Virus record (IMG/VR): IMGVR_UViG_2571042390_000006
Location: 1-29,803 of that record
Direction: 5' to 3' (one strand)
DNA: 29,803 nucleotides
From: a virus
Taxonomy: Duplodnaviria > Heunggongvirae > Uroviricota > Caudoviricetes
Shown: piece after piece, positions 1 through 29,803 of the stretch
Position numbering within the stretch: position 1 is the first letter of the stretch
How the letters are laid out: each line of letters opens with the position of its first letter
Program-made: the position numbers and the translations under genes
The notes under the pieces: model-generated
Seen by the model: only the letters and a program-made list of their open reading frames with translations
Told to the model about the DNA's origin: nothing
Database searches by the model: none

Positions 1-1002
1 TTACCCTCTATTGTCAAAAGGGTTCAATTCAACAGCAGCCTCTAAATGACCTGGAGCAAAATGCGCATAACGCATAGTCATTTTTATATCGCTATGCCCC
101 AGTATTTTTTGCAACACAAGAATATTTCCGCCCCGCATCATAAAATGACTGGCAAACGTGTGACGTAGCACATGAGTTAATTGCCCATCAGGAAGCTCGA
201 TCTTCGCTCTCTTAATTGCAGCGTCAAAAGCCTCATAACATGGTGAAAATAGCGCTCCTCGTTTTTTGGGAAGCATAGCCTGCAATTGAGGTGAAATCGG
301 TACAGTGCGGTTCTTCTTTCCTTTAGTTTTAACAAATGTGATTCGACCGGGCAGTACTTGAGATTGCTTTAACCCTTCTGCTTCACTCCACCGAGCACCA
401 GTCGCAAGCCCAATACGGACAACAACCCCCAAATCTTTATTCCGTGACTCATCACACGCAATCAGAAGGCGTTCAATCTCATCTACATACAGAAACGCCA
501 GTTCCTTTTCTTCCTCACGAAACTTGCGAATACCAGTCAGGGGGTTTTCACCAGACCACTCCCCAAGGCGCTTCAGTTCGGCAAAAACAGCATGTAGATA
601 TGACTGCTCGCGATTAACGGTTGCTTCACTAAGTTTTTTCTTCCCCTTGGGATTCCACTCTCCTGATAACCTTCTTTCCCGATAAGTGGCAAACATATTT
701 TTGTCAAACTGAGAAGCAAATGGATCTCCCAGCCTGGAACAAATCGCCTCAAGTTTGACTTTGCGCTCTGCACCAGAGGACAAGGTTTTACCGTACATCT
801 CAAACCAACGAGCAATCAACTCAGAAAGACGAGGACCAGAACCATCTTGAAACTCGTCTCCAACTCTACTATTCATTAAACGGCGCTCATAAGAGAGCGC
901 CTCACTTTTTGTCGCAAACTGTTTACGAATGCGTTTTCCCGATGCCCCGTAGGGATAACATTCGCAAAGCCATTTACCTGATGGAATCTTACGAACCGAC
1001 AT
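1..1002 (-). CDS. int: Phage integrase (tyrosine recombinase)
   Basis: 333-aa ORF with C-terminal catalytic signature HVLRHTFASHFMMRGGNILVLQKILGHSDIKMTMRYAHF (R..HxxR..Y box). Last gene of the leftward lysogenic operon. Confidence 0.93.
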   Translation of the reverse strand: MSVRKIPSGKWLCECYPYGASGKRIRKQFATKSEALSYERRLMNSRVGDEFQDGSGPRLSELIARWFEMYGKTLSSGAERKVKLEAICSRLGDPFASQFDKNMFATYRERRLSGEWNPKGKKKLSEATVNREQSYLHAVFAELKRLGEWSGENPLTGIRKFREEEKELAFLYVDEIERLLIACDESRNKDLGVVVRIGLATGARWSEAEGLKQSQVLPGRITFVKTKGKKNRTVPISPQLQAMLPKKRGALFSPCYEAFDAAIKRAKIELPDGQLTHVLRHTFASHFMMRGGNILVLQKILGHSDIKMTMRYAHFAPGHLEAAVELNPFDNRG

Positions 1003-1007
1003 TTTAG

Positions 1008-1355
1008 TTACTTATCACATAAATCAAATGCAGCCTTAGTGACATCCCCCAGGCTCTTTTTTAACCCTGGGGCGGCATCATTATCTAGCCAAAATGGATT
1101 ATTGTTATCTAACGGTAACGCACCAAATGTTTTACCTTTTATTCGAGCCAAACCTGTAAGTGCATATAACTTATTATCGTCAAAATTCATCACATAAGGA
1201 TTACCATCAAGACACTGTAATTGAACCTCATCAGTATTAAATGGCCATACCCCATTGAAACTCTCACGTTCAATAGTTTTAAAAGGCATTGCGACGGCGG
1301 AAAAAGAAAACATAGATAAAAAAGTAACTAATAGTTGAACCTTTTTTACTTTCAT
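1008..1355 (-). CDS. Small secreted protein of unknown function (signal peptide, two Cys)
   Basis: 115-aa ORF. N-terminus MKVKKVQLLVTFLSMFSFSAVA is a typical Sec signal peptide. Sits 5 nt from the int start codon on the same strand as repressor and int. AT-rich. Confidence 0.6.
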   Translation of the reverse strand: MKVKKVQLLVTFLSMFSFSAVAMPFKTIERESFNGVWPFNTDEVQLQCLDGNPYVMNFDDNKLYALTGLARIKGKTFGALPLDNNNPFWLDNDAAPGLKKSLGDVTKAAFDLCDK

Positions 1356-1384
1356 ATCATTACCTCAATTTAGCTCAAGTAAGA

Positions 1385-2035
1385 TTACAAATTAAAAAAC
1401 GCCCTAGAAATGACACCGCCTACCAAAACCCCTACGCAGATAAAGAATATTATTTCTTTTGGATAAAGTCGGATTAATTCTGAAGCACGAAGTCGGACTT
1501 CTGGTAAGGTCGAACTCTCTGTGTGGCTTGATGCCGATTGTTGCTCTAACCACGACAATGCAGACTGTAACTGAGAACGAGTAAGATCGTTTAAACGTCC
1601 TGTACCGAAATTGATATGGCAATACCGCAGAAGTTTTTGTCGAAGTCCACAGTCTTCACTGTTACGTAGTAATAAACTTACAAGAGCCTTACAGGCATCA
1701 TGATCTTTACATCGCTCAAGCATTGCATGCAGAAAACTCTCCGCTGTTTTATATTGATTTACTGTCATATCATCAATACCAGCTACACCAATCTCCGCAT
1801 GTACTTTTTGCCAAATAATAAACGCTTCAGTATTGCTAGCTTCTGCAATAGCAGCAACCAAGCTATTTAGCTCCTTACGCTGAGCCTTAAGCAAAGGGCG
1901 ATCGTCATCATCATTATTCGAAGGGATTGCGATATTGACGGTATGAGAACCATCATATCGCTCTATCTGAATATTCTTTTCGTGAAAATCACGCCCAGCA
2001 ACGCGATTGTTTGAACCGTTTGAGTTGACGGCCAT
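1385..2035 (-). CDS. Hypothetical protein with C-terminal transmembrane anchor; N-terminus shares a motif with the repressor C-terminus
   Basis: 216-aa ORF with a GGAGG RBS 5 nt upstream. C-terminal hydrophobic stretch EIIFFICVGVLVGGVISRAFF. N-terminal SNNRVAGRDFHE resembles repressor C-terminal GNNRIAGRDYNE. Confidence 0.6.
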   Translation of the reverse strand: MAVNSNGSNNRVAGRDFHEKNIQIERYDGSHTVNIAIPSNNDDDDRPLLKAQRKELNSLVAAIAEASNTEAFIIWQKVHAEIGVAGIDDMTVNQYKTAESFLHAMLERCKDHDACKALVSLLLRNSEDCGLRQKLLRYCHINFGTGRLNDLTRSQLQSALSWLEQQSASSHTESSTLPEVRLRASELIRLYPKEIIFFICVGVLVGGVISRAFFNL

Positions 2036-2050
2036 GTCACCTCCCTACTA

Positions 2051-2455
2051 TCACCTACCCTTAGTTTCGTTATAGTCACGACCAGCGATACGGTTATTAC
2101 CACCAGAAATATTTAACTCACGTCCTGATGGCTGAGTTTCCTTTTCACTGATCGCACCTTTTAAAGCCCCAATCACCGCGTTTTTCACATCTAACGAAGC
2201 TGCTCGAAAGCGAGTAATCAACTCCTGCTCATCATCGTTATAAGTTTCAGGTGAGTGAATTCCCAACACAACATACTGAACATCAAGGCCAAAACGAGAC
2301 AGCGCTGCCAAATACGCAGCATCAGGAAAGCTATCTCCTTTCTCATATCTAAGCTGAGTTAGCTTTTTGACTCCACCAATGTCGCTCATGGCAACTTGAC
2401 TAAGTCCCAATCTTTCCCTTTCCTCACGCAACCGCTGACCAATATCATTTTTCAT
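2051..2455 (-). CDS. XRE-family helix-turn-helix repressor (candidate immunity repressor)
   Basis: HTH region IGQRLREERERLGLSQVAMSDIGGVKKLTQLRYEKG. Divergent from the early operon, in the position of P2 C / 186 CI. I chose the internal ATG (MKNDIGQ, 2453-2455) because the track start at 2530 would leave no room for the divergent early promoter. Confidence 0.7.
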   Translation of the reverse strand: MKNDIGQRLREERERLGLSQVAMSDIGGVKKLTQLRYEKGDSFPDAAYLAALSRFGLDVQYVVLGIHSPETYNDDEQELITRFRAASLDVKNAVIGALKGAISEKETQPSGRELNISGGNNRIAGRDYNETKGR

Positions 2456-2531
2456 ACAAAAAACCTTGACAGGTATCTTTTTTGATACCAAAATGATTTC
2501 ACGAGCTATTAGATGATCACAATATACCACT
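2456..2531. promoter_or_regulatory. Candidate lysis/lysogeny switch region with a dyad operator-like element
   Basis: 76-bp intergenic region between divergent repressor and early operon. Contains TTGACA (about 2466-2471) and the inverted repeat GGTATC-TTTTTT-GATACC (about 2472-2489). Exact promoters not resolved. Confidence 0.4.
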
Positions 2532-2738
2532 ATGAAACAAGTTCTTCACGATACCAGATCACGCATTCCGCGTAACACCGCCACAGGTCCAAGACTGGCA
2601 CTTCGGCTGTCCCTCGAGGAGCGAGCCGTCATTGATGAAATGGCAGCTAAAGAACAACGCTCATCCTCTAACATGGCGCGCATGATCTTCCTTCGCGGCC
2701 TAGAGCTAACCCAGAAAGAACAAAACAAATCTTCCTGA
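2532..2738 (+). CDS. Small putative DNA-binding protein (ribbon-helix-helix-like), first gene of the early operon
   Basis: 68-aa ORF. Segment RLALRLSLEERAVIDEMAAKEQRSSSNMARMIF resembles RHH/MobC-like DNA-binding folds. Assignment is by pattern only. Confidence 0.45.
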   Translation: MKQVLHDTRSRIPRNTATGPRLALRLSLEERAVIDEMAAKEQRSSSNMARMIFLRGLELTQKEQNKSS

Positions 2739-2754
2739 TCAGGAGGCTAGTGGG

Positions 2755-2958
2755 ATGTCAGGTATAACCATCAATATCAATGTGAATGCCCCCTATGTAT
2801 CCCTGCAGAAATATGCAGAGATAACAGGTATCCCTCTTAATACATGCAAAAAGATGTTGGCTGACGGTCGAATTATTATCCGCCCCAAACGCGCCAAAAT
2901 GGAAAAGCCTGAAGTAAACCTTGTGGCGATGTTAAAAGACGCTTTGGCTAACAGCTAA
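2755..2958 (+). CDS. Cox-like HTH protein (excisionase / switch regulator candidate)
   Basis: 67-aa ORF. YVSLQKYAEITGIPLNTCKKMLADGRIIIRP parallels the Cox HTH region of P2 as I recall it. Position matches cox. Confidence 0.55.
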   Translation: MSGITININVNAPYVSLQKYAEITGIPLNTCKKMLADGRIIIRPKRAKMEKPEVNLVAMLKDALANS

Positions 2959-2979
2959 AACAATGAACAGAGCACCATC

Positions 2980-3330
2980 ATGAAAAAAAACGCTAATAAT
3001 CCATACTCCAAATTTCGTAATAGCGTAGAACGCCATGTACACCACGTCGCTACCAGTGCATCACGTAGTAACAGTCGCTATAACCTGAACGAGACGCACG
3101 CAACACCGGATGGCCACGCTGTAAAACAAATCGGCGAGCATGCCTGGCTGATTGAGAAAGCTGGAATCGTGATCCACAAATGCCCACGCAATCCGTTTAC
3201 CGGAAACCGCATTTTTGCATTGAACTGCGGCGACAATCACTTCGGGCAGGATTTCACATTATACGAAGCACTTCGCACGGTTGATCGTCTGCTTCGCGGG
3301 CAAAGTTTTATTAAACAGGCTGATTTATAA
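2980..3330 (+). CDS. Hypothetical early protein
   Basis: 116-aa ORF in the early operon; no recognisable motif. Confidence 0.45.
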   Translation: MKKNANNPYSKFRNSVERHVHHVATSASRSNSRYNLNETHATPDGHAVKQIGEHAWLIEKAGIVIHKCPRNPFTGNRIFALNCGDNHFGQDFTLYEALRTVDRLLRGQSFIKQADL

Positions 3331-3340
3331 CAGGTGCTTT

Positions 3341-3619
3341 ATGACCAAAGAGCATGCACAAGGTGTATTTATCCGTTTTATTGATTTTCGCGGTGAACTG
3401 TTATTACGCGCATCAGCCATTGACGGAGTTGTTCCATCCGAAAAAAACGCAACTACTTACGTTTATCTGAACGGTACGCGCCTGACTGTGGAGCTTCCGT
3501 ACCAGACCGTACGAGAAATCATTAGCGAAGCTGAAAAGGCACGTCAGGTTAATGGCGATGAACCCTATATCGAAATTATTTGTATGGATTCAGAAGCTGA
3601 AATTCAGAAAGCAGATTAA
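3341..3619 (+). CDS. Hypothetical early protein
   Basis: Internal ATG at 3341 preceded by AGGTG, directly after the upstream stop. The longer track ORF from 3281 overlaps the previous gene. Confidence 0.5.
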   Translation: MTKEHAQGVFIRFIDFRGELLLRASAIDGVVPSEKNATTYVYLNGTRLTVELPYQTVREIISEAEKARQVNGDEPYIEIICMDSEAEIQKAD

Positions 3620-3630
3620 AGGGCGTTGCG

Positions 3631-3873
3631 ATGGGCAAAGAATATAAAACTCTCATTAACAAAGCACTTGAACGATTTTATTTTCGCTTAAGTGCATCAG
3701 GCGCTCATGCTGAACATGCAGCCCGTGACTCATTGACCAGGGCAATCCGGAGTTTGTATGACGTTGCTTTTTACGCTGATGATCTGGATGCACTTAACGA
3801 ACTTTCCGAGCTGATCTGTGCCGCAGAATGCGGGGAACACATTGAACCGTATAAGCTGGGGAATATCGCATGA
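3631..3873 (+). CDS. Hypothetical early protein
   Basis: 80-aa ORF, same strand and operon. Confidence 0.5.
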   Translation: MGKEYKTLINKALERFYFRLSASGAHAEHAARDSLTRAIRSLYDVAFYADDLDALNELSELICAAECGEHIEPYKLGNIA

Positions 3874-3983
3874 GTATATTTATCTCATGGCTTGTTCTGA
3901 TTATTTCGGTGGCCTGCGCCATTGGGATTATGCGAATTATTCATTCAGTAAAAAAGATTGAACGCTTTTTTACTGACAAATAA
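3870..3983 (+). CDS. Small hydrophobic membrane peptide (37 aa), translationally coupled
   Basis: ATGA start/stop overlap with the upstream gene. Product MSIFISWLVLIISVACAIGIMRIIHSVKKIERFFTDK is one TM helix plus a basic tail. Below the ORF-track size cut-off. Confidence 0.3.
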   Translation: MSIFISWLVLIISVACAIGIMRIIHSVKKIERFFTDK

Positions 3984-4075
3984 CAGCTTAAACAAAACAC
4001 CAGATTAAACCCGAAAACCTGAAAACTATCCGCATTCGCGGAGGTATTCGCACACGTAAATAACGGAGATATAAA

Positions 4076-4462
4076 ATGAACGCAAAAGAAAAAAATATTA
4101 TCAATACATTAAAAATAGTGTCAGCAGAGCAAGACAAGCTGTCCAGGGCAGCCCAGAAAGATAATCAACATATGGCAGCGCTTTACGCACTGACCATCGC
4201 AATAGCCGCCTCTGAAGCAGCCAAAGTTATTGAGGAACAGAGCAAAGAAATCGACACTCTTAAAACACAGTCAACAGTTGCAGCCATGAATCCGTCCAGC
4301 ATTGGACGCTGCATTTTATATTCTTGGTTCAGCAATGATGCTGCAATACACCATTATTGCCGAACTGCACGGCAAATACCTGATAACGCCTTACCACACA
4401 AAAGAGTCAGAGCTTCTGACAAATCTCCGCCTGATAGAACGCTCTCAAGCTGTATTCATTGA
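4076..4462 (+). CDS. Hypothetical early protein; 3' end uncertain (possible frameshift into the 4302..4493 frame)
   Basis: GGAG RBS 8 nt upstream. The first 75 residues look protein-like and the C-terminal third is R/S/P-rich and junk-like, while the overlapping frame 4302..4493 looks protein-like. Confidence 0.4.
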   Translation: MNAKEKNIINTLKIVSAEQDKLSRAAQKDNQHMAALYALTIAIAASEAAKVIEEQSKEIDTLKTQSTVAAMNPSSIGRCILYSWFSNDAAIHHYCRTARQIPDNALPHKRVRASDKSPPDRTLSSCIH

Positions 4463-4516
4463 TGACGCGCAATGTGCCGTATTTAACGCATAGGGTTACT
4501 GGACAAAGGGGGCGCA

Positions 4517-4720
4517 ATGGCAATTAAGCATTTTCCCGTCGTTCGCTTTACCTCCAGAGGGCGCGAATACGAGGTCGACGAACGCCTGATTACCACTATC
4601 GACAAACATCGTTCGGAAAAGGATGCACACCACATCTACCTCACTGACGGCACTTACTTCTGCGCCACCAACGTGGCGCGGGTGAATCTTATCCGACAGG
4701 TACAGGAGCCACGCAGATGA
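4517..4720 (+). CDS. Hypothetical early protein
   Basis: 67-aa ORF; its stop overlaps the next start (ATGA). Confidence 0.5.
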   Translation: MAIKHFPVVRFTSRGREYEVDERLITTIDKHRSEKDAHHIYLTDGTYFCATNVARVNLIRQVQEPRR

Positions 4721-4983
4721 CCATTCTGGACTACATCGCTACTCATCCGGGGTGTAGCGGCGGAGAGATCGCCGCAGCACTGAATACCCCAACCACAGCC
4801 ATTAATGCTGAGTTACGCCGACTTTGGCGCGGCGGCTTAGTCATCAGAACAAACCGCAGCACAGGTGGTCGCGCTCGCAAAACAGGAGGCCAGGCTTCTT
4901 ACCACGTAAACCCGATGCTGTTCGGGTGTAGCAATCCACTTACTCACATGTTTAACCAGCTACTGAAGGAAGCCAGAGCATGA
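4717..4983 (+). CDS. Putative winged-helix DNA-binding protein
   Basis: 88-aa ORF. DYIATHPGCSGGEIAAALNTPTTAINAELRRLWRGGLV resembles wHTH regulators. Coupled to neighbours by ATGA overlaps. Confidence 0.45.
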   Translation: MTILDYIATHPGCSGGEIAAALNTPTTAINAELRRLWRGGLVIRTNRSTGGRARKTGGQASYHVNPMLFGCSNPLTHMFNQLLKEARA

Positions 4984-5279
4984 GCACCATCAACCACCAG
5001 AAGCTACGCGAACTGGCATTTGCCCTGCAACGAATGGCAACGCCTCAAAAATTACTGGCATTTCGCGCAATGCTCTCGCCGTCTGCTGTGCTGGCACTGC
5101 TGGATCAGCTGGAGCACGCCAGAACCACGGCTCCTGCCATTCGCCTCACGCTCCATCATGAAATCGCTGATTTCTGCGCAACGCTGGGGGCACCTGGCGA
5201 ACCGGAAACGCCGGAAGCAATGCAGCAAGAGCTGCTGCAACGCATCGATAACGTTTTTGATTTTTTTCTGAACCAGTAA
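4980..5279 (+). CDS. Hypothetical early protein
   Basis: 99-aa ORF, coupled start. Confidence 0.5.
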   Translation: MSTINHQKLRELAFALQRMATPQKLLAFRAMLSPSAVLALLDQLEHARTTAPAIRLTLHHEIADFCATLGAPGEPETPEAMQQELLQRIDNVFDFFLNQ

Positions 5280-5299
5280 GAAACCAGAACATGCACACA

Positions 5300-5562
5300 C
5301 AAAAAAACCGCTTGCCATGCCTCAATCGGTCAGGTTACATTTCCGCTGCAGCTCATAAAACGGGTGCCGGGATTCTCAACCCGATACAGAGCAAAGCGCA
5401 TAACCGCGCAAGCGGTTTTTTTGTGCGCACTGTATTGCCACGTCTTTTTCGCGTCAGAATTATGGCGGGGCGTACGGGGCCGACTTCGGTCGGGCCGGAT
5501 TCTTTGCTCTCCGGTGTTGAGAACCCTGTACGTCTCGCCACCCCGAGATTCTCAACTCTGGA
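5300..5562. other. Structured non-coding region (nested inverted repeats, three TTCTCAAC motifs, UUCG-loop hairpin)
   Basis: No convincing ORF. 9-bp inverted repeat at about 5307-5315 and 5408-5416; about 27-bp imperfect inverted repeat at 5368-5397 and 5497-5526; third direct TTCTCAAC copy near 5548; GGCCGAC-TTCG-GTCGG(G)CC hairpin near 5478-5496. Confidence 0.3.
5403..5422 (+). terminator. Candidate intrinsic terminator
   Basis: ACCGC-GCAA-GCGGT hairpin followed by a run of seven T, about 120 nt after the 4980..5279 stop. The stem is short. The right arm also pairs with AAAAAAACCGCTTGC at about 5301-5315. Confidence 0.4.
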
Positions 5563-5601
5563 TGGTGAGTTATTTCTATCACCGAGCAAAGAGGCCACAC
5601 C

Positions 5602-5832
5602 ATGGCAGACCGCAAACAGCACCGCACTATCGCGGAGCGTCGTCACATCCAGACTGAAATCAACCACAGACTTTCCCGCGCATCACGCGTCGCGCAAATC
5701 ATGCACATCAATATGCTGCATGAGCGCAGCCACGCACTATCAAACATTTATTCCGCCTCTGTTTTCAGCTATCTGGCGGATGATCTGCACGAGCTTCAAC
5801 AGCTCATCCAGCAGCAAAACAAACTCCATTAA
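5602..5832 (+). CDS. Hypothetical protein
   Basis: 76-aa ORF with an AGAGG RBS-like sequence; no motif recognised. Confidence 0.4.
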   Translation: MADRKQHRTIAERRHIQTEINHRLSRASRVAQIMHINMLHERSHALSNIYSASVFSYLADDLHELQQLIQQQNKLH

Positions 5833-5904
5833 TTCCTGTTCCGGGCCTTTCCTGCACCTTGCGGCGGGAGGCCTTCGCACATCTGTAACAAGAGGATTGC
5901 CGCA

Positions 5905-6270
5905 ATGATTCTCGCCAACGACTTTCTTGAATACCTGCTCAACACAGAACGAGATCTTGCCGCTCGCGTGCGTGATCGTTATGACATGTACCTGAAATCC
6001 CTGCCTGTACCGCAGCTCGCTGACGGAAAGATTGTTATTGATGGTCGCTACATGATTGACAGCCACGAGGGAAATTACAGGCTTTACCGCATTGAAGGTG
6101 GCACCCCGTCCGTTATTGGCATTTACCAGCGCCCATCCTCTGCAATCGTCGATGTGATTGCCGACAGCATCCGCATCACACATCGCCATGCCGACACAGA
6201 AGACACCGTGCTGGAAATTCAGCGGCTGGCTACAGTCTGCCGCGACACCCTGAATGGCATGACGAAGTAA
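5905..6270 (+). CDS. Hypothetical protein upstream of A
   Basis: 121-aa ORF ending 6 nt before the A start. Confidence 0.5.
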   Translation: MILANDFLEYLLNTERDLAARVRDRYDMYLKSLPVPQLADGKIVIDGRYMIDSHEGNYRLYRIEGGTPSVIGIYQRPSSAIVDVIADSIRITHRHADTEDTVLEIQRLATVCRDTLNGMTK

Positions 6271-6276
6271 ATCACT

Positions 6277-9099
6277 ATGACGGCAGAGTACATCAGGGAC
6301 TGGCAACAACCGCGCCACGCAGTGGGGCGTGAAGGAACGGGGATCCCCGCTCCTGAATCCGCGCTTTCCTCCTGGCTGGATGCCTACCGGGCAGAGAACG
6401 AGCGCCGCCAGGAAATGGCTGATGCGGCGTTCTCCGCCACGCCGCTGGGCAACCTGATTAATAAAAGCCTGGACGCACAGGAAAAACAGGACAAAACCAT
6501 CACACTGGCAGGAGACGCCAGAAAACAGGCACGTGGCGCGGTGGATGAAGCCATGGCCTCGCTGCGCCTGCTGCCGTCCTATCTGCGCGATCCGCTTATT
6601 CGCCACCTCTCCTTCCTGCGCAAAAAACAGGAAGCCGATCGCCGGAAAGGCAAAAAGAGCTGGCAGGCTGAACGCTACGCGTGCGGAACCCTGCGCAAAA
6701 TATTCGAACGTCTGGACCGCACCGACCACCGCTGGCTGACACCGGGTTATCGCTCCCTTGCCGGACGCGAACGCCTGGATGATTTGCTTTACCTGCCGCA
6801 GCTCAACAAACACCAGATACAGACGCTGGCCACCATGACGGCGGCGATGTTCAGCAGCACCTTCGAAAAACTCTGCGATGGCTTTGGCGCGACTGATGGC
6901 GAGCTGACCATGGATGTAACGCTGAAGGCTTATCAGATGCTGGCCCGCATGGCGTTACACCTGCACGCCATGCCTCCACATTATGACGCACTGACAACAG
7001 ACAAAGACCGGAGGAACGAACCGGACACGGAGCTGCTGCCGGGCGCAATCCTTCGCCTGACCTGTGCGGAATGGTGGAAACGCAAACTGTGGCTGTTACG
7101 TTGTGAGTGGCGGGAAGAACAACTCCGCGCCGCCTGTCTGGTTTCCAGAAAAACATCCCCCTATCTGAGCCAGGACGCGTTAAGCGAGTTTCGCGCACAG
7201 CGCGAGAAAACACGCGATTTCCTGAAAAGTTTCATGCTGGAAAATGAAGACGGGTTCACGATTGATCTCGAGACGGTGTATTACGCGGGAGTAAGTAACC
7301 CGGTTCACCGTAAGGCAGAAATGATGGCCACCATGAAGGGACTGGAACTTCTGGCCGAAGCCCGTGGCGACAGAGCGGTGTTTCTGACCGTCACCTGCCC
7401 GTCAAAATACCACGCAACAACGGAGAACGGTCATCCGAACCCCAAATGGAACGGGGCCACCATGCGCGACTCCAGCGATTACCTGGTTAACACGTTTTTT
7501 GCGGCGGTCCGCAAAAAACTGAACCGCGACGGCCTGCGCTGGTATGGCATCCGCACGGTGGAGCCTCACCATGACGGCACTGTGCACTGGCATATGATGG
7601 TCTTTGCACATCCGGACGAGATTGAAACCATCGTGTCCCACGTCTGCGATATTGCCATTCAGGAGGACCGCCACGAGCTGGGCGATGACATAACTCCGCG
7701 TTTTAAGGCGGAGTATGTCGACGGCTCAAAAGGCACACCAACCAGCTACATCGCCACCTACATCGGAAAGAACCTGGACAGCCGCGCCGTGGATGGCATC
7801 GACCCGAAAACGGGCAAGCCACGCGTTGACCACGAAACCGGAAAATCAATGGCCGAGAGCGTGGAGCGCGCCATCGGCTGGGCGCGCCTTCACCGGGTCC
7901 GTCAGTTCCAGTTCTTTGGCATCCCCTCCCGTCAGGTGTGGCGTGAACTGCGCCGCCTTGCCAGCCAGATGGCACGCAATCCGGAAGGCCCGCAACGGCT
8001 GAAAGATGATGCAATGGATGCGGTACTCGCTGCCGCCGATGCCGGGTGTTTTGCCACCTACATTGAAAAACAGGGTGGCGTGCTTGTTCCACGCAAGGAC
8101 TACCTGATTCGCACCGCCTACGACCTCGCAGATGAGCTGAACGATTACGGCGAACAGAGCGTACAGATTTACGGGATCTGGTCACCACTCATCGGGGAAT
8201 CCTCCCGTGTGTGCACGCATCCGGATAACTGGAAGCTGGTAAGACGTAAACCAGAACCGGAAGACAACGCCCACGAAAATGGTTTTGACCTTCAGGGCGG
8301 CCCTGCCGCCCCTTGGACTCGTGGCAATAACTGTCCCCGTGTACAGGAAACGGACAACAACGGGACAGAACAGCCGGAAGAACGGCCAGCACTGTGGCCG
8401 CAGCTTCCTGACGGCGTTGATGTGGATGACTGGATGCGCTCACTGAAACGGCACGAACGCCGGGCGCTGATGCGTTCGCTGCGTGACAAACAGGCAAAAA
8501 ACAGCAGTGATGAAATGCAGAGCTGGACACAGAGCCGCAAACAGCAGCGGCCTTTGCCTGATAACCACGAATTACTCGCTAAAGAATGGCGGGAATCTGC
8601 CGAATCTCTCGGCCTGCATATCGGTGAACAGCAGATGCAGCACCTGTTACGGGGCGGCAGCCTGTACGTTGACGGCAGCATCATTGCACCGCAGGGATTT
8701 GAAATTGTACGCAAACCGGATACCCGCCCGGACAGCCGAATCACGCAGCTCTGGCAGCGCCTGAGCCGTAATCACGGCGTAAGCAGCACGGAGATCCGCC
8801 ATAACCCGGTCGCCGGCTATCTGGAACAACTAAGGGCATCAGACCATGAAGCCGCCGCACGCCTGGCATCCACACTTCAGCAAGACCAGAACACCATGAA
8901 AACACCCGTTACCGTACTTTCTGACATGCTGCGCGCCATCCGCGACGCAGAGCACGCACAGAGAATCAGTGAAACAACTGAACGCGCCCACCGCAAAGCA
9001 GACCTGCTGCGGGGTGGCCTGACCAGTGGAAACAAAAAACAGACAGAAACGGGATTCACAAATCCCGTAAATGAGCAAAAAACGCGCCGCGATATATGA
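6277..9099 (+). CDS. A: Replication initiation endonuclease (P2 gpA family, rolling-circle HUH nickase)
   Basis: 940-aa ORF with VEPHHDGTVHWHMMVF (HUH metal-binding) and YIATYIGKN (active-site Tyr) as in P2 A. Longer than P2 A as I recall it, suggesting a C-terminal extension. Confidence 0.88.
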   Translation: MTAEYIRDWQQPRHAVGREGTGIPAPESALSSWLDAYRAENERRQEMADAAFSATPLGNLINKSLDAQEKQDKTITLAGDARKQARGAVDEAMASLRLLPSYLRDPLIRHLSFLRKKQEADRRKGKKSWQAERYACGTLRKIFERLDRTDHRWLTPGYRSLAGRERLDDLLYLPQLNKHQIQTLATMTAAMFSSTFEKLCDGFGATDGELTMDVTLKAYQMLARMALHLHAMPPHYDALTTDKDRRNEPDTELLPGAILRLTCAEWWKRKLWLLRCEWREEQLRAACLVSRKTSPYLSQDALSEFRAQREKTRDFLKSFMLENEDGFTIDLETVYYAGVSNPVHRKAEMMATMKGLELLAEARGDRAVFLTVTCPSKYHATTENGHPNPKWNGATMRDSSDYLVNTFFAAVRKKLNRDGLRWYGIRTVEPHHDGTVHWHMMVFAHPDEIETIVSHVCDIAIQEDRHELGDDITPRFKAEYVDGSKGTPTSYIATYIGKNLDSRAVDGIDPKTGKPRVDHETGKSMAESVERAIGWARLHRVRQFQFFGIPSRQVWRELRRLASQMARNPEGPQRLKDDAMDAVLAAADAGCFATYIEKQGGVLVPRKDYLIRTAYDLADELNDYGEQSVQIYGIWSPLIGESSRVCTHPDNWKLVRRKPEPEDNAHENGFDLQGGPAAPWTRGNNCPRVQETDNNGTEQPEERPALWPQLPDGVDVDDWMRSLKRHERRALMRSLRDKQAKNSSDEMQSWTQSRKQQRPLPDNHELLAKEWRESAESLGLHIGEQQMQHLLRGGSLYVDGSIIAPQGFEIVRKPDTRPDSRITQLWQRLSRNHGVSSTEIRHNPVAGYLEQLRASDHEAAARLASTLQQDQNTMKTPVTVLSDMLRAIRDAEHAQRISETTERAHRKADLLRGGLTSGNKKQTETGFTNPVNEQKTRRDI

Positions 9100-9144
9100 A
9101 GCGCGCATAAAACAGGCAAAAACGGGATTTCAGAATCCCGTAAA
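9047..9144. repeat. Two copies of a 20-bp palindrome ACGGGATT-N4-AATCCCGT (candidate ParR operator / centromere-like site)
   Basis: Copy 1 at about 9049-9068 lies in the last codons of A; copy 2 at about 9122-9141 lies between A and parM. Centres are about 73 bp apart and each sits inside a roughly 38-bp direct repeat. Confidence 0.5.
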
Positions 9145-9175
9145 CGATTAATTAATCAACATAAGGAAAAGCGAC

Positions 9176-10135
9176 ATGAAAATTTGTATCGACGACGGCT
9201 CCACCAACATCAAGCTGGCATGGACTGAGAACGGCGAACGCCGCAACGCCATCAGCCCGAACAGCTTCAAGTCGGAATGGTCTGCGCCGTTCGGTGGCAC
9301 GCAGCCCGCGAACTACATGCTTGATGGCGTGCGCTATGGTTTTGATCCGGTCAGCGATCGCTTTGTCCAGACAACCGACACGCAATACCAGTACAGCGAT
9401 GTGAATGTCATTGCCATTCATCACGCGCTGGTCAAATCAGGCATCACGCCACAGGAGGTGGATGTGGTTGTCACCCTGCCACTGAGCGAGTATTTCGACA
9501 CAAACGCACAGCCGGACATGGCCAACATCAACCGCAAAAAAGCGAACGTTATGCGCCCGGTGGAGTACCAGAACGGCGAAGCATTCACTATCCGTAACGT
9601 ACGGGTTATGCCTGAATCCATTCCGGCTGGCTTTAAGGCACTGGCTGACATGAGTCCGTTTGAATCCCTGCTGATTGTGGATTTAGGCGGAACCACGCTG
9701 GATGTGGCAAAGGTTCAGGGACAACTGGCAGGTATCAGCCAGGTGTTTTGCGATCCACACGTAGGCGTTTCCCTGATGGCCGATGCCGTACTGTCGGTGA
9801 TGGCCACTAACGGTATGCGTACCAGTCACCACATCGCCAATACCATTATCGAACATCGCCATGATGAAGCCTGGCTGCGCCAGCACATCCACAATGACGC
9901 GCATTACGCCAGCCTGATGGCGGTTATTCGTGAAAAGGAAGAAACACTGAAACAACGCGTGATCCGCGCGCTGGCGGGTTTTTCGGGTTACGGGCGGGTG
10001 ATGGTTGTCGGTGGCGGGGCGGAGATTGTGGCACCCGCTATCCGCGAAGCCTGCGGAGTTAATGCGACTTTCATCGCGGACGGGGTGCCACAGTTTGCTC
10101 TGGTTAATGGGCTGTACGCAATGGACAAGGAGTAA
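9176..10135 (+). CDS. parM: ParM/StbA-family actin-like segregation ATPase
   Basis: 319 aa. N-terminus MKICIDDGSTNIKLAW and the motifs VMPESIPAG, DLGGTTLD and VVGGGAE align with plasmid R1 ParM as I recall it. AAGGA RBS. Confidence 0.82.
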   Translation: MKICIDDGSTNIKLAWTENGERRNAISPNSFKSEWSAPFGGTQPANYMLDGVRYGFDPVSDRFVQTTDTQYQYSDVNVIAIHHALVKSGITPQEVDVVVTLPLSEYFDTNAQPDMANINRKKANVMRPVEYQNGEAFTIRNVRVMPESIPAGFKALADMSPFESLLIVDLGGTTLDVAKVQGQLAGISQVFCDPHVGVSLMADAVLSVMATNGMRTSHHIANTIIEHRHDEAWLRQHIHNDAHYASLMAVIREKEETLKQRVIRALAGFSGYGRVMVVGGGAEIVAPAIREACGVNATFIADGVPQFALVNGLYAMDKE

Positions 10136-10139
10136 ACCA

Positions 10140-10451
10140 ATGACGACACCAACCAGACGGATAAGTTTCTATCTGAAGCCCGCCGCCGTCAAGAACGAAG
10201 GCGAAGCATGCGCCTGGCTGGACAGCCTTACACCAGAAGCCCGCAAAAGCGGCCAACGCGTGGCTTTTCTGGCCGGGCTGGCACTTCTGAAAATGAATCC
10301 GGCAGAGGCTTACCGACTGGCTGCATGGGCTGATGATGAGGCGTTATCAGTGACACAAACCAGGACAGAACGCCCCGCGTCACAGCCAGTATCAGCCGCA
10401 CAGATAACCAGTCAGATGGCCGGAAATATCCGGGCGTTATTTCCCGAATAA
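10140..10451 (+). CDS. parR: ParR-like centromere-binding adaptor (RHH)
   Basis: Internal ATG directly after the parM stop with an AAGGAG RBS. RRISFYLKP...WLDSLTPEARKSGQRVAFLAGLAL...NIRALFPE parallels R1 ParR (RRTIAFKLNP...TLDSIPQGERSRLNRAALTAGLAL...NILRSLFPKE). Confidence 0.7.
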   Translation: MTTPTRRISFYLKPAAVKNEGEACAWLDSLTPEARKSGQRVAFLAGLALLKMNPAEAYRLAAWADDEALSVTQTRTERPASQPVSAAQITSQMAGNIRALFPE

Positions 10452-10514
10452 CACAACATCAGGGCGCATCCGCCCTGATGACTTTAACCCGGGAGCATAA
10501 ACAAGGGGGACACA

Positions 10515-10847
10515 ATGCAACACATTGACAGAGAAAAAGCGCAGCGACTGATTGAGCGGATGGAAGCGCTGGCGAAAGAAGAAAATGTCAACATCCAAAA
10601 AATAGCTGAATGTGGCCAGATAGTTCTTCGTCGTGAAAAAGACCTCAAACAACTGATGTCTGGCGAAACCAGCAAAACATGGACTTCAGGCGAGAAGACG
10701 GTTTATTGCAGTTTCTGCAATAAATCCCAGTACGAAGTCACAAAGGTGATTGCCGGACCGTCTGTTTACATCTGCAATGAGTGCGTGGATTTGTGCAATG
10801 AAATTATCAGGAAAGAAGTGACAGACAAAAAGGAAAAAAACGCATGA
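10515..10847 (+). CDS. Stand-alone ClpX-type C4 zinc-binding-domain protein with N-terminal coiled coil
   Basis: 110 aa. C-terminal [38 protein letters not shown] is near-identical to the N-terminal zinc-binding domain of enterobacterial ClpX ([39 protein letters not shown], from memory). No AAA+ module. AAGGGGGA RBS. Confidence 0.75.
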
Positions 10848-11251
10848 ACAGAAAACAGAAACAAGAGTTGAAATACTTCTTACGTAAAGAAATTGCCAGG
10901 CTTGAAGATGCAGAGTCACAATCATCAGAAATTCCGTTCGGAATGGATATCAACGACGCCAGTATGCTTCAGGCATACCGTATAGCTCAGGCTGCACTAC
11001 AGACAAAACCGTTAAATAACATACATGAAAAGTATGATTATTTTACGGATACCGCTTGCTTGCTGACATCTGAAGAACAAAAGATAGCCCAACTTTTAGG
11101 CGACGCATGGAACCTGTATTTAACGTTGCCAGTTGAGCATCCAATGGGTAGAGATGAATTTTGCCGGGCAATTCATCATTGCCAAAATATGGTGTTGGCA
11201 CGCCCGGCCATCAGGGCGCTGGCCAGGAAGGGGCAAGGCTATAAAAGATAA
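10844..11251 (+). CDS. Hypothetical protein co-translated with the ClpX-ZBD-like gene
   Basis: 135-aa ORF with ATGA overlap to the upstream stop. Coiled-coil-like N-terminus. Followed by a strong terminator. Confidence 0.55.
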
Positions 11252-11255
11252 GTAA

Positions 11256-11282
11256 AACGCCCTCCTCCAGGGCGTTTATTTC
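11256..11282 (+). terminator. Rho-independent terminator
   Basis: AACGCCCT-CCTCC-AGGGCGTT stem-loop followed by TATTTC, a few nt after the 135-aa ORF stop. Confidence 0.65.
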
Positions 11283-11564
11283 AATGCACAATAGTGCACA
11301 AATTTGCACAATTTTTTTGAACGACTTTTTACCCTTCCGGCCCGCATGGCGGCTGGATCCGTCAAGGATCCGTGCGTGCACAAAAAAACGCGTTTTTTCT
11401 GCGCGCAGGTGACGGGGGAACAGCCCGCGTTTCAGGGGGTAAATAGCACTCCCTGAACGATGTCGCAGAGATACAACAGAATGGCTGTATTTCTCACGCT
11501 GAGCGTGAAAAAGACGTGAGGGCTTTTGATTTGATGGGGTGGCAGATAAGGCCGTCAAAATCGC

Positions 11565-11585
11565 ACTGAGGCGGCGAAAACATGC
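11565..11585. other. Candidate cos (cohesive-end) site
   Basis: GAGGCGGCGAAAACATGC resembles the P2/186 cohesive-end sequence as I recall it (GGCGAGGCGGGGAAAGCAC), about 150 bp beyond the 3' end of Q where cos lies in P2. Memory-based and approximate. Confidence 0.3.
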
Positions 11586-11684
11586 AGTCAGCGCAGTGGG
11601 ATTGCGTAAGAGTCTGACCGTCGATGATGGCAATAAGCAGGAAAGCGTCGTGAAATTATCTGATTGATACAGGAGCTGGAGAGT

Positions 11685-11709
11685 CGGGGCATAAATTTTT
11701 TATGCCCCG
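11685..11709 (-). terminator. Stem-loop downstream of Q (possible terminator)
   Basis: CGGGGCATAAA-TTT-TTTATGCCCCG perfect hairpin about 27 nt beyond the Q stop. No clean U-tract on either strand. Confidence 0.35.
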
Positions 11710-11735
11710 GCGAAGCAGCAGACAAGCGAAGCGCG

Positions 11736-12782
11736 TCAGGATGTGGGCTGGGTGTCTAACAGTGCGTAAGGGTTAAAGCGGATCACCTCTTCGCCAAGCC
11801 AGTCATTGATGTGCTTCATGGCCTCCATGACAGGCATCAGCTCGTTAATTGCGTAAACCCGCGCGGCCTTCTCCACATCACCAAACGCACTTTTTTCGCC
11901 CGGCATCGCCCCCATCAGTTGCGGCGGAACGCGGTGCGCAGCCAGCACATCATCACGGGATGCCGCCTTAACATTCATGAACTCATCTTTTGCGGTGATC
12001 TGCTGGAACGGCAAAATTTGCACCCCCTCTTTGCCCCCGTTGGGCGCATGAATGAGCACGTTTTTAAATGCACCACCACCACGCGCACCCTGTAACGTTT
12101 CTTTCAGGGAGTCCATGCTTTCGCGGTTTACCTGCGCTGCACCGATGTAGATGATGCACCCGGCGTGGGATCCGTTGTCGTAGTACAGTTTTCTGAACAT
12201 GTCCGCCGAATGAGAAAGGCTGGCCGAGAGTAATGCGCCAAGATATTCCGGCATGCCGTAGATTTCCTGGTTAATATCCGGATTCATCAGGTGGCACACT
12301 TTGCCAGGGCGAAACTGGAACGCGTCCTTGCCATCCTGCACATACCACCATGATTCAAGATCGCTTCCGCGTCGCATGTATTTCGCCAGGGCGTGCCGTA
12401 ATTTAAGCGGTTCGCCGAGCATATTGCTACGAAGCTCAAGGAATGCGTTACCGAACACAAACCAGTCCAGCGCCAGCGCCGAGAAATCCTGCCGGGAAAG
12501 CAGCGGGTGCGGGATGTAGCAACCGAGTAATACATTGCGCTTAAAGTAAAGCGCAGACTGATGCCAGGACGTTTGCCGGGCAGCTCTTGCCAGACCGTAC
12601 CAGTCCACCGGGGTTTCATACCACCGCCCGTTATCAGCACAGTACATATTATCCAGCAGGTCATGCCCGGTCAGGCGATAAGGACCATCAAATGTGAATG
12701 CACTGAGCGATGATTCTTTCCTGAGCGCATCAGCGAGATCAATGCGTGAACTCATGCGCACTTTTTTATTTTTTCTGCTCAT
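11736..12782 (-). CDS. Q: Portal (capsid portal vertex) protein, P2 gpQ family
   Basis: 348 aa. Size, position and overall sequence match P2 Q. Its start overlaps the P stop. Confidence 0.88.
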   Translation of the reverse strand: MSRKNKKVRMSSRIDLADALRKESSLSAFTFDGPYRLTGHDLLDNMYCADNGRWYETPVDWYGLARAARQTSWHQSALYFKRNVLLGCYIPHPLLSRQDFSALALDWFVFGNAFLELRSNMLGEPLKLRHALAKYMRRGSDLESWWYVQDGKDAFQFRPGKVCHLMNPDINQEIYGMPEYLGALLSASLSHSADMFRKLYYDNGSHAGCIIYIGAAQVNRESMDSLKETLQGARGGGAFKNVLIHAPNGGKEGVQILPFQQITAKDEFMNVKAASRDDVLAAHRVPPQLMGAMPGEKSAFGDVEKAARVYAINELMPVMEAMKHINDWLGEEVIRFNPYALLDTQPTS

Positions 12783-14485
12783 CAGAACTCCATAACCGTG
12801 AAACGCTCGTTTTCTCCTTCGCCGCCAATCGGTTCGTTAATGACAGCAAGCATGGTTGCCCACGCAAGGTCGCCGTGGCTGATCCCCCTCGCTCGGTCCG
12901 TTTCGTAAGTGATAAAGCCGCCCGGTGTTTTCACCTTACGCACGGCGTTAAAGGCCGCGACCAGCTCGCGTTCGGCGCGATCGTATTCCCACCGCCCGGC
13001 ACGCATTATTTGCAGCATTTTCAGTACCAGCGACCGTTTTGATGACAGCGTGAAGGTGTACGGAATAGCAGCAGGGAAAAACCGTTTCACTATCTGATAA
13101 ACAGCCTCCCCGTTCCCGCCCGTCACATCAATGCCGATGTGTTCCACGTTATAGCGACACGTGAACTCTTCAATGACTCTGGCCTGTTCTTCAAACTCCA
13201 GCCCCTGAACGCGTCGCGTCTCCACCGTTCGGAAACGGCCACCAGGAACAGCCGGAGGAACCACCACGGACACAGCACCGCTGTCGCCGTTGCCACTGCT
13301 GCCGTTTGCGTCATACCCAATCCATACCGGACGATTCCCCATCGGGCGGGGAGCAAAAGGTTTCCAGTCTTTCCAGTCGTCGTATCCGTCAACACCGCAG
13401 CCAATCAGGATATTCAGGTTAAATGCCGATTCCCCTTCGCGGACAAACTCACACATATAGAGATTGAGGAACTCGTCTTCGGTGTTTTCATCACGAATTT
13501 CGTCGATATCGGTGTGTTTCCAGCCGTGATTAACCACATCTTCCAGCGTGACAATTTGCCGCCAAGTCCGGTCAGGGCAGATAAGCCCGTTATGCAGCGT
13601 TTTCCAGTCCACAGAAAAACGCTGGCGTTTATGCGAGGCCTTTTTCTCGTTCCAGCGGTCGCCGTTCCAGTAGGCGTACGCCTCGTGCGTTTCGGTGGAT
13701 GGCGTGGAGAAGTAGGTGCGCCGCAGTCCGCTGAGGGTTGCCATAGCGCCAGCCACCTTGCGCAGTTCAGCAAAGCGACTGACCCAGAAAAATTCATCAA
13801 AATAAAAATTGCCCGTATAGGACTGTGCCGACGCAGCAGAAGTGCCGAGAAAATGCAGCTCTGCGCCGTTGGAGAGGATGATTTTATCGCCCCCTTTCAG
13901 CTCCACATCAACTTCAGCCGCGACCTTCTGAATAATGCTTTTAAACTGGAACGCCTGACGACGCGACGCAGACAAAAAAATCTGGTTACGCTGGTAAGGT
14001 TGCGCCACATCGTCACGCAGCGCCATCAGCAGAGCTTCCTGTGCAAAATACCAGGTCGCCCCAATCTGTCGGGATTTCAGGATCATCCTGTTACGTATCC
14101 CGGCTTCCCTGCAAAGTGTCAGGGAGTCAAACCAGCCCCGCTGATGCCACTCCAGCCTGCTGATGATTTTTTCCCGCAGTGCGGCAATCTGTTCCGGCGT
14201 GAAATGATTTTTAAGTTTTTTCGCCCGGCCTTTCTTTCCTGCGGCCATCACATCCGGCTGGCCATCATGCAGCTTTTTAAGCTGCCGGGTCAGCAGGTCT
14301 ATTTCCTTAAAGTCACCGCCTGTTTTATTCTGTTTTTCAGTAAGCTGGATGAGGCGCGCATCGATGGACTGCGTGACACGCTGCACGGGGGGCGTTTCAT
14401 CCCACTGGTCGCGTTTTTTCCACGCATAAATCGTGTTCGGGTTTATTCCCATCAGACGTGATATTTCTGCGGGCGGATACGACAC
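12782..14485 (-). CDS. P: Terminase large (ATPase) subunit, P2 gpP family
   Basis: 567 aa. Size and position match P2 P; sequence is characteristic of the family. The start appears to be GTG at 14483-14485. Confidence 0.88.
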   Translation of the reverse strand: MSYPPAEISRLMGINPNTIYAWKKRDQWDETPPVQRVTQSIDARLIQLTEKQNKTGGDFKEIDLLTRQLKKLHDGQPDVMAAGKKGRAKKLKNHFTPEQIAALREKIISRLEWHQRGWFDSLTLCREAGIRNRMILKSRQIGATWYFAQEALLMALRDDVAQPYQRNQIFLSASRRQAFQFKSIIQKVAAEVDVELKGGDKIILSNGAELHFLGTSAASAQSYTGNFYFDEFFWVSRFAELRKVAGAMATLSGLRRTYFSTPSTETHEAYAYWNGDRWNEKKASHKRQRFSVDWKTLHNGLICPDRTWRQIVTLEDVVNHGWKHTDIDEIRDENTEDEFLNLYMCEFVREGESAFNLNILIGCGVDGYDDWKDWKPFAPRPMGNRPVWIGYDANGSSGNGDSGAVSVVVPPAVPGGRFRTVETRRVQGLEFEEQARVIEEFTCRYNVEHIGIDVTGGNGEAVYQIVKRFFPAAIPYTFTLSSKRSLVLKMLQIMRAGRWEYDRAERELVAAFNAVRKVKTPGGFITYETDRARGISHGDLAWATMLAVINEPIGGEGENERFTVMEF

Positions 14486-15194
14486 GTTTATTTCATACCC
14501 GAAGCTTGATGCCTGGGCGGCTCACAGCGATTTTCAGTCGCGCATCAGCACACAGATTGCCCGGCAGGTGGCGCTTGACCGCATCATGATCGGCTTTAAC
14601 GGCACATCACACGCGGAAAAATCCAATTTCAGCACCAACAAGCTGCTTCAGGACGTTAACGTGGGCTGGCTGGAGCACATCAGAACCGATGCCAGTGAAC
14701 GCGTAATGAATGACGTGACGCTGACTTCCCGCAACATGGACAACACAGTGGCGCACGCGGGTAAGTATGCGAACGCTGATGCACTGGTACAGGACGCGCG
14801 CTCATCCCTGCTGGATGAATGGCACAAGGAAGCAGACGACCTCGTGGTGATTATGGGGCGCAACCTGTTTAACTCGCTGCGTCTGCCCGTGCTGAACAGC
14901 ATCAGCGGCCAGAATCCCAATGCGGAATTACTCGCCGGACAGCTCATCCTGTCATCGCGCACCATTGGTGGGCTGGATGTATTCCTTGCGCCGTTCTTCC
15001 CGGATGCAACGATGCTGATCACCTCATTCAACAACCTGTCAATTTACTGGCAGAGAGGCTCAATGCGTCGCCTGATGAAAGACGAGCCGGAATACAACCG
15101 CATCGCCACCTACCAGTCCATCAATGACGCTTATGTCGTTGAAGACTATGGCAAGTGCGCGATGGTCACAGGCCTGAAGTTCGCCGACAGCTAA
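14486..15194 (+). pseudogene. N: Major capsid protein (P2 gpN family), 5'-truncated fragment
   Basis: Homology to the C-terminal two-thirds of P2-type major capsid protein begins immediately beside the P start codon (YPKLDAWAAHSDFQ...DYGKCAMVTGLKFADS). No scaffold gene and no P/O intergenic region are present. Confidence 0.65.
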
Positions 15195-15239
15195 TCAACT
15201 CACGGCGGGCATCATGCCCGCCTGTAACGGAGAGAAAGA

Positions 15240-16181
15240 ATGATTACCCCTGCACAGCAACACTGGCAGAACGTGATGGCGCAGCGCGCAGGCCGGGCGA
15301 ATGAAGGCGTGGATCACGCCGCACGTACCGCGCATGAAGAGGTGCTGTATCGTCTGCGTCTGGCACAGGCCCGACTTAAGGGCGTACAGGCCAGAAGCGC
15401 CAAAGCCGCCATCAAAAAAGAGTTGTTACCGGACTTTTCCGGCTGGATTGAAGGAACGCTGGAGGCTGACGGCGGGCAGCAAGATGAGGTGATTGCCACG
15501 CTGATGGTGTGGGCGATTGACTGCGGCGATCTTCCGCTGGCATTGCGTATTGGTGCGTATGTGGTCCGTCACAACCTCATCATGCCGGATAACTTTGGCC
15601 GTACTGCTGCCACGGTACTGACCGAAGAAATCTGCAACCCGGTACTGACGCAGGCCGGGACGGATGCCGACGCGGATTTGTCCGCCTTTATCGAACCACT
15701 GGACACACTTTGGGAAATTGTCGCCAACCAGGATATGCCGGACGAAGTGCGCGCCAAATTATGCAAGGCGTGCGCCTTTGCCCGCCGTGGCCTGAGCGAT
15801 GCGGACAGCATGGCCTCATCACTGAAGCTGCTGCGCGAAGCGATGCACCTGAACCCGAACGCAGGTGTGAAACGCGAGATTGCAACCCTTTCCCGCGCCC
15901 TGAAAAAAGCCGATTCCGCAGCCGAACCAGAAGACGCCAGCACACCGCAGGCGCAGGACGAAAGCAGCAAAAGTAAAAAGACAACGCGGAAGCCTGCAAC
16001 ACGAAAAACCACCGCGACGCAGAAGGCGAAGCGCGGTTACACCGACACAAAGGGACCATCAGCGCACTGCGCCGGGCCATTGAGCCGCTGGGATACCTCA
16101 TTCGCGTGTCTGAGTGGTGGGAGTTCGACGGCGAACCCGGAACATTCAAGGTTGATGTTGGCACGCTGGACAGTGGTGTGA
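15240..16181 (+). CDS. M: Terminase small (endonuclease) subunit, P2 gpM family; 3' end uncertain
   Basis: N-terminal 250 aa match P2 M, including the basic tail KKTTRKPATRKTTATQKAKRG. The ORF then runs on as junk-like sequence overlapping the L-like frame. Confidence 0.7.
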   Translation: MITPAQQHWQNVMAQRAGRANEGVDHAARTAHEEVLYRLRLAQARLKGVQARSAKAAIKKELLPDFSGWIEGTLEADGGQQDEVIATLMVWAIDCGDLPLALRIGAYVVRHNLIMPDNFGRTAATVLTEEICNPVLTQAGTDADADLSAFIEPLDTLWEIVANQDMPDEVRAKLCKACAFARRGLSDADSMASSLKLLREAMHLNPNAGVKREIATLSRALKKADSAAEPEDASTPQAQDESSKSKKTTRKPATRKTTATQKAKRGYTDTKGPSAHCAGPLSRWDTSFACLSGGSSTANPEHSRLMLARWTVV

Positions 16182-16339
16182 CCGAGGAAATGTATCTGGA
16201 AATGGAACGGCTGATTGCCGATGCCAAACCCGCAAGTCGCCACCTTATCGGCCTGAACATTATCCAGGACATTCCCGGCTATCTGTATACAGGCGGTGTG
16301 GTCTGTGATGGTGATGTTATTACTGTTTATCCCGGATAA
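16106..16339 (+). CDS. Probable head completion protein fragment (gpL-like), start unresolved
   Basis: The reading frame is open from about 15977 but has no ATG before the GTG at 16106. It ends 10 nt before H. Shorter than P2 L. Confidence 0.35.
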   Translation: MSEWWEFDGEPGTFKVDVGTLDSGVTEEMYLEMERLIADAKPASRHLIGLNIIQDIPGYLYTGGVVCDGDVITVYPG

Positions 16340-16349
16340 GTGAGAAACA

Positions 16350-19007
16350 ATGAGCACGAAATTTAAAACCGCTATCACTACTGCCGGAGCCGCGAAGCTG
16401 GCAGCCGCCACTGTCCCCGGCGGGAAAAAAGTAACTCTGTCTGCAATGGCCGTGGGTGACGGTAATGGCAAATTGCCGGTGCCGGATGCCGGTCAGACGA
16501 AACTGGTGCATGAGGTCTGGCGTCACGCTCTGAATAAAGTCAGCGTGGATAACAAGAATAAAAACTATATCGTGGCTGAACTGGTTGTACCGCCAGAAGT
16601 GGGCGGCTTCTGGATGCGTGAGCTGGGTCTGTATGACGATGCCGGAACACTGATTGCGGTCGCTAACATGGCGGAAAGCTATAAGCCTGAACTCGCTGAA
16701 GGCTCCGGGCGCGCGCAGACCTGCCGCATGGTTATTACTGTCAGCAACGTAGCGTCCGTTGAGCTGAGTATTGATGCCAGCACAGTGATGGCGACGCAGG
16801 ATTACGTCGATGACAAAATCGCAGAGCATGAGCAATCCCGCCGCCATCCTGACGCCACGCTGACAGAAAAAGGTTTTACTCAGTTAAGTAGCGCAACAAA
16901 CAGCACCAGTGAAGAGCTGGCGGCAACGCCAAAGGCAGTAAAAGCAGCCTATGACAATGCTGAAAAACGTATGCAGAAAGACCAGAACGGTGACGATATT
17001 CCAGATAAGGGCGCTTTTCTGGACAATGTTGGCGTTACCAGCCTGACGTTTATGAAAAACAATGGCGAAATGCCGCTTGATGCTGACTTGAATACATTTG
17101 GTCCCGTTAAGGCTTATCTTGGCGTCTGGTCTAAAGCTACATCCACTAACGCGACGGCTGCTAAAAATTTCCCTGAAGACGGTGCAGTCGGTGTACTGGA
17201 GGTATTCAATGGCGGTAATTTTGCAGGAATGCAGCGTTACACCACCAGAACAGGCAATGTTTATATGCGCAACCTTTCTGGCACATGGAATGGTTCAGAC
17301 GGTCCGTGGAGTTACTGGCGTCAGGTTCAGTCTGCAACACGCCCCCTGAGCACAACCATTGACCTGAACACGCTCGGAGGCGCAGAGCATCTTGGTTTAT
17401 GGCGAAACAGTAGTGGCTCAATCGCTTCATTTGACCGCAACTATCCGGAAGAAGGAAGTTATGGTCAGGGACTCCTTGAAGTTCTTGAAGGTGGTGGTTA
17501 CTCGCGAACGCAGCGTTACACGACCCGCCGTGGAAATGTTTATGTTCGCTGTCTTTCGGCCTCGTGGGATGCAGAGAACCCACAATGGGAGCCGTGGTCA
17601 AGAGTGGGCTACCAGTCAGAAAGCCGTTATTACGACGGTGATTTGAATGATGTAACCTCACCAGGTATTTACAGCGTTACAGGTAAAGCGACCAATGGTC
17701 CAATACTGGACGGAAACGGCGTGACTGTACTCGGTATTCTGGAAGTGCTGAGGCGCTTTGATGGCGTTAACGTATGGCAACGTTATACAACCGCCGGAAC
17801 AGGTGCAACCCTTAAAGGTCGCACGTTTGAGCGCGTTTATACCGGCAGCTCGTGGAGCGAATGGCGGGAAGTTTACACATCTTATTCACTTCCCCTGAAT
17901 CTGGGTATCGGTGGCGCAGTGGCAAAACTCACCAGCCTGGACTGGCAGACCTACGATTTTGTGCCGGGCAGTCTGATAACCGTTCGGCTTGATAACATGA
18001 CCAATATTCCCGACGGTATGGACTGGGGCGTCATTGATGGCAACCTGATAAACATCGCAGTTGGTCCGAGTGATGATTCTGGTACGGGGCGCTCAATGCA
18101 TGTATGGCGCAGCACTGTAAGTAAAGCGAATTACCGCTTTTTTATGGTTCGCATTTCAGGAAATCCGGGAAGCCGCACGATTACGACAAGACGTGTGCCA
18201 ATTATCGACGAAGCTCAGACATGGGCGGCGAAACAGACATTCAGCGGTGGTCTTTCAGGCGAACTATCCGGCAATGCTGCTACAGCAACAAAGCTGAAAA
18301 CGGCAAGGACAATTAACGGCGTAAAATTTGACGGCTCGGCAAATATTGAAGCGTTTCCGCCAGGTGTTCCGCTGCCGTGGCCATCAGATACTGTGCCGTC
18401 TGGTTACGCCCTGATGCAGGGACAGACTTTTGACAAATCTGCATACCCGAAACTTGCAGCCGCTTATCCGTCAGGCGTGATCCCGGATATGCGTGGCTGG
18501 ACAATCAAGGGCAAACCCGCCAGTGGTCGGGACGTATTGTCTCTGGAACAGGATGGCATTAAATCGCACACCCACAGCGCCAGCGCATCCAATACGGATT
18601 TGGGTACGAAAACCACATCTTCGTTTGATTACGGTACTAAATCAACGAATAACACAGGTGCACATACCCACAATGTATCTGGTACTGCAAATAGTGCTGG
18701 CGCACATACTCATACCGTTCCATTAAGGAGACCAAACAGTGGCGGTATGAATTTCGACTGGCTGGATGGTGCATCAAGTGGCACGGTGGTGGGGAATGGA
18801 ACTGTGCCTTCTTCTGGCGCACATACCCACTCAGTATCAGGTACCGCTACAAGTGCTGGGGCACATGCACACACTGTTGGTATTGGCGCTCATACGCACT
18901 CTGTTGCGATTGGTTCACATGGACATACCATCACCGTTAACGCTGCTGGTAACGCGGAAAACACCGTTAAAAACATCGCATTTAATTATATTGTGAGGCT
19001 TGCATAA
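16350..19007 (+). CDS. H: Tail fiber protein (P2 gpH family) with divergent repeat-rich receptor-binding region
   Basis: N-terminus [25 protein letters not shown]...EVWRHALNK...[29 protein letters not shown] matches the P2 H N-terminus. Three internal QRYTT..GNVY..LS..W repeats and C-terminal GAHTHxV repeats. Confidence 0.88.
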
Positions 19008-19624
19008 TGGCATTCAGAATGAGTGAACAATCACGTACTGTAAAAATTTATAACCTGCTGGCCGGAACTAATGAGTTTATTGGTGAAGGTGACGCATATA
19101 TTCCACCTCATACAGGGCTGCCAGCTAATTCTACAGATATCGCCCCACCGGAAATTCCTGCTGGCTTTGTGGCAATTTTTAACAGTGAAAATGAATCGTG
19201 GAATATTGTTGAAGACCATCGTGGTAAAACGGTCTATGACGTGGCATCGGGGGACGCGTTGTTTATTTCTGAACCCGGACCGCTACCAGAGAATGTCACC
19301 TGGTTGTCGCCAGCAGGGGAATATCAGAAGTGGGACGGCGTATCCTGGGTGAAGGATGAGGAAGCAGAAAAGCTGTTTCGGATACGGGAAGCGGAAGAGA
19401 AAAAGGCAAGGTTGATCCAGGAGGCAACAGATAACATCGCAATTCTGCAGGATGCAGTTAATCTTGAAATAGCAACAAACGAGGAAAATTCACAACTGGA
19501 TTCCTGGAGAAAATACAGAGTATTAGTGAGTAGAATTGACACCAGTACAGCTCCGGATATCGTATGGCCAGAGCTGATGAATCAGGGTTATGTGCGGGAG
19601 GACGAGCAGATAACTTCAGACTGA
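19007..19624 (+). CDS. G: Tail fiber assembly chaperone (gpG/Tfa family)
   Basis: 205 aa. Start overlaps the H stop (TAATG). C-terminal region [23 protein letters not shown] is typical of Tfa proteins. Confidence 0.8.
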
Positions 19625-20151
19625 AATTTAGTGATGAATGTTGAATCATCAGGAATATCATGCAATACCAATGCATGAGCACCTATTGTGACATTGTTTC
19701 CTATACGCACTTTGCCACCAAGAATGGTGGCATTACAACCAATGGTCACATTATGTCCTATAACAATATCCATATCATTAAAATCACCACGTAGCCCAAT
19801 AGTTACCCCCGGTTTTATTGAACAATTTTCACCGATTGTTACTTTGTGACCGATAACAACACTGTTGAGATAAGAAATATCAAAGCCTTTCCCTATATTT
19901 ACAGTTAAAGGGACTGTTACATTATATTTATCAAGAATGAAACGTTCTATTTTCCCCGCAATCTTCCGGCAGTATCCGCCTTTATCAAAAAGGTATTTGG
20001 CTATGCGCCACCAAAATAAATAACGAAGTCTTCTATGTTTTATTGCGCGAACAATTGCCTTTCGCCAGGAGAAAGGACGCTCGCTACCGATTACTTCATA
20101 GTGAATACAGTCTTTAAGTTCATTAATATTCATATCTCTATTATTCAGCAT
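19588..20151 (-). CDS. Hexapeptide-repeat (left-handed beta-helix) acetyltransferase, CysE/WcaB-like
   Basis: 187 aa with repeated [LIV]-G-x-x-x-x hexapeptides ([22 protein letters not shown]...[34 protein letters not shown]). AT-rich. Convergent with G and overlaps its 3' end. Occupies the position of Z/fun in P2. Confidence 0.78.
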
Positions 20152-20313
20152 AAGATAATCATGTGACCAATTATTGTAATAATTTTAATGGTATGTTTCT
20201 ACTGGCTATCCAGCATGTCTGATACCCAGTAACAAATCGTTAACGCGGGTGCAATCAAATGGTGAGTGTTAAGACTGGCCACTTATTACCAGGTATGAGT
20301 GGCCAGCATTAAA

Positions 20314-20808
20314 TCAGAACAGCCCTTTAACTGAACTGGCCGCGCTGTTAAGGGATGATGTCACTTTATCTTTGAAGCCGGACAGCATATCGCTGAACGA
20401 TGAGGATTGCAGGCGCTCCCGCAAATCCTCATCACAGCGTTCAAGGGTCAGTGAAAATTCTATCTTTTTCGCCTTACCGTAGCGATCAAACTCGGAACGG
20501 GTCGTGTTCGTTCCGGTCAGGACATACATGCCGTAAATCTGCCCGACGCCATCAATCAAAGGCCAGGGTCGTCCTGTATACGCCTGCGTGGTCAGCAGCG
20601 ACAGCGACACTTCGCCACCTGTAATTTCAGGATAAAGCACACCAGAAAGAACGATGCGATCATCACCTGCACCGATATACTGCCAGCTTGCTGAACGGTT
20701 AACGCGTTCATTTTTCACATGCCGCCAGCTTTTGTTTTGCTGTAACTGCTGATGCGGCAGCGTGCGCAGCTCAAAAACAAACATGCCGTAGATCATCATC
20801 ATGGCCAT
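20314..20808 (-). CDS. U: Tail protein gpU family
   Basis: 164 aa, downstream of the tape measure gene on the same strand; resembles P2 U. Confidence 0.75.
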   Translation of the reverse strand: MAMMMIYGMFVFELRTLPHQQLQQNKSWRHVKNERVNRSASWQYIGAGDDRIVLSGVLYPEITGGEVSLSLLTTQAYTGRPWPLIDGVGQIYGMYVLTGTNTTRSEFDRYGKAKKIEFSLTLERCDEDLRERLQSSSFSDMLSGFKDKVTSSLNSAASSVKGLF

Positions 20809-20814
20809 GACTCC

Positions 20815-23658
20815 TCAATCTTTATCGTAAAAACTGCCACGCCCGGCACGGGCGCGCCGTTCCATTTCTGCCCTGACCATTTCACCGACCAGTTTCGCCA
20901 GTTCGCGGGGATTCTGCGTAACAACGTTATGCAGATGAACATGAATTTCACCACCAAATCCGGAGGCAACAGGCTCCCGGTTACGGGAAGTTACAGGAAC
21001 TGATGCCACTGGAGATCGTATGGCCTCCGCCACCGGGCGGGAGCTGGCCGCAACAACAGGGACCAGCGCCGGAGGCAGCGGAGCCGGGACCACGGGTGTG
21101 ATATTAATTGCGGGGGCAGGCTTACTGACCTGCACAATCTTCCGCTCCTGCCACTCCCCACGAACGGCAAGTGCGCGGGGCAGGTTCTTAAAGACAATAT
21201 CGCCGGGGCCAATACGTTTTTTCGTCTCATCAACCAGCTTACCTGTGTTATCAGCAATTTTGCTGAGTCTGCGTAGCGTACCGGTATTGCTGTCTGTGAG
21301 CGGTTTATTGTCTTTGGGTTTATCACCTCCGGTGCCATTGCCATTTTCCGCAGACTTCGGCGGATTGATTTTCGCAATGTCTCCCTGAAACAGAGCAACC
21401 TTGTCCTGAAGAATGGCCGCACGCTGTGCGTCTTCGATTTTCTTTCTCGCCCTTTCCGCTTCATCCGGAAGCACACCGAGTTTTTCAAGTATCCACGCCA
21501 GCGTATCCAGCAACATTTTTGCGGGCGTCAGAACAAGCTGTAACGCACCGCCAAGAACGTTACCGAATATCTCGCCAGCACTGGTACATTTATCCAGCGT
21601 TTCCTTGCTGGACTCCATCGGTGACAGCAACGATTTAAACCAGTTAAACACCTGACTTATCCCGCTTCCGATTGCGTCAAAAACAGGACCAAACCGTTCA
21701 AAGGTTTCGCGTAACGGGGCCAGCCGCTCCATAATCCCGCTGAACACCCCGGCATAAAACGCCTTGATGGGTTCCCAGTATTTCCAGATGAGAACTGCCG
21801 CAGCCACAAACGCAGCAGCAATCAATCCGACCGGGCTGAACAGCGCCCCGATAGCGCCCCCCAGTAACGAAACGGAACCCGTCACCATTCCCCATAGTGC
21901 TGGCAGGAGCCTGACAGCATTCATTGATCCGGTCAGGAGAGAAAAACCAAGACGCAACGTGGCCAGCTTCCCGTGAAGCACTCCAATAACCAGCGACAAC
22001 GAGCCAACCGTTGCAGTCATTGCCAGCAGCGCACCGCCTGCTATCAGTAACTGGCGCGTCAGTACCGGATGGGCCTGTGCCAGCGCCGTCACCTTTGAGA
22101 CCACCCGCGTGAGCCACTGCGTGACAGAACGCAGCGGACCATCAATCAGATCTGCAATGCGGATACGCAGCCCTTCCCATGCACTGCCGAGTGATTTCAG
22201 GTCGCCATCAAGGTTATTGGCCATAACCTTTGCCGTGCGTTCAGCCTCACCGCGTGCGCCCTCAAGTTCTTTTCTCAGTTTGGGCAGGGAGCCGTCACCC
22301 GCCGCATCAACGAGAGCCATAAACGACGTGAAAGCCTCTTCCCCGGCAATGTCCTTAAAGAACGATACCCGGTCAACTTCCCCGTATTTACGGGTGGCTT
22401 TATAAAGGTCGGCCAGCACATCTTCCATCGGGCGCATTTTGCCGTTCGCATCAGAGACGGACACACCCAGCTCTTTCAGCGCTTCTGCTGCCGCCTTTGG
22501 CGGTGATGCCAGACGAGCCAGGCTGGCACGCATTGCCGTCCCGGCATCACTCCCTCTGATACCCATATTCGCCAGCACGCCCGCCATCGCTGCGGCCTGC
22601 TCCAGCGATATTCCCAGCTTACCCGCCACCGGACCTGCATATTTCATGGTTTCGCCCAGTGCGCGAAGGTCAGTGTTAGTACGGGTAAACACTGCTGTAA
22701 GCGTGTCACCGACCCGGTCCATCTGGTCAGCGGAGAGGCCGAACTGCGTCAGGATATTTGAGCCAATATCTGCCGTCTCGCCAAGGTCCATACCGCCAGC
22801 CGTTGCCATGCTCAGCACGCCGGGAAGCGCAGCCTGAATGGCCTGCGGTGTGAAGCCAGCCATTGCCAGAAATGCCTGCCCACTGGCGGCATCGCCTGCG
22901 GTGAACTGCGTTTCAGAGCCAAGTTTTAACGCCTGCTCACGCAGCGCCTTAAACTGCGGGCTGTTCTGGTCGATTCGCGTCAGTGCCTGAACGCGGGACA
23001 TCTCTTTCCCGAACCCGATCGCAGGCTGCAAAAAACGCCCGGCAGCATAGCCGCCCGCCGCTGCCGCACCAATTGCCAGTGCACCACCTGTTTTCAGTTT
23101 TCCCGCTGTTTCCTGCGCGCGCGAATACCGCTCACGCGCCCGCGTTACACGCGCAAGCGCCTGCCGTTCGCGTTCAAGCTGATTGTTGTACTGTTCGGTG
23201 CGTCTGATGGCCTGCTGGATGGTGTTATCGCTGCCTGTCAGGGAAATGCCGTGGCGTTTCAGCTCTCCGCCAAGCTCCCGCATTTTCTGAATTTCCCGCG
23301 TGCGCGATTCATTCAGGCGTTCAAGCCGGGTGCTTAACTGCTGCATCAGCTTTTGTTGTTTTTCGCTGAGCACTGTACCCGTGCGTTGTAACTGATTAAG
23401 GGCGTTAAGCTGGCGTCGTGCTTTCACGATACCCGCATCCGCTTTACTGACAGCGTCGCGGGCGCGCTCAAATGAACGCGCCTGACGCTCGAGATTTTTG
23501 ATCGCCCCCTGCGTTCGCTGGATGGAGTCACCAAACTGCCCCATCAGGCGGCGGGCGTTTTCGGCAGGCTGGGTCAGCCTGTCAACGGCGCTGAAAGCGA
23601 CCCGGATATCAAGAGTCTTCATTGTCTGCATTCCCGCTGCGAAGTGCCGCCCGCTCAC
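20815..23658 (-). CDS. T: Tail tape measure protein (gpT family)
   Basis: 947 aa, coiled-coil-rich N-terminal half and Gly/Ala-rich hydrophobic segments; follows the E/E' genes. Confidence 0.85.
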   Translation of the reverse strand: MSGRHFAAGMQTMKTLDIRVAFSAVDRLTQPAENARRLMGQFGDSIQRTQGAIKNLERQARSFERARDAVSKADAGIVKARRQLNALNQLQRTGTVLSEKQQKLMQQLSTRLERLNESRTREIQKMRELGGELKRHGISLTGSDNTIQQAIRRTEQYNNQLERERQALARVTRARERYSRAQETAGKLKTGGALAIGAAAAGGYAAGRFLQPAIGFGKEMSRVQALTRIDQNSPQFKALREQALKLGSETQFTAGDAASGQAFLAMAGFTPQAIQAALPGVLSMATAGGMDLGETADIGSNILTQFGLSADQMDRVGDTLTAVFTRTNTDLRALGETMKYAGPVAGKLGISLEQAAAMAGVLANMGIRGSDAGTAMRASLARLASPPKAAAEALKELGVSVSDANGKMRPMEDVLADLYKATRKYGEVDRVSFFKDIAGEEAFTSFMALVDAAGDGSLPKLRKELEGARGEAERTAKVMANNLDGDLKSLGSAWEGLRIRIADLIDGPLRSVTQWLTRVVSKVTALAQAHPVLTRQLLIAGGALLAMTATVGSLSLVIGVLHGKLATLRLGFSLLTGSMNAVRLLPALWGMVTGSVSLLGGAIGALFSPVGLIAAAFVAAAVLIWKYWEPIKAFYAGVFSGIMERLAPLRETFERFGPVFDAIGSGISQVFNWFKSLLSPMESSKETLDKCTSAGEIFGNVLGGALQLVLTPAKMLLDTLAWILEKLGVLPDEAERARKKIEDAQRAAILQDKVALFQGDIAKINPPKSAENGNGTGGDKPKDNKPLTDSNTGTLRRLSKIADNTGKLVDETKKRIGPGDIVFKNLPRALAVRGEWQERKIVQVSKPAPAINITPVVPAPLPPALVPVVAASSRPVAEAIRSPVASVPVTSRNREPVASGFGGEIHVHLHNVVTQNPRELAKLVGEMVRAEMERRARAGRGSFYDKD

Positions 23659-24138
23659 GCCAGCTAACCACTTCGCCGGGCGTCATCATGAAGATTTCGG
23701 CGGGCGACCAGTTAAAAATAACGGCAATATCTGCCACAAAGTCTTCTATGTGCTCAAAGCACACAACCGTGATCAGGCTTCCGTCGCCTGTTCGTTCTTC
23801 CCGCCAGAGTCCGCACCGCTCAAAAAATTTACGGCAACCACACATAACTGAATAAAGTCACGGGATGCCATTTTTTTGATCGTCACTTCATCCAGTCGCG
23901 GTGATGTCACTCGTGACAGCAGCGTAAACATGGATTCCGCTTTCAGATTCAGCACATCAGACAGCGACAAATCTCGCAGAGATCCAGCCTGCTCAATAGC
24001 CCCGGTGATCTCCACATACGTGATTTTTTCGCCGCCTCGCTCAATTGGTTGGGTAAGTTTTACGCCACGCTCACTGGTTTCTTTCACAGTGTCAGCAACT
24101 ACCGTGTTTTCGGTATCGATGTTTTTCGTCTCTTTCAT
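23609..24138 (-). CDS. Tail assembly chaperone E+E' (product of programmed -1 ribosomal frameshift)
   Basis: Slippery heptamer T-TTT-TTG on the minus strand (plus-strand 23821-23827) lies in the E frame. The -1 frame is open from there to 23609. Confidence 0.6.
23773..24138 (-). CDS. E: Tail assembly chaperone gpE
   Basis: 121-aa ORF between the tube and tape measure genes. Confidence 0.7.
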   Translation of the reverse strand: MKETKNIDTENTVVADTVKETSERGVKLTQPIERGGEKITYVEITGAIEQAGSLRDLSLSDVLNLKAESMFTLLSRVTSPRLDEVTIKKMASRDFIQLCVVAVNFLSGADSGGKNEQATEA

Positions 24139-24192
24139 CAGGAAACTCCTTTCAGTCAGAGGCGACGCACTGCGCCGCCTGCATATTACTTA

Positions 24193-24705
24193 TCAGCCAA
24201 GCCCAAGCGCGGAACGGATGCGATCGGGCACAATGTCCTTGCCGTCCTTCCGGTAAATGAAGTTCAGCAGGTCAATCTCCCACAACGGACGATCGTTAAC
24301 ACTCAGCTTGTAGTAGGTGTTTTTAATGGCGTAAGTGTGTGATGTGGCTTCGCCCTGTTTGGCTTCCCCCATATCAATTTCCGTCACGCGTCCGCGCATT
24401 TCGACTTCATACAGGTCGCTTTCTGCATCGGTGTAGTATTCACCCGCAAAACGCAGTAGCGTGCCGTCAATCGTGCCGCCATACTTAAGGAACAGCTCAC
24501 GAACTGCGCCCCCCATGACAAAGCTCGCATCAAGCGCGGAGTCGTCCAGACCGAGATCAATACTTACCGCACCCATCATGCCACCACCCCGGTAGCTGTC
24601 GGTTTTGCGCGTCAGTTTAGGCAGGGTGACGGACGTCACCTTACCCACTTCGTTTTCACCATCCACAAACAGCGTAAAAAAGCGAAGATGTTTTGGTACA
24701 GCCAT
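24193..24705 (-). CDS. FII: Tail tube protein (gpFII family)
   Basis: 170 aa, immediately downstream of the sheath gene; size and sequence are P2 FII-like. Confidence 0.85.
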   Translation of the reverse strand: MAVPKHLRFFTLFVDGENEVGKVTSVTLPKLTRKTDSYRGGGMMGAVSIDLGLDDSALDASFVMGGAVRELFLKYGGTIDGTLLRFAGEYYTDAESDLYEVEMRGRVTEIDMGEAKQGEATSHTYAIKNTYYKLSVNDRPLWEIDLLNFIYRKDGKDIVPDRIRSALGLG

Positions 24706-25889
24706 CAGGCACCTCCCAGCACCGCAAATGCGGGACCAAAGAATTCATCAGTAAACGACTGGTAAAGCTCCATGTCTTCCAGCGGAGGAACGGGCGTATA
24801 TTTGTAGCGAATACGCACACGCCCCTGACGTAAATTCGTGGTGCTGTTATCCACCACGTCATACCAGCACGACGCCCCAATCAGTTTCCCGGCAGTCACC
24901 AGTGAATCCAGTTTTGCCCTGATGGCACTGATAACATCCTTCACGTTCGCAGGCGTCAGTGGACTATCGATGGTTTCAAACTGCGCTTCCGCAATTGAAT
25001 CAGCCAGCACCTGTGCGGTTCGGGTATACACCTCAAAGATGTAGGCGTTCGTTTCCGGTGTGCGGTTGCCCCAGAAGCGGAACCCGTTGCGACGAATAAT
25101 GGTCGTGATTTCTTTGTTGTTGAGGCTGTTGGCATCACTGTCTTCGGCCTGCAACGACCAGAACACATGCCTGGACATCCCCAGCACATTTTTAACCGGA
25201 ACGTTGGACAGCGATTTGTGCCAACCCTGCTCATGGTCAATGTACGCACGAAGGCCGCACGCATAGGCAGGCGCGGGGAACGTTTCGTTTTTGCCACTTT
25301 TCGGGTTGTAGGCGATGAAGTCCGGCCATAAGAGCATCACCTCACGTTCGTTGAATTTCTGGCGGTAGGTAATCGCCTCAGCCATCGTGTTACAGCCGTG
25401 ACATGAGGCATACACAAACGCGCGCAGTTTACCCGCAATCACGCACAGGGATTTTGTTACCGCCTCCGTGTCCAGCTCCGGCGCGGCCAGAATACGCGGA
25501 CGGTATCCGATGCTTTCATCCTGCTCTGCAACAAGCAGCGCATACATCCCCGTATAGCTGCCGTCAGATTCAGAACCACCGATAACCAGTTGATCCTGCG
25601 TTTTTCCGTCTTCTTCTTTGTGTTCAGCCACGCGAACGACGATCACCTTTGTACTCACCTGGTCTGCGATGGCCTTAAGCGCACGATAAAGCGTCCCCGT
25701 TGTCCCGCATTTTCCCAGCACGTCATTGACGCGGGTCAGCAGTGTGGGCTTGTTCAGCGGGAACAGCTTCGCGTCCGCATCATCCGCCGTTGCCACGATA
25801 CCGATAACGCTGGAATCAACATCGTTAATCGCTGTTACCAGGTCGGTATTTTCCGTAACACGGGCACCATGAAAACGAGTTTCACTCAT
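24705..25889 (-). CDS. FI: Tail sheath protein (gpFI family)
   Basis: 394 aa. Motifs LRAFVYASCHGC, DHEQGWHKSLSNV, RRNGFRFWGNRT and YTPVPPLE match P2 FI as I recall it. Confidence 0.9.
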   Translation of the reverse strand: MSETRFHGARVTENTDLVTAINDVDSSVIGIVATADDADAKLFPLNKPTLLTRVNDVLGKCGTTGTLYRALKAIADQVSTKVIVVRVAEHKEEDGKTQDQLVIGGSESDGSYTGMYALLVAEQDESIGYRPRILAAPELDTEAVTKSLCVIAGKLRAFVYASCHGCNTMAEAITYRQKFNEREVMLLWPDFIAYNPKSGKNETFPAPAYACGLRAYIDHEQGWHKSLSNVPVKNVLGMSRHVFWSLQAEDSDANSLNNKEITTIIRRNGFRFWGNRTPETNAYIFEVYTRTAQVLADSIAEAQFETIDSPLTPANVKDVISAIRAKLDSLVTAGKLIGASCWYDVVDNSTTNLRQGRVRIRYKYTPVPPLEDMELYQSFTDEFFGPAFAVLGGA

Positions 25890-26046
25890 AGCTTCAGCCC
25901 CTTGTATCCGTTAAATGATTCGGCAACAATCATCACCCACCACGCGCGTAATCTCACCCCTGCGCCGTTCTCTCGCCACGGCGACAACAAAAAGCAGTAA
26001 CCCCCTCCGCACGCACATGCGACCATGCCGCACAGGGAGGGAGCAG

Positions 26047-27156
26047 ATGACCGACACCACCATGCAATTGCTCAGTCAGGGCACAGACCCCGTAAAAATG
26101 CCGGATTTTGATATTCTCGCGGAGGGTAAAACGCTGTCAGGCGTGGCAGAGCGCCTGATGAGCCTGTCACTGACCGACAACCGGGGATTTGAGGCGGACC
26201 AGCTCACCATCACGCTGGATGATGCGGATGGTCAGTTGCAGCTACCGCCACGGGGCGCGCGCCTGACGGTTCTCATTGGCTGGAAGGGAGAACCGCTGAC
26301 AGAAAAAGGCACTTACATTGTTGATGAAATCGCTCACGAAGGACCGCCGGACAGGCTGACTGTTTCAGCCAGAAGCGCAGATTTTCGGGATGAATTTAAC
26401 GTTAAACGTGAGGTGTCCTGGCATGATGTGACCGTTGAGCGTGTGGTATCCGCCATCGCTCATCGGTATGGTCTGAAACCGCAAATCAGCGAAATGCTGA
26501 TGGATATCGAAATCGACCACGCCGACCAGACCGAAGAAAGCGACATGTCCTTCCTTACGCGCATGGCGGAAATGCTGGGCGCAATCACTACGGTAAAAAG
26601 CGGTAATCTGTTATTCATCATGCCAGGCGGTGGCGTGAACGCACAGGGCCAGCCGTTGCCCTCGTTCGCCATCACGCGCAGCAGTGGCGATCGCCATCAG
26701 TTCCGCATTGCTGACCGCGAAGCGTATACGGGGGTACGCGCTTACTGGCTTGATCTTAATTACGGGAAAAAGAAAAAAGTCAGCGTGAAACGCCGCAAAC
26801 CGCCAAAACCCAAAAAGGAGAAAAGCAGCAGCCGTGAAGGTGATTATATGGAAGGCGCGGAAGGCAATGTGTTTGTGTTACGCAAGACCTATCAGAACGA
26901 ACAGGCAGCAAGACGCGCAGCGGCGGCAAAGTGGCAGCAGCTACAACGCGGAGCCGCATCATTCTCCATCACGCTGGCGCGTGGACGTGCAGAACTCTAC
27001 CCCGAAATGCATGGTACGGTAACAGGATTTAAAAGCGAGATTGATAATCAGGACTGGATCATTGCAAAAGCCGAGCACACTATTGATAACAGCGGCTTTA
27101 CCACGCAGCTTGAGCTTGAGGCAAAAATCCCGGAATGGATAGCGGAAACAGAGTGA
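26047..27156 (+). CDS. D: Tail protein / late control gene D protein (gpD family)
   Basis: Internal ATG with a GGGAGGG RBS; about 369 aa, similar in length to P2 D. Divergent from FI. Confidence 0.82.
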   Translation: MTDTTMQLLSQGTDPVKMPDFDILAEGKTLSGVAERLMSLSLTDNRGFEADQLTITLDDADGQLQLPPRGARLTVLIGWKGEPLTEKGTYIVDEIAHEGPPDRLTVSARSADFRDEFNVKREVSWHDVTVERVVSAIAHRYGLKPQISEMLMDIEIDHADQTEESDMSFLTRMAEMLGAITTVKSGNLLFIMPGGGVNAQGQPLPSFAITRSSGDRHQFRIADREAYTGVRAYWLDLNYGKKKKVSVKRRKPPKPKKEKSSSREGDYMEGAEGNVFVLRKTYQNEQAARRAAAAKWQQLQRGAASFSITLARGRAELYPEMHGTVTGFKSEIDNQDWIIAKAEHTIDNSGFTTQLELEAKIPEWIAETE

Positions 27157-27198
27157 GCAACTTAGAATAGCGGCAGCACCACGTTAAGGGAGGTCGCT

Positions 27199-27459
27199 AT
27201 GTTCCGTTGTCCGCTTTGTGGCGCATCTGCCCGTATCCGCACCAGTCGTCCGGAAAATGATTCAAACACCGTGCGGCAAAAGTATTACCAGTGTAACAAC
27301 CTGGAATGCGGCGTATGCTTCTCAACACTGGAAGCTTTCCATAAATTCACATCGAAACACGCCTCCGGCGTTCACTCTTCAGAAGGTATCCCGTGGCATG
27401 AACTGCCAGCTTCACACAGGGGAAACAATCAGATGAGCTTGCCTTTACCTCAGAATTAA
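27199..27459 (+). CDS. ogr: Ogr/Delta-family zinc-finger late transcription activator
   Basis: MFRCPLCGASARIRTS...YYQCNNLECGVCF: CxxC...CxxxxC zinc-finger arrangement and N-terminus as in P2 Ogr. 86 aa, longer than P2 Ogr. Confidence 0.8.
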   Translation: MFRCPLCGASARIRTSRPENDSNTVRQKYYQCNNLECGVCFSTLEAFHKFTSKHASGVHSSEGIPWHELPASHRGNNQMSLPLPQN

Positions 27460-27648
27460 CAGGCAGAATTGCCGGAGTAACAAAAAAGCGATAGATTACG
27501 TGCGGGTGCCTTTCGGCTGATGGTCGGAGGGAATACCCGAAGGCCGGATGTGGAAAGGCCCCGGAAAACATTTCTGTTTAACCGAGGCCCTAACCCGTCA
27601 ACCTAGCAAGTGATAGGTTAGCGCCTCTCCAACAAAGGAGCAAGCGCT

Positions 27649-27789
27649 ATGTCGCAAAAATCGCTTACGGCCATCACGTTCTGCGTGACGGTAATCCTCA
27701 TCATCTGGATGCTGCACGGTTCGCTGTGTGAAATACGGATGAGCTTCTGGGGAGCGGAGTTTGCGGCGTTCTTACAGTGTAAGCAGTAA
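27649..27789 (+). CDS. Hok/Gef-family type I toxin (46 aa)
   Basis: AAGGAG RBS. Product MSQKSLTAITFCVTVILIIWMLHGSLCEIRMSFWGAEFAAFLQCKQ has an N-terminal TM helix, the SLCEIR signature and an AAFL.CK tail as in HokA/Hok. Below the ORF-track size cut-off. Confidence 0.7.
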   Translation: MSQKSLTAITFCVTVILIIWMLHGSLCEIRMSFWGAEFAAFLQCKQ

Positions 27790-27877
27790 GGAAACCGCGA
27801 CGGGGAGGCAACTCCCCGTCAATCGGTTGCCGGGGTAAGGCCGATAAGGCACCCTATCTCATAGGCATGAATAACAA

Positions 27878-27910
27878 CCCCGCAGCGTAAAAACTGCGGG
27901 GTTTCTTTTT
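27878..27910 (+). terminator. Rho-independent terminator (end of the hok-like transcript)
   Basis: CCCCGCAG-CGTAAAAA-CTGCGGGG followed by TTTCTTTTT. Confidence 0.7.
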
Positions 27911-27978
27911 GGAACTCTCACTAGCTAGTGAGCCGTTAACTGCACATAATGCTCGCACAACAAATCAGTTAAAAGAGA

Positions 27979-28260
27979 TTACTCAGCATTCTCCTGCTTC
28001 CATTGCCGGATCATTTCATCGGTAACATCACTTTCATAACATACCACGTCATACCCTCCAGTACGGCTATATGCACTGCGTCCACCACATCTACTACCAT
28101 TCCTTGCATGATTATACGGACACGCACAATTGCCTGGATAAGATTCAATGGATTCTTTAATTATTTCTTTCTTGATCTGAGCATCTGACTTTCCTGTTGC
28201 TGCATACCCACTAAAAGATACCAAACAAAGGCAGATTGCCATTAATAAACCACATCGCAT
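27979..28260 (-). CDS. Small secreted Cys-containing protein of unknown function
   Basis: The internal start gives MRCGLLMAICLCLVSFSGYAA, a signal-peptide-like N-terminus. The mature part has four Cys (NCACPY...RCGG...VCY). AT-rich. The track ORF extends to 28374 with a TTG start. Confidence 0.45.
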   Translation of the reverse strand: MRCGLLMAICLCLVSFSGYAATGKSDAQIKKEIIKESIESYPGNCACPYNHARNGSRCGGRSAYSRTGGYDVVCYESDVTDEMIRQWKQENAE

Positions 28261-28493
28261 ACCGATACACTCTATTACTAACCAATCATAGCCCACATCA
28301 TAAAATCGAGATGAGGAGTACAACACCTTTAACAAGAAGGTGCCATCACGATAATATGCCGTGCAATTCATCAAAAAAAAGATCTATATCAAAGAGATAG
28401 AGTTATTATCAGTGCTGCAGACATCAGCATTCGAGGCAGCAGAAAGACAGTAAATCTAACGAATTTGTCTTTTTCTCAGGATGTTGTCAGATT

Positions 28494-28600
28494 AAAAAAG
28501 ATAGAGTAGCGCAGACACCTTTTGGTGGATGGTAGGAGGAAAAATGAAGTTGAGTGGGAAGATCCCAGAAAAAACTTTGGTTTAACCAAGGCCCTAGTTC
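28494..28600 (+). other. Second copy of the hok-leader-like sequence without an intact toxin ORF
   Basis: About 110 nt aligning at roughly 65-70 percent with the region upstream of the hok-like ORF (shared GATAGA, GATGGT.GGAGG and GTTTAACC.AGGCCCTA blocks). No Hok-like peptide downstream. Confidence 0.3.
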
Positions 28601-28733
28601 AATATGCGAAATGCAGATGAGTTGCAGGAGAGTTTTGCTTCACCCTTAGAGTTTAAACAGACGTGTACTATCATTATTTCTGCATATCGCCACACCATCG
28701 CCACTTTACCGCCATTTAACAAAATACAAATAC

Positions 28734-28758
28734 AAAAAAACCACCCGAAGGTGGTTTC
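28734..28758 (-). terminator. Rho-independent terminator of the tRNA operon
   Basis: ACCACC-CGAA-GGTGGT hairpin preceded on the plus strand by seven A (a U-run on the minus strand), about 45 nt beyond the 3' end of leuZ. Confidence 0.7.
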
Positions 28759-28800
28759 ACGACACTGCTTATTGCTTTGATTTTATTCTTATCTTTCCCA

Positions 28801-28887
28801 TGGTACCCGGAGCGGGACTTGAACCCGCACAGCGCGAACGCCGAGGGATTTTAAATCCCTTGTGTCTACCGATTCCACCATCCGGGC
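28801..28887 (-). tRNA. leuZ: tRNA-Leu (anticodon UAA)
   Basis: Reverse complement reads GCCCGGATGGTGGAATCGGTAGACACAAGGGATTTAAAATCCCTCGGCG...GGGTACCA: cloverleaf, long variable arm, anticodon loop UUUAAAA, 3' CCA. Confidence 0.95.
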
Positions 28888-28899
28888 TCGGGAAGAAAG

Positions 28900-28973
28900 T
28901 GGAGGCGCGTTCCGGAGTCGAACCGGACTAGACGGATTTGCAATCCGCTACATAACCGCTTTGTTAACGCGCC
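28900..28973 (-). tRNA. cysT: tRNA-Cys (anticodon GCA)
   Basis: Reverse complement reads GGCGCGTTAACAAAGCGGTTATGTAGCGGATTGCAAATCCGTCTAGTCCGGTTCGACTCCGGAACGCGCCTCCA. Confidence 0.95.
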
Positions 28974-29027
28974 AAATTCTTCAGGCCTTTCAGCCAGACA
29001 TCCGCTTGAGGCCGATGTCTTTTAAAC

Positions 29028-29103
<76 letters not shown>

Positions 29104-29254
29104 ATTCATCAAGCAATCAGTTAATCACTTGATTTTATTATCGTCTGGCAATCAGTGCCGCCGTTCGATGCGTTGCATTCTACTTACCTGGCGCGATGAG
29201 TCAACGATATTTTTCACCACTTTTGATCGTTTGCTGAAAATTACGCCGAAACGA

Positions 29255-29803
29255 TCACTGATCAAGCAAATCTGCACGCGCAGCGCTCAAATATTGCAAC
29301 ATTGACCACAGAGTCAGTACCGCAGCCACAAAGAAAAGTGCAATACCGGCGTACTCAACCCAAATGTTCGGACGCCACAGCAGCCAGGCCAACGCCACCA
29401 TCTGGGCAGTGGTTTTCACTTTCCCAATCCAGGAGACAGCCACGCTACTGCGTTTACCCAACTCCGCCATCCATTCGCGTAGCGCAGAAATAATAATTTC
29501 ACGGGCGATCATCGTTGCCGCCGGTAGGGTCACCCACCAGCTGTGATAATGCTCGGTTACCAGCACCATGGCGATAGCCACGAGAACTTTATCTGCTACA
29601 GGGTCAAGGAAAGCACCAAACCGGGTACTCTGGTTCCAGCGGCGTGCCAGAAAACCATCGAACCAGTCAGTCACCGCCGCGACGCAGAAAATGAGCGCGG
29701 CGGCAAACGGCGACCAGGTGACAGGCAGATAAAAGACCAATACAAAGAATGGGATAAGGATGACACGGAACAGTGTAAGCAACGTAGGGATATTAAATTG
29801 CAT
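29255..29803 (-). CDS. pgsA: CDP-diacylglycerol--glycerol-3-phosphate 3-phosphatidyltransferase
   Basis: 182-aa polytopic membrane protein with the CDP-alcohol phosphotransferase motif (DWFDG...FLDPVADK). Conserved synteny pgsA-glyW-cysT-leuZ. Confidence 0.93.

Follow-up and report, generated by a model that had tools for sequence, protein, structure and literature searches.

In P2-like and Mu-like phages, classic examples among prophages, RecA-stimulated self-cleavage does not inactivate the repressor, and for many of them the exit from lysogeny is poorly understood. In other phages, anti-repressors such as RstC/RstR of CTXphi/RS1, Ant and Tum act without cleavage on the repressor of the same phage. 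Davis et al. reportedly found in 2002 that RstC works by aggregating RstR. The known anti-repressors are soluble, made only upon induction from a separate promoter, and have no motif in common with the repressor. In membrane-anchored anti-sigma factors (RseA/sigma-E) and two-piece ToxR-like systems, a cytoplasm-facing membrane protein is encoded beside a soluble transcription factor. Paired terminal motifs are known from amyloid signaling. In the BASS1-10 Bell/NLR pairs and in Bab/Agp (BASS11) from E. coli prophage defense islands, two adjacent, collinear genes encode the same motif, in one product C-terminally and in the other N-terminally. The BASS/FASS motifs are ~25 aa long, beta-prone, enriched in Q/N/G/V/I and depleted in K/P/L. 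The fungal HET-S/NWD2 pair and RHIM proteins follow the same scheme, with a collinear motif at the receptor N-terminus and the effector C-terminus. Flk (Fluke/RflH), the flagellar type III secretion-switch regulator of Salmonella and E. coli, has a Flk_N domain and is cytoplasmic with a C-terminal anchor (PMC13344023). In P2-like phages, the interval between repressor and integrase falls in a minor accessory/defense region (PMC13586616).

The window analyzed here is the whole 29,803-nucleotide stretch of Caudoviricetes DNA in IMG/VR record IMGVR_UViG_2571042390_000006. In this window, the C-terminal tail of an HTH repressor and the N-terminal head of the 216-aa protein encoded downstream, hereafter the partner, carry a common motif. 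About 100 related P2-like and Mu-like prophages mirror tail and head with sequence variants of their own, which points to a repressor–partner coupling that would be undescribed. In its signature the gene pair matches the amyloid-signaling pairs, though with new domains. As in the BASS systems, a C-terminus and an N-terminus encoded by adjacent collinear genes share the motif, which is G/N/Q/V-rich and L/P/K-poor, is disordered in monomer models and falls into several sequence families. Unlike in BASS, the protein with the C-terminal motif is an HTH repressor and not a Bell/HeLo-type pore former, the protein with the N-terminal motif is a small membrane-anchored Flk_N protein and not an NLR/STAND or TPR receptor, the genes sit in the immunity region of phages of unicellular Proteobacteria, and the E. 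coli variant falls short of the usual BASS length of ~25 aa. Searches of the module in Pfam, NCBIfam and PADLOC found no NACHT, NB-ARC, TPR or Bell domains. Compared with HET-S/NWD2 and RHIM, the globular domains are non-homologous, and the protein with the C-terminal motif in the window lacks a pseudo-repeat; the NVQIG of the Ralstonia variant looks like the RHIM-type G-phi-Q-phi-G / IQIG core, a likeness that rests on five residues.

The partner shares the Flk_N domain and C-terminal anchor with Flk, but it has 216 aa instead of 333 aa, scores 58 bits against a cutoff of 353, is prophage-borne beside a repressor and has an N-terminal motif that is absent from true Flk. The full-length Flk architecture (about 330 aa, a long low-complexity linker, chromosomal location) is not that of the partner. 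Like RseA and the ToxR-type proteins, it is a cytoplasm-facing membrane protein beside a soluble transcription factor that it presumably binds, but the target is a phage repressor, mirrored terminal peptides take the place of a folded anti-sigma domain and there is no homology. Like an anti-repressor it is proposed to act on its own phage's repressor, although, unlike the known ones, it lies in what is plausibly the repressor's own operon. The combination of an HTH protein with a disordered tail and a coupled downstream gene also recalls type II toxin–antitoxin pairs; a toxin family was not found.

Results

Organization of the repressor–integrase region

The repressor, partner, YebY-like and integrase genes form a block on the lysogenic strand (Table 1). 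The four open reading frames listed in the first-pass annotation are borne out, all on the minus strand. The repressor is transcribed divergently from the Arc-like and Cox-like early genes, and a simple promoter scan of the switch region between them (2456..2531) calls a sigma-70-like site on the plus strand and no promoter on the minus strand. Co-transcription of the repressor, partner, YebY-like and integrase genes is plausible, because the minus strand contains no terminator-like site from 2455 down to 1. The repressor and partner genes share one reading frame in the window. A fusion of the two by stop-codon read-through is unlikely, since three consecutive in-frame stops separate them. The two genes of other lineages have an ATGA overlap instead (gap -4).

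Table 1 Features annotated between positions 1 and 2958 of the window
Feature	Position	Strand	Basis
Tyrosine integrase, final gene of the lysogenic-strand block	1..1002	-	Pfam Int_N and Phage_integrase
Putative secreted YebY/DUF2511-like protein, 115 aa	1008..1355	-	ORF
Partner protein, 216 aa	1385..2035	-	ORF
C-terminal transmembrane anchor of partner, aa 192-215	1391..1462	-	Hydrophobicity and AlphaFold helix 192-215
Flk_N-like helical domain of partner, aa 47-172, opening with the conserved helix RPLxKAQRKELNSLV	1520..1897	-	AlphaFold and NCBIfam
Partner head motif GSNNRVAGRDFHE, aa 7-19	1979..2017	-	Protein comparison
Repressor/partner junction: TGA, in-frame TAG TAG, GGAGGT, GAC, ATG	2036..2053	-	Sequence reading
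Shine-Dalgarno GGAGGT ahead of partner ATG	2039..2044	-	Sequence reading
Putative repressor, XRE/HTH immunity-type, 134 aa from ATG at 2455	2051..2455	-	ORF
Repressor tail motif GGNNRIAGRDYNE, aa 118-130, followed by basic end TKGR	2066..2104	-	Protein comparison
Divergent switch region, repressor versus early genes	2456..2531	.	Sigma-70-like site found
Sigma-70-like site in switch region	2466..2494	+	Simple promoter scan
Arc-like repressor, early lytic-strand gene	2532..2738	+	PHROG matches 3431/575 for early pair; phage 520873 annotation
Cox-like excisionase/repressor, early lytic-strand gene	2755..2958	+	PHROG matches 3431/575 for early pair; phage 520873 annotation

Domain structure of the repressor and its partner

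In the repressor, the HTH domain spans aa 1-66 and is followed by two helices (aa 74-106); the tail (aa 108-134) is disordered. The AlphaFold model has a mean pLDDT of 78, with residues 108-134 below 50. Its assignment as the immunity repressor draws on its position and on family matches to Pfam HTH_31/HTH_3 and PHROG repressors; the match to NCBIfam RstR is weak (E 4e-6, below cutoff). The tail motif is conserved as INVSGxGNR[VI]AGRD[YF]xExKK in repressors of Klebsiella, Erwinia, Yersinia, Salmonella and Serratia.

The partner begins with a disordered motif region (aa 1-41); a helical Flk_N domain (aa ~47-172) follows, and a membrane anchor forms the C-terminus. It matches PHROG 5825 over its full length (E 4e-103) and carries Pfam PF27202 Flk_N according to precomputed annotation. 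Residues 37-166 align with positions 20-149 of the 339 in the NCBIfam Flk model (NF007987, E 8.6e-16). The AlphaFold model is all-helical, with a mean pLDDT of 75, helices 50-67, 71-82, 92-125, 129-143 and 153-172 at pLDDT 85-93, and the head motif region below 50. The membrane anchor that had been proposed for this protein is supported by a Kyte–Doolittle 17-residue maximum of 2.28 at residue 194, calculated on a near-identical copy (locus L097), and by the AlphaFold helix at the very C-terminus. The conserved head extends over aa 3-19 as VNSxGxxNRxAGRDFxE, and N10, R11, G14, D16 and E19 are invariant in 36 homologues of 58-96% identity. A further homologue search with the partner alignment returned almost exclusively the close enterobacterial set.

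Foldseek comparison of the partner model with the PDB gave nothing significant (best hit SaPI2 Stl, E 0.8, 66 columns) and no enzyme fold match. We dismissed the sub-cutoff Pfam matches to zf-P11 and ELYS as noise. Coupling through a metalloprotease of the ImmR/ImmA, DdrO/IrrE or COG2856 type finds no counterpart in the partner, which has no HExxH motif and no Pfam peptidase match. No toxin or defense family was found for the partner in Pfam, NCBIfam or PADLOC. In PADLOC, the YebY-like protein is also without a match, and the repressor has weak HTH-level matches only.

The repressor tail and the partner head carry the same motif

The repressor motif GGNNRIAGRDYNE and the partner motif GSNNRVAGRDFHE are identical in nine of 13 residues, whereas the best 13-mer in 20,000 shuffles of both proteins never exceeds seven identities, in agreement with the 13-residue motif noted on first reading. 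At the DNA level 27 of 39 nucleotides are identical: four codons are the same, five differ synonymously, exactly as counted previously, and four encode replacements. A degenerate DNA pattern finds only these two copies, and no third, in the window. The first-pass annotation had concluded that the peptide is conserved and that a recent DNA duplication does not account for it; the diverged codons and the conservation of the motif in both families argue for the same conclusion. The motif search it had proposed in homologous repressors and partners finds the motif conserved in both families across genera.

Tail and head are mirrored across lineages

We fetched 160 loci with the repressor alignment as query, out of roughly 330 genome and 480 viral matching loci. 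A mirrored pair is present in 99 of the 160. The partner has a TM-like segment in 93 of these 99 pairs and no clear TM segment in the remaining six, and stop and start codons overlap in 25 pairs. The pair occurs in P2-like prophages (with integrase) as well as Mu-like prophages (with rve transposase and holin/SLT), in Enterobacterales, bee-gut Gilliamella, Pseudomonas, Aeromonas, Burkholderia and other hosts; Klebsiella, Salmonella and Yersinia are among the carriers. Of complete E. coli genomes, about 10% have the module, O157:H7 included, and the block is >99% identical in hundreds of E. coli genomes, including the apparently defective prophage of the window.

Each tail matches the head of its own partner, which upholds the earlier suggestion that the motif links the repressor to the downstream protein. 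Among 43 non-redundant pairs, cognate combinations have a mean score of 40.7 and non-cognate ones 24.0 (z = 11.4; 0 of 20,000 permutations), and for 32 non-redundant motif-bearing pairs z = 10.1, with none of 50,000 permutations reaching the observed score; these permutation counts overstate independence, because the sequences share ancestry. The 22 pairs outside the NRxAGRD class give z = 9.6. The window belongs to the enterobacterial NRxAGRD class, inside which cognate-specific matching is not detected (z = 1.1) because the motif is too conserved there to show it; for this locus the cross-lineage result is therefore an extrapolation. Forward heads have a mean score of 48.6 and reversed heads 20.4, no reversed head reaches the threshold, and 0.65% of shuffled pairs do so; the reversed-head and shuffle controls rule out a compositional artefact. 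Gene conversion or recent duplication is likewise excluded, since different codons are used at 162 of 291 identical residues across the pairs and at five of nine in the window.

Several motif variants are found within Pseudomonas and within Gilliamella, each mirrored by its own partner, and Pectobacterium has the pair QIFNGDISGQFAGNQIIN / QEFNGTAQGQFSSRDIIN. A Ralstonia P2-like phage, whose partner lacks a TM segment and whose motif is the NVQIG variant, keeps the pair (score 42) although the genes are convergent, which implies that the constraint is on the proteins and not on translational coupling or DNA. Chromosomal Pseudomonas homologues beside a response-regulator gene have neither tail motif nor partner, and the head motif is missing from true Flk proteins (MQPxSGPG..., 330-430 aa), which do possess the Flk_N domain. 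Tail and head are predicted at pLDDT <50, yet they are among the most conserved stretches of their proteins. The motifs are enriched in G (2.4x), N (3.6x), V (1.5x) and Q (1.35x), and depleted in L (0.08x), P (0.44x) and K (0.65x); isoleucine is not enriched. The mirrored stretch is typically ~17-25 residues long outside the NRxAGRD class (Mu-like variants), compared to 13-19 in the window. Many repressor tails add a second strand-like element, e.g. QVFHGSVGQVVEGSITNEAGVSFNFG, and in some partners of other lineages the TM segment is followed by a small Cys-containing domain in the periplasm.

Discussion

The anatomy of the locus, the conservation and co-occurrence of the two proteins, the amino-acid mirroring across lineages, the predicted disorder of the motif segments and the membrane nature of the partners are direct observations. 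With moderate confidence, we propose on this basis that repressor and partner make up an immunity module of two dedicated genes, coupled by a homotypic beta-strand motif. The motif, which is lineage-specific and probably beta-prone, recurs in repressor tail and partner head, and these most likely make direct contact, collinearly and strand on strand. The DNA-binding repressor would thereby be tethered to a membrane-anchored protein facing the cytoplasm. The partner would then most likely be a membrane-located regulator of the repressor, acting either as sensor/anti-repressor or as co-factor, and a cue at the inner membrane would set prophage maintenance or induction. Orthogonal motif variants would prevent cross-talk among co-resident prophages. 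What we infer is that the two proteins bind, and with it the geometry of the contact, the direction in which control runs and the biological outcome. These P2-like and Mu-like phages would thereby gain a means of control, given that their repressors consist of nothing more than the HTH, the two helices and the tail. If a lysogen makes repressor and partner in comparable amounts, constitutive sequestration would abolish repression, and the pairing must then be conditional or non-inhibitory; no switch that makes it conditional is evident in the sequence. As a counterpoint to pairing, the motif of the window is short (13-19 aa) and contains charged residues.

A special case of direct pairing is amyloid-type signaling, in which clustered partner heads would template the repressor tails into an inactive polymer. 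We consider this rather unlikely, even though the genomic signature (C-terminal motif upstream, N-terminal motif downstream, in collinear and often overlapping genes) is shared with BASS and Bab/Agp, and the paired motif by which BASS/FASS systems are recognized is found both in the window (9/13 residues) and in 99/160 loci. The composition bias also agrees (G, N, V and Q up; L, P and K down), both segments are disordered in monomer models, and outside the NRxAGRD class the mirrored stretch reaches ~17-25 residues, with a second strand-like element in many tails. The similarity is collinear and preserves residue identity, as parallel in-register stacking predicts, the Ralstonia NVQIG resembles the RHIM/BASS3 core, and signaling of this type is established in an E. 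coli prophage-borne system. However, the short E. coli-type motif contains charged residues (R, R, D, E), there is no enrichment of isoleucine, neither protein has the defining domains (NLR/STAND receptor, Bell/HeLo effector), and an ordinary two- or four-stranded beta-sheet contact accounts for the same sequence data. That lysogeny would then give way to lytic growth irreversibly, in the manner of a prion, is equally doubtful. It is conceivable, at a similarly low probability, that a membrane cue would cluster the partner, whose head would seed polymerization of repressor tails and free the operators, with the variants serving as orthogonal “immunity codes”. Were the contact amyloid-like, it would be the first such signaling on a transcription factor instead of a cell-death effector, and amyloid signaling would reach beyond NLR/cell-death pairs into the transcriptional control of phages that infect unicellular Proteobacteria.

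The layout, an HTH protein with a disordered C-terminal tail and a tightly coupled or overlapping downstream gene, would also fit a type II toxin–antitoxin or abortive infection pair, with the partner as a latent self-assembling membrane toxin capped by the repressor tail. The partners are indeed membrane proteins, and the block is kept nearly unchanged among hundreds of E. coli genomes, even in an apparently defective prophage. We nevertheless find this reading quite unlikely: the partner matches no toxin or defense family, the HTH protein occupies the exact position of the immunity repressor in both phage types, a classical antitoxin tail is unlike its toxin, and the homologous Flk is a non-toxic regulator. 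The corresponding trigger, loss or titration of the repressor that would free the partner to damage the membrane, is just as improbable. Disordered terminal peptides are typical degrons, the repressor tail ends in basic residues, and identity-type matching is also expected if one pocket fits both peptides, which would suit a protease, chaperone or adaptor that recognizes both motifs and handles repressor and partner together without contact between them. The common protease site or degron suggested in the first-pass annotation is weakened by the several variants within one host genus (Pseudomonas, Gilliamella). As each variant is mirrored only by its own partner, pair-specific recognition fits better than a shared host factor. 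The module also has neither a third motif copy nor a protease gene, and the motif is internal and not at the extreme terminus; such a third factor seems very unlikely to us.

If the favored direct pairing of repressor and partner holds, a link between repressor and membrane would offer a concrete, testable route out of lysogeny. The phage branch of the Flk_N family, previously uncharacterized, would gain a function-level lead, and the orthogonal motif variants could be used as a set of natural tags for specific peptide pairing. In the literature that was covered on amyloid signaling in connection with repressors or lysogeny, on P88/Xuanwuvirus, on immunity of BcepMu and Mu-like phages and on CP-933T, which left most subscription journals outside, the pairing is not described.

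Both genes between repressor and integrase had been taken for cargo. This view holds for the YebY-like gene and fails for the 216-aa gene. Judged from gene neighborhoods, the latter consistently accompanies the repressor family in two unrelated types of prophage, P2-like and Mu-like, and it does not show the variable presence, independent of core regulators, of a cargo or superinfection-exclusion moron. It would be far-fetched to regard the partner as unrelated lysogenic-conversion cargo, for instance for superinfection exclusion, and its likeness to the tail as a functionless relic of a duplication at the junction. The accessory/defense character of the repressor–integrase interval in P2-like phages (PMC13586616) and the variability of the YebY-like neighbor fit such a relic, but partner and repressor family occur together in different phage types, the motif is kept at the amino-acid level with diverged codons, and it changes in parallel in both proteins and is retained even where the genes are convergent. 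The cognate-match and codon results already contradict this reading.

Of the two intervening genes, only the YebY-like gene (1008..1355) behaves as variable accessory cargo on comparative grounds, because its slot holds unrelated genes in related prophages. Adjoining the integrase, relatives have a 288-aa protein (Klebsiella), DUF8087 (other E. coli) or a 198-aa protein (Erwinia). The product was described earlier as a signal-peptide-type protein with two Cys, and the hydrophobic N-terminal leader MKVKKVQLLVTFLSMFSFSAVA and both Cys are present. It matches Pfam DUF2511/YebY (PF10709, E 2.3e-6), YebY in PDB entry 7n0j (E 0.0027) and PHROG 2950. A role in superinfection exclusion or abortive infection is possible for this protein. 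In Erwinia, a YebY gene lies between the repressor and the partner.

Gene order and prophage identity

The window is a P88-like prophage (Xuanwuvirus, Peduoviridae) with 96.9% identity to Escherichia phage 520873 over 3.4 kb. The integrase, 115-aa, 216-aa and HTH genes lie head to tail on the minus strand, and a sequence scan found no terminator-like site on that strand from the repressor through the integrase. In P2-type phages the immunity repressor is placed divergent to the early genes, as is the HTH gene here. Of 5,426 complete E. coli genomes, 520 carry the 1.5-kb block, most of them at 99% identity or above, and many O157:H7 strains are among them. The switch layout of P2-type phages has been described (PMC3448106).

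Features of the window
Feature	Position	Strand	Remarks
Integrase	1..1002	-	ORF
115-aa ORF, YebY/DUF2511 family	1008..1355	-	signal-like leader, two Cys
216-aa ORF (partner)	1385..2035	-	ORF
Repressor/partner junction	2036..2053		TGA TAG TAG (three stops), GGAGGT GAC ATG
134-aa HTH protein (repressor)	2051..2455	-	ORF
Arc-like gene	2532..2738	opposite to repressor	divergent from HTH gene
Cox-like gene	2755..2958	opposite to repressor	divergent from HTH gene
205-aa ORF	5291..5908		overlaps isrK/C4 matches
isrK	5348..5422	+	Rfam gathering-level match
C4 antisense RNA	5458..5545	+	Rfam gathering-level match
ParM/StbA-type actin-like segregation protein gene	9176..10135	+	downstream of GpA replication gene
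Capsid ORF	14433..15194
Small-terminase ORF	15240..16181
Tail-fibre gene	16350..19007
Right end	28801..29803		tRNA-Leu(taa), tRNA-Cys, tRNA-Gly, pgsA

The repressor and partner genes share a reading frame; in many Mu-like relatives, unlike at the window junction, they overlap by ATGA. Upstream of the repressor, a 45-aa ORF in the O157:H7 copy (locus L177, 4043..4180) runs on the same strand as the repressor, in the place of the window's opposite-strand Arc-like gene, so the switch region is mosaic among near-identical repressor blocks. In the 520873 record (L001, NC_049344, 1039..3065) the integrase annotation is split into two fragments, and the partner gene has no annotation and is split over three matches, which makes the partner gene effectively invisible in the phage database; 5 of 50,697 phage records match this gene.

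The repressor tail and the partner head carry the same motif

The repressor ends in ...LNISGGNNRIAGRDYNETKGR and the 216-aa protein begins with MAVNSNGSNNRVAGRDFHEKN..., the only two copies of the motif in the window. Nine of 13 residues are identical, with four of their codons the same and five synonymous (27 of 39 nucleotides match), and 20,000 rounds of shuffling never gave more than seven identities. The first-pass annotation had proposed this common motif with its five synonymous codon differences, and the shuffles bear it out; the C-terminal membrane anchor that it assigned to the 216-aa protein was recovered as a hydrophobic helix, and the signal-like leader and two Cys of the 115-aa protein were likewise seen.

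The search of homologous repressors and partners that it suggested showed the motif to be conserved in both, in lineage-specific variants. VNSxGxxNRxAGRD[FY]xE is retained by enterobacterial partners across overall identities of 58-96%, with N10, R11, G14, D16 and E19 invariant, and enterobacterial repressors keep INVSGxGNR[VI]AGRD[YF]xExKK. In other lineages the motif sequences differ and each partner head copies its own repressor tail.

Repressor tails and partner heads in other lineages
Source	Repressor tail	Partner head
Pectobacterium	QIFNGDISGQFAGNQIIN	QEFNGTAQGQFSSRDIIN
Jeongeupia	TVDYGNAQIGQASAGDIVN	TVSFGGAQIDQAAAGDINN
Viral contig L161	QVFHGAVSGGVAARDIIN	QEFQGNVDGGVAGRDIVN
Pseudomonas	QQFNGPVGSVTSGDVVN	QQFNGAVEQVAAGDIKN

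To quantify this mirroring, 160 loci were fetched via the conserved HTH region, the repressor and next ORF were extracted from each, and the last 40 residues of the repressor were scored against the first 45 of the next ORF product. A score of at least 33, reached by 0.65% of shuffled pairs, was found at 99 of the 160 loci, and in 93 of these the partner has a TM-like segment. Cognate pairs scored far above non-cognate ones, with z = 11.4 for 43 non-redundant pairs (0/20,000 permutations), 10.1 for 32 pairs that bear a motif (0/50,000) and 9.6 for 22 outside the NRxAGRD class, the enterobacterial variant; because the sequences share descent, the permutation results should not be read as true probabilities. 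Inside the NRxAGRD class, to which the window pair belongs, no cognate preference is seen (z = 1.1), the motif being too uniform to reveal one. The link between the repressor and its next gene is real and far more general than one locus.

Composition alone does not account for the similarity, since the signal is lost once the head is reversed (48.6 falls to 20.4). Gene conversion homogenising the two copies is likewise ruled out, as codons differ at 162 of 291 identical residues in 30 pairs. In the Ralstonia P2-like phage YO077_2 (L178, 2399..3935) an Flk_N-like gene, whose protein has no TM segment, converges on the repressor gene without loss of the mirroring (QVINGGSNNVQIGSV vs QSITDGNGNVQIGKV, score 42 vs 19 reversed), which implies that the constraint acts on the proteins. 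The motif common to its repressor tail (...GGSNNVQIGSVKTGRRK) and the head of the Flk_N-like protein (...DGNGNVQIGKV) has an NVQIG core resembling the G-phi-Q-phi-G signature of RHIM/BASS3; the two genes are separated by a 117-aa Zn-ribbon/TM ORF. Chromosomal Pseudomonas HTH homologues, which neighbour a response-regulator gene, lack both the tail motif and a partner.

The partner family

The 216-aa protein matches PHROG 5825 end to end and carries Pfam Flk_N (PF27202). Its alignment to the flagellar regulator Flk covers residues 20-149 of the latter and scores far under the family cutoff; the protein is related to Flk yet not an Flk equivalog. Phage-type Flk_N proteins (about 190-330 aa) begin with a motif of the head kind, and true Flk proteins (MQPxSGPG..., 330-430 aa) have none. 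A profile search found only 137 Flk_N relatives among 1.84 billion representatives.

The order repressor, Flk_N protein, variable gene (where present) and integrase is kept in P2-like prophages of Klebsiella, other E. coli and Erwinia. Mu-like prophages, which have an rve transposase and holin/SLT genes nearby, carry the more distant repressor homologues found in Pectobacterium, Gilliamella and Pseudomonas, and there too an Flk_N or related membrane protein follows immediately. Repressor and partner therefore travel together between phage backbones that are unrelated. Judged by this context, the 216-aa gene is a partner of the repressor and not cargo. The earlier interpretation holds in part: its label of a cargo or exclusion module fits only the YebY-like gene, whose slot is variable; known defence models matched neither the 216-aa nor the 115-aa protein. 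This slot, between partner gene and integrase, is a small accessory hotspot (window and loci L002, L006 and L010) holding a YebY/DUF2511 homologue in the window, a 288-aa protein in Klebsiella, DUF8087 in other E. coli and a 198-aa protein in Erwinia. In Erwinia a YebY gene lies between repressor and partner.

Predicted structures and possible mechanism

AlphaFold models built with family alignments give the repressor a confident HTH and two helices, with residues 108-134 at pLDDT <50. In the partner model a confidently predicted helical domain spans residues ~47-172 and a further helix lies at the C-terminus; nearly all of residues 1-41 are at pLDDT <50. Conservation without predicted structure in isolation, as seen for both motifs, is a common trait of peptides that become folded when bound. 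The partner helical domain had no significant match in the PDB. Partners of other lineages comprise the motif, a conserved helix (R/G)xL(T/V)xx(E/Q)RxxLNxLV, a helical/coiled-coil region and a TM segment, followed in some by a small periplasmic Cys-containing domain; the alternative is a small protein with two hydrophobic segments.

The most economical explanation of all these findings, we infer, is that tail and head pair directly, collinearly and homotypically. Through such pairing the repressor would be tethered or coupled to a membrane-anchored protein that faces the cytoplasm and may act on it as a sensor, anti-repressor or co-factor. We favour this direction because the repressor occupies the canonical immunity position, the periplasmic domains of some partners suit sensing, and orthogonal motif variants would plausibly insulate co-resident prophages from one another. 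The opposite direction, in which the repressor tail would restrain a toxic membrane protein, is a less likely alternative, as is recognition of tail and head by a third party. Against a single host factor reading all motifs, several variants occur within Pseudomonas and likewise within Gilliamella, and every variant has its own matching partner.

The closest known signature is that of the amyloid signalling pairs BASS/Bell-NLR and Bab/Agp of E. coli. There, the upstream C-terminus and downstream N-terminus have a common motif of about 25 residues, rich in G/N/Q/V/I and poor in K/P/L; the genes are collinear and often overlap, and the motif amyloid relays a signal from receptor to effector. The repressor/partner motifs agree in placement and largely in composition (G 2.4x, N 3.6x, V 1.5x and Q 1.35x enriched; L 0.08x, P 0.44x and K 0.65x depleted). 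Outside the NRxAGRD class their usual length is about 17-25 residues, and many repressor tails have a second strand-like element. On this analogy an amyloid form of the tail/head pairing is conceivable, although we consider it unlikely. Domain and defence-model searches of the window's module found none of the NLR/STAND receptor or Bell/HeLo effector domains that define BASS systems, and classing it as one was rejected. We regard the module as a new form of paired-motif systems; no description of the repressor/partner motif pair was found in full-text literature mostly outside subscription journals. The pattern is of interest as widespread, statistically strong, unannotated and directly testable, tempered by the pairing being predicted here from sequence and by a cross-lineage signal that is not resolvable within the window's own class.

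Other features of the prophage

C4 antisense RNA is of the type that controls anti-repressor synthesis in P1/P7, and the N-terminal part of the 205-aa ORF matches PHROG 'transcriptional regulator' families. The isrK and C4 matches and this overlapping ORF suggest a second, RNA-based immunity layer. Coverage of the P2 capsid profile by the capsid ORF is limited to positions 100-324, no scaffold gene was seen in 14433..19007, and the small-terminase ORF is followed directly by the tail-fibre gene. Judged by its gene content, the prophage looks defective and seems to lack the P2 block for head completion, lysis and baseplate. In the O157:H7 copy yecA and tyrP lie just past the integrase, which, with the tRNA genes and pgsA at the right end of the window, places the element between yecA and the leuZ tRNA cluster. 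The ParM/StbA-type gene is unexpected cargo in an integrating P2-like phage.

Follow-up and report, generated by a model that had tools for sequence, protein, structure and literature searches.

A structured, ORF-free region in the early operon of a P2-family prophage resembles the antisense RNA immunity switches of phages P4 and P1

What function might be served by a stretch of early-operon DNA that is dense in inverted repeats and carries no convincing ORF? We addressed this question for a region of a P2-family prophage, contained in a window of 29.8 kb (the term is used here for the whole stretch of DNA that was analysed). An earlier note on the same DNA had suggested a structured small RNA, an attenuator controlling read-through into the replication genes, or a protein-binding array. 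Judged from its sequence and from that of its relatives, the region reproduces a phage RNA switch that is already known, of the type found in satellite phage P4 and phage P1. The view that the module comprises two small RNAs and a target site, which together would gate two genes of the prophage, one antirepressor-like and the other the replication gene, is well supported by the comparisons described below (Table 1).

A repeat search of the sequence recovered, in place, all of the repeats that the earlier note had listed. The pairing of an A-run with a T-run corresponds to a perfect 18-nt inverted repeat (CACAAAAAAACCGCTTGC and GCAAGCGGTTTTTTTGTG), for which the chance expectation in 500 nt is roughly estimated at ∼2e-6; as had been noticed, its right arm also participates in a terminator-like hairpin, overlapping the paired segment at 5402–5417 that is followed by T7. 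The imperfect inverted repeat consists of two blocks, in which GGATTCTCAAC (5370–5380) faces GTTGAGAACCC (5516–5526) and AGAGCAAAG faces CTTTGCTCT (5502–5510). The third direct copy of TTCTCAAC and the UUCG-loop hairpin were likewise found. A stretch of 220 bp holds three of the four copies of TTCTCAAC and three of the four copies of GAGCAAAG present in the whole window, where about one of each would be expected. One element had escaped the earlier description: a third GAGCAAAG, at 5584–5591, lies on the Shine-Dalgarno sequence of the ATG at 5602.

Table 1. Positions of the predicted elements of the module and of the genes downstream of it (numbering of the window)
Feature	Position	Strand	Basis or remark
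Left arm of 18-nt inverted repeat, CACAAAAAAACCGCTTGC	5298-5315	+	Perfect repeat; invariant in all P88-type copies
Promoter-like site for IsrK-like RNA	5312-5341	+	-35 TTGCCA, 18-nt spacer, -10 TACATT; 9/12 matches
IsrK / P4-SeqA-like small RNA	5348-5422	+	Rfam RF01394, 59.5 bits (gathering score 50), E 1.5e-10
a1 target word, UUCUCAAC	5373-5380	+	Loop of IsrK hairpin 2; complementary to C4 a'
b1 target word, AGAGCAAAG	5388-5396	+	Single-stranded IsrK linker; complementary to C4 b' loop
Intrinsic terminator of IsrK (terminator-like sequence)	5402-5422	+	AACCGC-GCAA-GCGGTT, then T-run
Right arm of 18-nt inverted repeat, GCAAGCGGTTTTTTTGTG	5408-5425	+	Spans terminator loop, 3' half of stem, U-tract and GUG
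Second promoter-like site	5435-5463	+	TTGCCA, 17-nt spacer, AATTAT; just upstream of or overlapping C4 5' end
C4 / P4-CI-type antisense RNA	5458-5545	+	Rfam RF01695, 78.5 bits (gathering score 45), full length 1-87, E 5e-14
UUCG-tetraloop hairpin of C4	5480-5493	+	CCGAC-UUCG-GUCGG; Rfam model and MFE fold
b' recognition loop of C4, AUUCUUUGCUCU	5499-5510	+	Repeats, covariation, specificity types
a' recognition word of C4, GUUGAGAA	5516-5523	+	Single-stranded between hairpin 2 and closing stem
a2 downstream target word, UUCUCAAC	5549-5556	+	Direct repeat; 4/8 pairs changed on both sides
Spacer hairpin between a2 and b2	5564-5583	+	Equivalent hairpin of different sequence in other P88 types, Stx-phage copy and P4
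b2 downstream target word, GAGCAAAGAG	5584-5593	+	Overlaps Shine-Dalgarno AAGAGG (5589-5594) of ATG 5602
76-aa homologue of P4 epsilon (helper derepression protein)	5602-5832	+	Pfam PF25738, 34.2 bits (cut-off 27)
121-aa ORF (PHROG 3237)	5905-6270	+	Same position as P4 ORF151
Replication gene A, 940 aa	6277-9099	+	Pfam Phage_GPA, E 1.7e-129

The suggestion of a structured small RNA was borne out for two RNAs rather than one, an IsrK/SeqA-like RNA and a C4/CI-like RNA, both of which score above the gathering thresholds of their Rfam models. The IsrK-like RNA (75 nt) folds into two hairpins, a single-stranded linker and an intrinsic terminator; its predicted start lies at ∼5348, and the Rfam model also begins at 5348. 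The stem of the terminator is invariant in relatives, with variation confined to the loop. The homologous locus of an Stx phage has a stronger promoter (TTGACT-17-TATATT) in the same relative place as TTGCCA-18-TACATT in the window. A second Rfam model, c4-a1b1 (RF03163), on which P4-type copies score 44–51 bits, gave no match at E ≤ 1 within positions 5000–6000; the RNA is filed under RF01394 rather than under that family, and an a1/b1 function is nevertheless indicated by covariation.

The C4-like RNA is composed of a 17-bp closing stem, the UUCG hairpin, a second hairpin that presents b' in a 12-nt loop, and the single-stranded a' word. Its minimum free energy (MFE) fold (-47.6 kcal/mol, z -4.9) is identical to the structure of the covariance model. 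The stems are 100% paired in 40 sequences, with four pairs changed on both sides, and two pairs of the UUCG hairpin are altered on both sides in one group of relatives. An ACC(C) tail that follows the closing stem is invariant in all 43 aligned sequences, which is consistent with C4 being a substrate of RNase P; mature RNAs of this family are excised from a longer precursor by RNase P, with PNPase involved in P4. The significance of the second promoter-like site is uncertain, because its -35 element reads TCGCCA in many relatives.

Folding and covariation analysis across relatives had been proposed as a check on the region, and both structure and pairing proved to be strongly conserved. Among 40 distinct P88-like copies, a1:a' and b1:b' are 100% paired, with 4/7 and 6/9 pairs, respectively, changed on both sides. 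Pairing of the downstream words with C4 is 97.8% for b2:b' (5/10 pairs changed on both sides) and 89.9% for a2:a'; together, the a/b pairings include 19 pairs with changes on both sides. When the partners were slid by one to three columns as a control, pairing fell to ∼40–55%. The words a1, a' and a2 change in concert, as do b1, b' and b2. The hairpin that separates a2 from b2 is conserved in shape, with individual folds that are not significant (z -0.5 to -2.1), and the window, the Stx-phage copy and P4 all have b2 over a Shine-Dalgarno sequence.

The 40 copies fall into 11 (a',b') types. In calculated pairing energies, the most stable partner was the cognate target in 11 of 11 rows, for both targets, with cognate means of -24.4 and -21.9 kcal/mol and non-cognate means of -11.8 and -9.0 kcal/mol. 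These words very probably constitute a specificity code, like the one that distinguishes P1 from P7. The nested arrangement described in the earlier note accordingly divides in two: the inner repeats correspond to this apparent recognition code, and the outer 18-bp repeat lacks comparative support because its sequence never varies.

The gene that follows directly beneath the a2/b2 site encodes the 76-aa epsilon-like protein, which is 30% identical to P4 epsilon over 66 aa (BLASTP, E 2e-10); P4 epsilon itself scores 170 bits on PF25738. A genome-wide scan for distant epsilon homologues returned only six loci, and IsrK and C4 were present at all of those with enough upstream DNA. No similarity was detectable between the 121-aa ORF and P4 ORF151. 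Gene A, further downstream, is presumably the distal gene subject to polarity.

The P4 immunity region (seqA, cI/CI RNA with seqB, seqC, kil, epsilon, orf151, alpha) yields the same Rfam and Pfam matches in the same order, with seqA and cI matching the IsrK and C4 models at 60.8 and 74.9 bits. Both regions have a leader RNA, an antisense RNA and then a downstream target placed over an RBS, with a spacer hairpin separating a2 and b2, a homologous epsilon gene and a replication gene further down. They differ in that the element here is a full-size P2-family phage (of the helper type) rather than a satellite, that its replication gene is of the P2 A type rather than an alpha primase, and that the RBS covered by a2/b2 belongs to the epsilon homologue itself; the P4 site is placed before a small ORF that comes ahead of epsilon. 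In addition, the a words are of opposite polarity (UUCUCAA is in the leader here and in the CI RNA of P4), and the 18-bp long-range repeat is missing from P4.

Comparison with the immI region of P1/P7 (c4, icd, ant), by way of the Rfam model and the literature, places the antisense RNA in the same family, RF01695 having been built on c4. The logic of a1/b1, a'/b' and a2/b2, in which b2 covers the RBS of whichever gene comes first downstream, is also shared, as is a regulated output of the antirepressor kind, and a'/b' variants set heteroimmunity between P1 and P7, in parallel with the 11 types described above. The downstream genes are unrelated (icd and ant there; epsilon-like gene, 121-aa ORF and A here). 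Matching loci are also known from Gifsy-1 (isrK-orf45(STnc1160)-anrP), from Stx-converting and other lambdoid phages and from N15, IsrK being the seed of its Rfam family. The Stx-phage copy has IsrK, C4, a2, and b2 over a Shine-Dalgarno sequence, and shares 70% identity with the window across the RNAs. Loci of this group differ from the window in regulating a large antirepressor of the Ant/Rha type, in having a stronger consensus promoter and in lacking the long-range repeat. A processed RNA of ∼80 nt has been detected downstream of IsrK, and IsrK pairs with that region (PMC4825925).

Antisense immunity of the IsrK-C4 (seqA-CI) kind has been known for decades from P1, P7, P4, N15 and Gifsy-1. 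All three parts of the module are recognised by existing Rfam and Pfam models, and the module here is an already known kind of element, not a new one. IsrK and C4 have been equated with P4 seqA and CI RNA under the name ‘IsrK-C4 immunity system’ (PMC3632133). A literature search found no paper on this module in P88-type or P2-like phages.

On this evidence, positions 5298–5600 are probably an RNA-based immunity module belonging to a P88-type (Xuanwuvirus, P2-family) prophage and homologous to seqA-cI-seqC-epsilon of P4, immI (c4) of P1/P7 and isrK-STnc1160 of Gifsy-1. A weak sigma-70 promoter would drive synthesis of the 75-nt IsrK/SeqA-like RNA, which would display a1 in a loop and b1 in its linker and would end at the intrinsic terminator. 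The C4 RNA (∼5463–5543) would be carried both on transcripts that read through this terminator and on early-operon transcripts from upstream, and would expose a' as a single strand and b' in a loop; a2 and b2 follow, with b2 covering the RBS of the epsilon-like gene. On the precedent of the P1, P4 and Gifsy-1 literature, C4 would be cut out of its precursor (by RNase P at the 5' end) and would accumulate in the lysogen, where its pairing with a2/b2 on any entering transcript would block translation of the epsilon-like gene. The loss of translation would then cause premature Rho-dependent termination before gene A, keeping both the antirepressor-like protein and replication off, and C4 would also act in trans against superinfecting phages that share its a/b type. 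The a1/b1 words on IsrK and on the leader might either aid C4-dependent termination (as in P4 seqA) or titrate C4 and switch the operon on (as in Gifsy-1 IsrK). The promoter, terminator, processing and direction of regulation in this particular copy are all features that we infer.

Several observations count against this explanation. The promoter-like sites are weak (9/12 matches), and the c4-a1b1 model has no match to the window at E ≤ 1. The epsilon-like protein is ∼93% identical between this prophage, which has a 159-aa HTH repressor, and P88, which has a 93-aa C; it may therefore not match its own repressor. Finally, the measured effect of IsrK in Gifsy-1 is activation of the downstream antirepressor rather than repression (PMC4825925).

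The published Gifsy-1 model, in which IsrK activates through translation of orf45, suggests a positive switch that is possible, if doubtful, for the window: a1/b1 would pair with a'/b' mainly within the same molecule to form a translationally inactive leader, which a short IsrK from its own promoter would invade in trans to turn on the antirepressor-like gene, leaving free C4 repressor a secondary role. At the homologous isrK locus such a switch has experimental support, including compensatory mutations and anrP translation activated 140-fold (PMC4825925), and the window has the same complementarity of a1/b1 to a'/b', as well as an AUG (5462) at the position of the Gifsy-1 orf45 start. The frame from that AUG, however, runs on to 5908 without an orf45-like stop at the start of the next gene, and translational coupling of the orf45 type is therefore not reproduced. 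The a2 and b2 words also covary with C4 as tightly as a1 and b1 do, which would be needed only if C4 pairs with the downstream site and thus argues against a switch of this kind. P4 and P1 genetics, as represented in the literature that PMC3632133 and PMC4825925 cite, further identify the C4-type RNA as the immunity factor. The idea of a read-through attenuator ahead of the replication genes survives in spirit, given that the C4-type RNA of P4 causes premature termination before the replication gene; the control envisaged here would be exerted by antisense pairing in trans and in cis at a1/b1 and a2/b2 rather than by a simple leader attenuator, and the first gene controlled would be the epsilon-like derepression gene, with gene A lying further downstream. 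A purely cis-acting attenuator, the reading closest to the earlier note, would use the 18-bp helix as an antiterminator, such that early-operon transcripts (with the left arm) read through and internal-promoter transcripts (without it) stop at 5422. We consider this unlikely. It gains from the perfection of the repeat in the window, from the 17 of 18 pairs that hold in all P88-type copies, from the MFE structure of 5290–5430 (-51.7 kcal/mol, z -5.3), in which the long helix forms and the terminator hairpin is lost, from the retention of the terminator when IsrK is folded alone, and from the position of the predicted IsrK start between the two arms. Yet the invariance of both arms provides no covariation, 35 of 40 sequences lack a compensating change for the sole variable position (5410, in the loop of the terminator), and neither the P4 nor the Stx-phage form of the module has the arm. 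The terminator hairpin, being local, should also win kinetically, because the left arm competes for its 3' half instead of sequestering its 5' half, and a UP element and a -35 element can account for the A-tract and TTGC.

That the region might instead encode a protein, from a 205-aa ORF (5291–5908) or a shorter form of it that is labelled ‘Ash family protein’ or ‘transcriptional regulator’ in related phage records, appears very unlikely. The frame is open in 39 of 43 aligned relatives (and broken in the other four), and gives weak matches to Pfam Phage_ASH (19.2 bits, E 1.7e-3) and to PHROG 995, 821 and 6928 (E down to 1.5e-14). The Phage_ASH (PF10554) score is nevertheless under the 26-bit cut-off, and the PHROG matches are limited to profile positions 13–100, the part that corresponds to the RNA, while an Ant/Rha-like protein of an Stx phage matches positions 101–307 of the same profile. 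Variable sites number 34, 42 and 37 at codon positions 1, 2 and 3 in 40 relatives, with no third-position excess, in agreement with the absence of convincing coding capacity originally reported; variation clusters in the a/b words, where the changes compensate one another as RNA, and the ORF and the conserved 76-aa gene overlap in different frames. The historic ‘cI ORF’ of P4 is itself a Phage_ASH match, laid over the cI RNA gene, and P4 immunity is an RNA. We rejected the 205-aa ORF as a protein for its lack of codon bias, its sub-threshold Pfam score and its confined PHROG matches. The proposed protein-binding array (for a repressor, Cox or wHTH protein) would explain why two short words recur within 220 bp in both direct and inverted orientation, and is nonetheless most improbable: the repeats covary as complementary RNA partners, with G-U wobbles tolerated only in the RNA sense; they lie in the loops and single strands of a fold that covariance models recognise; the neighbouring proteins hardly change across eleven combinations of the words; and in homologous systems the interaction is experimentally RNA-RNA.

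The long-range repeat itself is real, invariant, specific to the P88 lineage and unexplained. Both arms are invariant in the 40 distinct viral copies and in copies from Citrobacter, E. albertii and Salmonella, and five different upstream gene contexts converge at the left arm. The A7 tract of that arm is placed as a proximal UP element would be, 41–47 nt before the predicted start of IsrK, and the 3' end of the arm overlaps the -35 hexamer of the IsrK promoter-like site. In one relative the A-run and the T-run are each one nucleotide shorter; we gave this no weight because two others carry an uncompensated change in the T-run.

The order IsrK, C4, epsilon is maintained in P4-like, P88-like, Citrobacter, Salmonella and E. 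albertii copies, and the module is present in 1102 of 5426 complete E. coli genomes. RefSeq annotation is blank at the module, phage records give the protein labels mentioned above, and translated RNA genes appear to make up Pfam Phage_ASH and part of PHROG 995. As a kind of element the module changes nothing, and its practical value lies in annotation.

P88-type phages of the P2 family belong to the helper type that is parasitised by P4, and about one fifth of complete E. coli genomes contain them. A tentative joint reading, which we offer as speculative, is that they carry the satellite's immunity-and-derepression cassette (seqA-cI-seqC-epsilon) in their early operon as a second, RNA-coded layer of immunity that would gate an epsilon-type antirepressor and gene A. 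A fast-diversifying and reassorting a/b code would set cross-talk or exclusion between co-resident P2-like prophages and P4-like satellites, and the 18-bp helix would either make the IsrK terminator promoter-selective or be an RNase III processing site. If so, the early and the internal promoter would give rise to transcripts that are handled differently. For those who study P2 and P4, the points of interest are a helper-type phage that appears to share the cI-epsilon cassette with its own satellite, and a three-way co-evolving a/b code that would provide a clean natural data set on RNA-RNA specificity; the still unexplained 18-bp long-range helix may interest them as well.

The gap between a 99-aa gene (4980–5279) and the next conserved gene, a 76-aa ORF with its ATG at 5602, had been described in an earlier note as a non-coding region of dense symmetry. 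The inverted repeats, the third direct copy, and the terminator-like and UUCG hairpins reported there are all present, together with a third copy of GAGCAAAG at positions 5584–5591 that had been overlooked. Each of the 8-mers TTCTCAAC and GAGCAAAG is expected approximately once per window, and three of the four window copies of each lie within the gap; the observation is confirmed, far beyond chance.

An Rfam scan of the window returned two matches exceeding curated thresholds, corresponding to isrK and C4 antisense RNA, and a second scan reproduced the result. Free-energy minimization gives C4 the same fold as the model (−47.6 kcal/mol, z −4.9). The repeated words fit the known anatomy of the C4/IsrK family: target words in IsrK (a1, b1), recognition words in C4 (a', b') and downstream target words (a2, b2), of which b2 overlaps the Shine-Dalgarno sequence AAGAGG (5589–5594) of the ATG at 5602. 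The earlier interpretation (a structured small RNA, an attenuator or a protein-binding array) was partly right: the element is a member of a known system of the IsrK-C4 type, and its novelty is low because that system is known. In the library searched we found no paper describing the module in P88-type phages, which is an annotation gap rather than a discovery.

Features of the gap, with positions along the window
Feature	Position	Details
isrK (RF01394)	5348–5422	Rfam 59.5 bits; gathering score 50
C4 antisense RNA (RF01695)	5458–5545	Rfam 78.5 bits; gathering score 45
a1, UUCUCAAC	5373–5380	loop of IsrK hairpin 2
b1, AGAGCAAAG	5388–5396	linker of IsrK
b'	5499–5510	loop of C4 hairpin 2
a', GUUGAGAA	5516–5523	single strand preceding C4 closing stem
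a2	5549–5556	downstream of C4
b2	5584–5593	downstream of C4; small hairpin between a2 and b2
Perfect 18-nt inverted repeat	5298–5315 / 5408–5425	
Shorter inverted block 1	5370–5380 / 5516–5526	
Shorter inverted block 2	5388–5396 / 5502–5510	
Third direct copy of TTCTCAAC	5549–5556	
Terminator-like hairpin and T-run	5402–5422	
UUCG hairpin	5480–5493	
Promoter-like site, TTGCCA-18-TACATT	5312–5341	predicted start near 5348

A search with the 76-aa protein yielded 80 viral loci, whose RNA regions fall into 40 different versions (81–100% identity), in which both RNA scaffolds are nearly invariant and variation falls almost entirely within the six a/b words. Pair counts on an alignment of this region from the viral relatives showed a three-way complementarity that co-evolves: a1:a' and b1:b' are paired in 100% of cells (with both-sides changes at 4 of 7 and 6 of 9 pairs, the latter with up to four pair types), b2:b' in 97.8% (5 of 10 pairs) and a2:a' in 89.9% (4 of 8 pairs), the last deficit being in part an alignment slip in two sequences. 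When partners were slid by 1–3 columns, pairing fell to ∼40–55% and covariation was lost; none of 500 shuffles reached the observed covariation score. The pairings include G-U partners, which are an RNA signature. The resulting recognition code, spanning the counterparts of 5373–5593, combines 5 a-types with 8 b-types in 11 different ways, and duplex energies rank the cognate partner highest in all 11 types at either target (means of −24.4 and −21.9 kcal/mol, versus −11.8 and −9.0 for non-cognate pairs). The a- and b-types reassort (for example in relative L082), and given the order a1-b1-b'-a'-a2-b2, each reassortment would take several (at least three) exchanges, or conversion. This pattern points to gene conversion, or to recombinants being under strong selection.

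The window, a provirus record in IMG/VR, is a P2-family prophage of E. coli of the P88 type (Xuanwuvirus). The 76-aa gene under a2 and b2 encodes a member of Pfam family PF25738, ‘Derepression protein’, scoring 34.2 bits against a cut-off of 27. Downstream of it come a 121-aa ORF, replication gene A (Phage_GPA, E 1.7e-129) and ParM. The 76-aa product is a homolog of the P4 epsilon ‘helper derepression protein’ (30% identity, E 2e-10), which scores 170 bits on PF25738. In satellite phage P4 the cI RNA matches C4 (74.9 bits) and the seqA region matches isrK (60.8 bits), and their order ahead of epsilon is that of the window. Because of this similarity and shared order the region is homologous to the P4 immunity region. 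IsrK and C4 have been equated with seqA and CI RNA of P4 (PMC3632133), as also in a study of Gifsy-1 (PMC4825925). IsrK and C4 also lie upstream of distant epsilon homologs (31–36% identity). An Stx-converting phage carries a copy at 70% identity that includes IsrK, C4, a2 and b2; its b2 sits on the Shine-Dalgarno sequence of an Ant/Rha-type antirepressor.

This prophage and P88 share an epsilon-like protein at ∼93% identity, whereas their immunity repressors differ (a 159-aa HTH protein at 2051–2530 (−) versus the 93-aa C protein at 1170–1451 (−) of P88), so that a match between the epsilon-like protein and its own repressor may be lacking. A cluster of tRNA-Leu(taa), tRNA-Cys(gca) and tRNA-Gly(gcc) at the window's far end (28801–29103 (−)) presumably belongs to host DNA next to the prophage.

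Of 5426 complete E. coli genomes, 1102 carry the module, in up to four copies each. RefSeq names the 76-aa gene ‘derepression protein’ or hypothetical and leaves the two RNA genes without any feature (5295–5605 in the window; compared sequences L086 and L087), while phage records place spurious CDSs on the RNA region. An ORF at 5291–5908 (205 aa), open in most relatives, was rejected as coding: it lacks codon-position bias, overlaps the real 76-aa gene out of frame and has only sub-threshold Pfam support. Translations of the IsrK-C4 region (5291–5908 (+)) match PF10554 (Phage_ASH) and, over roughly their first 100 positions, the profiles of PHROG 995, 821 and 6928. Since these PHROG matches are partial (positions 13–100, whereas 101–307 are matched by the Stx phage's true antirepressor) and the Phage_ASH match in P4 is the old ‘cI ORF’ or ‘cI gene product’ (8168–8584 (−)), these families seem to contain translated RNA genes. 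Mis-annotations from them were found in related phage records. A record titled Vagococcus sp. (NZ_JBQPOM010000071.1) carries an enterobacterial P88-type IsrK-C4-epsilon module (86% protein identity), probably through assembly contamination or mislabelling.

The outer 18-bp repeat, perfect in the window, recurs without change in copies from Citrobacter, E. albertii and Salmonella and is absent from the P4-type and Stx-phage copies compared. At 5313:5410, which falls in the terminator loop, 35 of 40 relatives lack the pair and show no compensation; the other 17 pairs form in every copy. Five unlike upstream gene contexts meet exactly at its left edge, and the repeat therefore belongs to the module. 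In folding predictions the long helix displaces the terminator hairpin whenever a transcript includes the left arm, which suggests a terminator that would be promoter-selective. We consider an antiterminator role improbable: in competing for the terminator's 3' half the left arm is at a kinetic disadvantage, and an UP element and −35 element would account for its A-tract and TTGC. Alternatively, the repeat could be an RNase III site, or a promoter element combined with a historical duplication.

A second promoter-like site (5435–5463 (+); TTGCCA, 17-nt spacer, AATTAT) has a −35 region that repeats the first's (direct repeat TTGCCATGCCT / TTGCCACGTCT) and is degraded to TCGCCA in many relatives; its predicted start lies inside the C4 closing stem. 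At the C4 5' end, an AUG (5462–5464, in a conserved AUUAUGG) lies at the place where orf45 starts in Gifsy-1, but in the window that frame continues to 5908 with no stop at the start of the next gene.

By analogy with P1, P4 and Gifsy-1, IsrK would be transcribed from its own promoter and end at the terminator, and C4 would be cut from read-through or early-operon transcripts. The ACC(C) following the C4 closing stem is invariant and fits an RNase P substrate; in Gifsy-1 a processed RNA of ∼80 nt (STnc1160) has been detected downstream of IsrK (PMC4825925). Activation through IsrK, which we regard as less likely, is compatible with C4 acting as a repressor RNA, the two not being mutually exclusive. 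The repressor-RNA model is, in its overall identity and logic, probably correct: C4 would pair with a2 and b2 and block translation of the epsilon-like gene, with polarity on gene A, and a1/b1 would either help C4 action, as in P4, or titrate C4, as in Gifsy-1.

Follow-up and report, generated by a model that had tools for sequence, protein, structure and literature searches.

The closest described relatives of the locus analyzed here are the ParMRC systems (parA/stbAB) of R1 and R100, which serve low-copy plasmids and are arranged in the order centromere, parM, parR. The type II partition module srpMRC belongs to the SXT/R391 ICEs, elements normally integrated in the chromosome; it stabilizes their transient form, which is excised and replicates by rolling circle, and its expression is confined to activation, alongside excision and replication functions (Carraro et al. 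2015, PMC4489591). The integrated C. glutamicum prophage CGP3 encodes AlpC/AlpA/alpS, in which an actin-like filament former is paired with a DNA-binding adaptor whose sites lie close to the operon itself; the pair acts on induced viral DNA and is needed for the efficient replication and transport of that DNA (PMC4446434, PMC5539076). The P1-like phage-plasmid D6 carries StbA and StbB, with a depositor's note reading "similar to phage P88 StbA protein", and RefSeq annotates the module in phage P88 itself. About a quarter of P2-like phages carry a "plasmid partitioning system" at the A-Q hotspot, for which a plasmid-maintenance role has been speculated (Rousset et al. 2022, PMC9122126).

We analyzed a window of 29,803 nucleotides (IMG/VR record IMGVR_UViG_2571042390_000006) in which a preliminary description had noted a ParM/ParR pair with palindromic repeats inside an integrating P2-like phage. 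All of the described features are present, and the only coordinate in need of correction was the parR start (Table 1). The carrier is indeed a P2-like (P88-type) prophage with an integrase gene and a tRNA locus, but it is a defective remnant, its morphogenesis and lysis genes carrying two deletions. The prophage also has a Hok/Gef toxin gene, a second function of the plasmid-stability type. Its gpA is 30% identical to P2 A across residues 77-800 and, as had been suspected, is longer than the 761-aa P2 protein; about 140 additional aa at the C-terminus span the first palindrome. This overlap is incidental, as the end of A or the upstream ORF differs in Hafnia relatives that keep the distance between the boxes and parM. 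The origin within gene A is predicted from similarity to P2 and would lie about 0.75 kb upstream of box 1. The hairpin behind parR probably marks the end of the cassette, beyond which the variable hotspot cargo begins.

Table 1. Features of the prophage and its partition cassette in the window
Feature	Position	Strand	Basis
Integrase gene	1..1002	-	
Gene A (gpA, replication initiator, 940 aa)	6277..9099	+	Pfam Phage_GPA, 1.7e-129
Predicted ori (nick) region within gene A	8297..8334	+	30/38 bases match the annotated P2 ori nick region
Direct-repeat unit 1 (A-rich flank and box 1)	9033..9074	+	Palindrome 9049-9068; core GGGATTCACAAATCCC 9051-9066
Direct-repeat unit 2 (A-rich flank and box 2)	9106..9147	+	Palindrome 9122-9141; core GGGATTTCAGAATCCC 9124-9139
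parM (actin-like segregation ATPase, 319 aa)	9176..10135	+	Pfam StbA_N, 1.8e-82; ParM C-terminal domain, 1.3e-68
parR (centromere-binding adaptor, 103 aa)	10140..10451	+	Pfam Plasmid_stab_B (PF10784), 1.5e-24
GC-rich hairpin directly 3' of parR	10457..10480	.	Terminator-like site and sequence
tRNA Leu/Cys/Gly cluster	28801-29103		

The profile searches placed the ATPase in ParM families and bore out the proposed type II pair. Judged by its sequence, the protein is a canonical R1-type ParM, aligning with the solved R1 ParM (1mwk) over residues 2-316 (phmmer, E=9e-93) and keeping the DDGSTNIK, ESIPAG, DLGGTTLD and GGGAE motifs, with the nucleotide-binding motifs intact. Its gene is under strong purifying selection, with a dN/dS of 0.073 across 104 alleles and of 0.039 against a Hafnia copy at a dS of 0.65. 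Between lineages, ParM (54-63% identity) is conserved above gpA (29-55%), portal (31-47%) and terminase (36-46%). The prophage ParMs form a group of their own, 54-100% identical, with the best plasmid ParMs at about 52%, which suggests long residence in phages.

The parR gene starts 4 nt past the parM stop and is translationally coupled to it. The parallel with R1 ParR that had been drawn for its product is visible in an alignment with the R1 StbB, IncI and phage D6 homologues, in which the N-terminal DNA-binding strand (RRISFYLKP, against RRTIAFKLNP in R1) and a C-terminal N-x-x-x-L-F motif with an invariant N96 (NIRALFPE, against NAMKLIN in R1) are kept. Since the AlphaFold monomer model is of low confidence (pLDDT 56), the predicted ribbon-helix-helix fold rests on the Pfam match. 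Selection acts on this gene as well (dN/dS 0.2-0.35). It is also highly mosaic, with a dS of 1.24 between the window and the O157 allele, compared with 0.06 for the neighboring parM.

Such a module had been thought unexpected in an integrating phage. It is not new: besides its annotation in P88 and its place in the literature, it is very common in E. coli, occurring in 1324 of 5426 complete genomes, and about 96% of the matching records (1278/1325) cover at least 80% of a query running from the end of gene A through the cassette. All homologues found with ParR, or with ParM at 54% identity or more, lie in P2-like prophages downstream of gpA, separated from it by nothing or by one or two small ORFs and followed by the portal gene wherever the contig reaches that far. 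The ParMRC cassette is a fixed part of the replication module in P88-like (Xuanwuvirus) and related P2-family phages. In the papers that we searched, we found no description of the two-box site, its conservation or the selection on parM.

This site consists of two palindromes, ACGGGATT-N4-AATCCCGT, 73 bp apart from start to start and lying within 42-nt direct repeats that are 81% identical to one another, much as first described. Box 1 is read through by the final 17 codons of gene A, while box 2 sits in the 76-bp spacer between A and parM, 52 nt upstream of the parM ATG. The core GGGATT-N4-AATCCC has no further match in the 29.8-kb window, and when the 250 nt preceding parM were shuffled 20,000 times, a GGG-N10-CCC pair 70-75 bp apart arose once. 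The earlier suggestion of a ParR operator or centromere-like site gains weight from related prophages. E. coli, two Hafnia lineages and Plesiomonas all have a GGG-N10-CCC pair with 72-73 bp spacing, placed some 125 and 52 nt ahead of the parM ATG. Over these four prophage sets ParM identity to the window drops to 62%, and the pair is the sole one of its kind at each locus (expected by chance in no more than 1 of 20,000 shuffles). It persists in loci that have lost hairpin potential and in loci with another ORF upstream. In one Hafnia relative the stop codon of A falls inside box 1, and in the other Hafnia lineage both boxes are overlapped by a distinct ORF of 167 aa, with the box-parM distance retained in each. 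Searching with the double-box pattern alone yielded 92 IMG/VR stretches, with ParM immediately downstream in all those examined. The half-site AA(A/T)CCC also resembles the AAACCC core of R100/R1-type iterons. From this position and conservation, the two palindromes are probably the centromere (parC).

Some observations qualify or count against this assignment. Perfect symmetry is specific to the window's allele, and of 62 distinct upstream haplotypes found via ParM, box 1 contains GGGACT in 16 and box 2 contains AATCCT in 13. Across the closely related E. coli population, conservation of the boxes does not clearly exceed that of their flanks (non-consensus fractions of 0.005-0.056 and 0.03-0.04, respectively), and the Serratia and Enterobacter relatives have a different repeat layout. 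Two boxes, or four half-sites, are also few next to the ten iterons of R1, so the site might be an operator only.

We give a probability of about one half to the reading that the cassette is a complete, functional type II ParMRC system acting on transient extrachromosomal phage circles, by analogy with srpMRC. ParR dimers would bind the two 16-bp GGG-N10-CCC boxes (half-site AATCCC) through their N-terminal ribbon-helix-helix strand, and the boxes, which lie immediately ahead of parM with seven helical turns between them, would together make up a minimal parC. The conserved C-terminal helix of ParR could then capture the ends of ATP-ParM filaments, whose growth would separate two DNA molecules that each carry parC. 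Neither a promoter nor a plus-strand terminator is predicted between gene A and parMR, and the box 2 region has no convincing predicted sigma-70 promoter; parMR is therefore probably carried on an early transcript with gene A. From this absence of predicted signals we infer that the proteins would be made while the phage genome replicates outside the chromosome, following infection or excision. Their most likely job would be to distribute the circles so that each daughter cell, or each half of a cell that is growing or filamenting, retains a copy until reintegration or packaging. Counting against this reading, P2-type rolling-circle replication and a fast lytic cycle present no obvious need for partition.

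As an alternative to inheritance, ParM filaments might act through ParR-parC as a lytic-cycle cytoskeleton that moves or spreads replicating genomes and aids replication or packaging. The position of parMR directly behind gene A, about 0.75 kb from the predicted origin and with no predicted promoter or plus-strand terminator in between, fits this idea, as do the CGP3 precedent and the conservation of ParM above that of structural genes. We nevertheless consider it unlikely, given that parMR is intact in prophages incapable of making virions, namely that of the window and an O157 remnant with an IS3 and deletions beyond parR, and that P2 and most P2-like phages replicate well without the cassette, which about three quarters of P2-like phages lack (PMC9122126).

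The palindromes might instead be RNA or DNA hairpins and not a centromere, such as tandem intrinsic terminators against leftward antisense transcription into A, or RNA stability elements where the A message ends. On the minus strand both 8-bp stems reach about -10 kcal/mol with T-rich tails, formed by the conserved A-rich 5' flanks of the 42-nt repeat, and a terminator scan flags both. We see only a slim chance of this, however: the stems fall to -3 to -5 kcal/mol in Plesiomonas and the second Hafnia lineage, where triplets, spacing and distance to parM are kept; single changes in E. coli break the pairing without compensation, and wobble pairs fall on either strand with no consistent polarity. 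No minus-strand gene runs into the site, two further minus-strand terminator-like sites lie downstream (10480-10457 and 11277-11255), and the region had zero Rfam matches.

We give equally little credence to a functionless plasmid-derived passenger, or to a module acting on other replicons through partition incompatibility with plasmids or superinfecting related phages. The location bordering the known variable A-Q hotspot (PMC9122126), the mosaic parR and the iteron-like half-site would suit such an origin, but the purifying selection on parM, the joint retention of the A end and cassette in most E. coli records, the separate grouping of the prophage ParMs and the absence of a PADLOC defence match do not. 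Least probable of all is stable low-copy plasmid lysogeny, as speculated by Rousset et al. (2022) and raised earlier for this locus as a possible episomal carrier state. In its favor, a single complete circular P88-like genome of 34.5 kb has been deposited under the heading of a plasmid (NZ_CP148288.1), D6 has homologous StbA/StbB, and the Hok/Gef gene would fit. Against it, the module occupies 1476 chromosomal positions and 2 plasmid positions in complete E. coli genomes, the carrier phages retain an integrase, gpA drives phiX174-type rolling-circle replication with no plasmid-type copy-control replicon seen, and the lone circular record could be induced phage DNA. The preliminary observation is confirmed, and its interpretation partly supported.

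Set against the described systems, the cassette shares with R1/R100 its gene order, the Pfam family of its ParR and a ParM about 50% identical over its full length. It differs in residing in an integrating P2-like prophage, in having two inverted-repeat boxes instead of the two clusters of direct 10-12-bp iterons of R100-type parC, in its ParR (25% identical to that of R1, 103 versus 117 aa, with an internal deletion) and in having no evident promoter of its own. D6 is similar in its phage-borne StbA (47.8% ParM identity) and PF10784-type StbB, but it is a plasmid prophage, where partition is expected, and the repeats upstream of its genes (TCTCAAATTTATCTCA type) bear no relation to the GGG-N10-CCC boxes. 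AlpC, from a Gram-positive host, is actin-like but divergent and not an R1-type ParM, and the role reported for it is in viral DNA transport and replication efficiency rather than partition. P88, phiSM and other Xuanwuvirus records carry an identical cassette of the class reported by Rousset et al. (2022), with ParM 100% identical to P88 gp17 and cassette DNA 95-99% identical in 14 phage records and the 1324 E. coli genomes; the window's copy differs in lying in a deleted, defective prophage. SrpM and SrpR are described as only distantly related to R1 ParM and ParR (PMC4489591), whereas the phage ParM is a close R1 relative, and srpC has four repeats and a conjugative rather than viral carrier. 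Among the described systems, srpMRC, which serves a transient excised form, is the best functional analogy for the phage cassette.

The window carries a P88-type prophage of the P2 family (genus Xuanwuvirus, Peduoviridae). Between 8900 and 10500 it matches the E. coli O6:H16 2014EL-1346-6 chromosome at 100% identity and 14 phage records, P88, phiSM and 520873 among them, at 95-99%. The preliminary description had reported, directly after replication gene A, a ParM/ParR pair with two palindromes just ahead of it, and this observation was correct in every particular, as the coordinates, Pfam assignments and repeats were all found in place (see the table). Each palindrome sits inside a 42-nt direct repeat whose copies are 81% identical, and the 16-bp palindrome core has no further occurrence in the window. 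The A protein (gpA) is indeed longer than P2 A (940 vs 761 aa). The alignment between the two stops at A residue 800 and P2 A residue 740, leaving a C-terminal extension in gpA, and relatives have A proteins of 785 to 940 aa. The integrase and tRNA locus were also as described, with this copy integrated beside tRNA-Leu; a tRNA-Leu/Cys/Gly cluster lies just outside the ogr end of the prophage. Two minus-strand ORFs between the integrase and a repressor-like gene are possible lysogenic-conversion genes.

Features of the prophage, with positions in the window
Feature	Position	Size	Remarks
Two ORFs between integrase and repressor-like HTH gene	1008-2035 (-)	115 aa; 216 aa	115-aa product DUF2511 per PGAP
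Repressor-like HTH gene	2051-2530		
isrK RNA	5348-5422 (+)		Rfam 59.5 bits, above gathering score
C4 antisense RNA	5458-5545 (+)		Rfam 78.5 bits, above gathering score
'Derepression protein' ORF	5602-5832	76 aa	
Gene A	6277-9099	940 aa	Pfam Phage_GPA 1.7e-129
P2 origin nick region match	8297-8334		30/38 bases, inside gene A
gpA C-terminal extension	8680-9099	~140 aa	residues about 801-940; missing from P2 A
Palindrome 1 (box 1)	9049-9068	20 bp	ACGGGATT-N4-AATCCCGT
Palindrome 2 (box 2)	9122-9141	20 bp	ACGGGATT-N4-AATCCCGT; 73 bp from box 1
parM	9176-10135	319 aa	start 76 nt downstream of gene A; Pfam and R1 ParM match
parR	10140-10451	103 aa	start 4 nt past parM stop; Pfam PF10784 1.5e-24
Hotspot ORF 1	10515-10847	110 aa	ClpX-type C4 zinc finger, Pfam 6.8e-18
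Hotspot ORF 2	10844-11251	135 aa	overlaps ORF 1; no Pfam match
Deletion	14478/14479	1.4 kb	
Deletion	16038/16039	5.2 kb	
ogr	27199-27459		
Hok/Gef family toxin ORF	27649-27789 (+)	46 aa	PGAP annotation; adjoins ogr

The ATPase had been proposed to be a ParM, and this identification holds. Both ParM Pfam domains score well past their cut-offs (StbA_N, 275 bits against 24.6; ParM C-domain, 230 bits against 27.4), placing the protein among actin-fold ATPases of the ParM/StbA family, and it matches the R1 ParM chains 1mwk, 4a62 and 5aey over its whole length (E=9e-93). In a residue-by-residue alignment to 1mwk, DDGSTNIK, ESIPAG, DLGGTTLD and GGGAE are all kept, motifs that would correspond to the phosphate-binding and catalytic ones of actin-fold ATPases.

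The small protein downstream matches Pfam PF10784 at 86 bits (cut-off 25). It was said to parallel R1 ParR along its length. In an alignment of 11 sequences comprising R100/R1-type stbAB, IncI and phage D6 loci together with the prophage lineages, the N-terminal strand is alike (RRISFYLKP in the window, RRTIAFKLNP in the R100-type protein), and the two helices that follow also align with R1-type ParR; about 14 internal residues and another, variable part of the linker are absent from the window protein. At the C-terminus, GNIRALFPE aligns with KNAMKLIN of R1 ParR via an invariant Asn, and this motif (N-I-R-A-L-F against N-A-M-K-L-I in R1 StbB) aligns in all 11 sequences. The C-terminus of R1 ParR is its ParM-binding peptide, and that of the window ParR may be a putative peptide binding the end of the ParM filament. 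An AlphaFold monomer model of low confidence (pLDDT 56) places helices at 20-29 and 32-52 and, past a disordered linker, a C-terminal one at 86-100, leaving the N-terminus unstructured, a predicted secondary structure that fits expectation, although it only weakly supports a ribbon-helix-helix N-terminal domain. ParR had no match up to E of 1 among solved structures, in a library that excludes the short R1 ParR peptides, and a tblastn search of plasmids returned P88-like elements only, ordinary plasmid ParRs being too diverged for this test. As for other R1-like functions, no Sok-type RNA was found at the Rfam gathering score beside the Hok/Gef family toxin ORF. With Hok/Gef and parMRC both present, the prophage therefore carries relatives of both R1 stability loci, parA (parMRC) and parB (hok/sok).

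The two palindromes, each of the form GGG-N10-CCC (box 1 and box 2), were considered as a candidate parC. Across 62 distinct E. coli upstream haplotypes found via ParM, the boxes were not clearly better conserved than their flanks in a sample with too little divergence to discriminate, and their perfect symmetry is broken by single transitions without compensation (GGGACT in 16 haplotypes, AATCCT in 13). A species-level genome scan with ParM found three near-identical loci only, without diversity. The evidence on the boxes that appears decisive comes from diverged relatives rather than from these closely related E. coli copies. All homologues found via ParR or ParM (54-95% ParM identity) are in P2-like prophages, downstream of gpA and, wherever the contig reaches that far, upstream of the portal gene; one or two small ORFs lie between gpA and parM in the Enterobacter locus and in a second Hafnia locus. 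In four prophage sets, a GGG-N10-CCC pair is found roughly 125 and 52 nt upstream of the parM start. The boxes are GGGATTCATGAATCCC and GGGATTTGAAAATCCC in a first Hafnia locus (Hafnia-1; ParM 95% identical to the window; spacing 73 bp), GGGACAACAAAAACCC and GGGACAACACTAACCC in Plesiomonas (63%; 72 bp), and GGGATTGAGGAAACCC and GGGTTCATTAAATCCC in the second Hafnia locus (Hafnia-2; 62%; 73 bp). None of these loci has a second such pair, and a pair arises by chance in at most 1/20,000 shuffles of the upstream 250 nt. When IMG/VR was scanned with the double-box pattern alone, 92 stretches were returned, with ParM directly downstream in all those examined. Serratia and Enterobacter relatives (ParM 58% and 54%) show another arrangement, which is long and inverted and based on GGGAAC/GTTCCC. 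The half-site AA(A/T)CCC is similar to the AAACCC core of the R100-type iterons. R100-type parC consists of two clusters of these direct repeats, 10-12 bp apart, whereas the window has just two boxes, which we regard as a plausible two-box centromere.

The palindromes might alternatively act as hairpins or intrinsic terminators. Both are terminator-like on the minus strand, where a terminator scan flagged them, and the predicted stem energy in the window is about -10.5 kcal/mol; the plus strand, however, has no U-tract at either palindrome. In Plesiomonas and Hafnia-2 the stems weaken to between -3 and -5 kcal/mol while the triplets, their spacing and their position are all retained. Because of this, and because Rfam returned no family match in the region, we infer that the boxes are protein-binding sites, for which ParR is the obvious candidate ligand. 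Gene A was rejected as the partner of the boxes, since they remain by parM when the A allele differs (A proteins of box-keeping relatives are 60%, 55% and 34% identical to the window A) or an ORF intervenes. In Hafnia-1 the A stop codon falls within box 1, and in Hafnia-2 a separate 167-aa ORF runs across both boxes. In these arrangements the boxes go with parM and not with gene A.

Purifying selection on parM is strong, with a dN/dS of 0.073 across 104 distinct alleles and 0.039 against the Hafnia-1 copy (dS 0.65); parR has a dN/dS of 0.2-0.35. Across the distant lineages, ParM keeps 54-63% identity, more than gpA (29-55%), the portal protein (31-47%) or the large terminase (36-46%). Plasmid ParMs have at best about 52% identity, and the prophage ParMs form a separate range of 54-100%. 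Taken as a whole, the cassette appears to be a genuine ParMRC that is intact and under selection.

At least two ParR alleles, about 55% identical to each other, occur in E. coli prophages, with their first 18 residues identical and an NI(R/Q)xLFPE end common to both. Many E. coli genomes, including O157:H7 and ST131, match the window only to about 10195 and continue with a ParR allele that is 55% identical; the window parR shares with this O157:H7/ST131-type parR only the first 18 and last 8 codons. Because the matches end there and dS against the O157 allele jumps from 0.06 in parM to 1.24 in parR, we place a recombination boundary inside parR at about 10195. The conserved block runs from the 3' end of A through the boxes and parM to codon 18 of parR. 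A query made of the 3' end of A and the cassette was covered to at least 80% in 1278 of 1325 matching E. coli records. In this lineage the cassette behaves like a component of the replication module and not like exchangeable hotspot cargo.

No site upstream of parM passed a promoter scan of 8800-11800, and the interval from A to parM has no predicted sigma-70 promoter or plus-strand terminator. By-eye candidates for an autoregulated parM promoter (a -35 in the box 2 spacer and a -10 of ATTAAT) are weak, and we do not claim one. The cassette stands in place of co-oriented orf91, which follows A in P2. Because of this position and the lack of a predicted promoter or terminator after A, parMR probably forms the last part of the early replication transcript. 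The pair would then be silent in the repressed lysogen and expressed once the genome is free and replicating, when ParMRC would partition the transient phage circles and so secure their inheritance. The match to the P2 origin nick region places the predicted origin about 0.75 kb upstream of box 1. Upstream of gene A, the isrK and C4 RNAs lie just ahead of the 'derepression protein' ORF, a region that resembles the P1 immI type of control, in which antisense RNA acts on an antirepressor, here in a P2-like phage.

We put the probability that the cassette partitions transient circles for inheritance at about one half. A purely lytic role, in which the cassette would position replicating phage DNA during lytic growth, seems less likely; the inheritance role is favored because parMR stays intact in prophages that are no longer able to make virions. 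The window prophage is itself defective, with two deletions relative to an intact 34.5-kb circular P88-like relative (L002, NZ_CP148288.1). With the first, the large terminase gene has lost its 5' end and the capsid gene gpN its 5' part, and the scaffold gene gpO is gone altogether. The second fuses gpM, with its 3' end lost, to gpI and removes head-completion, lysis, tail-completion and baseplate genes. PGAP calls the same deletion-hit genes partial.

An episomal carrier state had also been raised. In complete E. coli genomes, the module was found in 1476 chromosomal and 2 plasmid places, which argues against carriage as a stable plasmid and makes stable plasmid lysogeny unlikely. Given these counts and the presence of an integrase, the prophage also does not belong with phage-plasmids such as P1, D6 and N15. 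L002 itself, recorded as a 34,461-bp circular 'plasmid', represents an entire P88-like genome that includes an integrase, and a Plesiomonas contig (L185, WEKF01000002.1) carrying the module is a stand-alone 32,167 bp. Both could be free circular phage DNA in the sequenced culture. We rejected an anti-phage defense system of the P2 A-Q hotspot, as PADLOC had no match for ParM, ParR or the two downstream ORFs; lacking such a match, the ORFs at 10515-11251 are read as hotspot cargo.

The module had been called unexpected in an integrating phage, but it is already annotated, widespread and noted in the literature. The module is present in 1324 of 5426 complete E. coli genomes, roughly one in four, including O157:H7, O104:H4 and ST131 strains. 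A copy with 98% ParM identity is also found on a 226-kb contig with a Gram-positive label, 'Vagococcus sp. WN89Y' (L007, NZ_JBQPOM010000071.1), most likely through enterobacterial contamination of the assembly. RefSeq annotates P88 gp17 and gp18 as ParM and partition protein, and PGAP names the ParM/ParR pair in every genome listed. Rousset et al. (2022) mention a 'plasmid partitioning system' class at the P2 A-Q hotspot with the same speculation; both the observation and the main idea of the preliminary description were thus publicly documented before. In the phiSM paper the gene appears only as a putative fitness factor (PMC6456863), and our literature search found no functional study or experiment on this prophage module. 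What we add is a candidate parC with its pattern of conservation, a measure of how strongly parM is selected, the tight linkage to the replication module and the chromosome-versus-plasmid count. For annotation, a chromosomal 'plasmid segregation protein ParM' in E. coli is usually the sign of a P88-like prophage and not of an integrated plasmid.

More broadly, and only tentatively, an R1-type actin spindle may be a fixed, strongly selected part of the replication module in a large lineage of integrating P2-family phages, acting through a minimal two-box centromere by the origin in the inheritance or lytic positioning of the phage's own circles. If so, no functional ParMRC would have been shown before in an integrating coliphage, and the system would offer a simple model of the minimum ParR sites for a working centromere. 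The two-box site is an unusually small candidate centromere for work on ParR-ParM coupling. Should excised or newly infecting circles be partitioned, active partition would extend to temperate phages from the SXT/R391 integrative and conjugative elements, the sole case demonstrated so far, and it would help explain how P88-like prophages escape loss. The srpMRC system of these elements, likewise a type II system on an integrating element, is the closest functional precedent; it is expressed on activation only and stabilizes the excised form, which replicates by rolling circle (PMC4489591). AlpC/AlpA of CGP3, likewise an integrated prophage, offers another precedent, with a role in transporting and replicating the viral DNA (PMC4446434, PMC5539076).

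What the first reader, a model, noticed from the sequence alone, without database searches (positions are those of the whole stretch)
10515..11282. Stand-alone ClpX zinc-binding-domain mimic in a two-gene operon at the A/Q hotspot
The 110-aa product of 10515..10847 ends in a 38-residue segment ([38 protein letters not shown]) that matches the N-terminal C4 zinc-binding domain of enterobacterial ClpX almost residue for residue, with all four Cys conserved. The AAA+ unfoldase body is absent and the domain is fused to an N-terminal coiled-coil segment instead. Its stop overlaps the start of a 135-aa ORF with no recognisable domain, and the pair ends at a strong terminator. In ClpX this domain dimerises and docks the adaptor SspB and N-domain-dependent substrates, so a free copy could act as a decoy, dominant-negative partner or adaptor that retargets host ClpXP. 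The pair sits where P2 carries old/tin, a position known for anti-phage cargo. I do not know of a described phage system built around a detached ClpX N-domain.
Basis: partly seen in the sequence, partly recalled or inferred. Interest (0 to 1): 0.8.

Follow-up and report, generated by a model that had tools for sequence, protein, structure and literature searches.

The report
Phage copy of ClpX's docking domain
A defective P2-like prophage of E. coli carries a small gene whose product is a free-standing copy of the zinc-binding docking domain of the host protease motor ClpX joined to a phage-specific helical hairpin; it most likely acts as a decoy for ClpX's adaptors and substrates, but this has never been tested.

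Summary
The 110-aa product of 10515..10847 has a true ClpX zinc-binding domain (ZBD): Pfam PF06689 E=6.8e-18, 79% identical to E. coli ClpX, all four Cys kept, model 0.7 Å from the ZBD crystal structures. It has no AAA+ body. The N-terminal half is a confident helical hairpin found only fused to a ZBD.

The family occurs in P2-like prophages of E. coli and Salmonella and in D6/P1-like phage-plasmids. Here it is cargo of the gpA–gpQ hotspot.

The "two-gene system" reading fails. ORF2 is absent next to most relatives. ORF2 is itself a deletion chimera joining codon 56 of a P88-type gene to codon ~10 of a separate 87-aa gene.

Synonymous sites against host clpX are saturated while the protein stays ClpX-like. 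That indicates an old capture under purifying selection, and the F16/I46 binding patch is kept.

Best explanation (about 0.45): a soluble dimeric decoy of the ClpX N-domain that titrates N-domain-dependent adaptors and substrates. Isolated ZBD already does this in vitro.

The gene is named by PGAP and listed in a 2022 hotspot table. My ten full-text searches of the held paper library found no functional study. I rate it a new variant of a known kind, interest about 0.6.

The parts
10457..10480 (+). 10-bp-stem hairpin in the 63-nt leader between parR and the ZBD gene; no U-tract on the + strand
   Evidence: Fold of 10450-10514: -22.9 kcal/mol, z=-4.6. The hairpin and the ribosome-binding region are kept in prophage CT30, where an Ead/Ea22-like gene replaces the ZBD gene. 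No sigma-70-like promoter was found upstream on the + strand.
10505..10509 (+). Shine-Dalgarno GGGGG, 5 nt before the ATG
   Evidence: Read directly from the sequence.
10515..10847 (+). Gene for the 110-aa stand-alone ClpX-ZBD protein (identical to WP_001163782)
10515..10664 (+). N-terminal domain (residues 1-50): two-helix hairpin specific to this family; E17, E23 and R40 are invariant
   Evidence: AF2 gives H6-23 and H27-48 at pLDDT 83-96. A profile of this part finds only 17 proteins among 1.84 billion representatives; the eight hits I retrieved are N-domain+ZBD proteins or fragments of such proteins.
10665..10700 (+). Flexible linker (residues 51-62)
   Evidence: pLDDT below 50 for residues 53-59. 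Its length varies across the family.
10701..10817 (+). ClpX-type C4 zinc-binding domain (residues 63-101); Cys65, 68, 87 and 90
   Evidence: Pfam PF06689 E=6.8e-18; PDB 1ovx/2ds5 E about 1e-19; Foldseek rmsd 0.7 Å at 78% identity; 79% amino-acid and 68% nucleotide identity to K-12 clpX.
10818..10847 (+). Short charged C-terminal tail (VTDKKEKNA) and stop codon, overlapping the ORF2 start
   Evidence: The tail differs between P88-type variants.
10844..11011 (+). ORF2, N-part (codons 1-56), shared with P88-type ORF2 proteins that carry other C-termini
   Evidence: Identical in P88, PhiR44_2 and two E. coli prophages up to residue 56; phrog_660 E=6e-7.
11012..11251 (+). ORF2, C-part (codons 57-135): a domain that elsewhere is a separate 75-87-aa gene of P2-like prophages; conserved LPVEHP...EFCRAIH.CQ motif
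   Evidence: phrog_13916 E=8.7e-30. The junction lies at 11010-11012. No Pfam or PDB match.
11255..11277 (+). Intrinsic-terminator-like hairpin ending the early-strand genes before the cos-proximal non-coding stretch
   Evidence: The same terminator follows the stand-alone 87-aa gene in L049.

Best explanation
The 110-aa protein is a phage-encoded soluble mimic of the ClpX N-terminal domain. It is made without the unfoldase body and, like the host domain, probably forms a zinc-dependent dimer. The family-specific helical hairpin probably reinforces the dimer or adds a second contact. I infer that it acts as a competitive decoy. It would bind the proteins that normally dock on the ClpX N-domain: the adaptors SspB and RssB, trigger factor, and N-domain-dependent substrates such as lambda O, MuA and UmuD. 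This would dampen adaptor-assisted and N-domain-dependent ClpXP proteolysis while leaving direct pore recognition intact. It works as a single gene and is probably read through from the upstream gpA/parMR transcription. ORF2 is an unrelated neighbouring cargo gene. Shown here: domain identity, fold, conservation pattern, single-gene distribution and hotspot position. Inferred: dimerisation, ligand binding, competition, and the benefit to the phage.
For: (1) The domain is true ClpX ZBD by sequence and by model. (2) Against K-12 clpX, amino-acid identity is 79% but third codon positions are only 41% identical, with pS=0.95 and pN=0.16. blastn does not find host clpX. The copy is therefore old and kept ClpX-like by purifying selection. 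(3) Family ZBDs are 54-90% identical to E. coli ClpX, 66% to each other on average, and only 41% in the N-domain. Per-site variability correlates with that of real ClpX domains, rho=0.54, p=4e-4. (4) F16 and I46, the hydrophobic side pocket reported to overlap the lambda O site and the region bound by TF, SspB and RssB (PMC7804408), are kept here; F16 is invariant in the family. (5) Purified free ZBD inhibits RssB-mediated sigma-S degradation by ClpXP in vitro (PMC7226468). (6) The gene occurs alone, with unrelated neighbours, in P2-like prophages and D6-like phage-plasmids, so it needs no partner gene. (7) The N-domain is found only fused to a ZBD, so the two halves act together.
Against: There is no experimental evidence for this protein. 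Some family members (D6-type, P0160) change residues that are invariant in the ClpX set, such as P31, Y34 and N44, so a full ClpX-like surface is not required everywhere. The role of the hairpin is unexplained, and a pure decoy would not obviously need it. Expression timing is unknown because no own promoter was found. The ClpX comparison set was biased towards sequences similar to the query. I could not run multimer modelling, and the ZBD part of the monomer model is only moderate (pLDDT 64-82).
Confidence: 0.45

Rival explanations
1. Hijacker by heterodimerisation. The phage ZBD pairs with the ZBD of newly made ClpX subunits and so plants the helical hairpin on the host machine. The hairpin then either blocks the N-domain platform (dominant-negative) or recruits a specific phage or host protein for unfolding or degradation (a new adaptor).
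For: Positions I take to be core and interface positions are nearly unchanged relative to ClpX, with only L12V- and L27V-type substitutions. The hairpin is a conserved, exclusive partner of the ZBD, which fits an effector or recruiting module. ClpX ZBD is a constitutive dimer (PMC5890618).
Against: ClpX ZBD dimers are very stable and form within one hexamer, so exchange with a free phage dimer may be inefficient (my own knowledge). No candidate target of the hairpin was identified; its profile finds nothing outside the family.
Confidence: 0.15
2. Repurposed scaffold. The ZBD serves only as a zinc-dependent dimerisation module, as in the anti-sigma factor CsfB. The real activity lies in the hairpin or a new surface that binds a target unrelated to ClpXP, for example a transcription, replication or partition factor, or a defence protein.
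For: CsfB shows that a ClpX-NTD-like treble-clef dimer can be a stand-alone regulator (PMC5890618). PF06689 occurs in other architectures: sigma factors, 136-aa actinobacterial-looking proteins and 65-aa Pseudomonas phage proteins. Several ClpX-invariant positions (for example P31, Y34, N44) vary within the phage family.
Against: CsfB is only about 20% identical to ClpX, whereas this protein is 79% identical and keeps the F16/I46 patch. Dimerisation alone would not demand that. Divergent lineages stay closer to ClpX than to each other.
Confidence: 0.2
3. Two-gene anti-phage or toxin-antitoxin module: the ZBD protein and ORF2 act together as hotspot defence cargo.
For: Overlapping stop and start, a shared terminator, and a location in the gpA-gpQ hotspot where old/tin and validated defence systems sit (PMC9122126). 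The ORF2 N-part follows the ZBD gene in 21 of 34 P88-type loci.
Against: No PADLOC match. ORF2 is absent next to all more distant family members. ORF2 here is a deletion fusion of two genes, and only 14 of about 215 E. coli genomes with the ZBD gene have this version. The ORF2 C-domain occurs without any ZBD gene in Pectobacterium and Yersinia prophages.
Confidence: 0.07
4. Decaying passenger: a captured clpX fragment with no current function.
For: The prophage in this window is defective.
Against: An intact ORF is conserved across P2-like and P1-like elements, with pN much lower than pS. It is present in 215 of 5426 complete E. coli genomes and about 94 plasmid records.
Confidence: 0.03

Closest known systems
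[quoted passage not shown]
   Same: Same Pfam domain. 79% identity over 39 residues, four Cys ligands, F16/I46 patch kept, model rmsd 0.7 Å.
   Different: Not attached to an AAA+ unfoldase. It lies at the C-terminus of a 110-aa protein, after a phage-specific helical hairpin. It is encoded by temperate phages, and the DNA has long diverged from host clpX.
Recombinant isolated ZBD used as a competitor in ClpXP assays
   Same: A free ZBD without the motor. In vitro it binds RssB and inhibits sigma-S turnover (PMC7226468). This is the activity proposed here.
   Different: That is a laboratory construct. This is a natural, conserved phage gene with an extra domain, and its activity is untested.
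Anti-adaptors IraP, IraM and IraD of E. coli
   Same: Small proteins that block adaptor-mediated ClpXP degradation by binding RssB. This is the expected functional outcome if the decoy titrates RssB.
   Different: No homology: the N-domain profile against IraP gives hhalign probability 1.5%. The Ira proteins do not mimic ClpX and are specific for RssB.
CsfB (Gin), anti-sigma factor of Bacillus subtilis
   Same: A stand-alone small protein built on a dimeric treble-clef zinc finger like the ClpX NTD (PMC5890618).
   Different: Only about 20% identical to ClpX with a different surface. It binds sigma factors and is not phage-borne.
Phage-encoded modulators of host AAA+ proteases (T4 PinA and T7 Gp4.5 against Lon; lambda RexB against ClpP-dependent degradation), cited from my own knowledge
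   Same: Small phage proteins that alter host proteolysis to the phage's benefit.
   Different: None is a copy of a domain of the protease itself, and none targets the ClpX N-domain platform.
Other stand-alone ZBD proteins of phages (e.g. the 65-aa 'Clp protease' of Pseudomonas phage PP9W2, phrog_12435)
   Same: A detached ClpX-type ZBD in a phage genome.
   Different: They lack the N-terminal hairpin and are only about 46-50% identical. They are equally uncharacterised.

Membership tests
Pfam PF06689 (zf-C4_ClpX) | Score above the gathering threshold over the whole 39-position model | tested here: met
   64.7 bits against 27; model positions 2-38 of 39.
Pfam PF06689 (zf-C4_ClpX) | Four zinc-ligand cysteines (CxxC...CxxC) | tested here: met
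   C65, C68, C87 and C90 align with ClpX C14, C17, C36 and C39.
Pfam PF06689 (zf-C4_ClpX) | Zinc binding and dimer formation | not testable with these tools
   Only a monomer model without metal was available.
ClpX unfoldase (TIGR00382 / NF003745) | AAA+ module with Walker motifs, pore loops and IGF loop | tested here: not met
   The protein is 110 aa. TIGR00382 scores 51 bits against a cut-off of 370.75, matching positions 6-54 of 414 only.
PHROG 6797 (unknown function): the hairpin+ZBD family | Full-length match to the family profile | tested here: met
   E=2.1e-58, residues 1-106 on profile positions 5-107 of 107. The same architecture is seen in all relatives examined.
P2-like gpA-gpQ (cos-proximal) hotspot cargo | Lies between replication gene A and portal gene Q, and is replaced by other genes in closely related prophages | tested here: met
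   Layout. parMR prophages occur in 1307 genomes but the ZBD gene in about 215. Alternative cargo is shown. The hotspot is defined in PMC9122126.
Known anti-phage defence systems (PADLOC-DB 2.0) | Match to any defence-protein model | tested here: not met
   No match for the ZBD protein. ORF2 gives only a weak partial RT_UG36 hit at E=0.012.
Two-gene toxin-antitoxin or defence module | The two genes are conserved together across relatives | tested here: not met
   ORF2 is a chimera.
TraR/DksA-type phage C4 zinc finger (TIGR02419) | Match to the family model | tested here: not met
   E=0.53, 10.9 bits against a cut-off of 59.7.
Anti-adaptor IraP | Sequence homology of the helical N-domain to IraP | tested here: not met
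   hhalign probability 1.5%.
ClpXP competitor or anti-adaptor (functional class) | Binds ClpX N-domain ligands and inhibits their delivery | not testable with these tools
   Only indirect support: a conserved patch and in vitro precedent with isolated ZBD.

The most novel reading that the evidence does not exclude
Temperate enterobacterial phages (P2-like and D6/P1-like) carry a dedicated family of ClpX N-domain mimics. These reprogram host ClpXP by molecular mimicry, as a natural competitive anti-adaptor. It would titrate SspB, RssB and N-domain-dependent substrates. The effect would be to stabilise sigma-S or phage proteins, or, from the prophage, to exclude phages that need the ClpX N-domain, such as Mu. 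This would be the first natural regulator of an AAA+ protease that is a detached copy of the protease's own substrate-docking domain.
Probability: 0.4. Interest if true: 0.8.

Novelty: new variant of a known kind. Interest (0 to 1): 0.6.

Why it matters
ClpXP substrate choice in E. coli is steered largely through the N-domain platform, which serves SspB, RssB, trigger factor, lambda O, MuA and UmuD. A natural, widespread phage protein that copies this platform would show that viruses tune host proteolysis by mimicking the docking site rather than blocking the motor or the peptidase. It would give a genetically encoded, selective inhibitor of adaptor-dependent ClpXP degradation. It would also link the P2 hotspot to the control of sigma-S, SOS or replication-protein turnover, or to exclusion of ClpX-dependent phages. 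The predictions are concrete and cheap to test with existing ClpXP assays.

Tried and rejected
(1) Recent capture from host clpX: rejected. blastn finds no host clpX and synonymous sites are saturated.

(2) Generic zinc ribbon or TraR-like finger: rejected.

(3) Known defence system: no PADLOC match.

(4) Obligate pairing with ORF2: rejected by context and co-occurrence.

(5) Obligate link to the ParMR partition genes: rejected. Salmonella and other E. coli relatives and the D6-like elements lack parMR next to the gene, and most parMR prophages lack the ZBD gene.

(6) N-domain related to the anti-adaptor IraP: rejected.

(7) N-domain present in other architectures that could reveal its function: none found in 1.84 billion representatives.

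(8) Function of the ORF2 C-domain: no Pfam or PDB match even with a profile. The AF2 model is too poor (pLDDT 56) for a fold search, so none was run. The PHROG label 'DNA ligase' and the GenBank label 'carboxylate--amine ligase' have no support in any domain search here.

(9) Own promoter for the ZBD gene: none detected by the consensus scan.

(10) Literature: ten full-text searches found no functional study of a stand-alone phage ZBD. Thibault et al. 2006 (PMC1693814) was not held, so residue-level SspB and lambda O contact maps could not be checked beyond F16/I46.

Full report
**Where the window comes from.** The window is 100% identical to a prophage in E. coli O6:H16 strain 2014EL-1346-6. 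It belongs to the P88 group of P2-like phages (Peduoviridae, Xuanwuvirus). Around the finding the order is:
- replication gene A, 6277-9099
- parM, 9176-10135
- parR/stbB, 10140-10451
- the ZBD gene, 10515-10847
- ORF2, 10844-11251
- a terminator, 11255-11277
- about 450 nt of non-coding DNA
- portal gene Q on the other strand, 11736-12782

**The observation.** The 110-aa product matches Pfam zf-C4_ClpX at E=6.8e-18, 64.7 bits against a cut-off of 27. It matches the solved ZBD of E. coli ClpX at E about 1e-19. Over the 39 codons from the residue before YCSFC to IIRKE it is 79% identical to K-12 ClpX, with all four cysteines kept. The AF2 model of this part lies 0.7-0.8 Å from 2DS5, 2DS6 and 2DS8. 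The protein has no AAA+ body: the ClpX equivalog model scores 51 bits where 370.75 are required. The stop/start overlap with ORF2 and the terminator (-13.4 kcal/mol, z=-4.3) are also present.

**The rest of the protein.** Residues 1-50 are modelled with high confidence (pLDDT 83-96) as two helices, 6-23 and 27-48. A disordered linker joins them to the ZBD. A profile of this N-terminal part, searched against 1.84 billion representative proteins, found only 17 proteins. The eight hits I retrieved are hairpin+ZBD proteins or truncated or frameshifted fragments of such proteins. The two halves therefore form one exclusive architecture, which is PHROG 6797 with function unknown. E17, E23 and R40 are invariant in the hairpin.

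**Distribution.** The gene is present in 215 of 5426 complete E. coli genomes. Relatives with the same architecture at 34-54% identity occur in several settings:
- Downstream of gene A in other P2-like prophages of Salmonella and E. coli and in P2-like viral contigs of unidentified host, none with parMR beside the gene.
- In D6/P1-like phage-plasmids, among Ead/Ea22-type accessory genes; about 94 plasmid records carry a full-length copy.

IMG/VR holds at least 479 contigs with a ZBD relative. Some of these are full-length ClpX. Shorter stand-alone ZBDs also exist in Pseudomonas and other phages.

**Is it hotspot cargo?** Yes. The parMR cassette is found in 1307 E. coli genomes, far more than carry the ZBD gene. 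In close relatives the DNA after parR instead carries an Ead/Ea22-like gene behind the same hairpin and ribosome-binding leader, or a reversed DUF4760 cassette, or other genes. Rousset et al. 2022 define the gpA-gpQ interval as a hotspot. Their Table S5A lists 'StbA + Plasmid_stab_B + zf-C4_ClpX + hypothetical', including this exact protein accession. Their main text never mentions ClpX, and it does not identify the five cloned loci that gave no defence, so I cannot tell whether this locus was among them.

**Is it a two-gene system?** No.
- The genes downstream of the Salmonella, second E. coli, D6 and pAVS0223-B relatives are unrelated to ORF2.
- Among 66 family members in the IMG/VR loci, the ORF2 N-part follows in 21. 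The ORF2 C-part is fused as in the window in only 3, and all 32 more distant members lack both parts.
- ORF2 is a chimera. Codons 1-56 are identical to P88-type ORF2 proteins that continue differently.
- Codons 57-135 are the body of a gene that elsewhere stands alone, at 75-87 aa. It sits right after gene A in Pectobacterium and Yersinia prophages, and two genes after the ZBD gene in L049.
- The DNA junction lies at 11010-11012.
- Only 14 E. coli genomes have this fused version.
- The C-domain has a strongly conserved LPVEHP...EFCRAIH.CQ motif but no Pfam or PDB relative, and its model is poor.

**How the ZBD has evolved.** Against K-12 clpX, nucleotide identity is 68% and third positions are 41% identical. 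The proportion of synonymous differences is 0.95, against 0.16 for non-synonymous ones. blastn does not detect host clpX from this DNA. The copy is old and its protein sequence has been held in place.

Across the family the ZBD is 54-90% identical to E. coli ClpX. That is more than members resemble each other (66% on average) and far more than their hairpins do (41%). Site-by-site variability correlates with that of real ClpX domains, rho=0.54. That ClpX set was biased towards query-like sequences.

F16 and I46 form the hydrophobic side pocket reported to overlap the lambda O site and the region bound by trigger factor, SspB and RssB (PMC7804408). Both are kept here. Some lineages (D6-type, P0160) do alter residues that are invariant in ClpX, so the mimicry is not equally strict everywhere.

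**Most likely mechanism.** I propose a soluble, probably dimeric decoy of the ClpX N-domain that competes with ClpX for its docking partners. The key precedent is experimental: isolated ClpX ZBD added in trans inhibits RssB-mediated sigma-S degradation by ClpXP and suffices to bind RssB (PMC7226468). From my own knowledge of Wojtyra et al. 2003, the ZBD is also the primary binding site for lambda O and SspB. It is required for lambda O and MuA degradation but not for GFP-ssrA degradation.

A phage decoy would therefore selectively weaken adaptor- and N-domain-dependent proteolysis. Possible pay-offs, all inferred:
- protection of phage proteins
- sigma-S stabilisation
- interference with antitoxin or SOS-protein turnover
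- from a prophage, exclusion of ClpX-dependent phages such as Mu

I put this explanation at about 0.45.

**Rivals.**
- Heterodimerisation with ClpX, turning the hairpin into an inhibitor or adaptor on the host machine: 0.15.
- The ZBD used merely as a dimerising scaffold for an unrelated target, as in the anti-sigma factor CsfB (PMC5890618): 0.2. This is weakened by the far higher identity to ClpX.
- A two-gene defence or TA module with ORF2: 0.07.
- A functionless relic: 0.03.

**Expression.** No sigma-70-like promoter precedes the gene. The 63-nt leader holds a strong hairpin without a U-tract, and the leader is conserved when the cargo differs. Read-through from the gpA/parMR transcript is the simplest reading. 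Whether the gene is on in the lysogen is unknown.

**Comparison with known systems, and novelty.** The protein is a member of Pfam PF06689 and PHROG 6797. It is not a ClpX, not a TraR/DksA finger, not a PADLOC defence protein and not related to IraP. PGAP already names it. Older records call it 'carboxylate--amine ligase', which no search here supports. [quoted passage not shown] Ten literature searches found no functional study.

I class it as a new variant of a known kind: a phage modulator of a host protease, here by copying the protease's own docking domain. Interest is about 0.6. The domain identification is ordinary and already annotated. The family-level picture and the testable mimicry mechanism are not.

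Noticed in passing
window 10844-11251, junction at 11010-11012: ORF2 is an in-frame fusion made by a deletion. It joins codon 56 of a P88-type ORF2 to about codon 10 of a separate 87-aa gene ([20 protein letters not shown]...) that stands alone in L049. The crossover lies in a few bases of shared sequence.
   Followed up: yes
window 11012-11248; alignment A6: The ORF2 C-domain family (75-87 aa, usually right after gene A in P2-like prophages of Hafnia, Enterobacter, Pectobacterium and Yersinia) has invariant E, H, C, H and Q residues in LPVEHP...EFCRAIH.CQ, plus an upstream Cys. This could be a small metal site. It has no Pfam or PDB relative, and the PHROG label 'DNA ligase' looks unfounded.
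   Followed up: partly
window 9176-10451: An integrated P2-like prophage carries a ParM/ParR (StbA/StbB) actin-type plasmid partition cassette between gene A and the hotspot. It is present in 1307 of 5426 complete E. coli genomes. Rousset et al. 2022 noted it and suggested plasmid-like maintenance.
   Followed up: partly
window 9049-9068 and 9122-9141: Two near-identical 20-bp palindromes, ACGGGATT-N4-AATCCCGT, lie 73 bp apart. One is inside the end of gene A and one is in the A-parM spacer. They may be ParR (parC-like) sites or transcript-end hairpins.
   Followed up: no
window 11285-11314: Three tandem 10-bp repeats, TGCACAA(N3), directly follow the terminator. They lie at the start of the roughly 450-nt non-coding, cos-proximal stretch before gene Q.
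   Followed up: no
window 15240-16339: The prophage is defective. PGAP marks a truncated terminase small subunit (gpM) abutting a truncated tail protein I, so a large block of head-completion, lysis and baseplate genes is missing.
   Followed up: no
window 19588-20151 (- strand): A serine-acetyltransferase-like gene sits just after the tail-fibre assembly gene. This is a typical moron position and may encode a surface-modifying function.
   Followed up: no
window 27649-27789 and 28801-29103: A Hok/Gef-family toxin gene lies near the prophage end. It is followed by a tRNA-Leu/Cys/Gly cluster and pgsA, which marks the integration site region.
   Followed up: no
L033 4398-4922 and L010 6398-6922: The same 174-aa protein (MKKYEYMLMKEALR...) follows two ZBD genes that are only about 54% identical to each other, each time after a gap of about 62-65 nt. 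This may be a recurrent neighbour or a shared recombination module.
   Followed up: no
L049 4330-4686: In some P88-type prophages a 118-aa protein lies between the ZBD gene and the stand-alone 87-aa gene. I judged it ASCH-like by eye only and did not test this. It shows that the hotspot is assembled from small interchangeable genes.
   Followed up: no
proteins P0098, P0071, P0053: A separate family of about 136-aa proteins has an N-terminal ClpX-type ZBD and a C-terminal part that looks helix-turn-helix-like. It is common in metagenomes and is another uncharacterised stand-alone use of this domain.
   Followed up: no

Follow-up and report, generated by a model that had tools for sequence, protein, structure and literature searches.

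Two independent deletions, both attributable to illegitimate recombination, have very probably left the prophage described here unable to build or to release virions. The window, that is, the whole stretch of 29,803 bases that we analysed, differs at 5 positions over its entire length from the chromosome of the E. coli O6:H16 ETEC strain 2014EL-1346-6 (NZ_CP024232.1; megablast and alignment). Judged by its sequence, it is a P88-like prophage of the P2 family (Peduoviridae), and represents the ETEC allele of the already described element Sp13/CP-933T. The closest sequenced phages are P88-like Peduoviridae (Xuanwuvirus; ~97% identity). Gene order and nucleotide identity (95-97% over ~19 kb against P88, blastn) place the element in the P2 family, and Pfam matches were obtained for the hallmark families PF05125, PF06056/PF03237/PF17289, PF05944, PF09684, PF05954 and PF04606, behind which stand the P2-type capsid, the gpP/gpM terminase, gpI, gpD and the Ogr/Delta zinc finger. 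Assignment to the Sp13/CP-933T type follows from a matching integrase, from insertion in the 3' end of tRNA-Leu(taa) and from the adjoining yecA gene.

Read from left to right, the RefSeq annotation gives integrase, early genes, replication gene A, parMR, portal and terminase, and structural genes, and the right flank continues with tRNA-Leu(taa), tRNA-Cys, tRNA-Gly and pgsA (RefSeq annotation and ARAGORN). The prophage is integrated at tRNA-Leu (leuZ), with 28.96 kb between att direct repeats of ~123 bp that were located by a repeat search; the repeat takes in the 3' 55 nt of tRNA-Leu(taa) (28801-28887), and attL lies ~107-228 bp to the left of the window start. Genes for the particle and for lysis have been lost from an element that is still integrated between its att sites, and the label 'cryptic', given to it in a preliminary description made from the sequence, is fair in view of the loss of essential genes.

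Two gaps in the late region

Aligned with P88 by blastn, the window is collinear with it except at two internal gaps, and both of these lie in the late region. When the two deletions are added back, the element reaches ~35.6 kb, which is the size of intact relatives. For placing the junctions at nucleotide level, we used the FDAARGOS_1077 prophage (locus L004) as a reference with an intact late region; the late region of the window is 99.6-100% identical to it (blastn). The junctions and the genes on either side of them are:

12782..14479, minus strand: terminase large subunit P, truncated (tblastn, residues 19-583 only of the P88 protein)
14478..14481 (between 14479 and 14480), no strand: deletion junction 1, with 1,406 bp lost (L004 20481-21886) and TA microhomology
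14480..15194, plus strand: 3' fragment of capsid gene N, codons 113-350 (tblastn, residues 113-350)
15240..16181, plus strand: terminase small subunit M, complete (266 aa; tblastn, residues 1-266), with its stop lost
16038..16041 (between 16039 and 16040), no strand: deletion junction 2, with 5,194 bp lost (L004 23447-28640) and TA microhomology
16040..16339, plus strand: 3' fragment of baseplate gene I, codons 63-162 (tblastn, residues 63-162), with no start codon of its own

At junction 1, codons 1-18 of P are missing, as are the P/O promoter region, the whole scaffold gene O and codons 1-112 of N, and P, minus its 18 codons, is fused back-to-back with codon 113 of N. P is thereby deprived of the first 13 profile positions of its N-terminal, DNA-binding Terminase_5 domain, the Pfam match beginning at position 14, and the N fragment corresponds to positions 100-324 of the 327 in the Phage_cap_P2 profile. 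The GTG at 14485 is a fortuitous start for P, the genuine start and the promoter being deleted, and the apparent start of N, a GTG at 14433, falls in antisense P sequence. That capsid homology begins in mid-protein beside the divergent P, and that the scaffold gene, the 5' part of the capsid gene and the P/O region are gone, had been noticed before; blastn, tblastn and Pfam agree on it, and alignment of 14486..15194 with N gives a match that is limited to residues 113-350, hence a truncated capsid.

Conceivably, the lineage might have a naturally shorter capsid and late region, or the junctions might be artefacts of assembly. RefSeq does treat the capsid fragment as an ordinary CDS, and beyond this the idea is a bare possibility. 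We consider it almost certainly wrong, because the window and the RefSeq complete genome, which are 5 positions apart, have both junctions in common, because phages in which these genes are complete match the DNA flanking each junction at 99.9-100% identity, and because the capsid fragment spans just a part of N and of its profile. A shorter capsid lineage was rejected on this last ground.

At junction 2, the left end of which sits in a GTTAAC site, the stop codon of M has been lost together with L, X, holin, endolysin, LysB/C, R, S, V, W, J and codons 1-62 of I, so that the last sense codon of M is fused to codon 63 of I. The M stop TAA has been turned into TAC, which adds 47 codons that are out of frame with the I fragment. 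An ORF at 16106-16339 had previously been taken for L-like; it matches positions 95-139 of the 139 in the Tail_P2_I profile and is actually the C-terminus of baseplate protein I, L itself being absent, and RefSeq labels the I fragment a pseudogene of 'phage tail protein I'. Therefore, the junction that had been described as an irregular one between M and L is indeed irregular, with M running on, but its partner is I. By the same token, the reported absence of the entire block from holin to I holds for lysis, R/S and V/W/J and fails for I, residues 63-162 of which are present (tblastn, 53 P88 proteins). At each of the two junctions, the parental sequences share the dinucleotide TA only (2 nt), and neither window junction has an IS element or a long repeat.

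When all 53 P88 proteins were compared with the window by tblastn, O, L, X, Y, K, LysB, R, S, V, W and J gave no match. With these 11 proteins unmatched and N and I partial, the element does not have a complete set of virion and lysis genes, and the notion that the missing genes reside elsewhere within the element was rejected on the result of this search. Full-length alignments at about 96-100% identity were obtained for A, ParM/R, Q, U, T, E, E', FII, FI, D and hok (tblastn against P88), and int and ogr have complete Pfam domains. Together with H/G, most of these genes had rightly been listed as intact; P had been listed with them and does not belong there, since it aligns over residues 19-583 only and its own start and promoter are deleted. 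The remaining features of the element are:

1..1002, minus strand: integrase, 333 aa (Pfam Int_N and Phage_integrase), at the left prophage end
1008-1355: cargo DUF2511 protein (Pfam DUF2511), between integrase and repressor, just downstream of the repressor
1385-2035: cargo hypothetical protein, 216 aa, between integrase and repressor, just downstream of the repressor
2051..2455, minus strand: HTH immunity repressor (Pfam HTH_31; RefSeq annotation)
5602..5832, plus strand: derepression (P4 epsilon-like) protein of the early operon (Pfam PF25738; 93% identical to P88 gp14)
6277..9099, plus strand: replication endonuclease A, full length (tblastn, residues 1-940 of 940, 97.8%)
9176..10451, plus strand: ParM/ParR partition module, full length (tblastn, 100% and 96%)
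11736..12782, minus strand: portal Q, full length (tblastn, residues 1-348, 100%), the P/O intergenic region with the late promoter being deleted
16350..19624, plus strand: tail fibre H (885 aa) and fibre assembly protein G (205 aa), intact ORFs (Pfam)
19588..20151, minus strand: hexapeptide acyltransferase cargo ('serine acetyltransferase'; Pfam Hexapep; RefSeq annotation)
20314..25889, minus strand: tail operon U, T (tape measure), E', E, FII (tube) and FI (sheath), full length (tblastn, 97-100%)
26047..27789, plus strand: D (369 aa), ogr (27199-27459) and hok/gef (27649-27789) (tblastn; Pfam Phage_GPD and Ogr_Delta)
28732..28855, no strand: attR, a direct repeat of ~123 bp with its second copy 28.96 kb leftward (repeat search and ARAGORN)

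The integrase (RefSeq accession WP_001300279.1) is common to the window's genome and O157:H7 PV15-279, and the H and G proteins in RefSeq are identical to those in FDAARGOS_1077 and E8.

In P2 and 186, gpO serves both as scaffold and as maturation protease, and gpN requires its N-terminal part. Since the O, N, P, lysis and baseplate regions are deleted, neither capsid assembly nor packaging, baseplate formation or lysis is to be expected from the element alone. The earlier reading of the prophage as assembly-defective is consistent with all of this: there is no scaffold/protease, the capsid is truncated, P is without promoter and N-terminus, and the genes for head completion, lysis, tail completion and the baseplate are gone.

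Expression, persistence and the question of a helper

What might the remnant still do? In P2 and 186, Q-P and O-N-M-L and the genes that follow are transcribed divergently from the P/O intergenic region, and V-W-J-I-H-G have a late promoter of their own near the S/V boundary. Both of these promoter regions lie inside the deletions, and thus Q, P', N', M, I', H and G would be without late promoters, provided that the positions given in the P2/186 literature can be carried over. The TGT-N12-ACA dyad of P2 late promoters occurs at or below chance frequency and does not mark the late intergenic regions of the intact relative; therefore, the predicted promoter loss is based on positional homology with P2/186 and not on a motif. 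A simple scan detected no sigma-70-like promoter created at the junctions, and the only late genes to have kept their upstream regions are the sheath-tube-E-T-U operon and D.

Derepression, excision and replication are probably still possible, given that int, both att repeats and A are intact and judging from P2/186 and Sp13. A search for LexA boxes gave nothing above chance and no match upstream of the derepression gene. The allelic Sp13 prophage is reported to lack most morphogenetic genes in O157 Sakai and yet to be inducible by mitomycin, to excise and to replicate (PMC2669165). We envision that Ogr would then drive only the sheath-tube-tape-measure operon and D. Because capsid, packaging, baseplate and lysis functions would all be wanting, the element is expected to persist as a non-lethal passenger, possibly stabilised by hok/gef.

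Conceivably, the missing functions might be supplied from elsewhere in the cell. Copies in the host genome were counted as places matching chimeric probes, a count that does not resolve their locations. In NZ_CP024232.1, a probe spanning both junctions gave 3 matching places, the addition of reverse-strand O, holin/endolysin, V/W and J probes raised this to 4, and the count was still 4 when O, lysis and J probes were spaced against merging; the control genome F5656C1 went from 1 to 3 places, as its gene content predicts. So just one of the three probes (O, lysis, J) finds a further copy in the host at ~85% identity or more, from which it follows that the chromosome carries another P2-family element, either partial or divergent. 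The pdxB/flk site, which is occupied in sister strains, is empty in NZ_CP024232.1.

Partial complementation in trans by another P2-family element may thus take place. A stronger version of this idea, whereby the prophage is a helper-dependent hitchhiker that obtains capsids, baseplate and lysis from another P2-family prophage in the cell, appears unlikely to us. It would fit with the additional places in the host chromosome that match P88-like early and late sequences (2 to 5 per query), and also with the low-level packaging of allelic Sp13 DNA in O157 Sakai, which occurs despite the absence of head and packaging genes (PMC2669165). What speaks against it is that only one of the scaffold, holin/endolysin and baseplate J probes finds a copy at or above ~85% identity elsewhere in the genome, that no cos site was found, the window having no match to the 19-nt cos of P2 even with 3 mismatches allowed, and that 29 kb amounts to only ~82% of the full genome length.

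Recent, strain-specific decay at leuZ

The nearest described counterpart is Sp13 of Sakai (CP-933T of EDL933), which is likewise a P2-like defective prophage at yecA-leuZ with the gene order of the window and with its integrase next to yecA; the early region of the window is 99.4% identical to that of other O157:H7 strains. Both elements have kept the tail, D, ogr and hok end and have lost head, lysis and baseplate genes. In Sp13, however, the loss extends from parR to G and is associated with IS629, and the element carries IS30 and a tape-measure pseudogene, whereas Q, P', N', M, I', H and G are still present in the window, whose two deletions involve no IS element and have 2-nt junctions. 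The functional phage P88 (NC_026014, Xuanwuvirus) matches the window in gene order and at 95-97% nucleotide identity over A-parMR-Q-P, N-M and tail-D-hok, but its O-to-I block is complete, its integrase and its immunity region are different, and at the place where the window has a different H/G pair and the acyltransferase, P88 has a tail-fibre segment that is invertible and comes with an invertase. With P2 (NC_001895), the element has in common the overall late-gene architecture and the gpP, gpN, gpM, gpI, gpH, gpD and Ogr families, but P2 cos and ori sequences were not found in the window, and P88-like phages in general depart from P2 by a tail operon inverted relative to D and by the presence of ParMR and the derepression protein.

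Close relatives exist among sequenced E. coli strains. DNA shared with FORC_031, E8 and E2386 (at leuZ) and with the pdxB/flk prophages of F5656C1 and FDAARGOS_1077 is 99.4-100% identical to the window, and these relatives are all deletion derivatives of one late region, except for FDAARGOS_1077, in which that region is complete. Their breakpoints (parM/P, N'/V', O'/J', O'/M and M/FII') differ from those of the window; in E2386, one left breakpoint coincides with that of the window at the M stop codon, but its right end lies in FII. Both window junctions occur together in 1 of 5,426 complete E. coli genomes. The int-to-early region is present at ~100% identity in 9 genomes, the window's host included, and in 8 other genomes as well as E2386, which has lost the int side, the prophage at leuZ has other deletions:

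FORC_031, 254D-1 and 360D-1: deletions parM/P and O'/J'
E8, E54, E1648, E1654 and LR883050: deletions parM/P and N'/V'
E2386: deletions parM/P, O'/M and M/FII'

The deletions of these sister ETEC strains at leuZ are different and non-nested, and a single mismatch separates the window from FORC_031 and E8 in ~24 kb of shared DNA. Every leuZ variant keeps sequence that is absent from the others, and their union is a complete late region, from which it follows that a very recent ancestor still had a full prophage. Since then, the leuZ prophage has undergone at least six deletions but almost no point mutation (~1 substitution in 24 kb). As near-identical sisters have different deletions, the losses must be very recent and strain-specific, and therefore the intactness of the remaining ORFs reflects too little time rather than purifying selection. 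O157:H7 PV15-279 has a far more complete copy at leuZ; the comparison with relatives at this locus that the preliminary description called for thus supports the loss of genes, with one more complete copy and with sisters that are differently deleted.

The same description had proposed that the element is domesticated, in the sense that the host selects the remnant for its cargo (acyltransferase, DUF2511, hok/gef, ParMR) or for the tail genes it retains. Numerous ORFs are intact and cargo genes are present, and remnants in other strains likewise keep the early region and the sheath-tube-D-ogr-hok end, all of which would suit such a scenario. We nevertheless regard it as very unlikely and do not uphold it. 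The pair of junctions is confined to that one genome, and the near-identical sisters differ in their deletions, leaving too short a time for selection to appear in the sequence. The cargo is kept inconsistently, the acyltransferase being split by IS1 in E8 and deleted in E2386. Nor could a tailocin-like particle be formed without V, W, J, R, S and full-length I: a tailocin has a complete contractile tail, baseplate and lysis module, whereas V, W, J, R, S, holin and endolysin are absent here and I is truncated, and the conservation of a reduced architecture across lineages is not seen either, as relatives show many different architectures. Finally, the P-to-H late region is at least 80% complete in 1,039 of the 1,466 E. 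coli genomes that match this query (~71%). A recently and individually decayed prophage accounts for these observations better than a domesticated one.

A possible breakpoint preference and its implications

How might the deletions have arisen? We collected 18 junctions from 13 related prophage copies (the window and 12 public genomes), with variants aligned to L004; F5656C1, TH9F11, AR_0119, P15-25, W13-16, E300010 and TW10598 were further variants aligned. Microhomology of at least 2 nt is found at all 18 junctions, and random breakpoints give this in 16% of cases in a simulation. TA, the rarest dinucleotide of the region (3.5%), occurs in 12 of the 18; when the simulation was run, the tally stood at 9 of 15, against 2.9% expected for junctions of at least 2 nt (binomial tail ~7e-11, post hoc). 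Of 10 occurrences of GTTAAC in the 28-kb region, three form the exact left end (GTTA/AC) of four independent deletions, namely window junction 2, M/FII' of E2386, the TH9F11-type N'/I' and O'/J of P15-25, and window junction 1 is located in GATA/AC. Moreover, three breakpoints have been reused at nucleotide resolution with different partners: L004 23446 in the window and E2386, L004 19283 in the leuZ parM/P deletion and in A'/P of F5656C1, and L004 ~20553 in the O deletion of F5656C1 and in the Q'/intergenic deletion of AR_0119. The lysis cassette has been removed in 9 of the 11 deletion variants, and its loss is convergent.

It is possible, if somewhat doubtful, that the crippling deletions of P88-like prophages are non-random and stem from a sequence-preferring DNA breaking and joining activity. 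Such an activity might be an enzyme that cuts at TA with a 2-nt stagger, a TA-specific transposase with subsequent excision, or restriction at GTTAAC with end joining afterwards, and the breakpoint preference would be compounded by selection for variants that have lost the lysis cassette. Pseudo-nicking by gpA was dropped as a cause of the breakpoints, because the sequence nicked at the P2 ori is not TA-like and does not occur in the window. Compared by eye, none of the target consensus sequences of invertases (hix/gix-like), IS5 (YTAR), Tn5 and EcoKI fits the hotspot. The literature that we searched on ETEC P2-like defective prophages, illegitimate recombination and GTTAAC deletion hotspots yielded nothing relevant.

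Seen as a prophage, the element is one more ordinary defective member of the P2 family, allelic to the known Sp13. Its annotation needs correcting, as the truncated capsid and terminase stand in RefSeq as if they were normal genes, and the fragment of gpI invites misreading. The near-identical ETEC set shows that prophage decay by large deletions outruns point mutation. If the recurrence of TA and GTTAAC at breakpoints were confirmed in a larger survey, it would point to a specific mechanism of prophage inactivation and would be of wider interest.

Deletion end-points and the lysis cassette

Among the related prophages, deletion end-points are reused to the same nucleotide with different partners. 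The junctions compared are the window's two (14479/14480 on the capsid/terminase side and 16039/16040 on the M/I side) and those of loci L003, L006 and L009-L016. The FDAARGOS_1077 prophage (L004), with its complete late region, provides the coordinates.

L004 19283, 20553, 21043, 22065, 23446: deletion junction positions in related prophages

TA microhomology is strongly enriched at the end-points of the window and of the related prophages, and GTTAAC/GATAAC sites are likewise strongly enriched there. Nearly all deletions in the related prophages span the lysis cassette. In the ETEC1717 relative (L017 7946-8869), a GH108 lysozyme takes the place of the M15 endolysin and LysB/C; this relative is otherwise collinear, and the change is a module swap, not a deletion.

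Annotation of the truncated and frameshifted genes

The two fragments flanking the capsid/terminase junction are treated by PGAP as ordinary protein-coding genes, with annotated 5' ends that overlap on opposite strands; the pseudogene flag is reserved for M and I.

14433-15194: capsid fragment (RefSeq CNZ63_RS21005)
12782-14491: 5'-truncated terminase (RefSeq CNZ63_RS21010)
4076-4493: frameshifted early-region gene, pseudogene per RefSeq

The early-region gene is the sole point-mutational pseudogene seen in the element; it is frameshifted in the sister ETEC strains too, whereas the O157:H7 copy is intact (417 nt). The window is not an exact copy of the RefSeq assembly NZ_CP024232.1: single bases differ at five positions (64, 8319, 8884, 11757 and 11759), and the last two, separated by 2 nt, fall close to where portal gene Q ends (3').

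Related elements and neighbouring islands

An early-region probe finds two places in NZ_CP024232.1 versus one in the sister strain FORC_031, and a probe from the FORC_031 junction region (A end, P', O', J', I) finds five versus one. These place counts indicate that the chromosome of the window's strain carries another P88-like element, which would be missing from FORC_031. The pdxB/flk attachment site of this strain holds no prophage (L005 39028-41258, i.e., NZ_CP024232.1 3614027-3616257), whereas in F5656C1 and FDAARGOS_1077 it is occupied by prophages with a nearly identical late region; thus, one late module is combined with two distinct sets of integrase and immunity genes.

A second island immediately adjoins attL to the left of the window (L002 1-5600). 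In the window's strain its integrase is interrupted by an IS21-family element (ISEc62); in FORC_031 and E8 it is unbroken.

Cargo and possible stability genes

19588-20151, minus strand: hexapeptide acyltransferase cargo gene
9176-10451: plasmid-type ParM/ParR partition module
10515-10847: ClpX-type zinc-finger protein
27649-27789: hok/gef toxin

The acyltransferase gene is convergent with the tail-fibre assembly gene G, overlapping its 3' end by 37 nt; in strain E8 it is split by IS1, and in TH9F11 a glycosyltransferase takes its place. The remaining three features are all carried by one integrated P2-family prophage, and may act as stabilisers of its excised or integrated form.

Follow-up and report, generated by a model that had tools for sequence, protein, structure and literature searches.

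A defective P88-type prophage with the normal tail-gene order of its lineage, FI and D diverging from a spacer with one Ogr-type dyad

Genes and control elements of the tail region

The window analysed here, being the whole stretch of 29,803 nucleotides of IMG/VR record IMGVR_UViG_2571042390_000006, belongs to the P88 type of prophage, in genus Xuanwuvirus of the family Peduoviridae, and is defective. On the basis of its open reading frames and the Pfam identities of their products, H and G are read from the plus strand, the block U-T-E/E'-FII-FI from the minus strand, and D and ogr from the plus strand (Table 1). This is the arrangement described by the first-pass annotation of this DNA, as is the divergence of FI and D across 157 bp, and both agree with the sequence. 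The tail module which that annotation drew from 19588 to 26046 holds for FI to U but not for the ORF at 19588-20151, which encodes an acetyltransferase. This is a low-GC cargo gene, or moron (GC ≈0.40), placed at the junction between G and the F block and outside the tail module, and its product has sub-threshold NCBIfam matches to EpsC, CysE and WcaB. The gene is present in phage vB_EcoM-613R2 and absent from P88, whose DNA invertase and alternative fibre cassette occupy this site instead. The boundary between G and FI is a known cargo hotspot, being occupied by Z/fun in P2, by the invertase in P88 and by the acetyltransferase in the window.

Upstream of this site, H reads as a mosaic of a P2-like N-terminal domain (residues 1-204, 85% identity to P2 H) and a different distal part, and 19000-19404, comprising nearly all of G, has 85-87% nucleotide identity to a lambdoid region whose annotated genes are for tail fibre and tail-fibre assembly. 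Within the minus-strand block, E has no Pfam match and was identified through its similarity to P2 E; it would be extended into E' by a programmed -1 frameshift, as read from a slippery TTTTTTG at 23827-23821 (minus strand) and a -1 frame which is open to 23609. The true start of T is probably an ATG near 23622-23631. The hairpin just past the U stop codon may possibly act as terminator of the leftward F transcript; it has a poor U tail and was not called by a simple terminator scan. The longest ORF of D begins at 25915, and the ATG at 26047, which is preceded by the Shine-Dalgarno sequence GGGAGGGAG, agrees with the annotated start in P88.

Table 1 Features of the tail region and the FI/D spacer (aa, amino acid identity)
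Feature	Position	Strand	Basis and identity
H, tail fibre	16350..19007	+	Pfam Phage_tail_fib, Phage_fiber_2, Collar
G, tail-fibre assembly protein (Tfa type)	19007..19624	+	Pfam Caudo_TAP
Hexapeptide-repeat acetyltransferase	19588..20151	-	Pfam Hexapep
Hairpin just past U stop codon	20262..20296	-	RNA fold -20.7 kcal/mol, z = -2.36
U, tail protein	20314..20808	-	Pfam Phage_P2_GpU; aa 100% P88, 46% P2
T, tape measure protein	20815..23658 (longest ORF)	-	Pfam PhageMin_Tail; aa 97% P88, 33% P2
E, tail assembly chaperone	23773..24138	-	aa 97.5% P88, 31.8% P2 E
E+E', -1 frame extension	23609..24138	-	Sequence reading, ORFs
FII, tail tube	24193..24705	-	Pfam Phage_tube; aa 100% P88, 42% P2
FI, tail sheath	24705..25889	-	Pfam Phage_sheath_1, Gp18_domIII_N, Phage_sheath_1C; aa 98% P88, 45% P2
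FI/D divergent control region, 157 bp	25890..26046	.	Conserved blocks in homologous spacers
Predicted -10-like element, leftward FI promoter (GATGATT on minus strand)	25928..25934	-	Position, conserved block
Ogr-type activator dyad TCT-N12-ACA	25969..25986, centre between 25977 and 25978	.	PWM, conservation
Predicted -10-like element, rightward D promoter (TGCGACCAT)	26018..26026	+	Position, homology
D, baseplate hub / late control D protein	26047..27156	+	Pfam Phage_GPD; aa 99% P88, 49% P2 D from residue 19 onwards
ogr, zinc-finger late-gene activator	27199..27459	+	Pfam Ogr_Delta, E = 5e-14; aa 99% unannotated P88 ORF, 36% P2 Ogr

The layout in P88 and across Enterobacterales phages

In a tblastn comparison with P2 (NC_001895), Q, P, N, M, I, H, G, D and ogr keep their P2 strands, and only U, T, E, FII and FI lie on the opposite one. 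The co-directionality of P2, where FI to U run together with V-W-J-I-H-G and D-ogr and where D comes last, is thereby not found in the window. P88 (NC_026014 / KP063541), by comparison, has identical gene order and strands, namely H, G (+), U-T-E'-E-FII-FI (-) and D, ogr (+), the window proteins of this layout being 97-100% identical to those of P88. Positions 20309-27910 of the window align with P88 27595-35188 as a single collinear block at 96.8% nucleotide identity; blocks of 95.8-97.3% cover replication, portal/terminase and all of 20309-27910, with lower values for the early region (85-91%) and I/H (71%). P88 forms plaques and tailed virions (PMC5285337), and the P88-related phage PhiSM of Citrobacter rodentium, which aligns contiguously over the FI/D junction, is a functional temperate phage (PMC6456863). 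The first-pass annotation had taken the orientation for an anomaly of the locus, a reading that it would itself have given up for functional relatives sharing this orientation as their lineage norm; P88 and PhiSM are such relatives, and the reading is abandoned here.

A recent inversion of ~5.7 kb private to this prophage, arising for instance during its decay, would account for the difference from P2, and the prophage is indeed decaying. It lacks the equivalents of P88 14098-15500 (the 5' end of P, O and the 5' end of N) and P88 17063-22254 (L through the 5' end of I), two deletions which take out scaffold, lysis and baseplate genes and because of which it is considered defective, the window holding less than the full virion and lysis gene set of a viable P88-type phage. 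Such a private event is nevertheless hardly credible given an intact, plaque-forming P88 with the same layout and nearly identical proteins, the collinearity with P88 as one block, and the occurrence of the layout in 1108 E. coli genomes and several other phage genera; a misassembly shared across thousands of independent assemblies is likewise implausible. The inversion as originally proposed thus stands in that FI to U are flipped between G and D with respect to P2, and fails in that this is not peculiar to the prophage locus, P88, PhiSM and the E. coli genomes being alike.

An assembly artefact, or a programmed segment present in both orientations in the manner of a Gin/Cin/Hin-type switch, was also considered as an explanation. 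P88-type phages do have, beside the 3' end of U, a DNA invertase by which the tail-fibre cassette is flipped, but no invertase ORF lies within 19000-27500 of the window, the acetyltransferase gene occupying the site. Between 20100-20330 and 25860-26080, the longest inverted match is of 8 nt, a length equalled or beaten by 86 of 300 shuffles and therefore at chance level, in keeping with the earlier remark that no obvious inverted repeats are seen at the junctions. Among 5426 complete E. coli genomes, 1108 have an uninterrupted FI/D junction, and its sequence is 100% identical in >10 independent assemblies, which speaks against an artefact, and the other orientation occurs in 0 of 137 loci of the D clade. 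Both forms of this explanation are accordingly of negligible probability, and a serine-invertase segment (Gin/Cin/Pin/Hin type) was rejected as a candidate for want of an adjacent invertase, crossover repeats or both orientations in relatives.

The 137 loci, all of divergent layout, derive from a set of 160 D-containing loci drawn from IMG/VR and GTDB genomes, the remaining 23 of which have the P2 layout. In all 95 loci with the H N-terminus and all 60 with J, these lie on the strand of D, and the loci with the divergent layout form a monophyletic group when a tree of D is rooted on P2. The same layout is found in Enterobacter phage phiT5282H (Novemvirus) and Klebsiella phage 3LV2017 (Reginaelenavirus), and the FI-D junction is matched in the same relative orientation in Serratia KSP20, Salmonella SEN4/5 and many Klebsiella phages. 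The tail-gene order of the window is the normal one of P88-type phages, and not a rearrangement or assembly error of this prophage.

The P2 layout is probably the ancestral one, as more distant P2-like phages would suggest. We consider it very probable that the P88-lineage order goes back to an ancient inversion of FI-U, fixed in a monophyletic P2-related branch, which left FI and D divergent and one Ogr-type dyad probably activating both sides. The block FI-FII-E/E'-T-U would have been inverted together with its late promoter, long ago, in a large Enterobacterales branch, with one breakpoint in the hotspot for cargo genes that follows G and the other where U adjoins D; the inverted arrangement would have been fixed ever since, its outcome being a spacer of ~150-200 bp from which FI and D diverge. 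The history that we infer is a single in-situ inversion. Alternatively, FI-U might have entered an ancestor as a cassette of another myovirus lineage, inserted by chance in the opposite orientation, as the mosaicism of Peduoviridae and the hotspot at the G/FI boundary would allow. This replacement is improbable: FI, FII, U and T are as diverged from P2 as Q, P, N, M and D, the order FI-FII-E/E'-T-U and the E/E' frameshift are kept, and the promoter dyad is of the same type as that of the phage's own P/O region. In-situ inversion is favoured over a foreign module because head and tail proteins are similarly diverged from P2 (32-49% amino acid identity). The layout itself is already known from public annotated genomes and not from a published statement, a literature search having found no paper which explicitly describes the inversion.

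The FI/D spacer as a candidate bidirectional late promoter

The first-pass annotation had reasoned that D, being cut off from the F operon, must have a promoter of its own, and the spacer bears this out with a conserved Ogr-type dyad and flanking -10-like elements. A position weight matrix (PWM) for the dyad, trained without the lineage of the window, gives the site at 25969-25986 a score of 26.4 bits, the runner-up site in the window scoring 11.9, and the same matrix recovers the P88 P/O spacer and the annotated pO/pP activator site of P2. The consensus TGT-N12-ACA of Ogr has been described, as has a single dyad read both ways in PP'/PO' of phage Smp131 (PMC3931495). The window dyad has one mismatch to it (TCT for TGT), TCT being common to many clade members and to the P88 P/O site. 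High-scoring dyads occur singly in the spacers, and their spacing to the two start codons is conserved; of 42 homologous spacers, 40 have a dyad at this spacing from the start of FI. The cognate Ogr/Delta zinc-finger activator is encoded by the prophage itself.

Conserved blocks, derived from 40 non-redundant homologous spacers, flank the dyad on both sides. To the left, a -10-like element lies at +44..+50 from the dyad centre, which is its place in P2 late promoters, in a conserved block; to the right, an element at +41..+49 is homologous to the clade block TGAAAC(C/T)AT and resembles the -10 of P2 pO and pF. Both are weak matches to the consensus. Transcription is predicted to start at ~25922 towards FI and at ~26033 towards D, the predicted D leader being short (~14 nt). 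The dyad centre is +89 and +70 from the start codons, a geometry compatible with a P2-type late promoter, whose dyad is centred ~55 nt upstream of the transcription start; P2 late transcription starts +56/57 from dyad centres, and P2 pP and pO share one site.

The spacer is thus probably a bidirectional late promoter. The single dyad, T(G/C)T-N12-ACA, would activate two promoters, one directed left for FI to U and one directed right for D, the transcript of the latter probably continuing into ogr, and D would remain under late control though outside the F operon. That one dyad serves both directions is most likely because of the analogy with the shared pP/pO activator site of P2. Alternatively, a promoter independent of Ogr might drive D, or the dyad might act in one direction only, with a separate element for the other gene set. 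This is the less likely arrangement, although some observations speak for it: the conserved block to the left of the dyad has another sequence than that to the right, the D leader predicted here is shorter than usual, and a simple scan of the 157-bp spacer, which weak promoters would escape, found no sigma-70 consensus promoter. Against it stand the solitary high-scoring dyad at fixed distances from both start codons, the -10-like blocks which lie at +44..+50 to either side, where P2 late promoters have theirs, and the precedent of pP/pO. On balance, we lean towards a wider proposal in which one symmetric Ogr operator drives FI-U and D(-ogr), in which the inversion was tolerated through the two-way activator site of F, which would instantly have given D a late promoter, and in which the inversion is a clean synapomorphy splitting the Enterobacterales Peduoviridae into a pair of deep lineages found side by side in shared host genera.

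Comparison with known systems

Since the layout is normal for a common, sequenced and classified genus, there is no cause to mark it as rearranged or misassembled. The P2 map is an unsafe template for all "P2-like" prophages, ≈1/5 of complete E. coli genomes having the alternative layout, and the FI/D spacer is a compact candidate for a bidirectional Ogr-dependent promoter, which would be easily testable in P88 or PhiSM.

The P2 F operon (FI-FII-E-E'-T-U-D, promoter pF; NC_001895) shares with the window the genes FI, FII, E/E', T and U in the same internal order, the E/E' -1 frameshift (annotated in P2), G and D-ogr as upstream and downstream neighbours, and an Ogr-type dyad preceding FI. It differs in that FI to U of the window run opposite to H-G and D-ogr, and in that the operon of the window does not end with D. 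P88, whose relatives include PhiR44_2, P884B11, Chuche and Citrobacter phage PhiSM, has the same FI/D spacer and dyad as the window; apart from the two deletions, the window differs from it in an integrase of only 39% identity, in the repressor region and in the distal tail fibre. Novemvirus, Reginaelenavirus, KSP20 and SEN4/5 have the FI(-)/D(+) junction with the conserved dyad, with only 66-71% nucleotide identity to the window across the junction and with different cargo genes and hosts; in phiT5282H and 3LV2017, U is also convergent with fibre or assembly genes. The nearest model for the spacer itself is P2 pP/pO, where one TGT-N12-ACA-type dyad likewise lies midway between divergent late gene sets with -10-like elements ~44-50 nt either side of its centre; there the gene pair is P and O rather than FI and D, and the mapped starts lie 56 nt from the centre in each direction, whereas those of the window are predicted.

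Gene order and its occurrence among relatives

The 29.8-kb window represents a P2-family prophage adjoining the host genes leuZ-cysT-glyW and pgsA. The ORF list and Pfam agree with the first-pass annotation in assigning H and G to the plus strand, U-T-E-FII-FI to the minus strand, and D and ogr again to the plus strand. When the window proteins were compared by tblastn with P2 (NC_001895), Q, P, N, M, I, H, G, D and ogr were found on the same strand as in P2, and only U, T, E, FII and FI on the opposite one. The span 19588-26046, previously described as a tail module, holds as such for FI to U, but not for its part 19588-20151, which encodes an acetyltransferase and no tail gene. The ATG at 26047, which is preceded by GGGAGGGAG and is the equivalent of the annotated D start of phage P88 (NC_026014, genus Xuanwuvirus), is the likely biological start of D, and delimits an FI/D spacer of 157 bp (25890-26046), as had been claimed.

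Coordinates of features in the window
Feature	Position	Strand	Basis or remark
isrK	5348-5422	+	Rfam gathering-level match, 59.5 bits; upstream of replication gene
C4 antisense RNA	5458-5545	+	Rfam gathering-level match, 78.5 bits; upstream of replication gene
H	16350-19007	+	ORF list, Pfam
G	19007-19624	+	ORF list, Pfam
Hexapeptide-repeat acetyltransferase	19588-20151	-	Pfam/NCBIfam; low GC, about 0.40
U	20314-20808	-	ORF list, Pfam
T	20815-23658	-	ORF list, Pfam
E	23773-24138	-	ORF list
E'	to 23609	-	-1 frame extension of E; TTTTTTG slippery site at 23827-23821
FII	24193-24705	-	ORF list, Pfam
FI	24705-25889	-	ORF list, Pfam
D	likely start ATG 26047; longest ORF from 25915	+	Pfam
ogr	27199-27459	+	Pfam
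tRNAs	28801-29103		
PgsA	29255-29803		ORF reads as PgsA

The region 19000-27500 is 100% identical to several complete E. coli genomes (e.g. O6:H16 strain 2014EL-1346-6 and FORC_031), and when used as a megablast query against phage genomes, its part 20309-27500 was recovered as one aligned piece of 95-97.5% identity in Escherichia phages PhiR44_2, P88, P884B11 and Chuche, and in Citrobacter phage PhiSM. The gene order of P88 is exactly that of the window, being fibre and assembly genes (+), an alternative fibre cassette and a DNA invertase, U-T-E'-E-FII-FI (-) and D (+), with protein identities of 97-100%; direct blastn aligned window 20309-27910 with P88 27595-35188 as a single collinear block (96.8%). 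P88 is inducible and yields plaques and contractile-tailed virions (PMC5285337), and PhiSM is a temperate, P88-related phage that is spontaneously released and forms plaques (PMC6456863). In addition, the FI/D junction (query 25300-26700) is contiguous at a coverage of at least 80% in 1108 of 5426 complete E. coli genomes. Functional relatives thus carry this orientation as their norm, and the reading of the FI to U block as a notable rearrangement is therefore abandoned: the layout is the norm of a known and common phage lineage, and not a notable inversion, an artefact or a switch. It is also plain in public annotated genomes; no published description of an FI to U inversion or of a divergent FI/D promoter was found in the literature searched. 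The 'opposite orientation' mentioned in the RsoM1USA paper refers to the integrase and not to tail genes. With respect to the P88 RefSeq record itself, an ogr homologue (34476-34733, 99% identical to that of the window) is unannotated, and the 'hypothetical protein' annotated over the FI/D spacer (33155-33286) is probably spurious.

Beyond P88-type phages, a more sensitive search recovered the two junction halves oriented relative to one another as in the window, with 66-71% nucleotide identity, in Enterobacter phage phiT5282H, Serratia phage KSP20, many Klebsiella phages (among them 3LV2017 and ST16-OXA48phi5.4) and Salmonella phages SEN4/5, the annotated maps of phiT5282H (Novemvirus) and 3LV2017 (Reginaelenavirus) showing the divergent layout. 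Loci encoding a D homologue (n=160) were then collected from IMG/VR and from one genome per GTDB species, and sorted individually by layout with tblastn. A minus-strand FI is located directly upstream of D in 137 of these, the P2 layout (U then D) is present in 23, and none was ambiguous. Within the divergent group, the conserved N-terminal domain of H (95 loci) and J (60 loci) are, where detectable upstream, always on the D strand, so that the entire FI to U block is inverted with respect to the genes on either side. According to record titles, divergent loci occur in many genera of the Enterobacterales including Salmonella, Klebsiella, Enterobacter, Serratia, Erwinia, Pantoea, Edwardsiella, Xenorhabdus, Photorhabdus, Providencia, Morganella, Yersinia, Hafnia, Pectobacterium and Brenneria, with both layouts present in several host genera. 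The divergent group is monophyletic on a P2-rooted tree built by neighbour joining from 143 distinct D sequences. One collected locus (L086; NZ_JBQPOM010000071.1, a 226-kb contig titled Vagococcus sp. WN89Y) has the same layout and a D 98% identical to that of the window prophage; its assignment to this Gram-positive genus likely reflects contamination or a mislabelled assembly.

Block ends, deletions and accessory regions

Neither inverted nor direct repeats beyond chance were found at the two junctions, the best inverted match between the junction intervals being 8 nt, a length that 86 of 300 shuffles reached or exceeded; the earlier remark that obvious inverted repeats are lacking is thus borne out. 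The 187-aa acetyltransferase ORF was considered as a Hin/Gin-type invertase flipping the block and rejected on the basis of its Pfam and NCBIfam matches. This gene, located in the cargo hotspot that separates G from the F block, is also present in phage vB_EcoM-613R2; its matches to EpsC, CysE and WcaB are all under the family cut-offs, PGAP names it 'serine acetyltransferase', and it may represent a conversion gene that modifies surface polysaccharide. P88 carries an alternative fibre cassette and an invertase at the corresponding place, the match to P88 starting at 20309, which is 5 nt beyond the U stop codon. A hairpin following U, marginal as a terminator (z = -2.36), is located in the cargo segment without P88 counterpart.

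Two P88 segments are absent from the window: 14098-15500, encompassing the P/O promoter region, scaffold gene O, the 5' third of capsid gene N and, from the large terminase gene P, its initial 54 nt, and 17063-22254, encompassing L, X, holin, endolysin, R, S, V, W, J and the 5' end of I, with head-completion, lysis, tail-completion and baseplate functions. The corresponding joints are located at window positions 14478-14479 and 16038-16039, with flanking alignment blocks overlapping by 2 nt at each. FI to U, D and ogr are intact. Given these two deletions, the prophage is defective and cannot make particles. In several otherwise 100%-identical E. coli genomes (H31-H35 and H40) the region 19000-27500 matches in two pieces, with an IS1 family transposase annotated beneath, and in other lineages the sheath or tape-measure genes are interrupted by IS30 or IS100; such insertions are further signs of decay in this prophage family.

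H is mosaic, its residues 1-204 being 85% identical to P2 H and only 67% to P88 H, and positions 19000-19404 (almost all the 5' part of G) are 85-87% identical at nucleotide level to the lambda stf/tfa (side tail fibre and assembly) region. The lysogeny end (1-2530, -) is unlike that of P88, with an integrase identity of only 39%, and includes a 159-aa HTH protein with weak RstR/DicA-type matches (2051-2530, -), an ORF with a weak partial match to Flk (1385-2035, -) and an ORF for which no family was found (1008-1355, -). The isrK and C4 matches suggest that a C4 antisense module of the P1/P7 type (immunity or antirepressor) is present within a P2-family phage. A 110-aa protein (10515-10847, +), also encoded by P88, resembles in its C-terminal 50 residues the ClpX N-terminal zinc-binding domain at sub-threshold scores. 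A 43-nt direct repeat (79% identical; 27550-27592 and 28554-28596) is present 3' of ogr, some 200 nt away from the tRNA-Leu 3' end, and 27911-28800, which contains an unannotated 131-aa ORF (27979-28374), has no P88 match; this region may be att-related or a remnant of another element.

The FI/D spacer and the origin of the orientation

The FI/D spacers of divergent loci were reduced to 42 non-redundant sequences, 40 of which contain a dyad of the Ogr-type activator site, T(G/C)T-N12-ACA, at a conserved distance from the FI start codon; TGT-N12-ACA is the consensus of the Ogr-dependent late promoters of P2 (PMC3931495), and an Ogr homologue is encoded just 3' of D. The FI/D spacer of the window holds no exact TGT-N12-ACA site, its dyad, TCT-CTCGCCACGGCG-ACA (25969-25986, centred between 25977 and 25978), having been found by comparison of homologous spacers allowing one mismatch. 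A position weight matrix trained on dyads without the window's own lineage scores it at 26.4 bits, the second-best position in the whole window reaching 11.9. In P88 this matrix has its two best matches in the FI/D and P/O spacers (the latter at 14224/14225, 20.9 bits), while in P2 its best match, a weak one, is the annotated pO/pP activator site. A weaker P88 match (~18652, -, 14.9 bits), inside a DUF2570 lysis-region gene, may represent an internal late promoter serving the tail and baseplate genes, given that P88 lacks a gap upstream of V.

Anchoring the 40 spacers on the dyad revealed conserved blocks on both sides which, in the direction of transcription, read GAT(T/G)AT on the left (+44 to +49 from the dyad centre) and TG(A/G)AA(C/T)CAT on the right (+41 to +49), and which coincide in position with the -10 elements of P2 pF (TGAAAAT) and pO (GGAAACT). 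The earlier claim that D needs a promoter of its own is supported by this dyad and its flanking -10-like blocks. All four P2 late promoters have their annotated transcription start at 56-57 nt from a dyad centre, one site being shared by pP and pO; by this spacing, starts in the window are predicted near 25922 (-) and 26033 (+), and with start codons at +89 (FI) and +70 (D), leaders of about 33 and 14 nt, respectively, are predicted. A simple scan detected no sigma-70 consensus promoter in the FI/D spacer, which is uninformative alone and as expected for promoters presumed to be activator-dependent. The best-supported reading, made from sequence, is one symmetric Ogr operator serving two divergent late promoters, where the single dyad would activate both the leftward FI-U promoter and the rightward D promoter.

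As regards the origin of the orientation, the FI to U block may have been acquired from elsewhere or have been inverted in situ. Divergence from P2 is of similar extent for the proteins of the head (Q 47%, P 44%, N 43%, M 37% identity) and of the tail (FI 45%, FII 42%, U 46%, D 49%, T 33%), which favours an old inversion in situ over replacement by a foreign tail module. The N-terminal ~18 residues of D are variable within the clade and not conserved with P2, which is consistent with a rebuilt 5' end. On the annotated P2 map, the U stop codon and the D start overlap, and Z/fun is located in a cargo hotspot formed by the gap from G to FI; inversion between this gap and the U/D boundary would have placed pF and its dyad beside D, and, the dyad being symmetric, late expression of D would have been possible at once.

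Follow-up and report, generated by a model that had tools for sequence, protein, structure and literature searches.

A serine-acetyltransferase-like beta-helix gene with a replaced catalytic histidine, convergent to the tail fibre assembly gene of a P88-like prophage

Introduction

Surface-modifying enzymes of phages shape serotype, phage susceptibility and the targets of vaccines and phage therapy. To our knowledge, the acetylases described from phages comprise membrane AT3 enzymes and a single example of the left-handed beta-helix (LbH) fold, namely NeuO, which belongs to the NodL/LacA/Maa branch. NeuO O-acetylates the polysialic acid of the K1 capsule and is encoded by the E. coli prophage CUS-3; this LbH enzyme changes the receptor of the phage, protects against K1 phage and against superinfection, is phase-variable via heptanucleotide repeats, and is retained intact even in decaying CUS-3 prophages (PMC9659370). 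The AT3 enzymes are integral to the membrane, and their action takes place in the course of export or after it (PMC9558356). Among soluble LbH enzymes, the serine acetyltransferases (SATs) use a catalytic dyad, His158/Asp143 in Escherichia coli and His162/Asp147 in Neisseria gonorrhoeae, of which the His is the catalytic histidine; in the gonococcal enzyme serine is bound by Asp161, Arg196 and His197, and also by Glu170 (PMC8786284). Here we describe an acetyltransferase-like gene in a window that comprises the whole 29,803-nucleotide stretch of IMG/VR record IMGVR_UViG_2571042390_000006, and compare it with these systems.

Results

Reading frame and base composition

The gene lies on the minus strand, and its open reading frame can be divided as follows:
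19588..20151, minus strand: acetyltransferase-like open reading frame, 187 amino acids counted from the first ATG
19588..20133, minus strand: probable true coding sequence, 181 amino acids, from the second ATG (Met7)
20134..20151, minus strand: six additional codons (MLNNRD) of the 187-residue frame, probably 5' untranslated region

On sequence grounds, the true start is likely the one at 20133, giving 181 amino acids; it is used by RefSeq, the homologue alignments begin at the same Met7, and the MLNNRD extension is confined to the E. coli clade, other relatives beginning at the second ATG. Of the gene span 19588-20313 given in the initial annotation, only the frame at 19588-20151 is retained here, the remainder (20152-20313) being upstream non-coding DNA. 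The GC content is 0.35-0.37 over 19600-20200, against about 0.50-0.58 in the flanking tail genes, i.e., the deviant composition typical of a moron. The gene is indeed AT-rich, as the title of that annotation had it; its text, which put the AT content well below that of the flanks, inverted the direction, the lower value being that of GC.

Predicted fold and family

The protein matched the Pfam Hexapep family (PF00132) with 47.5 bits against a gathering cut-off of 27 (E=1.1e-12). Its AlphaFold2 monomer model (pLDDT 91.9) has four helices at its N-terminus and then a left-handed beta-helix with short beta-strands every 5-6 residues, and the best 50 PDB fold matches of this model were all LbH serine acetyltransferases, with a TM of about 0.7; model and fold search together thus reveal the LbH fold of the hexapeptide-repeat acyltransferase superfamily. 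The same model found poor matches only (TM <=0.4) among the viral structures of BFVD, an uninformative outcome. Among phage families, phrog_2154, the function of which is unannotated, was matched over its full length (E=7.2e-79; residues 5-186 on profile positions 2-184 of 185), and a scan of PADLOC-DB returned 0 families at E up to 0.1.

Assignment to a subfamily was less straightforward. The top NCBIfam matches were EpsC, CysE and WcaB, with EpsC the best of all families, but none of them reached its curated cut-off: EpsC (NF041874) scored 81 bits against 150, CysE 70.6 against 210.65 (TIGR01172) and 44.4 against 397 (PRK11132), and WcaB 61.9 against 196 (NF007564) and 59.8 against 194.65 (TIGR04016). 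The location likewise does not fit WcaB, the gene lying between phage tfa and gpU, outside any colanic acid (wca) cluster. Membership of the NodL/LacA/Maa branch is contradicted by scores of 31.6 bits against 347 for LacA and 30.5 against 314 for Maa. Vat and CatB reached only 22-27.5 bits against cut-offs of 300-475, which argues against the antibiotic (streptogramin/chloramphenicol) acetylation that had been considered initially; all four of these matches (E 1e-7 to 1e-4) cover one or two generic hexapeptide coils. The N-terminus also departs from that of a complete SAT: the SATase_N domain had no Pfam match in the protein, the PDB sequence alignments begin only at about chain residue 110-160 of the serine acetyltransferases, and the full N-terminal helical SATase domain is absent, only four helices preceding the beta-helix. 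RefSeq, like most records, labels the gene 'serine acetyltransferase', which is a database mis-naming for this phage gene family. Overall, the evidence supports an LbH acyltransferase-like protein closest to the CysE/WcaB/EpsC branch. The initial designation as a CysE/WcaB-type LbH acetyltransferase was therefore correct in fold and nearest branch, but overstated in type, as all curated CysE, WcaB and EpsC cut-offs failed; the profile assignment to one subfamily that it had suggested as a check missed every curated family cut-off.

Active-site residues

Two codons of the gene distinguish its clade from most relatives:
19870..19872, minus strand: TAT codon of Tyr94 (Tyr88 in the 181-residue form), in the column of the SAT catalytic His
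19810..19812, minus strand: CCG codon of Pro114, clade-specific, one beta-helix coil after Tyr94

In the sequence alignment, Tyr94 falls on the His of the 'LDHATG' motif of the PDB SATs. The catalytic dyad is absent, Tyr94 and Thr79 standing at the positions of His162 and Asp147 of N. gonorrhoeae SAT, and the serine-binding set is not conserved either, Asp161, Glu170, Arg196 and His197 being replaced by Ser93, His102, Met and Asp, respectively. Altogether, 0/6 of the mapped catalytic or serine-binding residues are retained, a comparison outside which Asp96 falls, as the N-terminal part is unaligned. Nonetheless, the scaffold and the CoA-facing coils are kept as in the active relatives.

The catalytic column holds His in 84/95 homologues, and in 138/149 aligned sequences of the representative search. 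Tyr94, in turn, is conserved in every relative with at least 53% identity, and all nine clade genes (9/9) encode it, by TAT or TAC. At the Pro114 column, Pro is found in the window's cluster and in its 77-residue fragment cluster, the other 24 viral-contig clusters having Gln or His; in the representative search the counts were Gln 99, His 20 and Pro 14. Of the 26 viral clusters, only the window's own and that of the fragments combine Tyr with Pro. His102, which neighbours Tyr94, is not conserved in the yong2/P0014 sub-branch. Since the SAT catalytic His and the other mapped active-site residues are replaced, ordinary O-acetyl transfer cannot be assumed, and, compared with the His-bearing relatives, a difference in chemistry or in acceptor is probable.

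Selection and gene loss

Across the family, in clade genes down to 53% identity, dN/dS was 0.04-0.09, with synonymous divergence saturated between clade members; this ratio points to a functional protein and an intact gene under purifying selection. Disrupted copies nevertheless exist, and the following site marks one such event:
19932..19940: site of IS1 interruption in sister ETEC strains, with a 9-bp duplication; uninterrupted in this window

In one case (L003), the two match blocks share the 9 bases 19932-19940 and IS1 lies between them. The IS1-split gene was found in 6/14 records that carry a 100%-identical allele, and the gene is thus dispensable in the window's own lineage. A deletion variant that lacks the 3' end of the gene exists as well, and most of 185 E. 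coli records annotate an intact coding sequence. Decay to a pseudogene in relatives, which the initial annotation had listed as evidence against its proposal, is hence partly borne out by the identical alleles, whereas the family-wide dN/dS shows the intact gene to be under selection.

Genomic neighbourhood

Downstream, the gene meets the tail fibre assembly gene tail-to-tail:
19007..19624, plus strand: tail fibre assembly gene (tfa), 205 amino acids, Pfam Caudo_TAP E=1.6e-39
19574..19624, plus strand: C-terminal tail of Tfa beyond the conserved 'WPE', 16 amino acids and the stop codon

The 5' two thirds of tfa are lambda-Tfa-like, and its 3' third corresponds to 19405-19587. Eight other Tfa proteins stop 2-7 residues past 'WP' or 'FP', and the Tfa of the window stops 18 past; the extension is an antisense reading of the 3' end of the acetyltransferase gene. 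The convergent arrangement and the 3' overlap of some 37 nucleotides noted initially were reproduced exactly (19588-19624, 37 nucleotides), and the overlap arises because the Tfa frame runs on into this antisense sequence. It was rejected as a conserved regulatory feature, considering that relatives show gaps of 15-43 bp instead; a comparable overlap on one metagenomic contig involves an open reading frame other than tfa.

On the upstream side, three features were recorded:
20173..20201, minus strand: promoter-like element TAGAAA, 17 nucleotides, TACAAT, 9/12 consensus match
20274..20307, minus strand: stem-loop directly 3' of the gpU stop and upstream of the acetyltransferase promoter region, -19.3 kcal/mol, z=-3.2
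20314..20808, minus strand: tail gene gpU, the upstream neighbour, Pfam Phage_P2_GpU E=1.5e-38

The promoter-like element lies within the upstream stretch (to 20221) that is common to three phage backbones, and its -10 reads TATAAT in the P1-like copy. The stem-loop may serve the tail operon as a terminator or an insulator; lacking a T-run, it was not called in the terminator scan. The same scan found no terminator downstream of the acetyltransferase gene on its own strand. Long-range inverted repeats between the 5' untranslated and coding regions were dismissed as chance, the best score equalling the shuffle mean and 62/100 shuffles scoring at least as high.

The gene is carried by a prophage of ETEC-type E. 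coli that is P88-like (P2-related) and defective: baseplate and lysis genes are missing from this remnant, and the adjoining tail fibre consequently belongs to no working virion in the genome. From 20309 on, the sequence again matches phage P88. In P88 itself a DNA invertase shares the slot with an invertible fibre segment, which consists of a second set of fibre and tfa in inverted orientation; gix/cix-like invertase crossover remnants, considered as a trace of a lost P88 segment, amounted to a single distant match at chance level and were discarded. The tail operon is inverted here, so that the gene sits between tfa and gpU. P2 carries Z/fun in a place analogous to this slot. The initial annotation had equated the two positions; a variable fibre-proximal slot is what was found, but the correspondence is one of analogy only, in view of the inverted operon and the tfa-gpU location. 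Its broader claim of foreign composition in a variable slot beside tail-fibre genes was borne out, both by the drop in GC and by the different genes that P88 carries there.

Mobility and distribution

Two segments that include the gene are shared with other backbones:
18375..20221: module common to P1-like IncY phage-plasmids, with the fibre tip, tfa, the acetyltransferase gene and about 70 bp upstream
16880..20404: module with most of the fibre gene, tfa, the acetyltransferase gene and a 3' remnant of gpU

By blastn, the former is 94.7% identical to pET6.1-IncY over 1847 nucleotides, and the latter is common to 47-kb phage-plasmids and phage vB_EcoM-613R2 (92.2% identity, 3536 nucleotides). 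The gene was present in 183/5426 complete E. coli genomes, the tfa 3' third in 172, and the gene also on 58 PLSDB plasmids; in nearly all records listed, tfa is annotated beside it. Judged by these alignments, the gene and the tfa 3' third, usually with the fibre tip, travel as one unit, which was found in three backbones: P88-like prophages, 47-kb phage-plasmids and P1-like phage-plasmids. The pairing with a tail fibre is accordingly tighter than was first proposed. Strict co-variation of enzyme and fibre tip was considered and rejected, as the tip of the P1-like JL22 is 69% identical and its His-type acetyltransferase only 37%. The hosts include serotypes O6:H16, O166:H15 and O80:H26, pig, poultry and human isolates, and many pathotypes.

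The survey of viral contigs, with 26 clusters comprising 80 loci, showed tfa in convergent orientation no more than 100 bp away in 10/24 His-type clusters; loci of four further clusters are convergent to a baseplate-adjacent open reading frame that has no Pfam match and is read as a fibre gene. The convergent arrangement is repeated in Hafnia phage yong2, Citrobacter phiNP and P1-like JL22, and homologues with 34-53% identity, across genera, are likewise convergent to tfa or fibre genes. Cellular homologues (31-38% identity) were sampled in three instances, and all three (3/3) reside in polysaccharide clusters with glycosyltransferases, a flippase and sialic-acid genes, which favours a sugar as the acceptor. 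In our literature search, no member of the family turned out to have been studied functionally; where papers mention homologues, the role is called unknown or they are listed as generic 'fitness' cargo.

Discussion

The gene is a member of a widespread, uncharacterised family of soluble, SAT-fold acyltransferases, whose genes lie systematically tail-to-tail with tfa in temperate phages and phage-plasmids of Enterobacteriaceae, P2-like and P1-like ones among them. We tentatively favour the view that it is a lysogen-expressed envelope-glycan acyltransferase, a functional moron of temperate enterobacterial myoviruses; this may quite possibly be so, although the case falls somewhat short of an even one. 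The product would be a small, presumably trimeric protein of the cytoplasm whose serine-acetyltransferase fold is shortened, probably in the same broad branch as the polysaccharide O-acetyltransferases of the WcaB and EpsC type. Its minimal portable unit would consist of the tfa 3' third, the gene and the promoter region, usually with the fibre tip, and would recombine between P88/P2-like prophages, 47-kb phage-plasmids and P1-like phage-plasmids. Transcription may start from an A/T-rich promoter belonging to the gene itself and run towards the late fibre operon, which would imply expression in the lysogen and not as a late gene. With an acyl-CoA as its donor, the enzyme might then modify, from the cytoplasmic side, a sugar in the precursor of an envelope glycan, and so alter the surface presented to incoming phages (receptor masking, superinfection exclusion) or to the animal host. 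In its clade the general-base His appears to have been exchanged for Tyr, and the neighbouring Gln for Pro, under strong purifying selection. Receptor modification by this protein, which the initial annotation had raised, is something we infer. The fibre-adjacent position is a general cargo slot, from which a receptor-related role need not follow, and the many serotypes and pathotypes among the hosts count against a single O-antigen target.

The most serious competitor, although on the unlikely side, is that the protein has lost O-acetylation altogether, and either N-acylates an amine or binds acyl-CoA or a sugar and thereby inhibits or sequesters a host pathway. The Tyr in place of a near-universal His speaks for it, as do the differences at the five other mappable SAT active-site positions, the fixation of these changes under purifying selection, and the restriction of the Tyr and Pro pair to two clusters, one of them of fragments. 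N-acylation of an amine, moreover, needs no general base, and some LbH N-acetyltransferases, of the QdtC and WlbB type, function without one. However, the conservation of scaffold and CoA-facing coils is that of active relatives, and the Tyr or the neighbouring His102 could still act as the base. An anti-phage defence or counter-defence directed at something other than a glycan, be it a small molecule, a nucleotide signal, a protein or a nucleic acid, is unlikely. It would suit the hypervariable slot, occupied in P88 by the invertase and second fibre set, and the retention of the gene in a prophage remnant; Z/fun of P2 is presumably its positional analogue, and P2-like hotspots are rich in defence genes. 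Yet the PADLOC models were unmatched, the gene stands singly without a partner, and the nearest cellular relatives belong to polysaccharide clusters.

It is less probable still that the gene is an effectively neutral passenger, hitch-hiking with the fibre-tip/tfa module and devoid of present function in this host. The physical inseparability from the tfa 3' third, the persistence of IS1 knock-outs among the identical-allele records, the 3' deletion variant and the decay of the surrounding prophage are all in keeping with such a passenger, and if this were true we would be dealing with an ordinary cargo gene. The low dN/dS at saturated synonymous divergence contradicts it, as do the mostly intact annotations in E. 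coli and the conservation of the family in the same position across genera, even at 34-53% identity. Very improbable is a genuine serine O-acetyltransferase, acting as an auxiliary metabolic gene that raises cysteine synthesis, despite the RefSeq name and the CysE enzymes being the best PDB matches in both sequence and fold: the CysE profiles and SATase_N fail, all six mapped gonococcal residues are replaced, the length is 181 amino acids against about 270, and the C-terminus reads ...SSRT instead of the CysK-binding tail with which serine acetyltransferases end. A xenobiotic (streptogramin/chloramphenicol) or Maa/LacA-type small-molecule acetyltransferase has an equally slender chance, as the Vat, CatB, Maa and LacA matches that suggest it remain at 22-32 bits against cut-offs of 300-475 on generic coils, and the fold and the N-terminal domain are SAT-like, not XAT-like.

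The envelope-glycan acyltransferase that we favour also admits a bolder version, which we hold to be unlikely: fibre tip, Tfa and Tyr-type enzyme might constitute a portable 'adsorb-and-lock' host-range module, in which the enzyme alters the receptor of the co-transferred tip. The His-to-Tyr and Gln-to-Pro changes would then have re-tooled it for a different acceptor or chemistry, e.g., N-acylation, or a conserved glycan of the envelope such as LPS core or ECA. Were this true, one recombination would provide a phage or phage-plasmid with a new receptor specificity together with the matching superinfection exclusion. The His-to-Tyr clade, under strong selection, is in any event a compact test case for the re-tooling of an LbH active site, and the natural pairs of intact (e.g., CP024232) and IS1-split (e.g., LR883050) ETEC strains offer ready isogenic material.

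Comparison with known systems

Among solved structures, those of CysE come closest in fold (TM about 0.7) and, with 6wye and 4n69, also in sequence, but the protein described here lacks about 90 N-terminal residues and has other residues in place of the catalytic dyad and at the mapped serine-binding positions. NeuO resembles the present case in being a single prophage-borne LbH gene adjoining host-recognition (tailspike or fibre) genes. It differs in that the fold here is SAT-like, with Tyr replacing the catalytic His, and no chain of NeuO or another polysialic-acid O-acetyltransferase was among the 54 PDB sequence matches; moreover, NeuO is phase-variable by repeats, whereas no tandem repeat that could act in this manner was found in 19500-20400. 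With the phage AT3 enzymes (Oac of Sf6, GtrC, OafA) the gene shares its proposed role, namely lysogenic conversion by surface-glycan acetylation, but their fold and topology are unrelated to those of the soluble protein described here, which, being soluble, would have to act on cytoplasmic precursors. The cargo of the P2 Z/fun type is similar as a low-GC single gene that follows the fibre and tfa of a P2-related phage; the differences are that gpU of an inverted tail operon adjoins here, that a P88-like slot normally carries an invertible segment and an invertase, and that here the cargo and the tfa 3' end are fused and transferred jointly. The enzymes of the WcaB and EpsC type, finally, are short SAT-like LbH proteins encoded in exopolysaccharide clusters; their curated cut-offs (150-196) lie far above the scores of the phage protein, and they differ further in that the gene here is phage-borne, outside a glycan cluster, and has Tyr for the conserved His; they nonetheless gave its best profile matches (EpsC 81, WcaB 60-62 bits), are of equal size and architecture, and find a parallel in its 31-38%-identical cellular homologues, located in polysaccharide clusters.

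A gene convergent to tfa

Two genes meet tail to tail downstream of the tail fibre:

19588..20151, minus strand: acetyltransferase ORF, 187 aa (mechanical ORF list)
19007..19624, plus strand: tail fibre assembly gene tfa (Caudo_TAP, E=1.6e-39), convergent to the acetyltransferase gene

The initial annotation had reported this ORF, its convergence to tfa and an overlap of about 37 nt, all of which were borne out, the 3' ends overlapping by 37 nt (19588-19624). An 885-aa tail fibre gene lies upstream of tfa, while gpU and the tape measure gene lie beyond the acetyltransferase gene on the minus strand. The AT-rich island that had been described is real, GC being 0.35-0.37 over 19600-20200 against about 0.50-0.58 on either side, but the accompanying statement that AT content was well below that of the flanks was inverted, as it is GC that is lower. 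The second ATG (20133), which yields 181 aa, is the start in RefSeq (identical locus) and in all homologues; residue numbers here refer to the 187-aa ORF.

The Tfa of the window extends 18 residues past the conserved 'WP'/'FP' motif, compared with 2-7 residues in eight other Tfa proteins, and its additional codons are read from the strand opposite the 3' end of the acetyltransferase gene; in relatives, a 15-43 bp gap between tfa and the homologue replaces the overlap. Thus, the overlap is a by-product of the junction, fixed in the clade of the window (relatives of at least 53% identity with Tyr94). It implies transcription converging through both 3' ends, and neither the C-termini of the eight other Tfa proteins nor the gaps in relatives gave any sign of a regulatory role for the 37 nt.

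Two candidate expression signals precede the gene:

20201..20173, minus strand: promoter-like site, TAGAAA, 17 nt, TACAAT (9/12 consensus match)
20274-20307, minus strand: putative 10-bp stem-loop (-19.3 kcal/mol, z=-3.2 vs shuffled)

The promoter-like site falls inside an upstream stretch conserved in all three backbones that carry the gene, and the P1-like copy has TATAAT as its -10. The stem-loop lacks a T-run and is located immediately past the stop codon of gpU, ahead of the promoter region of the acetyltransferase gene. A terminator scan downstream of the acetyltransferase gene found none.

Fold and active site

The protein matched the Pfam hexapeptide repeats (47.5 bits, cut-off 27) and is a full-length member of phrog_2154 (E=7e-79), whose function is not assigned in PHROGs. 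The CysE/WcaB type proposed earlier agrees with the best NCBIfam matches, namely EpsC (81 bits, cut-off 150), CysE (70.6, cut-off 210.65) and WcaB (about 60, cut-off about 195), although the protein passed no curated NCBIfam cut-off. An AlphaFold2 model built with 95 homologues (pLDDT 91.9) consists of four N-terminal helices followed by the beta-helix, and every top match in a PDB fold search with it was a serine acetyltransferase (SAT), at TM about 0.7 (query-normalised); by this model, therefore, the fold is a shortened SAT fold.

In the HMMER alignment to solved SATs, 'GFDISYLNS' of the query faces 'GLMLDHATG'. [quoted passage not shown]

Residues of the window protein aligned to the N. 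gonorrhoeae SAT active site
Asp147: Thr79
Asp161: Ser93
His162: Tyr94
Glu170: His102
Arg196: Met
His197: Asp

Among the 95 homologues, the Tyr94 column holds His in 84, Tyr in 8 and Asn in 3. In a wider alignment of 149 sequences (the 146 best cluster representatives from 1.84 billion proteins searched, plus three of the window's clade), His was found in 138. Apart from two isolated cases, Tyr occurs only in the window's clade, where it is found in every member of at least 53% identity, Hafnia phage yong2 among them; members at 34-50% identity ('His-type'), including ESSI2_ev015, phiNP and JL22, keep His. Tyr94 is accompanied by Pro114, one coil further along the beta-helix, where others have Gln or His. 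Because the general-base His is Tyr in the clade, the alignment leaves the acceptor, and even the chemistry, uncertain.

A mobile module in a defective prophage

The window comes from an E. coli chromosome and contains a P88-like prophage (Xuanwuvirus, Peduoviridae) adjoining tRNA-Leu, tRNA-Cys, tRNA-Gly and pgsA; the tRNA-Leu(taa), tRNA-Cys and tRNA-Gly cluster with pgsA at the right end (28801-29103) is its chromosomal side. The prophage is a defective remnant, with lesions within 11736-16339 and 25915-27156: gpD is partial, the major capsid gene (14433-15194) is without its first ~105 profile positions, and gpM (15240-) runs straight into the 3' end of gpI (16037-16339), so that the scaffold, head-completion, lysis, tail-completion and baseplate genes are absent. 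Where the window has the acetyltransferase gene, between tfa and gpU, phage P88 has a DNA invertase and, in inverted orientation, a second set of fibre and tfa genes; homology to P88 starts again at 20309, which is five bases beyond the stop codon of gpU. The slot, which had been equated with that of Z/fun in P2, is thus analogous as a fibre-proximal site, but not identical.

Among 5426 complete E. coli genomes, 183 contain the gene with its upstream region; the copies occupy 157 sites on chromosomes and 59 on plasmids. In PLSDB, 58 plasmids have the gene, and by size they fall into one group of about 47-49 kb and another of about 94-140 kb. Three kinds of element carry it: P88-like prophages, phage-plasmids of 47 kb that have repA and P2-like baseplate genes, and P1-like IncY phage-plasmids. 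The shared DNA is as follows:

18375-20221: common with the P1-like copy; fibre tip, tfa, the gene and about 70 bp upstream
16880-20404: common with the 47-kb plasmids and phage vB_EcoM-613R2; includes the gpU remnant

The 5' two thirds of tfa are common, thousands of genomes matching the wider region, but its 3' third (19405-19587) occurs in 172, a set nearly the size of that of the acetyltransferase gene. Since, in addition, JL22 homology breaks at 19404, the minimal unit comprises the tfa 3' third, the acetyltransferase gene and the promoter region. The prophage bears ParM-type partition genes and a Hok/Gef toxin gene (9176-10451, 27649-27789), and the 47-kb phage-plasmids (e.g. pSCU-204-5) share the module of fibre, tfa and acetyltransferase genes along with a gpU 3' remnant; together, these sequences suggest that integrated P88-like phages and their plasmid-borne relatives exchange DNA.

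Selection and loss

Pairwise Nei-Gojobori dN/dS of clade genes, restricted to pairs with unsaturated dS, was 0.04-0.09. The window differs from the P1-like copy by 29 synonymous and 10 non-synonymous changes, and from the 47-kb plasmid copy by 13 and 2, respectively; the Tyr codon is TAT or TAC in 9/9 clade genes. Judged by these substitutions, the gene is functional and not decaying, under purifying selection.

Disrupted copies nonetheless exist. IS1 interrupts the gene at 19932-19940 in six of the 14 E. coli records whose allele is 100% identical; these are the ETEC genomes E925, E8, E54, E1620, E1648 and E1654 (in one comparison locus, L003, at 3941-4710), natural knock-outs that can be compared with intact sister strains. 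In E. coli 99-3165 (locus L013, 4506-5468), a deletion joins 17501 to 19666; tfa is gone, as are the C-terminal part of the fibre and the final ~26 codons of the acetyltransferase gene, yet RefSeq still has an open 179-aa 'serine acetyltransferase' there. The splits and this one-lineage deletion indicate that the gene is dispensable in a decayed prophage. Pseudogenes in relatives had been named as evidence against a function; they occur, but the family-wide ratios, as a sequence signal, argue against general decay.

Neighbours of the wider family

Searching viral contigs for the family gave 80 loci, which form 26 clusters at 90% identity. In the window's cluster, a convergent tfa lies 12-20 nt away in all copies but two. 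In 10 of the 24 His-type clusters (34-49% identity), a tfa converges on the gene from no more than 100 bp away, and in four more the loci converge on a baseplate-adjacent ORF, which follows gpJ- and gpI-sized ORFs, had no match in Pfam, and is read as a fibre gene by position; the remaining loci adjoin a tape-measure-like gene, an integrase or the contig end. P1-like phage JL22 (L017, 2904-5120) carries a His-type homologue (37% identity), whose role the authors of the JL22 study give as unknown, within its invertible C segment. The homologue lies between U and tfa, flanked by the segment's two tfa genes, which converge; inversion of the segment would reverse the homologue with respect to any promoter outside. 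The 987-group phages of Streptococcus thermophilus have a homologue (31% identity) located downstream of a BppU/beta-helix baseplate protein and ahead of the holin, an arrangement that extends the host-recognition link to Gram-positive phages. In virulent dairy phage 9871 of Streptococcus (L102, 2991-5537), it directly follows, on the same strand, a protein of BppU-N and right-handed beta-helix.

Two other loci were observed. A 208-aa His-type homologue (48% identity; 6001-6627 of E. coli loci L004-L007) marks the edge of another P2/HP1-like prophage, adjoining the host mntR region, a few genes from that phage's tfa and fibre genes. At locus L078 (3021-4124), the gene convergent to the homologue resembles glycosyltransferase family 9 (heptosyltransferases) below threshold (21.5 vs 22 bits), a faint hint, from similarity, of a link to the LPS core.

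The nearest cellular homologues sampled (31-38% identity, equal length) all have polysaccharide-type surroundings: glycosyltransferases, a Wzx-type flippase, NeuB and CMP-sugar genes, and a polysialyltransferase-like gene.

Possible function

An SAT-fold left-handed beta-helix (LbH) protein under purifying selection thus travels with the tfa 3' end across several phage types; its family stands repeatedly beside host-recognition genes, and its cellular relatives in glycan clusters. We tentatively favour a glycan-modifying conversion enzyme, while rating this reading as somewhat short of an even chance. The gene would be expressed in the lysogen from its own predicted promoter, the protein would acylate a cytoplasmic precursor of an envelope glycan, and the acylated glycan would alter the receptor or surface. 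Two observations speak against a serotype-specific O-antigen as the target: the hosts cover a broad range of serotypes, and the enzyme does not co-vary perfectly with the fibre tip.

That the protein is a retooled or non-catalytic variant, as the loss of the general-base His could indicate, is doubtful. Another defence or counter-defence role, for which the fibre-proximal slot offers a setting, is unlikely; a PADLOC scan of the protein gave zero matches. A neutral passenger would fit the IS1 splits and the deletion, and is quite improbable given the low dN/dS. The fold and the RefSeq name recall a true SAT, a reading that is rejected as barely credible: CysE scored 70.6 vs 210.65 bits and the mapped SAT active-site residues are all replaced. 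The equally remote xenobiotic acetyltransferase, which shares the hexapeptide repeats and had been listed earlier with Maa/LacA for profile assignment, did not survive that comparison, Vat, CatB, Maa and LacA reaching only 22-32 bits vs cut-offs of 300-475.

The gene is already known, being annotated in many records and in a catalogued PHROG family; our literature search found no functional study of this family. The glycan-modifying reading has a precedent in NeuO of prophage CUS-3, a conversion enzyme acting on the K1 capsule (PMC9659370). Prophage LbH acyltransferase cargo is a known kind of thing; the lead is good rather than surprising, and cheaply testable. What is new here, and sets this LbH cargo apart, is the SAT-type fold, the replacement of the active-site His by Tyr and the fixed position tail to tail with tfa.

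What the first reader, a model, noticed from the sequence alone, without database searches (positions are those of the whole stretch)
27480..28620. Hok-family toxin locus at the right junction, with a second leader copy lacking the toxin ORF
A 46-aa ORF (27649..27789) with a strong RBS carries the Hok/Gef signature: an N-terminal TM helix, SLCEIR and an AAFL.CK tail. It is preceded by about 160 nt of GC-rich leader and followed by a strong intrinsic terminator, matching the hok mRNA layout. About 1 kb downstream, after a minus-strand gene for a small secreted protein, a roughly 110-nt segment (28494..28600) repeats the leader at about 65-70 percent identity, but no Hok-like peptide follows. 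This looks like either a decayed second copy or a leader-derived RNA. Together with parMR, the element carries homologues of both plasmid R1 stabilisation systems. The Sok-like antisense gene was not located by eye.
Basis: partly seen in the sequence, partly recalled or inferred. Interest (0 to 1): 0.5.

Follow-up and report, generated by a model that had tools for sequence, protein, structure and literature searches.

The report
Prophage hok/sok locus and hok pseudogene
Just inside the right end of a P88-type (P2-like) E. coli prophage sits an ordinary, already catalogued Hok/Sok small-toxin and antisense-RNA module, and 0.7 kb further on lies the decayed, internally deleted remnant of a second one.

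Summary
ORF 27649-27789 encodes a 46-aa Hok/Gef peptide (Pfam PF01848, 30.1 bits, cutoff 22). RefSeq already annotates it as WP_000078920.1, and phage P88 carries it as gp52. It differs by one residue from peptide 72_1621, which a 2026 preprint cloned for toxicity assays that found 42 of 45 homologues toxic and does not list it among the three exceptions. The RNA layout is classic hok. A ~407-nt mRNA (27504-27910) has its 5' tac closed onto a 3' fbi (z = -7.3), and this closure is kept with compensatory changes in 11 homologues. One departure from the R1 paradigm: the canonical mok start is absent (GTC replaces ATG). Only a short upstream ORF (27548-27613) remains. The second "leader copy" (28494-28597, 71% identical, far above chance) is a hok pseudogene. 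A frameshifted remnant of hok codons ~24-46 follows it directly (28597-28660). The Sok promoter, SD, start codon and TM helix are deleted. It is also the fastest-diverging segment of the prophage right end. Everything lies inside the prophage, because attR starts at 28732. Verdict: ordinary, low interest.

The parts
27469..27497 (+). predicted hok promoter: -35 TTGCCG (27469-27474), 17-nt spacer, -10 TAGATT (27492-27497)
   Evidence: Read from the sequence. TTGCC and TA.A.TA are conserved in the 7 homologues of the first alignment. The -10 lies 6 nt upstream of position 1 of the Rfam model. Not tested experimentally.
27504..27910 (+). full-length hok mRNA (~407 nt), from the predicted 5' end to the end of the terminator T run
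   Evidence: The Rfam sok/hok-leader model aligns from 27504. MFE is -178.4 kcal/mol, z = -7.28, with the 5' end closed onto 27840-27854. The RNAalifold consensus of 11 homologues has 109 pairs, 19 of them with compensatory changes.
27504..27518 (+). tac element (5' end). It pairs with fbi in the full-length RNA and with 27522-27538 in the 3'-truncated RNA.
   Evidence: Folds. The element is near-invariant in the 11 homologues.
27548..27613 (+). 21-codon upstream ORF (MWKGPGKHFCLTEALTRQPSK) with a GAAGG Shine-Dalgarno-like motif at 27539-27543. It is the only candidate mok-like leader ORF.
   Evidence: The ATG is present in 9 of 11 homologues, but ORF length varies from 15 to 79 codons. In E. 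albertii the same ATG opens a 79-aa ORF that overlaps hok. The GAAGG motif is partly paired in the full-length fold and largely freed in the truncated fold.
27548..27607 (-). predicted Sok antisense RNA (~60 nt): 5' tail opposite the hypervariable segment 27590-27607, then a hairpin opposite 27557-27586
   Evidence: Positional homology with the RefSeq-annotated sokB and sokC of K-12. Fold is -26.3 kcal/mol, z = -3.15. No expression data.
27597..27599 (+). GTC at the position where mokB has its ATG. The mok-homologous frame is open from 27594 to 27731 but has no start codon.
   Evidence: Alignment with hokB/mokB. No ATG/GTG/TTG ORF reads into hok in 10 of 11 homologues.
27615..27643 (-). predicted Sok promoter: -35 TTGCTC (complement of 27638-27643), 17-nt spacer, -10 TAACCT (complement of 27615-27620); start at G opposite 27607
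   Evidence: AGGTTA is invariant and GAGCAA is kept in 10 of 11 homologues. The geometry matches that upstream of annotated sokB. The match to the sigma-70 consensus is weak and the promoter scan did not pick it up.
27635..27640 (+). hok Shine-Dalgarno AAGGAG, sequestered in the hairpin 27621-27648
   Evidence: pairs in columns 122-153, largely invariant.
27649..27789 (+). hok coding sequence, 46 aa, Hok cluster 72 / HokA-like, with both Cys (C27, C44) encoded
   Evidence: Pfam PF01848. PHROG 251, E 2.5e-23. RefSeq WP_000078920.1. One residue from the cloned peptide 72_1621. dN/dS 0.14-0.5 among homologues.
27799..27820 (+). stable 3' stem-loop, the likely 3' end of the processed active mRNA
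   Evidence: Pairs in columns 306-329 show compensatory changes. The role is inferred from the R1 model (PMC9841398).
27840..27854 (+). fbi element GCCGATAAGGCACCC, pairing with tac
   Evidence: The sequence varies among homologues while the pairing is kept.
27876..27910 (.). bidirectional intrinsic terminator (stem 27876-27903 plus T run)
27979..28260 (-). 93-aa small Cys-rich protein with a signal-peptide-like N-terminus; function unknown; not part of the toxin system
   Evidence: RefSeq CDS WP_071529678.1. phrog_27544. 96-97% conserved between prophage variants.
28494..28597 (+). hok pseudogene, part 1: remnant of the -10 region, tac and leader nt ~1-90
   Evidence: 71% identity to 27482-27592. 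nhmmer E 1.4e-7, profile positions 6-90. No better folding than shuffles on either strand.
28597..28660 (+). hok pseudogene, part 2: remnant of hok codons ~24-46 with a 4-nt deletion and no stop codon. Profile positions ~91-213 (Sok target, Sok promoter, SD, ATG, TM helix) are deleted.
   Evidence: nhmmer profile positions 217-284, contiguous and collinear with part 1. E is 0.061 in the whole window. In the variants of other strains E is 1.5e-5 and 2.6e-5. This is the fastest-diverging segment, at 83%.
28686..28704 (.). two ATCGCCAC repeats, likely integrase arm-type sites of attP/attR
   Evidence: The same GTGGCGAT motif is repeated next to int at attL. Assignment as Int sites is an inference.
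28732..28855 (.). att repeat: 3' half of tRNA-Leu (leuZ) plus its terminator, duplicated at attL; the phage/chromosome boundary
   Evidence: Genomes without the prophage match only from 28732 onward. The ~124-bp repeat was found at both prophage ends in strain FORC_031.

Best explanation
This is a hok/sok-type type I toxin-antitoxin cassette, carried as standard cargo between ogr and attP of a P88-like (Xuanwuvirus, P2-like) prophage integrated at leuZ.

Proposed mechanism:
1. A stable ~407-nt hok mRNA (27504-27910) is made in a closed, untranslatable form. The 5' tac is paired to the 3' fbi, and the hok SD is buried in a hairpin.
2. Slow 3' trimming back to the stem-loop at 27799-27820 lets tac refold locally and opens the leader.
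3. An unstable ~60-nt antisense Sok RNA (about 27548-27607, minus strand) pairs with the leader and blocks expression or triggers decay.
4. When Sok supply stops, the 46-aa membrane peptide is made and damages the inner membrane.

Shown here: family membership of the peptide, the conserved RNA architecture, and the position of Sok by homology.
Inferred: transcription starts, processing, the action of Sok, and the biological role (prophage retention, lysis assistance or phage exclusion).

Unlike R1, the canonical mok start is missing, so the coupling step must differ. It may run through the short ORF 27548-27613, or through direct control of the hok SD.

The second 'leader copy' (28494-28660) is a dead hok gene. 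It is an old paralogue next to attP that lost its middle (Sok target and promoter, SD, ATG, TM helix) and its 3' UTR.
For: Peptide:
- Pfam HOK_GEF is above the gathering score, and PHROG 251 gives E 2.5e-23.
- RefSeq and P88 annotate the gene. The exact sequence occurs on at least 1000 contigs.
- It differs by one residue from 72_1621, a cluster-72 representative cloned for toxicity tests in bioRxiv 10.1101/2025.08.07.668861. There 42 of 45 peptides were toxic, and the three non-toxic ones belong to other clusters.
- dN/dS is 0.14-0.5.

RNA:
- The Rfam hok-leader/sok model aligns full length, E 4e-9.
- The tac-fbi closure appears in the MFE, z = -7.3.
- The consensus structure of 11 homologues has 19 compensated pairs.
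- A local tac hairpin forms in the truncated RNA.

Sok: the locus aligns with K-12 hokB/sokB and hokC/sokC, whose Sok RNAs are annotated. The segment under the Sok 5' tail is hypervariable, as expected for a specificity determinant.

Context: the same cassette follows ogr in P88, IHE3034 and other P2-like phages, and occurs at 83% identity in Stx2a phages.

Pseudogene.
Against: - The Rfam sok score (47.3) is below the gathering score (59).
- The predicted Sok and hok promoters match the sigma-70 consensus weakly and were not found by the scan.
- No transcript data were available.
- The canonical mok ORF, required for Hok translation in R1 (PMC9841398), has no start codon in this subfamily. The locus could therefore be translationally silent, or regulated differently from the model stated.
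- The second segment of the pseudogene is marginal on its own in this window (E 0.061). It rests on collinearity and on better scores in variants.
Confidence: 0.85

Rival explanations
1. The hok locus is intact in sequence but translationally silent. With the mok start codon lost (GTC at 27597-27599), Hok cannot be translated, as with the K-12 chromosomal hok loci that failed to mediate killing. The cassette would then be a neutral passenger.
For: No ATG/GTG/TTG ORF reads into hok in 10 of 11 homologues. In R1, mok translation up to the hok SD is mandatory (PMC9841398). Chromosomal hokA/B/C did not mediate post-segregational killing (preprint text).
Against: The hok ORF, its strong SD and the whole RNA switch are kept in all 11 homologues, with compensatory changes. 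dN/dS is 0.14-0.5. The cassette is spread over P2-like, Stx and lambdoid phages and an ICE-like element. A true dead copy, the one at 28494-28660, looks very different.
Confidence: 0.15
2. The second copy is a functional leader-derived RNA. Possibilities are an orphan Sok-like antitoxin, a decoy, or a terminator element read from the leuZ side, rather than a pseudogene.
For: It is retained in all 650 E. coli genomes that carry this prophage right end, even in deleted prophages. Its antisense strand has a small hairpin followed by U6.
Against: It lacks the Sok promoter and the Sok 5' recognition segment. Both strands fold no better than shuffles (z -0.26 and -0.17). It is the most diverged segment of the right end, at 83% against 92-97% for its neighbours. 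It is followed by a frameshifted hok coding remnant. Rfam finds nothing there even at E <= 10.
Confidence: 0.05
3. The second copy is part of the attP recombination arm (IHF, Cox or Int sites), and its resemblance to the hok leader is incidental to that role.
For: It lies 70-240 bp from the att core. Arm-type repeats lie at 28686-28704.
Against: The similarity to hok loci is far above chance and collinear over two hok segments. The recognisable arm repeats lie downstream of it. It diverges faster than the O157 attP arm.
Confidence: 0.05
4. The biological role of the live cassette is not prophage retention. It would be help with host lysis and phage release after induction, as shown for hokW-sokW of Stx2 prophage Sp5, or exclusion of other phages.
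For: hokW-sokW facilitates Sp5 release (PMC8621323, abstract). [quoted passage not shown]
Against: Nothing here distinguishes the roles. The Sp5 hokW is a different paralogue: 51 aa, starting MKQQKAM.
Confidence: 0.4

Closest known systems
Hok cluster 72 of Escalera-Maurer et al. (bioRxiv 10.1101/2025.08.07.668861): peptides 72_1621 and 72_1589; equals RefSeq WP_000078920.1 and phage P88 gp52 (YP_009113095, 'MokW-like host killing')
   Same: 72_1621 differs from this peptide by one residue (V15A). 72_1589 is identical to the Stx2a-phage homologue. The P88, IHE3034 and GMM076 peptides are identical to this one.
   Different: Nothing at the protein level. The preprint did not analyse mok, Sok or mRNA structure.
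hok/sok/mok (parB) of plasmid R1
   Same: Same peptide family and an mRNA of ~400 nt. It shares tac/fbi closure, a local tac stem after 3' truncation, a sequestered hok SD, and an antisense RNA gene opposite the leader with its promoter overlapping the hok SD region.
   Different: There is no canonical mok start, only a short upstream ORF. The peptide is 46 aa rather than 52. The carrier is an integrating phage rather than a plasmid.
E. coli K-12 hokB/sokB/mokB, hokC/sokC/mokC and hokA
   Same: The leaders align base for base over tac, the Sok hairpin, the GAGG box and CCTAGCAA. HokA is the nearest named protein model (NF007290, 35.8 bits) at 41% identity, and it too encodes both Cys.
   Different: The score is far below the HokA equivalog cutoff of 89. 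mokB and mokC have an ATG where this locus has GTC.
hokW-sokW of Stx2 prophage Sp5 (PMC8621323)
   Same: A prophage-borne hok/sok. The annotation label 'MokW-like' is borrowed from it.
   Different: It is a different paralogue: HokW is 51 aa and starts MKQQKAM...DYESEK (primers). The 46-aa locus found in Stx2a phages is a separate cassette.

Membership tests
Hok/Gef peptide family (Pfam PF01848) | Profile match at or above the curated gathering score | tested here: met
   30.1 bits against cutoff 22, E 3.7e-7, residues 7-44 on profile positions 5-42 of 42. PHROG 251 E 2.5e-23.
Hok/Gef peptide family (Pfam PF01848) | Short peptide (~50 aa) with an N-terminal hydrophobic helix, an S-L-C-E motif and a conserved AAF tail; Cys pair as in HokA/HokB | tested here: met
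C27 and C44 align with the Cys pair of HokA. The Cys pair is stated to be essential for HokB toxicity in the preprint.
Hok/Gef peptide family (Pfam PF01848) | Toxic to the membrane on expression | not testable with these tools
   Indirect only. The one-residue variant 72_1621 was cloned for drop assays. 42 of 45 tested peptides were toxic, and the three exceptions are from other clusters.
hok/sok/mok type I toxin-antitoxin locus (R1 parB paradigm) | ~400-nt mRNA whose 5' end (tac) pairs with a 3' element (fbi) | tested here: met
   The MFE closes 27504-27518 on 27840-27854, z = -7.28. The pairing is kept in 11 homologues although the fbi sequence varies.
hok/sok/mok type I toxin-antitoxin locus (R1 parB paradigm) | Refolding of tac into a local stem once the 3' end is removed | tested here: met
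   The predicted fold of 27504-27831 pairs nt 1-15 with nt 19-35. This is a prediction only.
hok/sok/mok type I toxin-antitoxin locus (R1 parB paradigm) | cis-encoded ~60-nt antisense Sok RNA with its own promoter opposite the leader | tested here: inconclusive
   Positional homology with annotated sokB/sokC places it at about 27548-27607. The hexamers TAACCT and TTGCTC are conserved, and the hairpin has z = -3.15. However, the promoter is weak by consensus and there are no transcript data.
hok/sok/mok type I toxin-antitoxin locus (R1 parB paradigm) | mok ORF that starts within the Sok target and reads across the hok start (translational coupling) | tested here: not met
   GTC lies at the position of the mokB ATG. 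No ATG/GTG/TTG ORF enters hok in 10 of 11 homologues. Only E. albertii has a 79-aa overlapping ORF, and it starts from the upstream ATG.
Rfam RF01794 (sok / hok leader) | Covariance-model score at or above the gathering score (59 bits) | tested here: not met
   47.3 bits, E 4.1e-9, full-length alignment. Relatives score 42.1-62.5 bits, and only one of six passes. The second copy gives no hit even at E <= 10.
NCBIfam NF007290 HokA (equivalog) | Score at or above 89 bits | tested here: not met
   35.8 bits. The peptide is HokA-like but not HokA.
hokW-sokW of Sp5 | Orthology to the characterised 51-aa HokW | tested here: not met
   The cloning primers give MKQQKAM... and ...DYESEK, which is unlike this peptide.
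P88-like (Xuanwuvirus) P2-type prophage | P2-type late genes and ogr followed by the hok cassette; a parM identical to P88's; a tyrosine integrase and a tRNA-derived att repeat | tested here: met
   gpD, ogr, gpA and the integrase by Pfam. ParM is 100% identical to that of P88. The hok cassette is 93.8% identical to P88's. The att repeat is shown.

The most novel reading that the evidence does not exclude
Cluster-72 hok loci form a branch of the hok/sok family that works without mok. The canonical mok ATG is replaced (GTC at 27597-27599), yet the peptide stays under purifying selection. Hok translation and its repression by Sok must therefore use another route. One option is a short upstream ORF (27548-27613) whose SD is unmasked by the tac switch and whose start lies under the 3' end of Sok. 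Another is a standby-site or RNase III mechanism of the tisB/istR kind.
Probability: 0.3. Interest if true: 0.35.

Novelty: already known. Interest (0 to 1): 0.15.

Why it matters
It matters little beyond bookkeeping. It confirms that P88-type P2-like prophages carry, as standard cargo, relatives of both R1 stabilisation modules (parMR and hok/sok). This bears on how such prophages are retained, or how they time lysis.

Two small points could interest type I toxin-antitoxin specialists. First, this abundant Hok cluster lacks the canonical mok start, so the R1 coupling model cannot apply unchanged. Second, a clear hok pseudogene sits beside a live copy. That gives a within-element contrast between a maintained hok locus and a decaying one.

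Tried and rejected
1. Rfam at gathering thresholds found no hok/sok family. Only the permissive scan found the leader, below threshold.

2. I first took the 'MokW-like' label to mean orthology with the characterised hokW-sokW of Sp5. The primer sequences in PMC8621323 show a different 51-aa paralogue, so I rejected this.

3. I considered that 27928-28731 might be the remnant of an older tandem prophage, because O157:H7 has it without hok. I rejected this. In O157 an IS30 insertion has removed the gpD 3' end, ogr and hok. No att core lies between the two modules, and the att repeat starts only at 28732.

4. I looked for an ancestral, intact second hok next to a leuZ-type attP. An integrase-based scan of viral contigs returned prophage contigs cut right after int, which was uninformative. 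The phage collection has no match to 27922-28731. E. coli genomes have it only at leuZ, always in the decayed form.

5. The peptide-based scan of species-representative genomes gave only six loci. Three are in implausible hosts and are probably contamination.

6. K-12 hokA was of limited use for leader comparison, because IS150 disrupts it and the leader is shortened.

7. The promoter scan found neither the hok nor the Sok promoter at its thresholds.

8. A mini-ORF GTG-ATA-GGT-TAG (27610-27621) was considered as a mok substitute. It is absent from 2 of 7 homologues and has no SD, so I dropped it.
Full report
**Setting.** The window is E. coli chromosome carrying a P2-like prophage. gpD (25915-27156) and ogr (27199-27459) are identified by Pfam. 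So are replication protein A, a tyrosine integrase (1-1002, minus strand), ParM (9176-10135) and ParR (within 10005-10451). To the right lie tRNA-Leu/Cys/Gly and pgsA. ParM is 100% identical to that of phage P88 (genus Xuanwuvirus). The region after ogr is 93.8% identical to P88.

**Prophage boundary.** Genomes without the prophage, including K-12, match only from 28732 onward. In strain FORC_031 a ~124-bp repeat, consisting of the 3' half of leuZ plus its terminator, flanks the prophage, with GTGGCGAT repeats in both arms. The phage/chromosome boundary is therefore 28731/28732. Everything in the finding is phage DNA, 70 bp to 1.25 kb inside the right end.

**The toxin gene.**
- ORF 27649-27789 (46 aa) has AAGGAG 8 nt upstream.
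- It matches Pfam HOK_GEF above the gathering score (30.1 against 22 bits) and PHROG 251 (E 2.5e-23).
- Its nearest NCBIfam model is HokA, far below the equivalog cutoff (35.8 against 89).
- RefSeq annotates it as the Hok/Gef family protein WP_000078920.1. P88 annotates it as 'MokW-like host killing'.
- The exact sequence is recorded on at least 1000 contigs.
- It is not the characterised HokW of Sp5, which is 51 aa and starts MKQQKAM (PMC8621323).
- It belongs to 'cluster 72' of a recent Hok survey (bioRxiv 10.1101/2025.08.07.668861). That study cloned the peptide 72_1621, which differs by one residue (V15A), and 72_1589, which is identical to the Stx2a-phage homologue. The text says 42 of 45 tested peptides were toxic and names three non-toxic ones from other clusters. 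[quoted passage not shown]
- Among six distinct homologues dN/dS is 0.14-0.5. These are rough values for a short gene that overlaps RNA structure.

**The RNA architecture.**
- The Rfam 'sok' model, which covers the hok leader in the sense orientation, aligns full length to 27504-27659. It scores 47.3 bits (E 4e-9), below the gathering score of 59. Relatives score 42-62 bits.
- The RNA 27504-27910 folds with z = -7.3, its first 15 nt paired to 27840-27854 (tac-fbi). The hok SD lies in a hairpin.
- I aligned 11 homologues: P2-like phages at three att sites, a Stx2a phage, a lambdoid prophage, an ICE-like element, Salmonella enterica, S. diarizonae and E. albertii.
- RNAalifold recovers the same closure plus a second long-range helix, the SD hairpin and the 3' stem-loop. 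There are 109 pairs, 19 of them with compensatory changes.
- The fbi sequence varies while tac is nearly invariant, and pairing is kept.
- With the 3' end cut back to the stem-loop at 27799-27820, tac refolds onto 27522-27538. This is the switch described for R1 (PMC9841398).
- An intrinsic terminator follows at 27876-27903.

**Sok.** I aligned the leader with K-12 hokB and hokC, whose sokB, sokC, mokB and mokC are annotated in RefSeq.
- This places Sok at about 27548-27607 on the minus strand.
- A -10 TAACCT (complement of 27615-27620) and a -35 TTGCTC (complement of 27638-27643) lie 17 nt apart. AGGTTA is invariant and GAGCAA is kept in 10 of the 11 homologues.
- The predicted RNA has a free 5' tail and a strong hairpin (z = -3.15).
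- The 15-20 nt under the 5' tail are the most variable part of the leader. This fits a determinant that keeps paralogous systems from cross-reacting.
- All of this rests on homology. The promoter is weak by consensus, the scan did not find it, and I had no expression data.

**mok.** Where mokB has its ATG, this locus has GTC (27597-27599).
- The homologous frame stays open across the hok start but has no ATG, GTG or TTG. The same holds in 10 of 11 homologues.
- An ATG at 27548, preceded by GAAGG, is kept in 9 of 11. It opens an ORF of 15-79 codons, 21 here, ending at 27613.
- In E. albertii that ORF runs across hok like a true mok.
- The GAAGG motif is partly paired in the full-length fold and largely freed in the truncated one. 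This ORF may therefore have taken over the mok role.
- This point is inference, and it is the one real departure from the R1 paradigm.

**The second copy.**
- 28494-28596 aligns to 27482-27592 at 71% identity, far above shuffles.
- It is about equally distant (70-75%) from every hok leader tested, so it is old and not a recent duplicate of the live copy.
- A profile of the full locus hits 28518-28597 (profile positions 6-90, E 1.4e-7). Directly adjoining and collinear, it also hits 28597-28660 (positions 217-284, the codons for ..SLCEIRMSFWGAEFAAFLQCKQ). E is 0.061 in the window, and 1.5e-5 and 2.6e-5 in the 85-87% variants of other strains.
- The remnant reads SICEMQMSCRR, then a 4-nt deletion, then FASPLEFKQ, with no stop codon.
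- Missing are the Sok target and promoter, the SD, the ATG, the TM helix and the whole 3' UTR.
- Neither strand folds better than shuffled sequence.
- It is the most diverged segment of the right end: 83% against 96-97% for the small gene and 92-93% for the intergenic DNA.
- It is present only at leuZ, in 650 genomes, and always in this form. It survives in O157:H7, where IS30 has removed the gpD 3' end, ogr and the live hok.
- It is a hok pseudogene, not a leader-derived RNA.

**Verdict.** The thing itself is ordinary. It is an annotated, catalogued Hok cluster whose near-identical peptide has been tested for toxicity, sitting in a known phage genus that typically carries it together with parMR. 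The biological role cannot be decided here. Prophage retention, help with lysis as for hokW-sokW, and phage exclusion all remain possible.

Noticed in passing
window 5348-5545 (+): Rfam finds an isrK-like RNA (59.5 bits) followed by a C4 antisense RNA (78.5 bits), both above their gathering scores. They lie in the early region of this P2-like prophage. This is the P1/P7-type immunity RNA pair.
   Followed up: no
window 9176-10847 (+): parM (100% identical to P88 ParM) and parR are followed by a 110-aa ORF with a ClpX-type C4 zinc finger (64.7 bits). An actin-type partition system is standard in this genus of integrating P2-like phages. Its role there is unexplained.
   Followed up: partly
window 27979-28260 (-): A 93-aa protein with a signal-peptide-like N-terminus and four Cys (GNCACPYN...RCGGRSAYSRTGG). 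It matches phrog_27544, has no Pfam or NCBIfam family, and is 96-97% conserved between prophage variants, more than anything around it. It shares the bidirectional terminator with hok.
   Followed up: partly
window 19588-20151 (-): A hexapeptide-repeat acetyltransferase gene on the opposite strand next to the tail-fibre genes. RefSeq annotates it as serine acetyltransferase in a related strain. It is a likely moron.
   Followed up: no
L002 2491-4031 (E. coli O157:H7 Z1812): In O157:H7 the prophage at leuZ has an IS30 insertion. It truncates gpD and has removed ogr and the live hok cassette. The small secreted-protein gene and the hok pseudogene remain.
   Followed up: yes
L095 2398-2637 (E. 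albertii NBRC 107761): This is the only homologue in which the conserved upstream ATG opens a 79-aa ORF overlapping hok, that is, a complete mok-like frame. Its Hok also has one extra residue (47 aa).
   Followed up: partly
L092, L093, L096: hok loci that are E. coli-type or near E. coli-type (100%, 100% and 74% peptide identity) sit on contigs labelled Planococcaceae MAG, Vagococcus sp. and Xanthomonas pisi. This is probably enterobacterial contamination of those assemblies. In L092 the hok leader is masked by a run of N.
   Followed up: no
window 27590-27607 and alignment A4 columns 93-108: The stretch under the predicted Sok 5' tail is hypervariable, with indels, between otherwise 85-95% identical cassettes. 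Many genomes hold 2-8 related places. This suggests diversification to avoid Sok cross-talk.
   Followed up: partly
window 27604-27616 with 27820-27833 (A4 columns 104-116 with 332-345): The consensus fold contains a second long-range helix, pairing the Sok-target segment CCTAGCAAGTGA with AATCGGTTGCC..GGG just 3' of the stem-loop. It has compensatory changes (AU to GC in 3 sequences). It would hide the Sok target in the full-length RNA.
   Followed up: no
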